This document shows positions 1 through 64,000 of a stretch of 64,000 nucleotides of DNA, piece after piece (the first letter of the stretch is position 1; each line of letters begins with the position of its first letter). Source of the DNA: Paraspadella gotoi (Eukaryota; Animalia; Chaetognatha); the NCBI GenBank assembly GCA_051294375.1, contig CM119270.1, positions 5,278,152 to 5,342,151 on the forward strand, given 5' to 3'. A program made the translations under genes and the position numbers. Under the pieces are notes generated by a model, which searched no databases, was not told the origin of the DNA, and saw only the letters and a program-made list of their open reading frames with translations.

Positions 1-11200
<11,200 letters not shown>

Positions 11201-12605
11201 TGGTCAGTGTAAACATTTTATAACAATAACAGTTAAAATGATAAAGCAGCGGAAACAATCAAATATAATTTTCTGTAGGGGTAATTGAAATATTTTGTTC
11301 GAATTACATTTGAATTAGTTTGACGAGAATCTTTTTTAGAGGGGGCGCATTATGACTAATGATGGAAAAGGGAAACAAAAGATTGACAAAAACATTATCA
11401 TTATTTTGAAAGCTGTTGGTCGTTTTATATAGATATTACTTGTTATTTCGCTCTCTTAGTGTTCTTTATGAACTCATTTTCGGAATAATATAAATAGTCT
11501 TTGTTTTTTTTTAAATTTAAATATAAATAATGAATCAAATAATATGATAATATGATGATATGATAGGGAAGCCAGGTACTCTGGGAGTGAATAAACGAGA
11601 CTGTGAGAGAGTCTTGATTGAAAGCTTGCAGGGACCTGCTATGTCATTTTCTTGTAAGAGTGATGGAGGCCTTAAACCACCAAAGCCTGTCCAAAGTCAG
11701 GGGCAAGATAGCTTATTTATTAAATGAATGGATAATTTTTATATTGGTTGTACCAATTTCATAAACCCAAATAACGCCTTTTAATTAAAAAGGGTTCGCA
11801 GTGCGACATGACACCTAGCAAGTAAGGAGTAAAAGAAAAACAAAATAACAACTGCTACTTCTCGAATTACAAATGTTTTAATTATGTTGTAATTATTTCG
11901 ACCATAGTTAGAATCAAGTTGTGATTTATCATTTTGTATGTATGTCCATTTTGAAAAAGAGAGGAAGATAAAAAAATTTTATATTACGCGCCTATACTTA
12001 GTGTTTTTTTGTTTTTTTTTTTGAATCGACAGGATTTACTCAAATTAACCGGATTCCTTACCCGGATCATTTTTAATTGATAGCAGTTTGAACATGATTG
12101 TGAGTCATGAAAATCAAGTATAACAGAATTCTGCGATTTTCTTTCAGCGTTTTATGAAATTTATGAACGAGTTTTCCGTTATAATGAATTCGTTATCCAT
12201 TTATTTAATGGTTTCCTTCGTCATCGTCATCGTTAACCTATATATATATTAACATATATATATATATTCATCGATTCAGTTGTAATAATTTCATCATTCC
12301 ATTGATATATATATATATATATATTTATTTATTCATCGATTCAGTTGTAATGATTTCATCATCCCACTGAAATATCTGTTCGACCTTGTTTTTCTCTTAC
12401 TATTACTCATTCTTTTTGCCATATTTATTCCGTATTTATACTATTCTCCGATATCCTAACATCCGTGTTTGTGCCCAAAATACCTGATAGTTTTTGTTTC
12501 GCCCTCGTTCGATTCCGCTCCCGTAATCCTGACCCATTTTCGCTGTAATTCGAATCGATTCGTCTCACGAGTCAAGACGATCGCCGTATTCATCGCTCGG
12601 CGAAA

Positions 12606-15600
12606 ATGAGTTCGTCCTTCGTTGACCTTAAACTTCCAGCGGACAAAACTCCAATGGAATATGGGGAATTCTTGGAAGGTAAGTTGTGACGGTGAGACGC
12701 TCAGAAAATAAGTTTTTTTTATTAATTTTATTCATTTATTTATTTATTCATTTATGCCCATCCGCCTATTGGCCCATTCCATTCGGGTCTCGACCAATCA
12801 GAGAGCTTGATTCCATTGCGGTGATTTCTTCCTGAGTCTTCGATCCGGTTCCGGTTCTGTATCTCCTGTAATGTTATATATACAAATAACAAATATAGCA
12901 AATGAAATAGTTACGTTTTTATGATTAGCTACATATTGGTTTATTTATGTATGTGAAGAGACAGTAATTATTGTTGTGTGTTAGTGACAGAACCGTTCAA
13001 TATATGCGGTCCCTGAGCTTCGGAGAAGTTTGTTGCGTCTCTTCAGTGAATTGTTGTTGATGGAAAGTTCGTCACCAAGTTGAGGCATGTCGCCTGATGT
13101 GTGGTTGGTGGAAAAGTGCATCGCCAGGTTGGAAGCATGTCGCCTGAAAGTGTTGTTGTTGCTGTTGTGCTCGGAAGTCGGGCTCACCAATGAAGAGACA
13201 GTATTTATTGTTATGTGTTAGTGACAGAACCGTTCAATATATATGCAGTCCCTGAGCTTCAATCAGGGCTGTAACACCGTGTTACAGGCGGGTTAAGCGC
13301 CCCGTCTTCTTAACTGCTAGGCGGCCACGGGGCTAGAACCCCGGACCTTTGGTGTTGGGAGGCGAATGACGTGCTCGGCACCAATGGCCGCTGATGAACG
13401 GTTGGTGGATTTTAGTCCACCATATATGTATCAATTCAAAGGTTTTTTCTCATTTTTTATCTATATTGTATTTCCCAATTCAAAGGGAAATTAATTTGTT
13501 AATTTATTTATCAATGTATTAGGCAACACTTGGCGCTACTTTGTCACTTCCAGCCCCCACACTTCGGACTCAAAACCGAAACCCGAATTCGAGTCCCAGG
13601 CTCGTCGCGTCCGAAACGGAATCGCTTCCGACCTCTTAGAGTCGACGGCCCGTTCCGTCGACGCCGCGAACCTATCGCACGCCTTCTCGAAGTCGCCTCT
13701 GTCGGCCCCTACGCTCGATCTACCCGACAAGAATCGGACGGCGGCGTTGGGATCTACGAAGCGGATCTACTCGACGGGCGACAAGGGCCTNNNNNNNNNN
13801 NNNNNNNNNNNNNNNNNNNNNNNNNNNNNNNNNNNNNNNNNNNNNNNNNNNNNNNNNNNNNNNNNNNNNNNNNNNNNNNNNNNNNNNNNNNNNNNNNNNN
13901 NNNNNNNNNNNNNNNNNNNNNNNNNNNNNNNNNNNNNNNNNNNNNNNNNNNNNNNNNNNNNNNNNNNNNNNNNNNNNNNNNNNNNNNNNNNNNNNNNNNN
14001 NNNNNNNNNNNNNNNNNNNNNNNNNNNNNNNNNNNNNNACCATTACTATTAGTTTCTTAATGTTTATTAACTCCCTTGTATACATCATGATGAATATATA
14101 TTTCATTACAAAGTTATCTTTTATCTTTGACTTCGTCACGCAACAGGGATTTCTTCGTTGATTTCACGGGAAAGAAAAATATCCAAGTGATCGTGGAATC
14201 GGAATCGATTTACGACGTTGATTACGAATGGTTGTTCGAACAATTTAGAAATGGTAAGGTTAGCGGTAGCCGACCTAATTCAAATTTGAATGGGAACAGC
14301 ATGAAACAAATCCGTTATTGGTATTAGGTATTGTGTTAAAATATATATTTTTTTTGCAAATATTTTTCGAACCATGAGTATTCGCTAATTAAAATTATTA
14401 TATTGCTNNNNNNNNNNNNNNNNNNNNNNNNNATCATCAGCAGCCTAGACTCGGGGACCACCTGTTTTGTCAACTGGGCGTGCGGTCAGAAAGTTTGAAA
14501 TTGGCGAAGCCTTCCTAATGAAACTTCTATCACATTTCTGCAGGGAAACTTTCAATGGACACAACATTTTAAATGCTAAAACACTAGTAAGTGTAGTTAT
14601 TGTTTGTTTAGAATAAATAAGGAATGTTCAAGAAATTATTATGTTTTAATTTTTTATTTTTTGTATTTTTAAAACACAGATTCAGTAGCTTAAATGAAGA
14701 ATTGTTTTACACAACAAAGTATAATCTTTCTTTGTTAAATATTTTTAATGATAAAGTGGGTTATAAATTTGGAAAACACGTTTTTTATATGTACATGCAT
14801 CACATCGATGATTTATAACTAGTTTTTGCAATTTCAGTAATAAAAATCAAATTAAAAAAAGTTATATATTATCTATTTTTTGGCTTAAATCTTTTGAGCT
14901 CTATCAGAAATCAATAAATAATATTAAAATAAAAAAAGCAATATATAATATTTTAATGTACGAATCCTTCATCGGTGTCGAAAATATTGCAAAAAAAAAA
15001 TATATTTTTAATTATCTAAACACAATACCTAACATCGATACGGAATTTTGTCATGCTGTTCCATCAAATTTGAATTAGGTCGTTGCTACGTTCTATATCT
15101 CTTACATTCTAAATTGTTCGAACAACCATTGGCGTAATCAAGCGTCGTAAATCGATTCCGATGTCGTACCGATCAATGATATTTTTTCTTTCCCGTGAAA
15201 TAAAGAAACGGAAGAAATCGCCTGTTTGCGTGACGAAGTAAAGTAATTAAAATAACTTTGTACATGAAATATAGTTTCATGCATGAAGTTGCAAGGGAGT
15301 AATAAACAATAAGCGACTAAATGTAAAAAATGTTGAAAAATTTTGGCGAGTAGCGGTCGAAATCGCGGCTTTTTAGGCGGAGAGAGATGGAGACGAGAGA
15401 GAGGAAGAGAGGCGAGAGAGAGATGAGAGAGCGAGAGAGGGAGAGAGAGAAGGAGAGATGAAGAGGAGAGAGGAGAGAGAGACACTACACTCATTTAATA
15501 GTATCAAATAAAGTGGACCATAACCGAATTCTTCCCCAGTCAATTTATTTCGCGTTCAATCGATAGTTGCGATGAACGAGCGTCCGGTAACGAATACGGA

Positions 15601-17179
15601 GGGAACCACAAGGACTCACCAAAACAATCTCGTCGGGCAGCGAAGAAGACGGAAGGTTCAATGATGATTGTAGCCTGCGAACGGCGCCGAATGAGGCAAG
15701 ATTTTAAATTTTAAAAAATTATTTGAGATTAAAGACGAAGTCTTTTTACATCAAAAATTATTGTACAAAAAACATTTGCAAATAATTCAAAATTTGGTAA
15801 AACAGAATTTTCTTTTTTCTTTGATAAAATATGATTGCGTTTATTTTACTTTATTTTTTAAATAGGAATTCGGGAAAACGTTAAGGTTCCATCGTATGCG
15901 GATATCATCCACGCAAATTTTTCAACCACAACACCGGAACTAGGAATTGTGTCTGACATTACACTGATGTCGTCGTTGAAGGAGTAAGTGACATGAAAAG
16001 TACATTGTCTAATAGGATATAAATTGTCCAAAAACAAATAAATTAAATATACTATCGCTAAAATATCGTCGCTAAACCGTCACATATTTCTTCTTTTATT
16101 TATATTTTTATATTTTAGTATTAGAATCTAATTAGTATTTCAGTCACGTTAAGCCAGTACCCTAATCGTTACGCTCGTGAACCCAATCAGATTCTTCTCC
16201 TTCGAATTCGTGACTCTGTGCGGCATCAAAGCAGTAGAGCTGCTCGGCTCCCTCGACGATTGGAAGCTGCTGCTGTCGAAGCTGCGGCAGCTGATGAAAA
16301 CCTTGGCGCCCTTGGACAAAGAGCTTGAACTGCAGCCGTGGCTGAAGGAAGTGGAGACAATCTTCGAAAAGTTGGTGGAGACCTACGAAGAGAAACCGGA
16401 CACGAAATGGTGGAGTCGAATTATCGACGATCGAGTTGAATATGGATCCGGAGGTGGAAACTTTTACGGAGGTTGGATCGTGACGCTTGTTGAAGGTGAA
16501 ACCAAAAGGGAGGAAAGGAAATAAAATGAAAGGAGGAAAAAGGAAAAGAAAGAAAAAAGGGAAGAGGATATATTAGGATTAGTATAGGAAAGGGAGAGAG
16601 AGAAAAAAAAAGGAAAAGAAATGAAAATATGTCTTAAAACGGAAAGGAAAAAAAAATGGAGAAGAAAGAAAAATATGAATTTAGAAATGAGTGAAAAGGA
16701 AAAGGTGGCCAAAGGAAGGGAAAGAAAAAGATAGGTTTGGCAAAAGAGAGTAAAAAAAAGAAAATAGAAGAAAAACTGGGAAAGAAAAGAATAAGTCAGG
16801 AAAGAAAGCAATGGAAAGGATAGAAAGGGAAAAAATAAAAACCATTTTTAACATCTGTAACTTGATGTTAAAATATTTTTTTTTAATTATTAATTTAATC
16901 AAAGGGAGACGAAGAAAGAGACAAGAACAAGTCTCCGGTGGATTGACGACTGTTCCGGTGAAGATCTCTCAACTCGGCGGCGTCTCCGAGGACGGGACGC
17001 TCCTGGCGGGGATGTTGGGCTTCACCGTCGATCCCTCATCGCCCAACGGTGTCCCCTGCGTCCGTCCTTTCCAAGGATGGGCGTTGCTCCTTGACAAAAA
17101 TTCTGTCTTCAGGCGGGGACGAGTTGAGAAAGATTTGGCGGAAAAAACGCCAGAGGGCGCTGCGAGATCGAAAGTATAA
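12606..17179 (+). CDS. DUF4419-family protein, multi-exon gene (partly hidden in an N-gap)
   Basis: GT-AG exons 12606-12678, 13523->13790 (runs into gap), 14147-14253, 15866-15983, 16191-16495, 16905-17179. Motifs FVDFTGKK, NFSTTT, TLMSSLKEFFSF..CGI..VELLGSLDDW, WW...YGSG...GWI, SGGLTTVPV, AGMLGF, RPFQGW match my recollection of DUF4419. Confidence 0.8.
12955..13422 (-). mobile_element. tRNA-derived SINE-like repeat in intron 1 of the DUF4419 gene (with partial internal duplication)
   Basis: 13192-13422 is homologous to 34302-34532; minus strand has TCGCCTCCCA (tRNA-Gly-like anticodon arm) and B-box-like GGTTCTAGCCC; 12955-13020 repeats 13192-13260. Confidence 0.6.
13791..14038. other. Assembly gap (N run) interrupting the DUF4419 gene
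   Basis: N run; other gaps at 8896-8923, 10649-10858, 14408-14432, 49118-49217, 49463-49692. Confidence 0.98.
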
Positions 17180-19614
17180 TAAACGACAAATGAACATCGA
17201 ATTTGTTTAGAGAAGGAATTGCTGCTTCATTCTGCTCGCGTGTTGTATACGGTTTAAAAATATTTTTACTAATTGTAGAAATGATAAATAAAGTGCTTTC
17301 GTGAATAGCTTTTACCTTGTCATTTGCATTATTGACCTGACTCCTTTCCGACGCGAAATAAATCGATCGTTTGCCCATGTGGTCAGTTCCGCATTTTGAT
17401 CCTTGTTAAAATTTTAAAGAAAAATTTCCCTCTAATTCTCAGTTTCCTCATCATGACGAACGCGTAACCCGTGTCTCTCGGTTCCGCCATAATTTTTTTT
17501 AATTTTCTTCAAGTTTCAACCTTTTTTTTTAAGAATAAAAAAAAATTAAACTTTCTTTTCCCATTTTTTTAAAATTTCGTTTCCTAAAAATAGATTATCT
17601 AAAAATAGAATATCTTCGGTAACTCGAAGTTGACCTTCCACCGCAATTTCAACTTCTTTTCATTCCTTTTTTTTTTTCATTCAATCATTTTTTTTCCTTT
17701 TCTTCTTTTTTTCCTCAATTTTTTTCTTTCAAAGTTTTCTTTTTTTTTTTTGTTCACTTCGGTTTTAATCTTTTTCTCCTTCGGCCATAATTTTAAACGA
17801 TTCGTCAAACCGGTTAATCGTTCGTACTTGAAAATTAATTGAATTTAATTATGATTTATTTCTCTTGGTTAAGGGATACAGCGTTCTCCAATTTTAAACC
17901 CGCAAAAATATGGGTGACTACCGACGTAGAATCTGAAGATTTTTTTTACTTCCGACATAAGCTTTTGCATTCACCAATCTGGTGATTATTTTTTCCGTCC
18001 GTTACTCAAGGTGGATTTCACTTTTTGGTTGTATGTCTGACTTAGTAGCTACATCTGTCTTTTTTAGACAGAAATAGAAATGGGAAAAGTTAAGAGAATA
18101 AAGGCGAAAGAAAGAAAGATCTAATAGAAAATAAGAGGAAAGTTTAATATAGAAAAAAAAATGACAAGAGAGAGAGAAGATAGGGGAAAAAATATGAGAA
18201 GAAAACGCTAGGAGAAGAGAGAGCGAAAAAAAAAGAACGAAATAATTGGAGAAAAGGAAATGAAAAATGACTACTTCCTCTTCTCTGACTCTGAGCCTTT
18301 TTTTCTCGGAAGAGTTTTCGTCGGGGTGACTCATTCTCTGAAAATGCAGGGGAACTCCCTCGTACCAGGATGTGGACTAGAAGCTGAAGGATGAGGTTAT
18401 GATGTCGCTCTCTCTCTCTCGCTCTCTCTCTCGCTCTCCCTCTCTCCCCCACTTTCATAATTTACGCGGGGAAAAAAAATTTTCAAATTTTAATTTGCAT
18501 AAGATGCGCTTTATTGCTGCTGAACGCGTTTACGTCGCCAGTTGCAAGAATTTTAAGTTTCGTAAGTAATGAGATAATTTAAAGAATGGAAAAAAATCAT
18601 AGTATGGGTATTATAACAGAATTATCACTTAATTATTTACAATTATAAAACATTTCCATGTAAAAAAAGTGATTACCTTGGCATATATTTAATTTTTCCT
18701 ACTCTAGTTAGTAGCACTTGATTAGCACTTCATTACTATCGAATCCACGCTCGTTAAACTGTAATCCGTAGATGATTTGTTCCTTTTTAATAATTATCAG
18801 CGAGTCGAAAGACGACGGCTAAAAAATCGAGACGGGGCAAAATGGTAAGTCCGCGGTAAGTGACTTTCGTCGGGTGAGGAATTTTCCCGGCGCCGCGTCG
18901 CGTTTTCTCTCCACTCATTAATTCTGAGAAGAAAATCTCACGAGGATGATTTTTTTTTCTCTCGAAGGGGTAATGAAAAGAGTTTTCTTAAGTTTAGTAA
19001 AGGAGTTTTCATTTTTATTTATTTAATCGAGACTATCTATTATATATTATATTAAATTATATTATATTATATTATATTATAAAGCTCGTAAGAGTTAAAA
19101 TGTTTCTCGATTCCAAACTTTTGTAGATTTTTTCTAAACTGGTCCAAAATTTTCTCACGATGTTTTTTTTCCCCTCTTCTTAGACTCGTTTTCTTTTTGT
19201 TAAAAATGTAAATCGCTTCCAGCAGCATTTTAAATTCGTAAATTAACGCAGTTTTTGGAGTCGCAAGTCGTTGTTGTTGTAAAAAAATCTTTGAATAGCT
19301 AAGGAAGTCCTACATACACAACCGGAAGTATACAAATGAATTTCGAAAAAGGAAAAAAAAAAAAGAGAAATCTTGAATGAATGAACGAAATAAAATGAGA
19401 TTCGCCTTACGCGAGCTTTGAAATGACCTTGGTGACCTTGGGATGACCTTGAGATGTCCTTAAAATGACATTTCGACCTCCACGGACGGAAATTCTCTTC
19501 GCCAATCACACAAAAAATGGCGTCATAAAAAAAAGGAAAAGGAGAACGGAGGAGGAGGAGGAGGATGAGGAGGAGGAGGAGGAAGATGAATGGGAATAGA
19601 AAAAATGAATAGGG

Positions 19615-19805
19615 AGAAAAAAGAAAAGGAAAAGGAGGAAGAGATCGAAGGAAGAAATAAAAAGAAATGAAAATGGAAGAAAAAGAAAAGGAAAAGGAGG
19701 AGAGATCGAAGGAGGAAATAAAAAGAAATGAAAACGGAAGGAAAAGAAAAGGAAAAGGAGGAAGAGATCGAAGGAGGAAATAAAAAGAAATGAAAATGGA
19801 AGGAA
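19615..19805. repeat. Three tandem ~61-bp purine-rich units
   Basis: GAAAAGGAAAAGGAGGAAGAGATCGAAGGA...AAATGAAAATGGAAG repeated three times. Confidence 0.8.
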
Positions 19806-20765
19806 ATAATAAATGAAAGAGGAAGTGAAATGATAGAGGAGAAAAGGAAAAAGAAATCGAAAGGGTTAAAGTGAAAAAATGAGAAAGTACAAAGTTATAA
19901 AACGAATGTGAAGTTTGTAAAAAATGATATAAAAAGTGGTGAGGTGAAAAGTAAAAAAAAAAAGGAAAGTAGACGTGAGGGAGATTTTAGATGCATAAAG
20001 TAAAAGGAAAGTAAGGGACCAAAAAGCCAAAGTTTGGAGAAACTAGAAAGTCATAATTGAACAGAAAGTGATAAATGAGGAAAAAGTGATAAGTGAGTTT
20101 AAAAATATTACTGATTAAAAGTGATATAGTAATTGATATAGTAAATGATATTAAAAGTTGTAGAAGAATCGGAAGGATAATTTCGTTTCGCTCACGAAAA
20201 GAAAATCTGATTCGATGCGGACTTTTGTTTTTTCATTCAAATGTTATGCGAAATCTTTTAAATTTTAATTCGGTGCTTAATTATACTTAGTACTTATATA
20301 CAGTTTTGACTCTGTCACACCCTTTCACTCCCAAACCAGTCAAAACATTTTAATTGTTTTCGGTCCTCAATTTTTCTGATCGAGTTGATATCTAAGACGA
20401 AATTATCGTTAAGTTTATTTTTAGAAAGCTACAGGGTTGAGTGGCTCCATCAGTAACGACCCATTAACTACATCTTTCCAAACGTTTTTTGAAATGCCGC
20501 CCTTTTTTTTGCTTTCCTTTCTCGGCGGGGCCCTTTTCTGACGAGATAAGTTTTGAAAGGGAGAGAATAGAGAAAGAAGAGAAAAGAGAGGAAGAGGAAG
20601 AATGAAATAAAAAGGAAGAAAGAAAGAAAGAAAGAAAAGAAAGAAGAAAGAGAAGAAAGAAAGAAAAGAAAAAAAAGAAAAAAAAAAAAAGAAGAAAAAA
20701 AAAAAATTAAAAGATAACAAGAAATAAAAAATAAAAAAACAAAAGAGAACAAAAAAAAGAAAAAA

Positions 20766-20796
<31 letters not shown>

Positions 20797-21379
20797 GAAA
20801 TAAATAAAATTAGTCAGTGAAAGGGTACAAAAAGAGAAGTTGCTAAGAGGAGAAATTAGCGAAGAAACAAAAAGACAATGGGATATAAAAATAAAAGGAC
20901 GAGAAAAGGAAATAAAAAGAATAGGATAGCGAGATGAGACGGGACGTAAAGTAGAGACGAAACAACGGAAAGACGGAAAAGACCGTAAAAAAAGAAACCA
21001 TGAAGGAAAATGAGAGACGCGAGAAAAATCGTAAAAGAGTTGGATCGAGTTTGGAATAAGTAAGAACTCAAGAGAGGAAAGTTTGGCTTCTTTTCTTATT
21101 TGAGACAGTTTGACTTTTTAAAAAAGAAAGCTCTTAGCCTTTGATTTGGCGCACTTTATTTCTTAAAACTTACAATAAAGCTGAACAAAAATTATAATTT
21201 CTATTTTTAGTTTGTATTAAGTGAAAACTTAAACGTTTACACACAATTTACACCGATCAATTACGTTCCTTCCAAACCAAACTGTTCCGAGATAAATTAG
21301 TATTAAAATTAAATGAGAACATAAATTAAAGTTAAAATAGAAAAAGTGAATGCCAAATATCCCCTTATTTTATCATTAA

Positions 21380-22033
21380 TGTTATCTTGAAATACCTATT
21401 TCTAGATTAATCACTTTTTAATCTAAATTTTATTTTATTAATAATTAAACTACAATTAAAATTAATTACGCAATAACCCTCACAAAACTTCTTTTCTTCT
21501 CTAATAGAATTTGAGAAACCAACTGAGCGTCGACTATTCTTGAACATTTCATTTTAGAAATGGAGCTTCTTTCTTCGTTTTCATCAGAATTTTCAGAAGC
21601 AGTTGGTTCAAAAAAATAAAAAAAGAATTTAGTCCAAGATAACATCGCAGAGGAATCAAGACTCCAGAATCGAAATCGGATCGGCGACGCGAGCAAACTC
21701 CGCCGGAAGCAGAATGGAACATTCTCATTGGATGAAAGACAAATGGCATCGGCCAATGGGCAGATGGGCTTCTTTCCGGCTGTAAAATTTACCCTTGCCT
21801 CCGATCCGATTGTATTGTATAAATAGGAACCCTAACTTGTAATGATTCACTCTGCCTCGAGAATTGATATCGTCTTGTATTAATGTCTAAATTCTGAAGA
21901 AATAAAATCCACTTTGGTTTCGCCTAGAAATCCCTGTCTATTTACTTAATTGTGGTGGCAGCCGTGGGATTCGAACCCACGCCTCCGAAGAGACTATTTC
22001 CTATTACTATTACTATTTACTTAATTGATAACA
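21380..22033 (+). mobile_element. Solo-LTR-like element
   Basis: Termini TGTTATC...GATAACA (7-bp IR, TG..CA), TATAAATA ~21817, AATAAA 21901; no target-site duplication seen. Confidence 0.4.
21953..21995 (-). pseudogene. tRNA-Leu 3'-half fragment including CCA
   Basis: Minus strand AGTCTCTTCGGAGGCGTGGGTTCGAATCCCACGGCTGCCACCA = variable arm, T arm, acceptor strand and CCA of eukaryotic tRNA-Leu; 5' half absent. Confidence 0.85.
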
Positions 22034-22694
22034 TAGACTTTAAAAAAACTTTTGTAAAACTTTGGATTTAGGTCTTCAAGGTTAGATTTAAATTTAAACT
22101 AAAATATATTTCTACATAAAAAAAAAATAAATTTTTTATACGTTTTTCTAACGCGAACTGATTTTCTCATTGAGATAAATCAGGAAAAAATCAGCACCTT
22201 CGAAGGGAAAATGAAGAGATCGGAGATTATTTTAATTTCAAAATATCAAACCCGAAACTTCCTATGCTATTATCTTTTTTTCGGCGATTCAAAAATCTAA
22301 TGAAGTTTAATTCAATTTATTTTCATTAATTGTTGTAGATTGCACAAATGTAATTGGTTTTTACATATTATTTTATATTCATATTTCATTTCTTTTCACA
22401 TTCTATTATTTCCTTAGTATTTTCTGCAACTTATTCACTCTATTGTCAACTATCTGAATTCTTAGTTGAAAACTTTTTATTGTTCTCTTTCCTTCTCGCT
22501 CTATTTTTCTCTCTCTCTTTCTTTCTCTCTTCCAATCTCTCTGTCTCTTTTTTAAATGCACAAAAACTGTTGAAGAAAACATGACAGAATCAAGTATGTA
22601 ATTTTTTTCATTAAAAATTTCGTTGTGAAAAAATAAAACTTTTTCATCTAAATTTATAAAATATAAAATATAAAACGAATTTAATTTATTCATT

Positions 22695-22738
22695 AACGGA
22701 CATGTTTCGGTTTTGGAAATTCAAGTATTCATCAGCAT
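22695..22738 (-). ncRNA. Minimal type I hammerhead-like motif (Penelope-associated), degenerate stem II
   Basis: Minus strand reads ATG-CTGATGA-ATACTTGAATTTCCAAAACC-GAAAC-ATGTC-CGTT; same family as the 30.2-30.4 kb motif. Confidence 0.5.
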
Positions 22739-23210
22739 AAACAATTTGTAAAAAAATTATTTGTAAATTGTGCAAAAGAAGAAGAGGGAGAGAGAGAGAG
22801 AATGAGAGAGAGAGAGAGAAAGAGAGAGGAGGGTAAAAGTTTTCCAGCACAGAGGTGAGACAGAATAGTGGTCAGAGGTGAGAACAGGTTGAAGGTAAGG
22901 ACAGATTGAGTGAGTTTTGAAAAGGAAGTGAAACTAATATCCTATAATTTTAGGAACAAGCTATTACAAAAATATATCCAAATAAACAGATTTGCTACAT
23001 AAATCAAATAGTTAATAAGAAGGAATGTTCAGTTTTATATATATGAAAGTTAAAAAATTACTTGTTTCACTATCTTTATTTTTTATTTTTTAGATTTAAA
23101 ATAACTAATATTTATGATTTTATTTGCTTATTAAATATTTTTGTGTTAAATATTTAAATATATTATTTTTTATCTGTTTAGTATAAAAAACAAGAGAGTA
23201 AAACAGCGGT

Positions 23211-26200
23211 TTAAAAGTGGTATACATAAAAGGGTAAAAACTGATCAGCATCTTGAATAATCATCTCTCGCATGTAATTGTCTTGATCTGGTTGCACTGC
23301 TATATGATGATCCTTTATTCTTCCAGGTAAAACGCGAAACAAGATAAGTCCATCGCCATAAGACTGGCTTTTGCTGGGAAACTCTGAAAAATAGCATCCA
23401 TTACCAAAAGCTCTCCCATGTATAGCAGGTCTTCCTGGATCTAAGTTATATTTCAAAATGCTATCAATATTGCTACTGGAAGTGCCATGAAAAGCAAGAA
23501 TTTCTTCTCCACACCCAATTTTTGCAAATTTTTTCTTTTTTTCATTAAACTTTGTTTCAAGTTTTTGGTTAAAAACTACATCAATAGACACAATCTCCGT
23601 TTTATTCCTTGATGGATAAACATTCTCTTTCATAATCATTCGAAGATAGTGAGCCTCTGCTCTAGCAAAATGAAGTTCTAATGGATCACTAGGATTTTTT
23701 GTTCTTTTAGTCAGTATGTTAATTTTAGAAAACGGATATTTGACAAAATCCATATTTGGAATATCCAGAAAGCCCGGAACAGATATGCGAGCATAATGAA
23801 TGATGTACTCGGGATACGCTTGGGCAGGATTAAAGATCACAAATTCATCAAAACGAACACCTCCAGTATTACGCGAATCCCGCGGAGCAAAAACTGAGTC
23901 CATTTTAAGTCTCTTGAGTTTCTCAAAATTGAATTTTTCAGCTCGTAAAATTTTATAACTACGACCTAGTATAACTTTGCATAAAAGTAATTTGTTGGAG
24001 CCTTTAGTGTACAATACTTGTGCACTTTTAGAAGAATCGGTAGCAAAGTAAATCCCTTTGCCATACATGCCATCATTTATTGGTAATCTAAAGCCTTCCA
24101 TAGTTATGCCTTTGACTCCTTCATCAGATGTTCCGTGAAACTTTTCAGCAATATGATCTCCATAACAATCGAGTTTTGCTTTTTCAAACTGCAATTCTAG
24201 TTTAGGGTTTCTAACTTTCTCTATTTTTGTAATAGTTGGATACCAAGAATGCTCTGGTTGTATGAACTTTAACACAAGATCTTCTATTCTTTGATATTCA
24301 GCAGCATTTTCGTCTTTCTTGCTTATATTCTCAATTAACGTGATAGATTTTGTTTTTTCACTTTCAATCTGTTCTATACGCATTTTAGCATGTTCTTTAA
24401 ATACTTTCATTTTTTGTTCACCACAAAAGGAACACTCAACTTTTTCACACATTTCATAACATTTTAGAGTACAAAGATGTGTACATTTTCTCTTTTTTGT
24501 ACAGGGCATTTCACACCTGAACTTAAAATCTGGTTCATGACATATTTTTTTGCTAGAATCTTTATGACAGTCTTCGCATTTTTTGAAAATTATTTTGTTA
24601 CATTTCCAGCTTATTGGTTCTGAACACCTTTTTTTCCTAGGAGATGGGTGCTGACATTCAGGAAATTTATACTCAATAATTTCGTCACAAGATTCGTGGT
24701 TATGCGTTTGTCCACACTTTTTAACGCATTTATGTTTGCAGTTCCTAGTAGCTGTATGTGAGCATGGATGAGTACAATTGATATCTTCTTTCTTTTTAAA
24801 GCATTCTGATTCCATGGTATGACCACAGTTTAAAAGAGTGTTAACAATCATATAACATTTTAAGTCTGACTCAGGCTCAAAGCATTTTTTTTTTGAATCA
24901 TGTTTGCAGTTTATAAAAGTAAACTTTATTACTTCTTCGCAACGAAAATGGCTATGAGGATGCCCACATTTTGCAGTGCATGCATGCAATCCGCAATTCA
25001 TAAGCTTTGAACAAGTGTTGTTACATTTGAGAGTATTTTCATTTACCCAGCATTTTTTTGAACATGAATGACCACAATTTGGAAAAGTGTAATTCACTTT
25101 TATTTCACATTGAAGGCTATTTATATCCTCATAGCAATATCTAACTTTGTAATGTCCACATTTTCCAAATATGTCTGTTACTTCTTGTTTACATGTCTCA
25201 TGTAAATGAGGTGGATTACAGCTTTTTTTGCAATTATGTTTCTGACATTTCATAAGTTGATCGCAACTATATTTACAAAGTAAACTTGGTTTTGAGATGA
25301 ATTTTAACAATTCTTCAGCCGTTTGAACTAAACTTTGAGACTGTTTTAAATGTTTGGGGCATTGAATTGGTAAAGAAGAACTAACACAATTATTATTTTC
25401 CATTTGTTTAATGATATGATACCAACCTTTGTCGCAAGAAAACGTATCTTTGTTTCCAACAAAAAATAATGAACACTTTGCTCTTGACTGAGCCACACAT
25501 CTTCTGTTTTGCTCTTTTAAAAATCCGATTGCACCTTTGTCATTCTTACCAAACTTATTAGACCTGACTAATGAAACAATTACATAATCATTTTCATCCC
25601 CTTGATACATGTCAATTGTTGAAACTTTAGGCAAAGAGCTATTCTCAAAAATTTCTTTCTGTGCAGCTTTTATATTTTTTAGTTTTTCTCGAAGGAGTTT
25701 GACCTGTCCAAGATAGGCTGCTAAAATTGTAATACTTTCTGGTTTACTACCACAGCTTATCAAAAACATGGCTAATGTTGCAGCCATATCAGCTTCTTTA
25801 GGGTTTGTCATGGAGCGACTGAGAGAACTGTCATCATTACTTTTTGATCTACCTGTTTCAGGAAATTCATGTGACCAAAAAAAGTAAGAATTAGTTACAC
25901 AAGCAACTGGTTTATGGTTACTAACTATTTCTAAATTATCTTCCAAAAAAGGATAAATATCTTTAAGCATGCTGGAAAATTCAGGTCGCATTCTATTTTG
26001 TCTTTCAAGTGTCTGGTATTGTATATCTGATGCAATTAATCTTTCCATCATTGAAACATCAAAATGATAGTCTTTTCTCAACTTAAAGGATTCTACTTGG
26101 GGACGCAACTGTTTTTGATCTCCAATTAGTATCAAATGTTCAGTTTCGGAATTTAATGCTGCCAACAGACTTGGTTCTAATATTTCAGCAGCTTCCTCAA

Positions 26201-29200
26201 CTATAACTATTTTTGGAGCAATTTTTCTAATTAATTCGTGATGTATTGAGGCTCCAGTTATGGTCATTCCAACAATTTTTTTATTTTTACAAACTGATGA
26301 TTTATAACTAGTTTCAGCACTACGTTTTTTTTGTATTTTTTGCTCAAGCTCGCACATTCTCACATCTAATTTTTTTTGGACCATTTCGCAAGACTCAAAT
26401 AGTAAAGTAAATATAAATTGAATCTTTTGAATTTCATCAAGACACCCAATATTATCCACTGCCAGCATATTATAATCTGGTTTTAAATCATGAGGAAAAT
26501 CTGAGAGTTTAAACCCCAACTTTTCATTTGGATCTCTGATAAGATTGATTTTGATACTTGATTCTTTTGACAATGTTTCACCATTAATAAGTTGCCTTGA
26601 AGTGTGTAATTCATTTATATAATCTTCATCCAATTCATCAATATTATCTTCTTTATTATGATCAGATTCTTTATTCTCATTTTTTTCTACTTCTGCAGAT
26701 GTAAAATTTAGATACTTTGTTTGCAACTTCTTTAAATCTCTAACTTTCTCCTCTGAAGGTAACCAATTCTGAACAAGATTCTTCCATTTATCAAAAAGAA
26801 ATTGACCATTTGAATTTAATTTATTTTCATGATTAGACAAGAAAAAGTCTTTCAAGCTTGGAATATCTTTTATTATATCACAAAACTTTTTTTTATCTGG
26901 TTTAGATAAGTTTTTCAGCATGAATTCTTTAATTTGAATGTCTGACAAACATTCAAAAAATGTAAGCATTGTCAAGCTTGAGTGTGCCTGAAGTTCATTC
27001 ATTATTGCATTGATATCATCAGATATAAGTGCTATTTCTTCTTGTAATTCTCTAATATCAAAGAATAAATGGCCAGGCATTCGACTTATTTTGAATAAAT
27101 TACACTCCTCTAACCTTGAATCTTGTGATCTCCCACCTATCCTTACAACCGCATTTGCGCCATATAAATCAATCATTTTGACTAAAAATTCATCTAATGC
27201 ATGATTTTTGTAAGTGAGCACTAAAATTGGCAATGGCACTAAACTTTCCGATTCATCTGTAAAATCTGTAGAATTAAGGAGGACCTCTACGATTTTAACT
27301 CCTAGGTAAGTTTTTCCACAACCAGGAGGACCTTGTATAATAGCAAGACGATTGTTGAGAGCATGATCCAGGGCAATTTTTTGACTTTTTTCTAATTGAT
27401 GATAAATTGTAAAATAGTTTAAACTTGTTTGAATTTTTTGCAAAGAGGTTTGATTATTATCCTGTTTTATCATCAAATAATTTGGTGTCGAATTTAGACT
27501 TAGGTTTGTAAAAATAATTTCCTCTGCTAAATCAAATTCTTCCATCTCAAATTGTTGAAATGCTTGTAAAACTGGTTTTAGAGAATTAAAATAAACAGGT
27601 GACTCAACCATTACTGTTTGTCCTCCATACTGCAACAAGGATAATATTGCTTTGCTTTTAGGTAAGCTGTTAAAATCGCACAAGTCTAACAAAATAATTT
27701 TCTTTTGTTTTAATAATTCAGGATCCCTTTCAGCAACAGTTGCCCAAATAGGAGAAGCAAAGTTTTGCTTTGGAGAGAGACAAACCAAATTACCAAACAT
27801 CAATTGGGGAGATTTAGACCAATCTCTTACAGGTTTATCTGGTATAAAATTAACTGCGATTGAAAAGCTAGAATGAGTCAAATAGGTCCCAACCACGAAT
27901 ATTTTCGAATATACATTCATATCTCTCTTATCTAACTTATTACATTTTAACGCCTGAATACCTTTTTGAATTGATTCAAAAGTTTCAGCTCTGAGTAAAC
28001 GGAAATAAGTATCCATATAATCCTCTTCACTTTCAAAAGGTCCATACTTCACTTGACTGAGATGTTTATCCTCTGTTACTAAACTTCCACTGAGCTCTTC
28101 ATTTGTTATGCACATAGGCATCTTGTTCCATTTAGCATCCAAACCATTTTCAAGCTTAGTGTCATTCTCAATAGACATGAGCCAGATATTGAATAATAGC
28201 TTTTGAATTTCTGAAGATGGGTTACTTTCACTAATGCATTTCAGAAAAGGTTGTAAATAATTTTTAATGTTTGGGGCTTCCTGAACCTGGGATATTAAAA
28301 AATCGGAAATAATCTCTATTTTTGAAGCGCCATCTAAAGTTTTAAAATCTGGTCGATTCAAGTCTTTGAAAAATGACATCCACAGTTTTTTTTGATCCTC
28401 ATTAACTGGAGAAAACAAGACTCCACTGAGGACACATTTTGTGGCATCAATGAGTAACTCTTTCTGAAAACGCTTTGCCTTCCTGATGACCACAGTTAAA
28501 CAATGAATATAAGGATAAAAATAGTTATCAAAAGCTGCTGAATTCTTGAAAATCAGTGAAGAAAATAACTTCCACTGAGTTAAATTATTTAATACATCTT
28601 CCAAAGCATCGTGCATCATTGAACCAGACAAGTTTTCAAGTAGACAAGCAAAATAATTTATCAACTCGGAAGAATTCCTAGGTAAATAGAGTAAAATACG
28701 TATTTTTCTAGCCATTGGTCTTTCTTTATCCCTCTCCCCTAAGATATACTCCATTTTATCACCTTCCTTAATTTTTAAAACATAAGAGCTGATTTTGTCC
28801 GCATAAACATAAACATCTTTAGAGTTTCCGTGCTCATAACCTTTGTCCGGTTTAACATAAAAATATTTTTCATTAATATTAGAGCATATAGTTCCTTTTT
28901 GCCACCCATTTTTTGAAAAAATCGTTTGATTATCCTTGATTTCATTGTTTGATAGATTGTTGCTACCAACATAAACAGCTTGAGCTTTTGGTTTTTGTTT
29001 ACTTTCTTCATTTGAGTCCAAATCAAAGGTTACGTTTAATCCAACTGTAATTCCAACCTCTTGGTCGGAATGATTGACTGTTTGATTGATGTGAAAAAAA
29101 ACCAGACGGTTTTCTGTTAAGCTTGCTTCTAAGAGACCAGAAACGTTGTTTGGCATGATACGAATAACGACGCCATTTTTTGTAGATGAGTTTGGAAATT

Positions 29201-29239
29201 TTCTATTATTCTTCATGGCCGGAACTAAAATGACTTTAT
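23211..29239 (-). CDS. ZNFX1: Giant terminal exon of ZNFX1-like helicase-PARP fusion, paralogue A (2x CSD-like, SF1 helicase, NF-X1 zinc fingers, 2x PARP catalytic domain)
   Basis: 2001-aa uninterrupted ORF (ATG 29216, stop 23211). ZNFX1-type motifs: YMDTYFRLLRAE, LMFGNLVCLS, MVESPVYF, Walker A QGPPGCGKT (~27309-27332), TYKNHALDEF, Walker B VEEAAE, GDQKQLRP, SMMERL, QNRMRPE, TIDMYQGDE, RRCVAQSRAK. Cys/His repeats ~24420-25365. PARP motifs FHGT/GKGIYFA/FDEFVIF and FHGT/GNGCYFS/REMII. Splice acceptor (polypyrimidine-AG) at 29240-29241, 23 nt upstream of the ATG. Symbol denotes family, not orthology. Confidence 0.92.
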
Positions 29240-29504
29240 CTGTATAAAAAAAAACAAGAACGGAGATTCAAATTTGTGACTTTGTTATCCCGTGTATTTC
29301 TGTTTTCGACACATACTGCATTGCAATAATTTTTTTTAAATTTTCTATACACTGCGACGCAAAAAAAAGAAGACACTTTTTCACATCGAAAAAACCGTAT
29401 TGGATGGCTGAATTCTACTTAGATATAGAAACATAAAGCAAAGCTTATTAAAAGATAAAGCAATTGGTTTAATTCCCAAAAAATAAATTTATTAATTTGT
29501 TCCG

Positions 29505-30103
29505 AAATGTTTGTTTTAGGTCTTTTTGTCACTAACTACAACAAAAGCAACGACGACGATGATGGCGACGGCGACAATAATGCCAATAACGATTGACTTG
29601 ATTGATTGATTGATTTAATAATTAATTAATTGATAAATAAATTTATTGATTGGATAATTAATTAATAAAAAAAATTGATTGATTTAATAATTAATTGATT
29701 GATTAATTGACTAATAATTAATTATTGATATTTATTATTGATTAATTAATTAACTAATTGATTAATTAACTGATTAATTATTTGATTAATTAATACATCT
29801 TGTATTTAAATTTAAAAATAAAAAGAAGCATAATCAATTAGTGAAACAGGTTTTTTGTTTTTTCCATTTAAACTCATTTCCACTTGAACGATTCCATCGA
29901 AACTTGAGTTCCTGTTTAATCACACACTTTTCTACCCAAATACAGACAGACTGACGGACATCGTTTTTTTTGATTAATTTATCATAATTTGATATTCTGA
30001 CATGATATATGTGGTAGTACGACAATATTGAGGGGGCGGACCGACGGAATGACAAAGTGAATTATAGAGTCGGGATCTGCTTATAAGCAGATCCGACTAA
30101 AAA
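29505..30103 (+). mobile_element. Partial copy of the same HINE-like element
   Basis: Body matches 30470-31180 and ends in the same GGATCTGCTTATAAGCAGATCCGACTAAAA hairpin; 5' boundary approximate. Confidence 0.6.
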
Positions 30104-30109
30104 TCTATA

Positions 30110-31180
30110 AAACAAGTTTGAGCAAACAATGTCGGATCTGCCCACGATCATTATCGGTAATTAATTAATTAATAATTAAATTATCCAAGTTAATTAATTT
30201 AGAGAAGAGTTTGAAATGGATTCAACAACGATTTATTTGAAACAATAATAATAACGGACATGTTTCGGCTCTTGTTCAAGCCTTCATCATCAACGCTGAT
30301 GAAGGCTTGAACAAGAGCCAAAACATGTCCGTTATTATTATTGTTTCAAATAAATCGTTGTTGAATCCATTTCAAACTCTTCTTTAAATCTCAACAACAA
30401 CGAAACGAAAAGATTATAATGTCTAAGTTAATTAATTAAATAATTAGGCAATTAATTAATTAGATCCCAAATATTGTTTTTAGGTCTTTTCGTCACTAAC
30501 CATGACAAAAGCAATGACGACGATGAGAATAATGCTGATAACGGTTGACTTGATTGATTGACTTATTAATTAATTACTGATTAATTAATTGACTAATTGA
30601 TTAATTATTTGATTAATTAATACATCCTGCATTTACATTTAATATAAAAGGAAAAAGAAGCATAATCAATTAGTGAAAAAGGTTTTTTGTTTTTTCCATT
30701 AAAATCATTTCCACTCAGACGATTCCATCAAAACTTGATTTCCAGCTTAATCACACACTATCCTACCCACATACAAAATTCAATGTCAATCGCCCCATCC
30801 ACTCATGTGCAATAGGTGTTCAAATAGTGAAAAATATTTTTTTGGTTTTTTTCATTTAAACTCATTTCCACTGGACGATTCCATCGAAACTTCATATACA
30901 GCTCAATCACACACTTCCCTACCCACACACAAAATTTCATTCCAATCCATCCATCCAATCACGAGTAATTGGTGTTTTTTGCTAAGGTGGGACGGACAGA
31001 CAGTCAGACAGACAGACAGACAGACAGATGGACGGACATCATTTTTTTTGCATAATTTATCATAATTCGATGTTCTGACATGATATAAGTGTGTGCCCGA
31101 TAATATTCAGGGGGCGGACCGACGGACCGACAAAGTGAATTAAAGTGTCAGGATCTGCTTATCAGCAGATCCGACTAAAA
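30110..31180 (+). mobile_element. DINE-1/HINE-like non-autonomous Helentron-type element
   Basis: Starts AAACAAGTTTGAGCAAACAATGTCGGATCTG, ends with hairpin GGATCTGCTTATCAGCAGATCCGACTAAAAA (subterminal IR GTCGGATCTG/CAGATCCGAC), internal GACA/GACG microsatellite; related copies elsewhere in the window. Confidence 0.65.
30197..30424. mobile_element. Penelope-like element remnant: 93-bp-arm palindrome carrying minimal hammerhead ribozyme motifs
   Basis: Inverted repeat 30197-30289 / 30297-30389 with two mismatches and a 7-nt spacer; contains AACG-CTGATGA-AGGC...GCC-(G/A)AAAC-ATGTC-CGTT; flanked by direct repeat AAGTTAATTAATT (30187-30199, 30425-30437). Confidence 0.7.
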
Positions 31181-31827
31181 AGAAATTAGTTTCTTTTTTT
31201 TAGACAACAAGAGTCAATAACTTTTCCCTATAATAAAATGTTTATATGAAATTGTCTGAACAAATTCAGCATAGAATATCTGTAGGGTTAAGTGTCAACC
31301 ATTTTTTACCTAATTCAAATTTAAATAAGTAAAGAAACTATCATCAGTCAGAAAAAAAAGTATCAACTTAACCTCCAAAAATTATTTTGCTCCGCTCACA
31401 ACTAAAAATAGTATCACGAGTAATTGGTGTTTTTTGCTAAGGTGGGGCGGACGGACGGACGGACGGACGGACGGACGGACAGACAGACAGACAGACGGAC
31501 GGACATCATTTTTTTTGCATAATTTACCTAATTCAGATTTAAATAAGTAAAGAAACTATCATCAATCAGAAAAAAAAGTATCACCAACTTAACCTCCAAA
31601 AAATATTTTTTCCCAATTCTGTTTTCAGACTCTGACTTTAAAATATTGTTGTATTCTACTGCCTGAACCAATTAATTTTTATCGAGCCTGAACCGGCTTC
31701 GATATTGATTCGGGTCAGCTTCTTTGTGACGTCGTCGTCGTCGTCGTCGTCATCGTCGTCGGCGTCACGCTGTTTTTATATAAAAACTACTACGCTTTTA
31801 TAGGTTTGGCTGTGACTTACCGTTTTT

Positions 31828-33148
31828 TTTAAATAAAAATTATTATGAATTATGATAAAGTTTTACAAAAGTGTGCGATCATAGTAAGTTAAAAATTTAG
31901 ATATGGCTTCTCATCTTGAAATGGCTTTGATATTTTCTCATTACATTTGGATTCAAGTATTTTTTGTTTGAATTTCCACTTCATTATGATTTACTGCAAT
32001 ATGCAAATGAGATTATAGTACTCATTATAATATCCAAATTAGTATATAGAAATGCTTTAATCTAATTTACATATGGAAGTATATAATATTGAAGATGAAA
32101 TTCAAAAATTTTTTTTTAAATCTATAATAAAAATGGGAACTCAAAATAACTTTTTAATGAGAAGCTATATCTTAATTTTAATACAAATAAAAATAAAATC
32201 TTTTACAAGCTGCGATTGGAAAAAATTTGAAAAATTTCCAATTGTAAACAATTGTAACATATTTTTGCTTTTCTTTTATTTCTTTAAATTATATCTATAT
32301 ATATATTTTTAATTTTCTGAAAAAACGAGTTCAGGCTCTTCAGTGACTGTTCAGCGACCTTCCACTAGCTGTCCAGCTTTGTCTCTTTCTGTTTCTCTCT
32401 GTTTCTATCTGTGTCTCTCTCTCTCTCTCTCTGTACGATCTCATGCCTTTTTTAAAAAATTCTGATTATTTTTTTCTTTCTAAAAACTTTTATTATCGCT
32501 ATTTATTTTTTTTTCAATACAAAATCCCAAATTTACATCCGAGATTTTCGTGGATTCATTTTAAAAAAAAGGAAAAATAACTTATAATGCAGGCAATGTC
32601 ACATGTACATCAGTTTGCTGCTGTAAATATACCTGCTTTATATCAGGCAATTGCGCGGATTAATTTAATAGCATGTATAATGTATAATGTATAATTTTTT
32701 TTTAAAAAATGATTTTTTTTGTTTTTGTTTATTACTGTAACTTTGGACCGGTCGGCCCACTATTGGCAAATTATATCTAAAATAGGAGTTGAGAAGAGAG
32801 ATATAGTCAAATTAAACATTACTTTTTTTGTTATTCTGATAATTTTTACAATTTTAAATTTGTAAATTTTTTTTAGTGTATATATTTAATCATTTTTATT
32901 CTTTTTTAAAATAATAATTATTTGAGTTGGGATAAATATTTATAAATTAGTTAAATATGCAAATATGAAATTTGACCTCGGTCTGGTTTCTTCTTTAAAA
33001 AAAGAGCAATCTAAAATTTCATTCAAGATTAAAACTTTTTTAAGATGAGGATATAAATTTTTTTTTGATAAGTAAAAAAAATATTTGGAAGTCAAAAATA
33101 TCATATCAAAATATATTCTTTATATAAACGAGAGTGAAAACTGACCAG

Positions 33149-33191
<43 letters not shown>

Positions 33192-33716
33192 CATTCATAC
33201 ACGCATTTGTTTGTTTTATCTACGATGAATGATTCATCGCGTCAATGAATGACTATCATCGCATCAATGAATGATTATCATCATATCAATGAATGATTAT
33301 CATCACATCAATAAATGACTATCATCGCATCAATCATTTGATTATCATCAAATCAGTTATTTTGTTATCATCGCATCAATTATTGGTTATCATCGCATCA
33401 ATATTTGGTTATCATCCCATCAATATTTGGTTATCATCAAAAAAAGGCTCGATCCCTATTGCTTTTAAGATTTTTTAAATAAAAATTATTATGAATTATG
33501 ATAAAGTTTTACAAAAGTGTGCGATCATAGTAAGTTAAAAATTTAGATATGGCTTCTCATCTTGAAATAGCTTTGATATTTTCTCATTACATTTGGATTC
33601 AAGTATTTTTTGTTTGAATTTCCACTTCATTATTATTTACTGCAATATGCAAATGAGATTATAGTACTCATTATAATATCCAAATTAGTATATAGAAATG
33701 CTTTAATCTAATTTAC
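31828..33716 (+). repeat. ~240-bp near-identical direct repeat (31828-32070 and 33475-33716)
   Basis: AAATAAAAATTATTATGAATTATGATAAAG...CTAATTTACA occurs twice with very few differences. Confidence 0.85.
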
Positions 33717-33732
33717 AATAATACAATTTCTT

Positions 33733-33766
<34 letters not shown>

Positions 33767-34012
33767 ACTCATACACGCATTTATTTGTTTTATTTATGAT
33801 GAATGATTCATTGCGTCAATGAATGACTATCATTGCATCAATGAATGACTATCATCGTATCAATGAATAATTATCATCACATCAATGAATGACTATCATC
33901 GCATCAATCATTTGGTTATTATCACATCAATCATTTGGTTATCATCACATCGATCATTTGCTTATCATCGCATCAATCATTTGGTTATCATCGCATCAAT
34001 ATTTGGTTATTA
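33225..34012. repeat. Two arrays of ~22-bp minisatellite (ATCATCGCATCAATGAATGACT)n
   Basis: Arrays at ~33225-33440 and ~33798-34012, each preceded by (CT)n-CATACACGCATTT. Confidence 0.8.
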
Positions 34013-34301
34013 TTGAATGTAGGCGAGATCCTATTCTTTTAAGATTTTTTATTGTGATATTCGTTTTCTCCACTAAATTTGGCACAAGAAACTTTGCAGG
34101 TATCAGGAACTTTCAAAAATGCATGGTATTTCTGGGAGCTCTAGCCTGGGCCCGTGTTAGAGTTGCGGGATAGGCACGGAATTGAACGGGAGGCCCGGGT
34201 TAGGTTGGTTGGCGAAGTCGCCAACCAACGAGAACCACACCCGCGACTCATACGTGAATCGCCGGCGACATCGCAATTTAAATGAACTAAAACATAGGTT
34301 T

Positions 34302-34532
34302 GAAGAGACAGTAATTATTGACAAGTGTCAATGACAGAACCGCTCAATACAAGCAGTCCCCGAGCCTCGGATCAGGCTGTAACACCATGTTACAGGCGGG
34401 CCAAGCGCCCCGTCCCTCTCAACTGCCAGACGACCACCGGGCCAGAACCCCGGACCTCCGGGTTGGGAGGCGAATGACTTGCCTCCGGCACCAATGGCCG
34501 CTGATGAACGGTTGGTGGATTTTAGTCCACCA
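34302..34532 (-). mobile_element. Second copy of tRNA-derived SINE-like repeat
   Basis: Homologous to 13192-13422; flanked by direct repeat CATAGGTT (34293-34300, 34531-34538). Confidence 0.65.
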
Positions 34533-34709
34533 TAGGTTCAACATACAAGATACATCAAAGAAACATTTCAGTTAATTTGTTTTATTTCTCTAATATAGAC
34601 TTGTAAGCACAATTTTTGTGTATTTATTTCCAAAACAAAATTTCAACAATTTAAAATAATACCAGATTCTGTTTAATTAATGTTTTTCATATCTTAAAAT
34701 TAGTAGTAC

Positions 34710-34822
34710 CTCTTGTGATATGAGCGTTGCTTTTTTTTAATACGGAAGATTTTGTGGTATGACTTATGTTTTGTTTAGTAAAAATTGAAGGTCCAACAGC
34801 CTCCAACGAAACCGGTTTGTTG
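34710..34822 (-). CDS. Upstream coding exon of paralogue A
   Basis: AG/GT bounded, open frame (NKPVSLEAVGPSIFTKQNISHTTKSSVLKKSNAHITR), phases 2-1 as in paralogue B exon 58119-58243; SHTTKSS resembles SHSRKSS in B. Phase-compatible with the giant exon. Confidence 0.6.
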
Positions 34823-34892
34823 CTGGTATAGAAAGAGTTAATGACGTACGGTAGTTGTAGTTACCACCACGTACACTTGTTGTATGACTCAC

Positions 34893-35127
34893 CTGGGCTC
34901 AGCGCCTTGCGAGCTGTTTATAGCAAGTGGGAGGGCAGCGTTGAGAGGAGCAGCCGTCGGGGTAATTCTAGTAGATGGATTGGAAGCATCGATTGCAGCA
35001 GAATCAGATCGTGAAGACGGCACCAAAGCGTTGATGGAAATTTGCAATTGTTCATCGTCGCAGTGCGTGGCGTCGACGCCAGGATCGGGCGGTTTTAGTG
35101 GAATAGCATTTCGCCCCATGTATTCGT
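34893..35127 (-). CDS. Upstream coding exon of paralogue A (Pro/Ser/Ala-rich)
   Basis: AG acceptor 35128-35129, donor GTGAGT; open frame EYMGRNAIPLKPPDPG...GAEP; phases 1-2 and PPDP motif shared with paralogue B exon 58316-58505 (IPPEPPDP). Confidence 0.65.
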
Positions 35128-36058
35128 CTAAAAATTAGTAGTAGAACTAGTATTGCAACAGTGGGATTTTCTTTGATACCAGGGGCGCAGTTTATCTCAC
35201 TAACTGGCGTATGGGTTGCGGGTCCTAAGCGACCGACTCCTGTCACTCGAATGTTTAAACCAGTCTTGTCAGTTGTCACATACATACTAGAGGTTAAGGC
35301 GGGCCAAAATTTAACATTTTTTACAATATGAAAAAGTCGGCAATAAAAGTCTTTTGTCCTTTTACAACCAAATTGACTTATGATGTTAGATTTTCATTAG
35401 ATTAACTTTCCTCATGCGTGGAAACATTTTAATATTTAACAATATATAAGAAATGCTTAAAACAATTTTTAAGAAATTTAAATTTTTAAAAATGGATTCT
35501 GTTAAAGTTTAAAAAGTTAGATAAAGGTTAGTACTACAAATTTCAAAAATTTTATTTATAAATAGGCTAAAATTTAAAAAACCTTAAAAAATCATCAACA
35601 TCATTCATTAAAGTTTATAGTTTTTGTTAATTTTAACAGATAAATCATTAAAATTTCAAAAAGTTGTATTAATAACCTTAGTCTAACTTTTAATGTTCTA
35701 TCAGAATCCGTTAAAAAAAATTAAAATTTATTAAAAAAAACTTAAATCTTAATTTTTTTTAATTTTCACGATCTTTCATAAACACATTAACAATATTTAT
35801 ACCGGACTTTTGTTAGTTTGTAACCTGTTCCGCCTTACTAGAGGTATTATGAACTATTTAAATAAGAATAATTAATACACATAAACGCAAATTTCAGAAA
35901 TTGTCAACGAAATTTTACAGCTCTTAACAATTTTTTTCTTACCCATTTTTTAAAAAAATTTTTGGAGAGCAAACATTGTCCAAACGTAATCGCTTTGTTA
36001 TTCGATCCGATCCAAGAGTGGGACGGTGAAGGTCCCCTTGAAATTCTGAATAAGGAAG

Positions 36059-36860
36059 AAACAAGTTTGAGCAAACAATGTCGGATCTTGCCTACGATAA
36101 TTAATTAATTAATTAATCGATTAATTAATTAATTAATTAAAATAATTAATTTTAATATGTAATAATTAATTTTAAATTTATATTCAACTTATCATCATCG
36201 ATGTCCTTAAAAATTGGGTTAGGACAGTTATTAAATATGTTTTGTTTACATTTTATCAAAACAAACAAATATCCTCTATTTATTTTATGTTCTCCTTCTC
36301 TCTCTCTCTCTCTCTCTCTCTTTTTCTGCAATTGCGACATTTTATGCTTTTCAGATTTTTTTTAACTTGCATCATTTTTCACATATTAATTAATTAATTA
36401 ATTCATTAATTAATTAAAACATTTATTAGTAATCATTAATATTAAAGATTCAAGTAAATGTGACTTATGTGTTTTCCATCTAAACTCATTTCCCCTGGCA
36501 CAATTCCGTCAATACTTTATATATTATTATATATTAATAAATATTTAAAAGCTTCAGTGCAACAACCCAATGAACTAATTCAAAAAGTTATATTGAAAAT
36601 CGATTTAGTAGTAAAAGGAAAAAAAAATTAAAAGAACTAGAAGTTATAAAAAGTGTTGAATTTGGCCCGCCTTACTAGATATTAGGCCTAACTAGATATA
36701 TTGCATGTGATTAAACAAATGTTATCGGAATAATAATTTATCAATTTTATGTATTTTGTAAGTATATTTTAAGTATTTTTATTCAGTGAGTAAAATAACA
36801 ACTTTTTTATTCGCTAATTTTTAATCTCGGACTCTCTCTCTTTCTATCTTTCTCTCTCTC

Positions 36861-36893
<33 letters not shown>

Positions 36894-36931
36894 TTGCAAT
36901 TGCGATGATCCTTATGCTCATTTTACTGCTG

Positions 36932-37003
<72 letters not shown>

Positions 37004-38140
37004 AATTGCGACGATCCTTATGCTTTTAGGATTTTTTTAACTTGTATCATTTTTCTGCTTCAAGTAAATGTGACTTAGGTTTTTTTCCATTTAAACTCAT
37101 TTCCACTGGCACAATTCCGTCAAAACACTTTCCTACCCGCTCACAAAATTTCATCTCAATCTATTTTGGGTTAAAATAAGTAAAAAGATTCAAGTAAATG
37201 TGACTCATATTTTTTTCATTTAAACTCATTTCCACTCGTACGTTTCCACCGAAACTTTATATCAAGCATCGATACACATTTTTCTACCACACAAAAAATT
37301 TGAACTCAATCTATCCATCCAATTATGATTAATTAGAGTACTTATTGTAAAATAAGTAAAAAAGATTTTAAGTAAATGCGACTTATGTTTTTTCCACTTA
37401 AACTCATTTCCACTCACACGATTCCGTCGAAACTTTATATCCAGCTTTATCACACACTTTCCTACCCACACACAAAATTTTCATTTCAATCCAACCAGCC
37501 AATCACGAGTTATTGGAGCTTTTTGCTAAGGTGGGACGGATGGACGGATTGATTGACTGATTAATTAATTATTGATTAATTAATTGACTAATTGATTAAT
37601 TAACTGATTAATTATTTGACTTATTAATACTTCCTGCATATACATTTAATATAAAAGGAAAAAGAAGCATAATCAATTAGTGAAACAGGTTTTTTGTTTT
37701 TTTCCATTTAAACTCATTTCCACTCAAAAGATTCCATCGAAACTTGGTTTCCTGTTCAATCACACACTTTTTCTACTCCACATACAAAATTCCAGGTCAA
37801 TCGATAATTAAGTGGTAACAAGCTATCTTGGTCAATCTTGCATAATTTAATCAACTTGCATAATTTGGTCAACTGACATAATTTGGTTAACTGACATAAT
37901 TTGGTCTACTGACATAATTTGGTCAACTGACATAATTTGGTTCAACTGACATAATTGATCAATTAAGAATAATTTGGTCAACCGGCAATAATTTGGTTAA
38001 CTGGCATAATTTTATCAACTAGCCTAATTTGGTCAACAGGCATAATTTGGTCAACTTGCAAAACTTGATTAACTTGCAGAATTTGGTCAACTGGCATAAT
38101 TTGGTCAATTAGCATAATTTGGTCAATCAAATCAATCAAT

Positions 38141-38181
<41 letters not shown>

Positions 38182-38974
38182 GAGAGAGAGAGAGAGAAAC
38201 TTTAAAAAATTCAAATAAATGTGTCTTTTGGTTTTCTAATTTGAACTCTTTTCCACTCCTACGATTCCACCAAAAAATTTTTATCCAGCTTTATCACATA
38301 CTTTCCTACCCACACACAAAATTCAATTTCGATTTATCTATCCAATTTTTAATAAACAAAATAATTTTGAATAAATTTAAGTAAAAATACTTCAAGTAAA
38401 TATGACTTTTGTTTTTTCCATTTTAACTCTTTTCCACTCGCACGATTCCATCGAAACTTTATATCCGGCTCAATCACACACTTTCCTACCATCATACAAA
38501 ATTTAAAGTCAATTGCACTATCCACTCATGAGCAATTGGCGTTCAATAGTGAAATATATTTTTTTGTTTTTTCCATTTAAACCAATTTCCACTCGCACGA
38601 TTCCCTCGAAAACTTCATATCCATCTCAATCACACAGTTTCCTACCCACACACAAAATTTCATACCAATCCATCCATCCAATCACGGGTAATTGGAGTTT
38701 TTTTGCTAAGGTGGGACGGGACGGACGGACGGACGGACGGACGGACGGACGGACGGACGGACGGACGGAACGGACGGACGGAAGGACGGACGGACGGACG
38801 GACGGACGGACGGACAGACGGACGGACGGACATCGTTTTTTTTGCATAATTTATCATAATTCGATGTTCTGACATGATATAAGTGTGTGCCCGACAATAT
38901 TGAGGGGCGGACCGACGGACCGAAAAAGTGAGTTATAGAGTCGGGATCTGCTGATAAGCAGATCCGACTAAAAA
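36059..38974 (+). mobile_element. Expanded or composite HINE-like element(s) with internal tandem units
   Basis: Same 5' end (AAACAAGTTTGAGCAAACAATGTCGGATC) and 3' hairpin; repeated AAACTCATTTCCACTC...CACACTTTCCTACCCAC units, (GGAC)n at ~38715-38830. Confidence 0.6.
37828..38125. repeat. ~18-bp minisatellite (GGTCAACTGACATAATTT)n
   Basis: About 16 degenerate tandem copies visible. Confidence 0.85.
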
Positions 38975-40254
38975 GTATATATTCGTCCCAAACACAAAAA
39001 AGAGGAAAAAACTGATAAAAGCCGAGATTATCGTTGACGATAATTTTATATTGGTTGTACCAATTTCATAAAATAACGAGGGTAATTAATAAGTGAAGGC
39101 AAATATTTGGTTGACAATAGTTTTATTAACGACGGACAATGATTAAGGTGTGGACAATAAATTGATAATTCAAATATAATTTGAAGAAGAGTTGTTTCTT
39201 GAGTTTGGATGCTGAGGAGAGTGCCTCGAGATCCCTGGGCAATCTCGGCTGTCGAGTGTCGACTCCTTAGTCTCTCTGTCAGTCATTGGTCGGTCTTAGA
39301 TTGAAATAAGGTTTTCCTATGATTCACAAGGGCGACAAGGTCCGACTATAGGTCAGTAATGATTCGATCAAAGTTTCTTCACTCTCACTGCTGAAGAGTC
39401 ACGGCGAATCGCCAATTAACATTTTAAATGAAGCCAGTTTTAAATTAACACATAAGTTATTTTATAAACAATTTATTAATGTCAAATAAAAATAATCATA
39501 AGTCACGGTCTGTAGCTTAATGTTTCTCACCATCTCACTACCTTATGAAAATTTGCAAATTACTTGTTTCACTATTTTCTATTTTTATATTTTATGAAGG
39601 ATTTAGTATTTAATCTATATTATTTAAACAAATATATATTGCTTTTTTAAAAATGTATTCCAATTACGCTAATTATTATAACATGATAGTATAATCAAGT
39701 TCGAATAAATGAACATCATAAGCAATCCTATTTTACTAGATCACACTAGTAGTAATTTTATAGTTTTCATTGTTATGACTTTTATTTCCTTACTTTCTCA
39801 TAAAGGAATTCTTCTACACTGTTAAACCTTCATTGTCATAGTTTTAATGTTTATTCCCATGTTAATGTTATTGATTAATATTATTACTGTTATTGCTTTT
39901 GCTTGTTTATGCATATATAGATGTTCTGTTTATCTGAATATCTATATGCTTTGATTATTTTATTAAGGTTTGCTTTTATTATTGAACAAATACAAAAATT
40001 TGTTCTGGAAACATTTTTATGACTAAAACAAACTAGAGAAACGCAGACACGCGTGGCGATCAGCAAACGCTCGCCACAGGTCTATTAAGTTGATGTTATG
40101 ATAAATAAAATTTTTCATATATACCATTAACGAGAACGAGTTTGACGATTACTTTTTCGCAAAGAGAAAAAAAGAAGCCGGTATCATATGAAAGATTTCT
40201 GAAGTAAGAAATTAAAGTTACTTTGATTAAAATTTAGTCAAAGTTCGAATTTAA

Positions 40255-40449
40255 AAAAACGCCGAGTCAGAAAATTTGCACAATTCTCGCAAATTGCGGC
40301 TCCACAACCAATTATATTTCTCATTGATTGGTGGGACCAATCAGAGCTAAAAAATATGAAGCTGCTCCAAATGCACTCTGCTTCGTGGACAAAATACCAG
40401 CAGCTCCTCGAAGGAAACTTACGTAGTATTTCATTTCTGAAGAAATATT
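40255..40449. promoter_or_regulatory. Conserved upstream block of paralogue A (putative promoter)
   Basis: Aligns by eye to 59411-59584: AAAAACGC..AGTCAGAAAATTT.CACAATTCTC, CCAATCAGAG, GCTGCT..GCTTCG, TTTCTGA.GAAATATT. Contains TTCTCGCAA (40284-40292) and TTCTGAAGAA (40435-40444). Confidence 0.55.
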
Positions 40450-40984
40450 ACGAGCAAAAAAAGAGAAAAAACTGGTTTGAGGAATAGAAAAAAAGGACAC
40501 TCCTAAACTTAACTCATGTTGTATTCCTAAGCTTCACTCATGTTGTATTCCTGGATTTATAATGATATTTTAGGTAAATATGGTCATCAAAAGAAAAACA
40601 ATTGGTGCAAATTTTGTTATAATTAATTCAGGACAATAATATTGAGTTAGACAAATTTTTTTCACAAATTTGGTTACAATTTGTAAAGGACTGTAGTAGT
40701 TAATTAGAGAATATTTCCGAATCTGTAGCGATTTGCAATCAAATAAGACAGGCAGCAAGACAGACAAAGGAAAAAATAATAGGCAACCAGGGAGAGAAAG
40801 AGAGAGACAAACAACAAGCTCAAAGTCGGAAGTCGAAAAACTAACTAATAACAGTTGCACTGACAGACAAAGGGACAGATAGAAAAATATCGATATGCTG
40901 GCTTATTTTTATTATTCAATTATTCAAAAACATAATAAAATCTTTGATGAAAGGAAAAAGAAAATGAGAGAGAGAGATAGAGAG

Positions 40985-41157
40985 AGAGAGAGACCTGCAG
41001 TTACCAAGGTGCCCTGTCATCTGACACGCAATGTCTGTCTCCCTGTTTTTTTTAGCTCTCCATGGAATCTTGGTATTTTCTTTTTTTTTTCCACATTCGC
41101 TAATGGGAAAAAAATTTACTAACTCACCAAATTATTTTTAATATTTTATTTTTGAAA

Positions 41158-41211
<54 letters not shown>

Positions 41212-44200
41212 AAAGGGAGCTATGATGCTCCGGCGCCGAAAATCCGATAGGTTGATTCCGGAACTCGACGACTCCAAACTAGAATCGGCGCCAATTTTAA
41301 GAACAACAACAACGACGACGCCCGAAACTCCAACCGACGAGACTTCCAGCGCCGGAAATCGGCGCGAAACCAAAACCGGCGTCAAATCGAAGATTCGGCG
41401 TTTTTTACTACAATTTCATCGAGGATCGACTTTGCGGGAGGACGACGACGACAACGTCGACAAGGACAAAGTCGACAAGGACAACGTCGACAAGGAAAAC
41501 GACAAAAAAGGTAAAATAGATCGACGAATGACGAAGAACGAAAAATTACGAATTTCGAATCTCATCGTTTCCAACTTTATGTAAAAGAAAAAACAACCAA
41601 ACATAAGCAAACAAATTTTCAAAAAACATAGAAGTAAACGAAAAAAAAAATCAACGAAACTCACTCAACATAAGTAAGAGGAAATCGAAAGAGAGCAGAG
41701 ACAGAGACTAGGAATCTGAATCTCGACATCTAGCGAATCATACGTCTCTCTCTCACTCTCTCTTCCGCGTTCCATTCTCCTTCGTGACCCTATCTCGTTA
41801 CTTTCTCCCATCCCCGAACCCCTCCAAACGAGCAAAATCCAAAATTCCCGAGTCCGATATAATTCCAGCAGATCGAAGGTTTGCCTCAAAGAGAGAAGAG
41901 AGTAAATGTTTGGTCTTCCACATGTCCCCCATCTGTACAACAATCCGTTCTTGTCATTGTCAATACCATCTCTAATCCTCTCACTGAAGCTCCCCACTGT
42001 CCTCCCTCTGCCGTCGTCATCAAGCCCTGCATTCCATCTGTATCCCACCCATCTTCTCTTTACCCAATCCCTCTTCCTCTCTACTAAAGTTACGGAGTCC
42101 ATCTATTATCAATCATCTTTTCGATTCATAAAAAGATTCGTTACTATATTACAGGCGTCAACTGACCTTCCGACGATACGCTGCAATGAAATCATTATTT
42201 GAAAGATAAATGGCATCTAATAATATTCTGAAGTTCAATTATCAAACAAACTAATACTGTCTCTTCGCTTTTTCCCTTCCCGTTTCCTATCTTCAGGCTT
42301 CTCCCCCTTGTTCTTCCTGCTTGCCTTCCCTGCTTCCTGCCTACTTCATATTGTTCCCCTCATTTGTCTCCCTAACTATTCCCCTGCCTTCCCTTTTTCA
42401 CTTCCCCTTTCCCTTCCCAATCGGGCTTCAGGCCATTTTGTTCCAGAACTAAAAAACAACAACAAAAAAAAAAAAAAAAAAGAAATAAATTGTCCTCATA
42501 AAACTGGAGACCGAAAGAATAAACCGAGTCCAGGAAAACATATCAAGAACGAAGGAAATAAAAAACTTTTAAAAATCAAAAACAAGAAAAGAAAATAAAA
42601 GAAACTGATAAAAAAAATTAATCGTTTTTAAAAATCGCTATCGTATTCAGACGAGAAAATCGATTCGCGTCAAAACAAATGACGTCTATTTCAAAAAAGT
42701 GTGAAGGCCTCAATGGGCGCCCAAATTAAGACCGCCGCCCCAAAAAAAAAAGAATAGTGCGATACCAATGCGCCGTAGACGTAATATCGGCGCGTCACGG
42801 CGTTCCTGCGGTCAGCGGGTAAGTGGCGTTCAACCTTCCTAACCATCCCCTCTCCCCAACGCGCCAATGCAGATCTCCATCGACTACAACAAATCCTCGC
42901 TCTAGAGTACTTCCACCGTTAAGAGCAACTCGTCGAAGATTTTGTCAAGAAACTCAACGACGACGACGACACGACGGACACACGTTGCCGGAAATCGGCC
43001 CCGCGTACCCCGCTGTCCCGGCTCACGGCCGGCTGCGCGGCTACCGAAAATCCGGAATCGGGCTGCCGATATCTGCCGCCACGGCGAGAATCGATTAGTT
43101 GGAGTGGCGGCGGATAATTGTAAAATATGAGAAAAAAAAAAGATTTAAATACGAGTTATTTGGGGTTAGGCTTCTTCTTAAACCGGCTGACAAAATTTGT
43201 GTTTCATTTAAAAATTCAGAGTGACAGTAATCTGAATTCATCTAATTGTTATAATTGTTATTTCTTCACTAATGCTAACCTTACCCAATATATACAGCTC
43301 TTTTATTCTAGATTATGAGCTGTTATACGTTTGTTCTCTTCGTCGACATTTACAATTACTAATCGAATTCTCACCCCCACGGGCTTCGTAATATTAACCG
43401 TTTCTTCTTCTCGATCGATTCGAGCTTCTCTAAAGAAGCACGACGACCACGAGGCCGACGACGATTCGACGACGAGTCTACGAGCGAAAGAGAAGACGAC
43501 GACGACGACGGACCCTTACCCGCGCGAATTCTAAAGAAAGCGCGGCCCGTGTCTCGCCCAACTGCCGTTCTCTCAGGCGCCCGGAGTTGAGGGCGGCGTT
43601 GAAAGCGGGACTCGGGGTCCAAATTGGCCGCAGAGGTAAGCACGTGGCGGGCCCGGTCGGAATCTCTTCGCCGATGAGTCTCGTTGCAAAAGGGCAGGGT
43701 CAGAGGCGCCGCAGGCAGACCAACGTCACGACGGTGGCGGCTCAAGGATCCCGCCCTCACGCAGAAGACGAAAAGAGAGAGCGGCGACGTTTTCCTCCGA
43801 CGCCAGCGACGACGCCAGAGCCGGCGCCTTTTTGACGGAATCCGGCGCGGCGGCGGGATTTCGGCGAAGCGGAGCGTCGAATATGCAGCGGACGTAGGCG
43901 GCTGGCTCGCGGCGTCCGTCGTCGGTCCAGCGTTGTGAGCTTGTGGTTTTCGAGAACATTGCTTGAAGGTTTAAAATGTCAATATAGAAATTTAACATTT
44001 TTTTAAAATTCTTTAAACACCAAAAATAAGTATTTAACAAATCAGAAGAACAGTAACAGTTGTTTTAAAGATTGGAAAACAAGTAAAAACTTAAACTATT
44101 TAAATTCAACCAATAACAAAGAACACTAATGTTTAAAATAAATCATGAATATAAAATCAATTGAACATGATTCATAAAAAACGATGAAATATTAACGTTA

Positions 44201-44554
44201 CATAGACTAACTGGAACCGAACCAAAGCCCGAGGTTTTTTTATATATTCTTATACCGGACAAGGCTAGAAATGATGCAATATTGTTAATATGTAAGTTTC
44301 AAAAAATACCGACTATAAAATAAGAAAATATTAACCAAATCTTCGGAAAATTTCCCCTTCTTGGAAGATTTTCGCCATGAAAATTTTCCCAATCTGCACT
44401 CCCGGTTGAAAACCTAGAATTCCGATCGTTATAGCTCCCTCTTTTACTTTACTTTAAAATAAAAATTTCACCAAATGACTAATTCACTTATACCCATGAT
44501 CGTATCATATTCAAAATAAACCTAAAAATTGTAAAGAAAAGATTGAGAGCCTTC
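40985..44554 (+). repeat. ~3.6 kb block duplicated at 60270-64000 (copy 1)
   Basis: Colinear similarity along the whole length, differing mostly by 1-3 nt indels. Confidence 0.9.
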
Positions 44555-45314
44555 ATACACTATTGCCAAAGGATTCAAATAACCTCATTTGTTGTTTTCA
44601 AGAAAAAAATCCCTTTCATTTCTATATAAAAATCAGAGAGGAAAATTTCTCGTCAGAGCAGTCTATTTGTTCTGGGTTGGTTGATATCAAGATGTGAATG
44701 ATATTGACAGGAGAAACAAAAATGCGACCTCAGATGCAACAGGATCGGAACCTCAAGTGTTTTTACATCGATTAATTTACCAGAATTTACCAGGAGAATA
44801 AGGTTGTGTGTGGTTTGAGTGTGATCCCGTTGTGTGTGTATATTTTTAGGAAGTCAAGAAGGTAGACATTGAACGAAAATCTCCAGGGGTAAAAAGTTCT
44901 TCCTCGATCTCTAAGAACGACGTAGACTCCTAAACGTTCAAGAACGTTCAGGATCAAATTTCAAAATCATAAAAAACTAGAATTGAGATTTGTTCTTTTA
45001 ATCTTTTTTTATTAATAACCTAAACCAATATTAACATAATTAAAAAACACAAACGGTATCATCAACAGGGACTGGCACACGGTATTCATTTTTATTTATT
45101 ACTATATGTATCTTTACAATATATGCATTCAAACTTGAATATTTTTTTTCTTTAAACAAAATTGGAATTACTCAATAATTGAAAAAAAAAAGAATACAAA
45201 AACAACAGTATCAATAAAACGTAAAAAGACTGGAACTGTAATCCCGCGAGGTTATACTTTTAAAAAGTTATAAAACTAATTTAAAATAGTTTTTAAAGAA
45301 CTCGAATCGCTTAC

Positions 45315-46484
45315 CAACTCAACTTGAATAAGGTTTCGCTCCGGAATCGAAGGACCGCAGCGCGCCTTCATCCCTCGACGGCCGTCGCAGCGGGCCCGCG
45401 TAGTGTCCTTCCGGTGTCGCAACCTCTCGTCGTTATCGAGGAGGCGTCGACGCCCGGCGCTCGGCGTCGAAAGAGCGGCGCCGTCTGACGAGCGAGGAAA
45501 GAGGCGAAAGGAATACTTTGATTCGAATCCTTACAGGAAGTTCACGACCGTGAAGGGAGAGAGGTTCGTGGCCAGAGAAGGGAGGAGGAGGAACGTCGGA
45601 AGTGCCGGAGGAATTCAGGTGTGGAAGGGGGGCGGGGAAGGAAATTAACGGGCCTGTACGAAAAGATGTATATATTGAATTGATGGGTAATCTATTGACT
45701 ATTGACTATTGGGTTTAAAATATACATATTCGCGGTCAAATAGTACTTGAGGGAAGTGCGTATTTTTATATTGAACTAAATTCATTAATCGGGAATTATA
45801 TATATTCCGCGGTCAAATGAGGTACTTCACGTCGGGTACTTTTTTATATTGAACTAATTCATTAATCGGGAAGCCAGGCCCCGCTTCTGGTAGTAATAAA
45901 CACTTACAGTGAGAGTTTTGATTGAAAGTTTACCTTTGGCAAGCCCGCTAAACATCATGGCTGACCCAAAATTAGCAGCAAGATATTCTGTATTCATTGA
46001 ATGATGCGCCAATGCTAATGGGACGCTTTGGGAAAATTTAAGCCCAGTTATAGTTTATACTCACTGAGGAAAAAAACTATAACTGATCTGGACAATGCTT
46101 TTTTTTTCAAAATCCTTTTATTTTCTTTAACTTTCCTTTTATCGTTTCATATTCCCCCTCTTCAACTTCGAACTACGACCCAAGCCCACCTGCGTCCAAG
46201 GAACTCGTCATGACCCCGCGTTGTCCGGCCGACGTCAACAGAGAGGAGCTCCAGATCACGAGCGACTCAATTCTCCGTCTACCAGTCGAACCCCTGGGGC
46301 TGCGGCGCGGCGGCGCGCACGGGAGGCCGCAGCGGCACGAGGCGCGGCGGCCGGACCAGCCGATGCCGAGGCTGTGGCGCGGGCGGCGTCGCCTCCCGTT
46401 CCAGTCGAAGTCGCTCGGAGACGGTGAGAAGGATCAAGTGGGCTACGCGTGTCGCCACCGAGGAGGTGAGGGCGGGACCGTGGC
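45315..46484 (-). pseudogene. Two GC-rich exon-like segments, possibly fibronectin type III repeats, frame broken
   Basis: Splice-like ends (GTAAGC ~45314, GTGGGC ~46190); fragments HSLGIGWS, FDW and FTVVNFL.GFESKYSFRL resemble FN3 strands; no clean frame. Confidence 0.25.
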
Positions 46485-47873
46485 TGCTGTTGTTATTTTA
46501 GCTTTGTCTTCTGTATTGGTTTTTTAAAAATGTGTTAGTTGATCTCGATTCTAATTACTCGTTGCCATAAATGCGGCCTATCTCCAGTCGAAAGGAGGTG
46601 CATAGATTTTTTTTTTACGTAGAAAGATATTTTTTCTGTTTGTCATAAATATTGATTGAGATATGAGAGGAGAGAAGAGCAGAGAGATAGAGGAGATGAG
46701 GAGAGAGAGAGAGAGAGAAGAGAGAGATAGAGAAGAGAGAGAGAGACGCAGAGAGAGAGAGAGAAGAGAGAGAGAGAGAACGGGGACAAGTTTAATGCAA
46801 GAGAATGAGAAAAGGCTTTAGCATAGTAACATTCGAAATATGAAGAACCGAATAAAAAATAATTAGGTCTTCGTTGGTTTGCACTTGACAAGAGAATAGA
46901 TGAACTGTTCTGCTTTTCGTATATGTATATTGTTATAACCTAAACAACGCCTGAGACCCAAGACCGGAATGTACGATAGATTAACGAAAACGAAAGGTGT
47001 CAACGTAGACTGCGAGACGAATACAATGTCAAACAGATGACAGCTAGAAAAAACTCTAAACTCAGTTAATAAATGAATCTAAAATTTTTTGAAATATTAA
47101 AACATTTGCGGTCAACGACCGACTCGGCCCATTTCTCCTGTGATCCCTTGTCTCTCTCTCTTCCTCTCTCTATCGCCTCATCGATATTCCGTTCTGTTTG
47201 TTTTTAAAATTATATAAAAAATGGCGGGAAACAAAAAAAAAAAAAAAAAAAAAATTGGATTCTCTTTTTTTGGCGATGAGCGACCGATTTGCAAAGACCG
47301 ATATTATTGTTGACTTTGTTCATTATAGTCGTCGTCGATGTCAATGTCCTCTTGTTTGTATGGCGAAGCATCGGTCTTAGTGCTGCACTGTCGTGTTCAC
47401 TCCTCCCAGTCCAAGACGCGAAGTCGATCCCTTAATCCGATTGCATATTGGAGACAACATCATGGTCGTGGCTTCTGGAGCTTATTGTTGACGAAAGAGA
47501 ATTATGGTTCTCAGAAAAGATAAGCCACAAAACCGAGCCACAAAAAAAATAAAGCCCTTACGCAATTTGCTAACATATATTCTCGGATAGAAATTAGAAT
47601 AATTATAAATTTGTTTCAAGATATTCTTCTATTAATTTCTTTCCTTGTCTTTCCCTTTTTTTTTTATTCAAAATACAACTCCTGCTGTCATTGTGTTTCC
47701 TTTGTCATTGCCTTGTCATATCCCAGATTCGGAATCAACCTCGCTTTTTTTCAGATTATTTCCCGTCCTTTTCGATTTTCTGTTCTTAATCAAACATCCC
47801 AAATTCAAATCCAATATCCATGATCCTCCCGCCGTCTGGCGTCCTAGACTGGTCGTTTCCCGACCGCCGCCGC

Positions 47874-47904
<31 letters not shown>

Positions 47905-49808
47905 GCCGCCGCCGCCGCCGCCGGCGTCCGTCAGAATCGCCGTCAATATCTCCAGCTGTAGTCGATGTCAGTCTGGAAAGCCGCGTTGCCATGAGACGGA
48001 CGCTGCATTGAGAGCGCTGGAGGGCGGCTGAGGCGCTGAGTGGTGGCCGGCTTCATCAGCTGTAATATTTATCTTTTCTTTCTTTGTTTCTCCGTCGTCT
48101 TTCCTTTTCGTTTGCTGAGACAGAGTCCATTTTGCCTTTCGCGTCAGCACTCGGTTTCGCGTTCCTTGCATCCTTCCAGTTGCTACCTTAAAAAATGTAT
48201 TGATTAACTCTGTCTCTCTGCTTGCCGCTCATTCTTTCTCTCAATCTTCATTTTCTCAACTCCTTCCCACTCCACTCCCCCCCCTTCTCCCCGGTTGTGC
48301 AATTTCTGACCTCGCGTCGAAGACAAAATCGATATTACGCCCACGATTTTATAGGAGAAAAGTCCGACTTAACCTTGATTCTACGAGACCCAAGCGAGCC
48401 ATTTGAAATTCTGCAAAGAGTCACCCTTGGACCGTGATTAATGGGGAGGAGGTCTTTTCGGATTTTAGAGCGTGCCAAATTACAAAGTCAATTTAGCGGC
48501 CCGCACTGTTATGATATATTTTCACATCGCCTTCACATCCATCATCGTTCAGCCCATTTCCATTGGCTCAAGAGGGGAACGCACCATCCCAGGCGATGCG
48601 TTCCATCCTCGATCCTCAGTGACAGGAGGCGTCACTCAGGTCGCGAAGCCCCCAAACCAACGAGTGAGATGCCCATCCCAATGAGCATCACTGTAACCCC
48701 GCTGTGCCATGATCATCATAATATCGGAATCAGTCCCAAAAAGTGGGCCTCGTGTCGTTCTGCCAACGATTTTCCTGGTAATTTCTTGTTCCGGATGGAA
48801 TTACCCCATAAATCGAGGGAGTCTCGGCCGCCCCATTTTTCCGTTGATTCCATCTCGTCGGTTCTTTCTTCCTGAATCGATTTTTCGATTCTTTCCGCCG
48901 ATTTTATTCGACCAATTTAATTCCCAAATTTGGTTCCCCAAGTTTTCATTTCACTAATTTAATTAATTTATTCTCATGGCCCGTTTTGATTAAAAATTTT
49001 CAATATTCAATATTGTTCATAGAAATCCTGTCTTTTCCAGATTCAAGGAAAATTCTGCAACATCGGTAAATAAGATGCTAATTCTTTTTACAAATGATGA
49101 ATATACATCTCTCTCTTNNNNNNNNNNNNNNNNNNNNNNNNNNNNNNNNNNNNNNNNNNNNNNNNNNNNNNNNNNNNNNNNNNNNNNNNNNNNNNNNNNN
49201 NNNNNNNNNNNNNNNNNTTATTATGAACAAGATCACATTGACAATTATGCATGAATCATCCTTTAATACGTAGTTAAGTTCTAAAACAAAAGTTAATTTT
49301 AAACAAATTTTACAGGAACAAAAACATGTTTGTGGGTCCTTGTCACATAATTGTATATATGTTGAGTCATATTCTTAATACATAGTAATAAAATTTCATA
49401 TGCGCATCGAGGGTGAAAAGAGTAAGTTTTATAAAATAAAAATATTTGCTTCAAATTTAAAANNNNNNNNNNNNNNNNNNNNNNNNNNNNNNNNNNNNNN
49501 NNNNNNNNNNNNNNNNNNNNNNNNNNNNNNNNNNNNNNNNNNNNNNNNNNNNNNNNNNNNNNNNNNNNNNNNNNNNNNNNNNNNNNNNNNNNNNNNNNNN
49601 NNNNNNNNNNNNNNNNNNNNNNNNNNNNNNNNNNNNNNNNNNNNNNNNNNNNNNNNNNNNNNNNNNNNNNNNNNNNNNNNNNNNNNNNNNNNACAAAATA
49701 CACAAACATAAATTATAATAATCTGAGTCATTTGATTGATATATAATTTCTGAAAAAATGAAAGACAGTTTTTAATGCAAAGAGACACTACCAACAGTAA
49801 GTTTGTAT

Positions 49809-50794
49809 CTACATGGTGACAATTTTACAAGTGCCGGTAAAAAAACCCTGTCATTTGCAAACCAGTGGTTATTTCATAGATTTTAAAAATTAGTTGAGTA
49901 GAAAATATTAAGTCATGTTATTGTGTTCAAATTTTATGTTGATGCAGTTTAGATATGCCTTGACAATTGAAGTGGAGAAAGATGGCTTCCTAAAATCGGG
50001 TTCATTTTCCCAAACTCACTTTTTTTAGAATTCAATTTTTTCTCTATTTTCAGTAAGTTTTCTAAAAGAAATTTTGGAGTAAAATAATATTAATATTATT
50101 GATCTTCTGAAAGCCCTTTCAAATCTAAAGCAGAATGACATGCTTACAATATACTGTAGTATTAGAAATTTAACCGCGCCGCAGCTTTAATTTAATTAGG
50201 ATACTCAAAAAACCAAGAGATCTTTTTCCAAAATCAATAGCTGTGAAAAGGGTTAAATTTAGGCATTTTTATCAAATTATGCATTGGCTTACTTAAATTT
50301 TTTTCAGGCTCCTTTCATGATACTTATATAAATAATTAATATTTTATGTTTAATAATTTAAACAGGTCATATATTTTTATAAAAAATTGAAATTTTATGT
50401 AATTAAATTTTGACTCTCTTAATTGAACCAAGGCTGGGCAAGATTAATTTTTATGTTAGAGCTTTCATAAGTATAAATCATTCTGCATTCAGATTTTTTA
50501 AGGGATTTCGGGAATATTAATATTGTTAATATCTTAATAAATACTTAAAAAAGTGCTAAAAGCTTTGAAAAAAAATTGAATTTAAAAATAGTGAGTTTGG
50601 AAAATGAAACCCGATTTAACAAGCCAACCTCTCCACTTCATTGTCAGGGTATATCTTAACTGACCAATTAAAATTTGAACAACATAAATGACTTTAATAT
50701 TTTCTACTAATTTTTTTAAAATCAATGAAATAACCACGCGGTTTGCAAATGACGCGTTTGTTTTACAGGCGCTTGTAAAATTGTCATCATGTAG
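49809..50794. mobile_element. MITE/foldback element with ~230-bp imperfect terminal inverted repeats
   Basis: 49809-~50040 (CTACATGGTGACAATTTTACAAG...CCAAACTCACT) is the reverse complement of ~50570-50794 (AGTGAGTTTGG...CTTGTAAAATTGTCATCATGTAG); TAT on both flanks. Confidence 0.8.
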
Positions 50795-50844
50795 TATTAG
50801 GAAAATAAGGTTTTACAGGAACTAATGAGAGAATAAAAATTTAA

Positions 50845-53800
50845 TTAAAAATGGTACACATAGCAGGGTAAAAACTGGTCTGGATTTTTAATAATCATTT
50901 CTCTCATATAATTATTAGGATCTGGTTGAACTGCTTTGTGGTCAATGTCTACTTTTCCTGGTAAAACACGAAACAAGATGAGGCCATTTCCATAGGATTG
51001 ACTTTTGCTGGGAAATTCTGAAAAATAACTTCCCTGACCATGAATTCTTCCATGTTTCATAGGTCTGTTTGGATCTAAATTATGTTTTAAAATGCTATCA
51101 ATATTACAACTGTCAGTGCCATGAAAAGCGAGAATTTCTTCATCATACCCATGTCTTGACAATTGTTTCTTCTTTGCTTCAAATTTTACTTCAAGGCTTT
51201 GATTAAAAACTACATCAATAGATTTAATTTCATCTTTACCCGAATAGGACAATTGCGATTTATCTTTTAGCATCATTCTTAAATAATGAGCCTCGGCCTT
51301 AGCAAAATGAATTTCCATGGGATCTGAGGGGTTTTTGCTTCTTTTGGTCTTGACATTAGTTTTGGAATATTGTTTATTCATTGCTAGGTTCATTGCTTGG
51401 ATAGCTTTATATCCCGGAACAGAAGTGCATGAATAATGAATGATATATTCTGGATAAGCTTGGGCTGGATTAAAGATCACGAATTCATCAAATCGAACAC
51501 CTCCTGTACCACGAGTATCACGAGGAGCAAAAACGGAATCTCTCTTTAATTTTTTAAGCTTGTTGAAATCAAATTTTTCAGCTCCCGATATTTTATGTGT
51601 TCTGCCAAGCAGCACCTTACATAAAAGTAGTTTATTAGATCCTTTTGTATACATTTCCTGAGCACTTTTTGAAGAATCAGTGGCAAAATAAATTCCTTTG
51701 CCATACATACCTTCATTTGATGGTAATCTAAATCCTTCATTAGTTATGCCTGTTACTCCTTCATTAGATGTTCCATGAAACTTTTCCGCAATATCATCAC
51801 CAAAACAATTCAGTTTTGCCTTTTCAAACTGGAGTTCTAAATCAGAATTCCTAACTTTTTTTATTGCTGTGATTGTGGGATGCCAATTATGACTTGGCTG
51901 TATAAACTTTAAAACAAGATCTTTGATTCTTTGATATTCGGCCGAGGTTTCATCATCCTCTCTAATGTCTTCAGTTGAAACAATTTTTTCTTTTTTCTTT
52001 ATATCTTGTTTCAGCTTCTCAATTCGTTTATTTGCTTGATCTTTAAAAAGTTTTAAAGAACGTTCTCTTTCTTTCTCACACAGTTGACAACTGTCATTGG
52101 AATCACACATTTCTGAACATTTTCGAGTACAAGGATGTCCACATTGCATGGCTTTCATGCATGGCATTGCACAAAAGAACATAGTGTCTGGCTGATGACA
52201 TTTTTTCTTTGCAGAATTTTTTTGACAAATTTTACACACTTGGGTTAATAACATATCACACTTCCAAATAACTGGTTCTGAACACTTTTTTCTTTTAGGG
52301 GATGGATGCTGACAGTCAGAGAATTTATATGAAATTAGTTGCTCACAATTTTCATGGTTATGAATATTTCCACATTTATTGTGACAAACATGCTTACAGG
52401 GAAATATATATGAGCATGGATGAATGCAATTAATATCCTCCTCATTTTTAAAGCACTCTGCTTCCATAGTATGACTACACTTTAAAGTAGTATTTTTTTT
52501 AGTATTACATTTTAAATCTGTTTCTTTCTCATTGCATTTTCTTTTTGATTCATGTCCACAATTTGAAAATAGAAATTTTACAGTTTCTGTGCAAAGGTCA
52601 TGGCCATGTGGATACCCACACTTATTAGTACATGCATGCAACTCACAATCCATTAACTTTGAACAGGTTTTGTTGCATTTAAGACTGCCTTCATTAACAA
52701 AACATTTTTTAGAACAGGAGTGCTCACAGCTTGAAAAAACATATTTCAATTTTACTTCACATCTGAGGTTATCTATATTTTCATAACAATACCGCATTAT
52801 TTCATGTCCGCAACCTGGAAACTTATCTGTAACCTTTTCTGCACATAATTCATGTGAATGATGTGGATAACAAGTTTTTTTACATTTATGATTCTGGCAC
52901 TTCATCAGCTTATCACAACTATACTTACAGAGTAAATTTGGATTCGCAATTACTTTCATTAATTCATCTGAGGTTTGAATCAAGCTTTGAGATTGCTCCA
53001 AATGTTTTGGACACTGAATGGGAAGGGAAGAACTAACACAATTGTTTTCGGCCATAGTTTTAATTATACTGTACCATCCTTTGTCATCAGAAAATGTATC
53101 TTTATTTCCAACAAAAAATAATGAACATTTTGCACGTGATTGAGCAACACATCTTCGATTCTGCTCTTTTAAAAATCCAATAATACCTTTTTCATTTTTT
53201 CCTGATTTATTTGATCTGACTAAAGATACAATAATATAATCATTTTCATCCCCTTGATACATATCAATTGTGGAAACGCGTGGCAAAGAACCATTTTTAA
53301 AAATATTTTTCATTGTAACAGCTTTAGTTTTGAGCTTTTCACGAAGTAATTTAACCTGTCCTAGATAAGCTGCTAAGATTGTAATTTTTTCTGGTTCATT
53401 ACCGCAACCTACTAGAAATAAAGCTAACGTTGCTGCCATCTCCGCTTCTTGAGGGTTGGTTACTGATCTACTGAATGAACTGTCATTATTTCTCATTCTT
53501 CCAGCTTCTGGAAACTCATGTGACCAGAAAAAATAAGAGCTACTGATGCAAGTAGCCGGTATATGACTATTTACTACTTCTAAATTATCCTCCAAGAAGG
53601 GGTAAATACTTTTTAAAAGACTGGAAAATTCAGGTCTCATTCTGTTTTGTTTTTCAAGGGCCTGATAAGGCATATTAGATTCAATCAATCTTTCCATCAT
53701 TGAAACATCAAAATGATACTCTTTCCTTAATTTAAAGGATTCAACCTGAGGACGGAGCTGTTTTTGATCACCAATAAGGATCAAATGATCTGTTTTAGAA

Positions 53801-56800
53801 TTCAATGCAGCTAAAAGACTAGGTTCTAATATCTCAGCAGCTTCCTCGACTATTATTATTTTTGGAGCAATTTTTCGAATTAGTTCATTATGAATTGAAG
53901 CTCCAGTTATAGTCATGCCAATAACTTTTTTTTCCTTACACACCCCGGATTTATAATTTATTTCTAAACTTCTTTTTTTTTCTATTTTTTGATCGAGCTG
54001 ACACATTCTTGCTTCCAATTTCTTTTGTAAAGTTTCACATGAGTCAAACAGTAAGGTAAATATAAACTGAATTCTTTGAATTTCGTCAAGACTCCAAATG
54101 TTTTCAACTGAAAGCATATTGTAGTCTGGCTTTAAATCAGGAGGAAAATCTGAAAGGCTAAACAAAGAATTTTTAATCGGATCTGCAATAAAATTTATTG
54201 TGCCGGATATTTTCATAGTTCTATCATTAAGAAGTTGTCTTGAAGTTTGTAATTCATTAATATAATCTTCATCCAATTCATCAGTATTTTCTTCTACTTC
54301 TTCTGAATCATTATTTTCAGTCATTGGATCAGGAGATGTATCAGAAATAAATTTAGTCTGCAATTGTTTCAGCTCTTTAACTCTTTTTTGAGAAGGAAAC
54401 CACTGCTGCAGAAGAAGATTCCAAGTATTAATTAGAAATCTATTTGTATTCATATTTTTTAAAAAATAGTCTTTCAAATCGTTATAATGATTTTCAATAA
54501 ATAAAAGCTCATTATAAAACCTTTTTTTATCCATTTTTGATAATTTTTTCAGAAAAAAATTTTTTATCTGATCAACCGACAAATACTCAAAAAATTTGTC
54601 CATTGTCAGGCTAGATTGAGAATGAATTTCATCCATAAGCAAATTAATATCATTAGATATTAATTTTATTTCCTCTTGCAATTCTCTAATATCAGAATAC
54701 AAATGAGTTGGCATACGACTTATTTTAAATAAACTACACTCATCTAACCTTTTTTCTTGGGATCTTCCACCTATCCTCACAACCTCACTAGTGCCAAATA
54801 AATCTACCATTTTTATTAAAAATTCATCCAATGCATGGTTTTTATATGTAAGCACTAGAATTGGAACTGGCACCAAACTTTCTAGATTCTCTGTATATAT
54901 ATCAGAATTCAAAAGCAGCTCAACAATTTTTACTCCTAAATAAGTTTTTCCACTGCCTGGTGGACCTTGAATAATGGCAAGACGGTTCTTAAGAAGAAAA
55001 TCCAGTGCAACCTTTTGACTTTTTTCCAATTTAGAATACAAATTATGATAATTTGAACTTGTTTGAATTTTTGACAAAAGACTTTGATTATCATCCAGTG
55101 TAATCATTAGGTAGTTCGGAATTGAATTTGGGATGTGTTTGGTAAAAATTATTTCATTAGCTAAATCAAACTCATCCATCTCAAATCGTTTTACTGCTTC
55201 CAAAACTGGTTTTAAGGAATTAAAATACACTGGTGATTCAACCATAATAGTTTGTCCTCCATATTGCAACATTGATAATATAGCTTGGCTTTTGGGTAGG
55301 CTGTTAAAATCTGACAACTCCAACATTATTACTTGTTTTTTCTTTAATATCTCTGGATCCCTTTCAGCCACGGTTGCCCAGATTGGATTGGCAAAATCTT
55401 GTTTTGGGGAGAGACAAACTAGATTACCAAACATTAATTGAGATGATTTAGACCAATCTCTCACAGGCTTGTCTGGAAGAAAAGTGACTGCAATGGACAA
55501 ACCAGAATTATTCATGTATGTACCTACTACAAATACTTTCCAGTAAACATTCATATCTCGCTTATCCAATTTATGACATTTAAAATCCTGAATACCTTTC
55601 TGAATTGATTCAAAAGTTTCAGTTCTAAGCAAACGAAAGTAGGTATCCATATAATCCTCCTCGCTTTCAAAAGGTCCATATTTTACTTGTGAAAGGTGTT
55701 TATCCTCTGAAACTAAACTTCCATTCAACTCTTCATTTGTGATGCATATTGGCATTTGGTTCCAGTTAACGTCCAGGCTTAGATCATACTTTTTATCAGT
55801 TTGTATGATTAAAAGGCAGACATTAAAAAGAAGATTCTGGGTCTCTGTTGAAGGAAAACTTTTACACACACATTTTAATATAGGTTGAAGATAATCTTTA
55901 ATGGAAGGCACTTCTTGAGCAAGACAGATTAAAAAATCTGAAATAATTTCTATTCTCGAGGATCCATTCAAAATGTTGAAATCTGGTTCACTCAAATCTT
56001 TAAAATACGACAGCCATTGTTTTTCCGGTTCTCCATCAGCCGGAGAAAACAGAACTCCTTTCATAACACATTTCATGACATCTTCTAGCTGCTCTTTATG
56101 AAAACGCTTAGCTTTTCGAATGATCACTGTTAAACAATGAATATATGGATAAAAATAGTTATCAAAAGCCCCAGAATTCTCAAAACTGAGTGAAGAAAAA
56201 AAATTCCATTGAGCTAAATTATTTAATATATCTTCCAAAACATTATGCATATTAGTACTTGACAAGTGTTCAATTAGACATGCAAAATAATTGATCAATT
56301 CAGACGAATTTCTTGAAAGGTAAAATAAAATACGGACCTTTCGGGCCATTGGTCTTTCAGTATCTCTATCACTTAAAATGTATTCCATTTTGTCACCAGC
56401 CTGTATTTTTAAAACATACAAACTTATTTTATCCGCATGTACAAAAACATCTTTGTTGTTTCCATGTTCATATCCATCATCGGGCTTAACGTATAAAAAC
56501 TTTTCATTTATATTGGGGCATGTAGTTCCTTTTCGCCACCCCTTTTTTGGGAGTATTACCATAGTATTACTTTGTTCATTGTTTACCTCATTATAACAGC
56601 CAACATAAATAGCAACAGCTTTTGGTTTTTCCTTATTTTTTCCATTTGGCTCTAAATCAAATTCTACACAAGATCCAACAGTTATGCGAACCTCTTGAAT
56701 TGAATAGTTGGAAATTTGATTTAAATGAAAGAATACAAGACGATTTTCCATTAAATTTGCATCAATAAGACCCGACACATTGTTATCCATAATGCGTTTA

Positions 56801-56873
56801 ACGTGGCCCTTTTTTGTTGTTGCGTTTGGACTTTTACCATTGTTTTTCATTGCAGGAACAATAATAGCACAAT
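50845..56873 (-). CDS. ZNFX1: Giant terminal exon of ZNFX1-like helicase-PARP fusion, paralogue B
   Basis: Same domain order as paralogue A and colinear throughout: CSD-like DVFVH, Walker A QGPPGSGKT (~54943-54966), VEEAAE, GDQKQLRP, TIDMYQGDE, RRCVAQSRAK, Cys/His array, PARP FHGT/GKGIYFA/FDEFVIF and FHGT/GQGSYFS/REMII. Acceptor AG at 56874-56875, 23 nt before internal ATG 56850. Confidence 0.92.
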
Positions 56874-56939
56874 CTAAATAACAAATAAAGAATGTATAAT
56901 AATTATATGTTTTATATCCATTTCTTATTTTAGACTTAC

Positions 56940-58713
56940 TTGAAACTCGTGATTGGCTGGATTTACTACTTATTGAAGTAGAAAGCAAACGGTTTTGCGA
57001 CATAGTTCGACTTTGAACTTGTGTGACTGAAATAGAAAAAATATAAAAGTGAAAGTTATTACAAAGAGTAAACTGTAAATTTAAATAAAAGTAAAGGTGT
57101 ACAATCCATCTTAAAATTTTCATGTCCCAAGGAAGAATATTAAAGTACAAGAAAAAAAGAGCAGCTACAGGGGTGAAATAGATACAGCACCCGAAAAAGT
57201 TTTAGCACAGTTGTGACACTGAATAAAGAGTACTGTAAATTTAAATTCTTCAGAATTTATTCTAAATATAATTAAGATTATCTTATATAATCGTTTTACC
57301 CATTATTAACGTAAATTATAAAAAACGAGACAAGGTTTATAATTTTACTAGTTTCCTTTGAGAATAAGATTACCTGAAGAAATAGAAGTGATACTCGATC
57401 GTCTAACTGTAGGAGGTAAAGAGCTTTTGCGAGTTATGGACAACTTTGAGCAGACCTCTGATGCTACTGTTTTAGGAATTGGTTTAATAAGTTTTATTCT
57501 TGATCTGTAGAATAAAATAGATATTTAGCGTTAGTCATTGCTCTTACATTATTATTTTATCAATTAATATTAGATGCATTAAACCTGGATCTCTCTCCAT
57601 CGTTATCTTGCAACAATGGATCCGTATTAATGATGGCTAGAGGAGAGTTACTTGCTTCAACATTTGCTGCAGGCTCAGCATCCAAGGAGTTAGTGGATTG
57701 GGGCAATGTTAAGTTTGGATTTTTAATCACATTTTCAGTATCCTCTGTGTCCGAAGGCTTAGTGGCGATTGAGGAAACTAAATGTAATGTAAATGCATTT
57801 GAAACCCGCTCCTCAAAAAATTAAACTTAAGTTTTTTTTTTAAATAGAATTATTAGATTATAAGATTTTTTTGCAAAAATTAGATTTATTGCGAAGATGG
57901 ATACATTTTTTTATGTATTTATTTATCATGTCATTTAATTTTGTTGTACATTATAAATGTAATGTTTTATAATCTCTCTCCTTTTAAATAAATCGTCTTC
58001 ATACTCAAACTAGTAAAACTATAGTTTTACGACATACAAACATAGTGACAAAGAATATTAATGAACTTTTTCGGTTTTAATTTTTTATGTTACATACATA
58101 CATACAGAAGTATATTACCATTTACAATGTCACAGTTGATACAAGACTGTGATGTAGACGATTTTCTGCTATGAGATACAGTCGGAGGTTGAGAAAGAGA
58201 AGAAATAGATTGATTCAACTGAATATTAGTTGGCTGTTGTCCACTGCGCGGTAATAACGGTAAAAACATTTGATAAGGTCTCCAGATGTCATTTTATATA
58301 AATAAAAGGTATTACCTTGACATTTTATTATCTTTATTTGCCTCCGTGGAGTCGATAGACGGAATATTTAAACCCTCGGCTTGAGAAGTGTTCATCGATA
58401 AAGAATTTATTCCCCCGTCGTTGAGGGGTTTTTGTGAGGGATCATCATTAACCTCTGGATCAGGGGGTTCAGGTGGAATTTCAGGTGGCGTCAGCGGCGA
58501 GCCCGCTGTGAAAGGCAAAGTAACCAGTAAGTACATTAAAAAAACTTATATAGTGATCGCGATTTGAGTTTACTATGTAGTATTTTTTTTTATATTTAGT
58601 ATAAGTTAGTCATTTCAGTAACTAAAAACTTGGTGAGGCAGATATCGATACAATGTTCTTCAACAATAAATTTTCTTACCATTTTGTAAAAATTTGTTTA
58701 AAAAAGATGACAT
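56940..58713 (-). CDS. Six small upstream coding exons of paralogue B encoding a ~250-aa Ser/Pro/Thr/Asn-rich N-terminus
   Basis: Hand-built model: 58713-58680 (ATG, MSSFLNKFLQN), 58505-58316, 58243-58119, 57777-57585, 57504-57374, 57026-56940. All GT-AG introns, all exons open and phase-compatible, joining the giant exon for a 6789-nt CDS (2262 aa). Confidence 0.75.
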
Positions 58714-59410
58714 TGATAATTCAGTTGATCGAAGAAATCTTGATAAAATCAAAAAATGTGATCCGATAATTCGCCTGTTGTTAACGAAAACAAGATAATA
58801 TTAACACGTACGAACAATTAAAAAAAAACGGGATGGGACCTTCTTGCATAATTTTTTTTTTTTTTAGAACACGTTTTTGAAACCAGATTTTTGTCCTCTT
58901 TATTCAATAACGATAAAATTTAATTAAAACAAAAATTTCAGCTCACATTTTTATGTTACGCTTATGAAGACTAAATTGAGTTTAAAAGATTTCTAATTGT
59001 AACATTTTTCTATTTAATTTCTGTGTACGCATATTGTAGACCTTTTGAAAGGGTTTAGTTTGAACACAAACAATTAAAATTGATTCACAGATTTACATTT
59101 CGTGCGAGAATAATAAAAGTCTTTTACAAAACCCTACATTATTCATGTCAAGTTTTAATTATTATTACTTTTACGAATTACTTATTATTATAAATCGATC
59201 ATACGCGTTTGAAGGTCAAAAGCTTAATTTTAATTAATTTTAAAAGGCACGAAGATACAAACTAAAATAAAATTAAAGAATATTCATATTTGAGACAAAA
59301 CCCAAAAACTTTGACTAAATGACGATAATGTTAAATAATTAATAAATTCACGAAGAAGCTGCGAGACGATAAATTAAAAACTGGTTTTTACTGAATCCAG
59401 TAAAATCCAG

Positions 59411-59584
59411 AAAAACGCTAAGTCAGAAAATTTTCACAATTCTCAGAATTAGCTCAAGCACCAATCAGAGAGACGATGAGTGGACGAATCATATTCGAAG
59501 ACGCGGCAGCTGCTTCAGGAGCATCTCTTTTGCTTCGGAGCTGCTATAAAAAAAATTCTAACAGCTTATTTCTGAGGAAATATT
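59411..59584. promoter_or_regulatory. Conserved upstream block of paralogue B (putative promoter)
   Basis: ~700 nt upstream of predicted ATG 58713; CCAAT box, TTCTCAGAA (59440-59448, TTC-N3-GAA) and TTCTGAGGAA (59570-59579); homologous to 40255-40449. Confidence 0.6.
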
Positions 59585-59786
59585 TTCTTTATTAAACATC
59601 GAGTAATATATATAATTAAGGAGAACGACCTTTATATTTGAAGAGGGACCGTTATTGTGTTAGAATTTTTAACCGACAGAGAGAAAGAATATTTCAGAAT
59701 AAAACGGACATAGAGAGAGACTCGGACTCAGCTATTGACCTATCTTTTTCTCACAAACACAGCACAGAGAGAGAGACGAGGAGAGA

Positions 59787-59839
<53 letters not shown>

Positions 59840-60219
59840 ACTATATATATATAATACAAGACCCGAACTGTACTAACTAATGAGACAAGTAAATCATTCG
59901 TTCCTACAACAAATTTACGTAAGACAATCAAGCAGACAAACTGACAAATATGTAGAAACCAAAAGTTCTTATGTACAATGGGCGTTCTAGACTAATAGTA
60001 TGCTAGGATATGTGTCCGCTTTTTCAAAATTGAACTTGATTAGCGAGAACTTTAATTATAAAACTTATTTTCTATTTTAGGATCGCTTTCTCGGTTTTTC
60101 CTCGCTTCATTTATAATCTTTTTTCTGCCATTACTTTTTTACTTTGTTGTTATTTCAGCTTTTTCGAAAACTTCTGAAGGCAAAGTACGGGTCAAAAGAG
60201 AAATGAGGAGAGAAGAGAG

Positions 60220-60251
<32 letters not shown>

Positions 60252-60269
60252 CGAGAAGAGAGAGAGAGA

Positions 60270-60449
60270 GAAGACAGGCCTACGGTTACCAAGGCTGCCC
60301 TGTCATTTGTAACGCAATGCCTGTCTCCCTTTATTTTCCGCTTCATGGGAACTTGGTTTTTTTTCTTGTTTTTTTTTTATTAACCACATTTGCTATAGGA
60401 AGAAAAGTTTACTAACTCACCAAATTATTGTTAATATTCTTATTATTTT

Positions 60450-60520
<71 letters not shown>

Positions 60521-63500
60521 AGAAAGGGAGCTATGATGCTCCGGCGCCGAAAATTCCGATAGGCATTGATTCCGGAACTCGACGACTCCAAACTAGATCG
60601 GCGCCAATTTAAGAACAACAACAACGAGACGCCCCGAAACTCCAACCGACGAGGACTGTCCAGCGCGGAATTCGGCGCGAACAAAAACCGGCGTCAAATC
60701 GAAGTTCGCGGCGTTTTTTACTTCAATTTCATCGGAGGATCGACTTTTTGCGGAGGAGACGACGATACGACAGACAAGTCGATCAAGACAACGACAGGGA
60801 AAACGACAAAAAGTAAAAAGATCGACGAACTGACGAAGACAACGAAAACATTACGAATTTCGAATCTCATCGTTTCCAACTTTATGTAAAAGAAAAAACA
60901 ACAAAACATAAAGCAAAACAAAATTTTCTAAAAAAACGTTAGCAAGTAAAACGAAAAAAAAAATCAACGAAACTCACTCAAACATTAAGATAAGAGGAAA
61001 ATCGAAAGAGACAGAGAGAAGAGACTAGGATTCTGACATCTCGACATCAGCGAATCCATACGTCTCTCTCTCACTCTCTCTTCCGCTTTTCGATTTCTCA
61101 TTCGTGACTCTATCTCGTTTTTACTTTCTCCCCATCCCCGCCCCGACCCCCTCCCAAACGAGCAAAAAATCCAAAATTTCCGTCCGATATAAATTTTCCA
61201 GATCGAAGGTTTGTCCTCTAAAGAGAGAGAGGAGGAGTAAATGTTTGGTCTTCCACAATGTCCCCCATCTGTACACCATCCGGTTCTTTGTCATTTGTCA
61301 GTACCATCTCTAAATCCCTCTCACTGAAAGCTCCCACTGTCTCCTCGCCTCGCCGTCGTCATTAAGCCCTCGCCATTCCCATCTGTATCCCACCCATCTT
61401 CTCTACAATCCCATCTGTTCCCTCTCTACTAAGTTACGAGTCCAGACGATCTAATTTATCAATCATCTTTTCGATTGCATAAAAAGAATTCGATTACTAT
61501 ATTACTAGGCGTCAACTGACCCTTTTCGATCGATTACGCTGCAATGAAATCATATTTGAAAGAATAAATGAAATCTTAATAAATATTCTGAAGTCTAATT
61601 ATCAAAACAAACTAATACCTTCTCTTCGCTTTCTTCCCTTCCCCGTTTCCCATTCTTTCAGGCTTCTCCCCCTTTGCTTGCTTCCCTTGCTTGCTTCCCT
61701 TGCTTTCCTGCCTACTTCGTATTATTGCTTCCCCTCATTTTGTCTTCCCCTACTTTATTCCCCTCTTAACATCCTTTTCTCACTTCCCCTTTCCCTTCCC
61801 ATTCGGGCTTCAGGCCATTTTGTCCAGACTAAAAAAAAAAACCAACAACAAAATAAAAATTAAAAAAAAGAAGAATAAATTGTCCCTCATAAAACTCGGA
61901 GACCGAAAGAAATAAAAACCGAGGTCCAGGAAAAAAAAACATAGTCAAGGATAACGAGGAAATAAAAAAACTTTAAAAAAATCAAAACAAAGAAAAAGAA
62001 AATAAAAGAACTGATAAAAAAAAAATTAATCGTTTTTAAAATTCGCTATCGTGATTCAGACGAAGAAAATCCATTCGGCGTCAAAACAAATGAACGTCTT
62101 ATGTTCAAAAAAGTGTGAAGGCTCAAGAGGGCGCCAAAATTAAGAGCGCCCCCCCCCCAAAAAAAAAGAATAAGTTTTGCGGATACAAAATGGCGGCCGT
62201 AGACGTCAATATCGGCAGCGTCACGGGCGTTCCTGGCGGGGTCAGCGGGGTCAGTGGCGTGCAACCTTCCTTAACCTCCCCTCCTCCCCAACGCGCCAAT
62301 GCGTCTCTCGACTACACAAATCCTCGCTCTTGGTACATCTCCACCGTTAAGAGCAAACTCGTCGAAGATTTTGTCAAGGAAAGACTCACGACGACGACGA
62401 CGACGACGACGACAACGTTGCCGGAAATCGGCGTACCCCGCTTCGCCAGGCTGCGGCGGCTGCGGCGGCGACCGAAATCCGGGGATCGGGTGAGGCTGCC
62501 GAGAATATCTGCGCCACCGGCGGAGAAATCGACTGGTAAGTTTGGGTGCGTGCGTATAATTGGTAAAATATGAGGAAAAAAAAAGGATGAAATACGTAGT
62601 TATTTGGTTAGGGACCTTCTTTCTTAAACTCGGCTGACAAAATTGTGTTGTTTCATTTAAAAAAGTCAGAGTGAACAGTAAATTCTGAATTCAATCTAAT
62701 TTTGTTTGTTAATTGTTTATTTCTTCACTAATGCTAGAACTCTTACCCAATAATATTACAGTCTTTCTATTTCTAGATTATGAGCCTGTTTATACGTTTG
62801 TTCTCTCGTCGTTACATTTTACAAATGTACTAATCCGAATTCTCACCTCCCACGGCTTCGCTAAATATTAACCGTTTCTTCGTTCTCATCGAATTCAGCT
62901 TCGTCTAAAGAAGACGACGACCACAGAGGCGACGACGATTCGACGACGACGTCTACGACGACGAAAGAGAAGACGACGACGACGACGACCCTTCCGCGCG
63001 GAATTCTAAAGAAGCGCGGCGCCGTGTCCTCGGCCGAACTGCGTCTTCTCGGCGCCGGAGTTGAGGCGGCGTTGAAAGGCGGCGTCGGGGGGGTCCAAAT
63101 CGGCGCAGAGGTAAGCACTGGCGGCGCCGCGGTCGGAATCTCTTTCGCCGATGAAGTCGTCGTGCAAGAGGTGGAGGTCAGAGGCGGCGGCGGCAGCGTC
63201 GGTGGCGGCGTCAAGGACTCCACGCCCTCATCGACCGAAGACGAAGAAGAGAGAAGCGGCGACGTTTTCCTCGACGCCAGCGACGACGCCAGAGCCGGCG
63301 CCTTTTTGACGGAACTTCCGGCGGCGCGGGATTTCGGCGAAGCGGCGTCGATGCAGCGACGTAGGCGGCGCTCGGCGGCGTCGTCGTCGGGGTCCAGCGT
63401 TGGTGAGGCTTGTGGTTTTCTAGAACATTGCTTGATAGAGTTTAAAATGTCAATTAGAATTTGAACAATTTTTTTTTAAATTCTTTTATTAACACCAAAA

Positions 63501-64000
63501 ATAGTATTAACAAAATCAGAAACAGTAACAGTGTAAAAGATTGGAAAATGATAAACAATAGACACTAATGTTTAAAATGAAATCAATGATAAAATTTTTA
63601 TGAACTTGATTCATAAGAAACTATGAAATATAAGTTCATAGGGACTAAGCTCTGACGAACAAAGCCCGAGGTGTTTTTAAATATTCTTAAATAGCGGACA
63701 AGGTAGATGATATGGCAATATTGTTTAATAGTTAAGTTCAATAAAAAATCCGACCTTAAATATAGAAATAATAACCAAAATCTCGGCAAAATTTTCCCTT
63801 CTTTGGAAGATTTTCGCCATGAGAAGATTTTTCCAACTGACTCCCGGTTGAAAACTCTTAGAATTTCCGATTCGTTAGTTCCTCTTTTACTTTACTTTAA
63901 TAAAAATTTCACCAAAGATTAGGACTATTCCCATTTACCATGATCGTATCAACTAGTCAAAATAACCTAATAAATGTAAAGAAAAATTTTGAGAGCCTTC
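60270..64000 (+). repeat. ~3.7 kb block duplicated at 40985-44554 (copy 2, runs off window end)
   Basis: Shared anchors such as AGAAAGGGAGCTATGATGCTCCGGCGCCGAAA, CGAATTTCGAATCTCATCGTTTCCAACTTTATGTAA and TTGAGAGCCTTC. Confidence 0.9.
62189..63464 (+). CDS. Probable two-exon gene of unknown function, frameshifted in this assembly (more damaged copy at ~42768-43960)
   Basis: GC-rich, ATG in AAAATGGCG context, open frame to GTAAG donor at ~62537, acceptor ~62777, second GC-rich segment with GILKK...ISFADEVVVQEV; single-base indels break the frame. Confidence 0.45.

What the first reader, a model, noticed from the sequence alone, without database searches (positions are those of the whole stretch)
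23211..29239. ZNFX1-type RNA helicase fused to tandem PARP domains: candidate RNA-activated ADP-ribosylating immune sensor-effector
Seen: one polypeptide with CSD-like, CSD-like, helical region, complete SF1 helicase with ZNFX1-diagnostic motifs, NF-X1-like zinc fingers, a short helical linker, then two PARP-fold domains. Established: vertebrate ZNFX1 is an interferon-induced RNA sensor whose C-terminus is a ubiquitin-ligase module; C. elegans ZNFX-1 and S. pombe Hrr1 act in RNA silencing; antiviral PARPs (PARP9/12/13/14) are separate proteins. Inference: the canonical C-terminal output has been swapped for ADP-ribosyltransferases, so RNA binding or ATP-driven translocation could trigger ADP-ribosylation of protein or RNA, or NAD+ depletion. 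I know of no characterised protein with this architecture, but unstudied database entries may exist.
Basis: partly seen in the sequence, partly recalled or inferred. Interest (0 to 1): 0.93.

Follow-up and report, generated by a model that had tools for sequence, protein, structure and literature searches.

The report
RNA helicase with twin PARP tail
This gene encodes a ZNFX1-type RNA helicase that ends in two PARP (ADP-ribose-transferring) domains where the human antiviral protein has its ubiquitin ligase, a design also found in many invertebrates, a moss, ferns and conifers, and it likely answers foreign RNA by tagging it or itself with ADP-ribose.

Summary
Window 23211-29239 (minus strand) is one open exon encoding two cold-shock barrels, a helical domain, a complete ZNFX1-type helicase, a zinc-finger stalk and two PARP domains. 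A 69% identical paralogue lies at 50845-56873. There are 268 long database proteins with the same tail. Named members come from corals, jellyfish, flatworms, horseshoe crabs, a copepod, an annelid, an acoel, a moss, ferns and conifers. Their helicases form a branch apart from ubiquitin-ligase (RZ) ZNFX1, and the tails diverge right after the last zinc finger. The ATP- and RNA-contact residues and the autoinhibitory acidic plug of human ZNFX1 have counterparts. PARP-A keeps H-Y-E plus the residues needed for chain growth; PARP-B usually looks like a mono-transferase. Best reading (0.55): an RNA-activated ADP-ribosylating defence protein, the ADP-ribose counterpart of ZNFX1. Enzyme activity, RNA gating and an immune role are all untested. 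Nine literature searches found no description, but one ZNFX1 survey could not be read. Verdict: new variant of a known kind.

The parts
34893..35119 (-). Predicted first coding exon of gene 1 (ATG at 35119; Ser/Pro/Ala/Thr-rich, probably disordered)
   Evidence: GT-AG scan, sequence; three-exon model is open for 2122 aa. Prediction only
34710..34822 (-). Predicted second coding exon of gene 1 (113 nt, supplies the one base the main exon needs)
   Evidence: It ends in GAG, which fits the run X1 contig matching exactly two bases past the acceptor
23211..29239 (-). Main exon of gene 1 (P0001 residues 10-2018 and stop)
   Evidence: covered by two overlapping contigs of run X1, 23133-26067 and 26040-29241
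28968..29180 (-). Cold-shock-like barrel 1 (residues about 30-100)
   Evidence: Model, fold search, Pfam CSD on the paralogue
28689..28904 (-). Cold-shock-like barrel 2 (residues about 122-193)
   Evidence: family profile
28146..28673 (-). All-helical domain (residues about 199-374) in the place of the ZNFX1 ARM domain
   Evidence: Model; weak fold matches to Aquarius (E 4e-5, rmsd about 20 A). ARM identity not settled
27600..27929 (-). ZNFX1 domain (1B beta-barrel insertion, residues 447-556)
   Evidence: Pfam PF25396 E 8e-17; 9q9z
25449..27398 (-). UPF1-like SF1 helicase core (residues 624-1273): Walker A K652-T653, Walker B E1024-E1025, motif VI R1262, long 1C insertion
26595..26651 (-). 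Acidic segment 873-891 ending in R891, the predicted RNA-mimicking plug helix
   Evidence: Aligned through RZ-type P0239 to human 828-836; Arg kept in 41 of 46 PARP-type and 12 of 12 RZ-type rows
24423..25361 (-). NFX1-type zinc-finger stalk (residues 1303-1615)
24318..24422 (-). Charged linker helix between the last finger and PARP-A: the swap point
   Evidence: model
23793..24302 (-). PARP-A (residues 1656-1825): H1711, Y1740, E1808, with M1734, K1747, Y1753
23214..23720 (-). PARP-B (residues about 1850-2018): H1927, Y1959, Y1970, E2001; shortened loop before E2001
50845..56873 (-). Main exon of tandem paralogue (gene 2, P0002), same architecture, same intron position and phase
   Evidence: 69% identity, dN/dS 0.16

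Best explanation
The gene belongs to an old ZNFX1 subfamily whose ubiquitin-ligase tail is replaced by two PARP domains, and it likely works as an RNA-activated ADP-ribosylating defence protein. Shown: the domain order, the swap point after the last zinc finger, and the retention of helicase and PARP catalytic residues. Inferred from human ZNFX1: an acidic plug blocks the RNA groove until long RNA and ATP displace it, and several copies then load and cluster on the RNA, probably helped by the cold-shock domains. Inferred from active-site residues: PARP-B would add the first ADP-ribose and PARP-A would extend it into chains on the protein itself, its neighbours or the RNA. Such chains would trap or mark the RNA, as ubiquitin chains do for human ZNFX1.
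For: Human ATP- and RNA-contact residues map onto P0001 in the 9q9z alignment: K625/T626/Y627 to K652/T653/Y654, E1006/E1007 to E1024/E1025, R1074 to R1092, R1223 to R1262, Y450 to F491, Y1043 to F1061, F1210/R1216 to F1249/R1255, finger C1264/C1292 to C1303/C1335. The plug segment aligns. Human ZNFX1 is an RNA-stimulated enzyme that traps viral RNA. Among 122 sequences, PARP-A keeps H 116, Y 119, E 117, the M890-like Met 116 and the K903-like Lys 118; these residues mark chain-forming PARPs. PARP-B keeps H 121 and Y 121, with M 64, E 22, I 14, Q 10, A 7 at the Glu site. Both domains are under purifying selection between the paralogues (dN/dS 0.11 and 0.24). Local duplication recurs (window; L040, L049; several copies in Xenia and Dendronephthya). 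In Artemia the same tail sits behind dsRNA-binding domains.
Against: No activity, expression-on-infection or knockout data. H-Y-E does not guarantee chains (PARP3, PARP4). The PARP domains lie beyond a stalk of about 310 residues and no gating element for them was identified; RNA stimulated human E2~Ub discharge only two-fold in single turnover. PARP-A is degenerate in a minority of members (4 of 122 with Y-E-T/S; moss P0336, P0172, annelid P0133, acoel P0320), so chain formation is not universal. The window's plug helix is less acidic than the human one (1 acidic residue against 3 in the nine aligned positions) and human H1073 is Asn. In the window proteins PARP-B has Glu and Lys, so a fixed primer/extender division may not apply here. 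No test of positive selection was made. The 122 sequences were found with the PARP region, which biases them toward conservation.
Confidence: 0.55

Rival explanations
1. It is a small-RNA pathway helicase, like S. pombe Hrr1 or C. elegans ZNFX-1. The PARP tail would mark silenced transcripts or organise germ granules rather than answer infection.
For: Hrr1 is the closest sequence relative of the ZNFX1 1C insertion and ZNFX1 acts in RNAi in C. elegans (PMC9276528 seen as a listing only). Strong purifying selection. Plant copies follow plant relationships. Cold-shock domains fit general RNA handling.
Against: Multiple copies per genome and tandem pairs and repeated decay of one PARP domain fit conflict genes better. 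No RNAi gene was seen beside it in the neighbour ORFs scanned from ten loci, which says little in eukaryotes.
Confidence: 0.2
2. It is an RNA-triggered NAD+ sink: on sensing RNA the two ART domains consume NAD+ and kill or stall the infected cell, and any ADP-ribose product is incidental.
For: Two NAD-binding sites per chain, both kept. ARTs are listed among cell-suicide effectors (PMC8195603 passage). The helicase resembles the antiphage helicase MkoA (E 4e-48), though this is general SF1 likeness.
Against: PARP-A keeps the acceptor-site Met and Lys, which matter for chain growth rather than hydrolysis.
Confidence: 0.12
3. Helicase and PARP act in routine RNA metabolism (stress granules, turnover), and the PARP activity is constitutive or partner-controlled rather than RNA-gated.
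For: No gating element for the PARP domains was identified; a transcript-like contig exists with no known immune stimulus (RNA status a guess). Short proteins with the PARP module and no helicase are listed, though many may be fragments.
Against: Patchy distribution: no vertebrate, insect, nematode, fungal or flowering-plant name among the named hits (most hits are unnamed). The autoinhibitory plug is kept.
Confidence: 0.11
4. The fusion is an assembly or gene-calling artefact, or a dead gene.
For: The window has six N gaps.
Against: One uninterrupted frame, a second copy with the same layout, dN/dS 0.16, one X1 contig spanning the second helicase lobe to the stop, and 119 of the 120 listed relatives carrying both AAA_12 and PARP.
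Confidence: 0.02

Closest known systems
Human ZNFX1 (RNA-activated helicase and two-part E3 ligase; PDB 9q9z)
   Same: 1B insertion, EEAA Walker B, long 1C insertion with acidic plug, zinc-finger stalk, and a two-part modifying enzyme at the far end.
   Different: No RING-like/Miz or RZ module; two PARP domains instead; N-terminal cold-shock domains (profile hits 71 of 110 long PARP-type proteins outside the training set, 0 of 13 RZ-type); separate helicase branch.
S. pombe Hrr1 and C. elegans ZNFX-1 (RNAi helicases)
   Same: Same helicase family and 1C insertion according to the preprint read.
   Different: These proteins were not fetched or compared here; that they lack PARP domains is recalled, not tested.
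Tankyrase-1/2 and PARP1/2 catalytic domains (chain-forming ARTDs)
   Same: Closest solved folds and sequences for PARP-A (Z 23.3, 33% identity); H-Y-E plus acceptor-site Met and Lys.
   Different: No ankyrin, SAM, WGR, BRCT or regulatory helical domain in Pfam; two catalytic domains in tandem; fused to a helicase.
Interferon-induced RNA-binding PARPs (PARP10, 12, 13/ZAP, 14)
   Same: RNA-binding modules joined to a C-terminal ART domain; RNA-regulated activity is proposed for them (PMC10057411 passages).
   Different: They use CCCH, RRM, KH or macrodomains and one ART domain; no helicase-fused PARP appeared in the passages read.
Mokosh MkoA (bacterial antiphage RNA helicase)
   Same: Helicase core matches PADLOC MkoA models (E 4e-48).
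   Different: Match is limited to the helicase; no PARP-tail relative found in prokaryote genomes or phages (narrow searches).

Membership tests
ZNFX1 | UPF1-like SF1 helicase with the deviant EEAA Walker B | tested here: met
   VEEAAE at 1023, Walker A at 646; definition
ZNFX1 | 1B beta-barrel insertion (Pfam PF25396) | tested here: met
   E 8e-17, 61.7 bits against cut-off 27
ZNFX1 | Long 1C insertion with an acidic plug helix | tested here: met
   Segment of 319 residues against 256-424 in 12 RZ-type rows; plug aligned indirectly through P0239. Its function is not tested
ZNFX1 | NFX1-type zinc-finger stalk after the helicase | tested here: met
   Alignment with 9q9z fingers; shared terminal finger. 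Pfam NF-X1 model itself not hit
ZNFX1 | N-terminal ARM dimerisation domain | tested here: inconclusive
   Helical domain in that place; only weak matches to Aquarius; family profile hits 0 of 13 RZ-type proteins
ZNFX1 (canonical, E3-ligase type) | C-terminal RING-like/Miz plus RZ-finger ubiquitin ligase | tested here: not met
   No PF20173; RZ-tail profile misses both window proteins and 73 of 73 PARP-bearing rows. So a sister subfamily, not a canonical member
ZNFX1 | RNA-stimulated ATPase and RNA-stimulated output | not testable with these tools
   Needs biochemistry
PARP / ARTD catalytic domain | ART fold with His and Tyr of the NAD+ site | tested here: met
   A. B; the fold-search rows were dominated by A, so B was barely tested by structure search
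Chain-forming PARP | Catalytic Glu plus acceptor-site Met (PARP1 M890) and Lys (K903): PARP-A | tested here: met
   E1808, M1734, K1747, placed by spacing from the triad Tyr and by tankyrase alignment
Chain-forming PARP | Same features: PARP-B | tested here: not met
   Ala at the Met site in P0001; Glu in 22 and Lys in 2 of 122 (both window proteins have Glu and Lys); loop of 20 residues against mostly 28-50
PARP / ARTD | ADP-ribosyl transfer activity | not testable with these tools
   Needs NAD+ assay
Tankyrase or PARP1 orthologue | Ankyrin and SAM domains, or zinc finger, BRCT, WGR and regulatory domains | tested here: not met
   None in Pfam scan
Mokosh MkoA | Prokaryotic helicase gene with a PLD-nuclease partner (definition recalled) | tested here: not met
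   Spliced eukaryotic gene; match over the helicase only

The most novel reading that the evidence does not exclude
An ancient single-chain RNA sensor-polymerase shared by animals, seedless and naked-seed plants and unicellular eukaryotes: the helicase is unlocked by foreign RNA, PARP-B primes and PARP-A builds poly(ADP-ribose) directly on the RNA or on the clustered protein, trapping the virus in a condensate. It would be the ADP-ribose twin of ZNFX1's RNA ubiquitination and a natural target for viral macrodomains outside vertebrates.
Probability: 0.25. Interest if true: 0.93.

Novelty: new variant of a known kind. Interest (0 to 1): 0.8.

Why it matters
ZNFX1 was only recently shown to turn RNA binding into ubiquitin chains. 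This subfamily keeps the same sensing machine and swaps the chemistry to ADP-ribose. If RNA gates it, it would be a direct, single-protein case of RNA-activated ADP-ribosylation, which is proposed but not settled for vertebrate antiviral PARPs. It offers a candidate antiviral ADP-ribose writer in invertebrates and in non-flowering plants. Members sit in workable models (Hydractinia, Macrostomum, Tigriopus, Ceratodon), and the mutants to test are already defined by the human structure.

Tried and rejected
Complex prediction of PARP-A with PARP-B gave no answer (score 0.00, alignments not used): no evidence either way. Run search listed no holder on record as RNA; X1 is 'RNA?' by guess. Scans of viral contigs, prokaryote genomes and phage records found no relative; rest on short exact patterns, and in 60 and 61 a helicase-only match could not have been confirmed, so absence is weakly tested. 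Rfam found nothing in the window. The Atlas gave only generic PARP clusters for the tail and no usable hit for the N-terminus. Earlier scan findings: none. A strict pattern count of intact triads over 243 long proteins misclassified clear H-Y-E members such as P0165 and was discarded. Part of the finger count failed after four proteins. Blasi et al. 2022 on metazoan ZNFX1 (PMID 35063603) is not held. Rejected: artefact, pseudogene, recent lineage-specific fusion, tankyrase or PARP1 orthologue, prokaryotic gene.
Full report
What is there. The minus strand of 23211-29267 is open for 2018 codons (P0001). A second ORF at 50845-57201 (P0002) is 69% identical over 2025 positions and has an acceptor at the same codon and phase. 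Pfam finds the ZNFX1 domain, AAA_11, AAA_12 and two PARP stretches in both, and CSD in P0002 only. The best solved relative is human ZNFX1 (9q9z, E 3e-95). AlphaFold2 models support two beta-barrels, a helical domain and the 1B barrel at the start (pLDDT 88; matches to 9q9z, Unr CSDs and CspA) and two ART folds at the end (pLDDT 92; tankyrase first). The structure searches tested domain A far better than domain B; B rests on Pfam, a tankyrase sequence hit and a profile match to A (99.8%).

Gene model and expression. Two short upstream exons (35119-34893, 34822-34710) give a stop-free 2122-aa product with GT-AG introns; this is a prediction. One public run holds 98% of the sampled words; its RNA status is a guess and it may be the source sample. 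Two overlapping contigs cover 23133-29241, one spanning the second helicase lobe to the stop. The other carries 536 further letters that do not fit the flanking DNA and matches exactly two bases past the acceptor, as the predicted exon end would. This fits a spliced transcript but the extra letters were not seen. Between paralogues dN/dS is 0.16 overall, 0.11 in PARP-A and 0.24 in PARP-B, with dS near 1.2.

It is a family. The PARP pair finds 268 proteins of 1109-3532 residues among 3184 candidates; 119 of the 120 listed also carry AAA_12. Named members: Dendronephthya, Xenia, Paramuricea, Rhopilema, Macrostomum, Limulus, Tachypleus, Tigriopus, Artemia, Hydractinia, Paralvinella, Symsagittifera, Convolutriloba (PARP domains weak in the last), Nematostella (fragment). 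A Taxus hit led to Cryptomeria, a 'Gb_' entry, Adiantum and Ceratodon. Databases call them 'NFX1-type zinc finger protein 1-like', 'PARP' or hypothetical. Sixty-three metagenome loci hold the tail, many as one long ORF in gene-poor or eukaryote-like contigs. Most hits are unnamed, so the range is incompletely known.

Relation to canonical ZNFX1. From the 150 best helicase matches among 1.84 billion representatives plus 16 extra rows, 155 entered a FastTree (11 dropped for short helicase cover). All 73 PARP-bearing rows fell on one side of a long branch with 19 short or unassigned rows; the other side held 63 rows including all 13 with a recognised RZ finger. An IQ-TREE run on 69 hand-picked rows gave that branch SH-aLRT 99, with one PARP-tailed exception (P0354, long branch) on the RZ side; eleven rows including all nine named plant rows grouped at 95. 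The root is not inferred and sampling is biased toward the query. A shared terminal zinc finger was found in 12 of 17 PARP-type and 13 of 14 RZ-type proteins examined. After it, PARP types run into a charged helix and PARP-A within 25-48 residues, while RZ types run into the ligase module. A profile of RZ tails hit 0 of 73 PARP-bearing rows, 13 of 13 RZ rows, 26 of 37 other long tails and 1 of 32 short tails. The two outputs are therefore alternatives on one chassis.

The sensing half looks intact. Human ZNFX1 is autoinhibited by an acidic plug helix (828-836) that RNA displaces, and RNA stimulates its ATPase and ligase (bioRxiv 10.1101/2025.10.14.682297, parts 1-2 of 6 read; PMC13710534, passages and section 7; bioRxiv 10.1101/2025.09.05.674436, abstract, passages and section 9). 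The 9q9z chain is offset by 87 from human numbering (my derivation from K625, E1006, R1223). With it, the nucleotide, RNA-stacking, RNA-binding and patient-mutated finger residues map to identical or aromatic-for-aromatic residues in P0001, except H1073, which is Asn. The plug aligns through RZ-type P0239 to P0001 883-891, behind a run with 7 acidic residues in 10; its Arg is kept in 41 of 46 PARP-type and 12 of 12 RZ-type rows. Among 163 PARP-bearing proteins over 1650 residues, 158 keep Walker A and 158 Walker B.

The output half. By PARP1 convention the triad is H862-Y896-E988, with M890 and K903 in the acceptor site (PMC6486540 and PMC10711553, passages). Placed by spacing and tankyrase alignment, PARP-A has all five (H1711, Y1740, E1808, M1734, K1747), each in 116-119 of 122 sequences. 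PARP-B keeps His and Tyr in 121 of 122 but varies at the Glu site, lacks the Met, and rarely has the Lys: the pattern of a mono-transferase. The window's two proteins are unusual in having Glu and Lys in B with a shortened loop. H-Y-E alone does not prove chain formation, and PARP-A has decayed in a minority of members.

Mechanism. Most likely (0.55) the protein is an RNA-activated ADP-ribosylating defence factor: plug release and clustering on RNA switch on a two-part writer, and ADP-ribose chains trap or mark the RNA as ubiquitin chains do for ZNFX1. The architecture and residues are shown; gating, product, target and immune role are inferred. Rivals are an RNAi cofactor (0.2), an NAD+ sink (0.12), an ungated housekeeping enzyme (0.11) and artefact (0.02).

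Is it in print? Nine searches of the held library returned no paper describing a ZNFX1-PARP fusion in title or abstract start. Word searches found no PARP in PMC13710534 or the Squair preprint, no 'helicase' or 'NFX' in the PARP survey PMC4245714, and no such fusion in passages of PMC9334734, PMC6208414, PMC8195603, PMC12687431 and PMC10057411. Not seen: Blasi et al. 2022 (not held), Grabarczyk et al. 2025 (reference entry only), most subscription journals, and all supplements, including the alignments of the two preprints; any of these could mention it.

Verdict. Real, intact and apparently undescribed as a subfamily: a sister of ZNFX1 that fails the E3-ligase test but probably works like it, with ADP-ribose in place of ubiquitin. 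New variant of a known kind; interest 0.8.

Noticed in passing
window 40966-44554 and 60253-64000: A block upstream of each paralogue is 82% identical over about 3.9 kb, more alike than the two genes (74% DNA). It is either a younger repeat or gene conversion; no long ORF in it.
   Followed up: partly
window 58316-58505, 58119-58243, 57374-57504, 56940-57026 (-): Candidate upstream exons of gene 2, Ser/Pro-rich; the first carries a PPDP motif like the first predicted exon of gene 1, with a similar 70-72 nt intron behind it. A full model was not closed.
   Followed up: partly
window 23346, 23410, 23411, 26379, 26715, 28710: Run X1 differs from the window at six places in the ORF: four silent, two adjacent ones that change residue 1953 (the acceptor-Met position of PARP-B) from Ala to Phe. 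Allele or assembly difference.
   Followed up: partly
window 30666-30976, 38407-38699; 33225-34010; 37828-38126: A 156-bp repeat unit in two places and 22-23 bp and 18 bp minisatellites in the large intron of gene 1 and upstream of it; six N gaps (841 bases) elsewhere in the window.
   Followed up: no
P0118, P0119, P0121, P0445, P0447 (Artemia franciscana): The PARP tail behind dsRNA-binding (dsrm) or zinc-finger domains, with a decayed or absent helicase: the output module rewired to another RNA sensor.
   Followed up: partly
P0354 (EukProt entry, organism not given): SAM domain, a helicase that groups with the RZ side on a long branch, fingers and both PARP domains: a second acquisition of the tail, an early branch, or a long-branch artefact.
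   Followed up: partly
P0165, P0329-P0336, P0340: Plant members (Taxus, Cryptomeria, a 'Gb_' entry read as Ginkgo, Adiantum, Ceratodon) form one group with a duplication in gymnosperms; one moss copy has a decayed PARP-A and another has no PARP hit.
   Followed up: partly
L040:3-1181 and 1745-8759; L049:2-4402 and 5853-10253: Metagenome contigs with a tandem and a tail-to-tail pair of the same gene; gene-dense, GC-rich contigs with eukaryote-type neighbours (L037 MYND-RING-Sel1, L056 Nse4) suggest unicellular eukaryote hosts.
   Followed up: partly
P0362 (Nematostella vectensis LOC5506123): A 635-aa protein that starts just after where the helicase ends and holds fingers plus both PARP domains; possibly a split gene model in a model organism for cnidarian immunity.
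   Followed up: no
P0109, P0459, P0474: Further fusions by precomputed Pfam: a ubiquitin-like domain in a full-length member; PARP-A behind PF10283 or SAM domains in short proteins.
   Followed up: no
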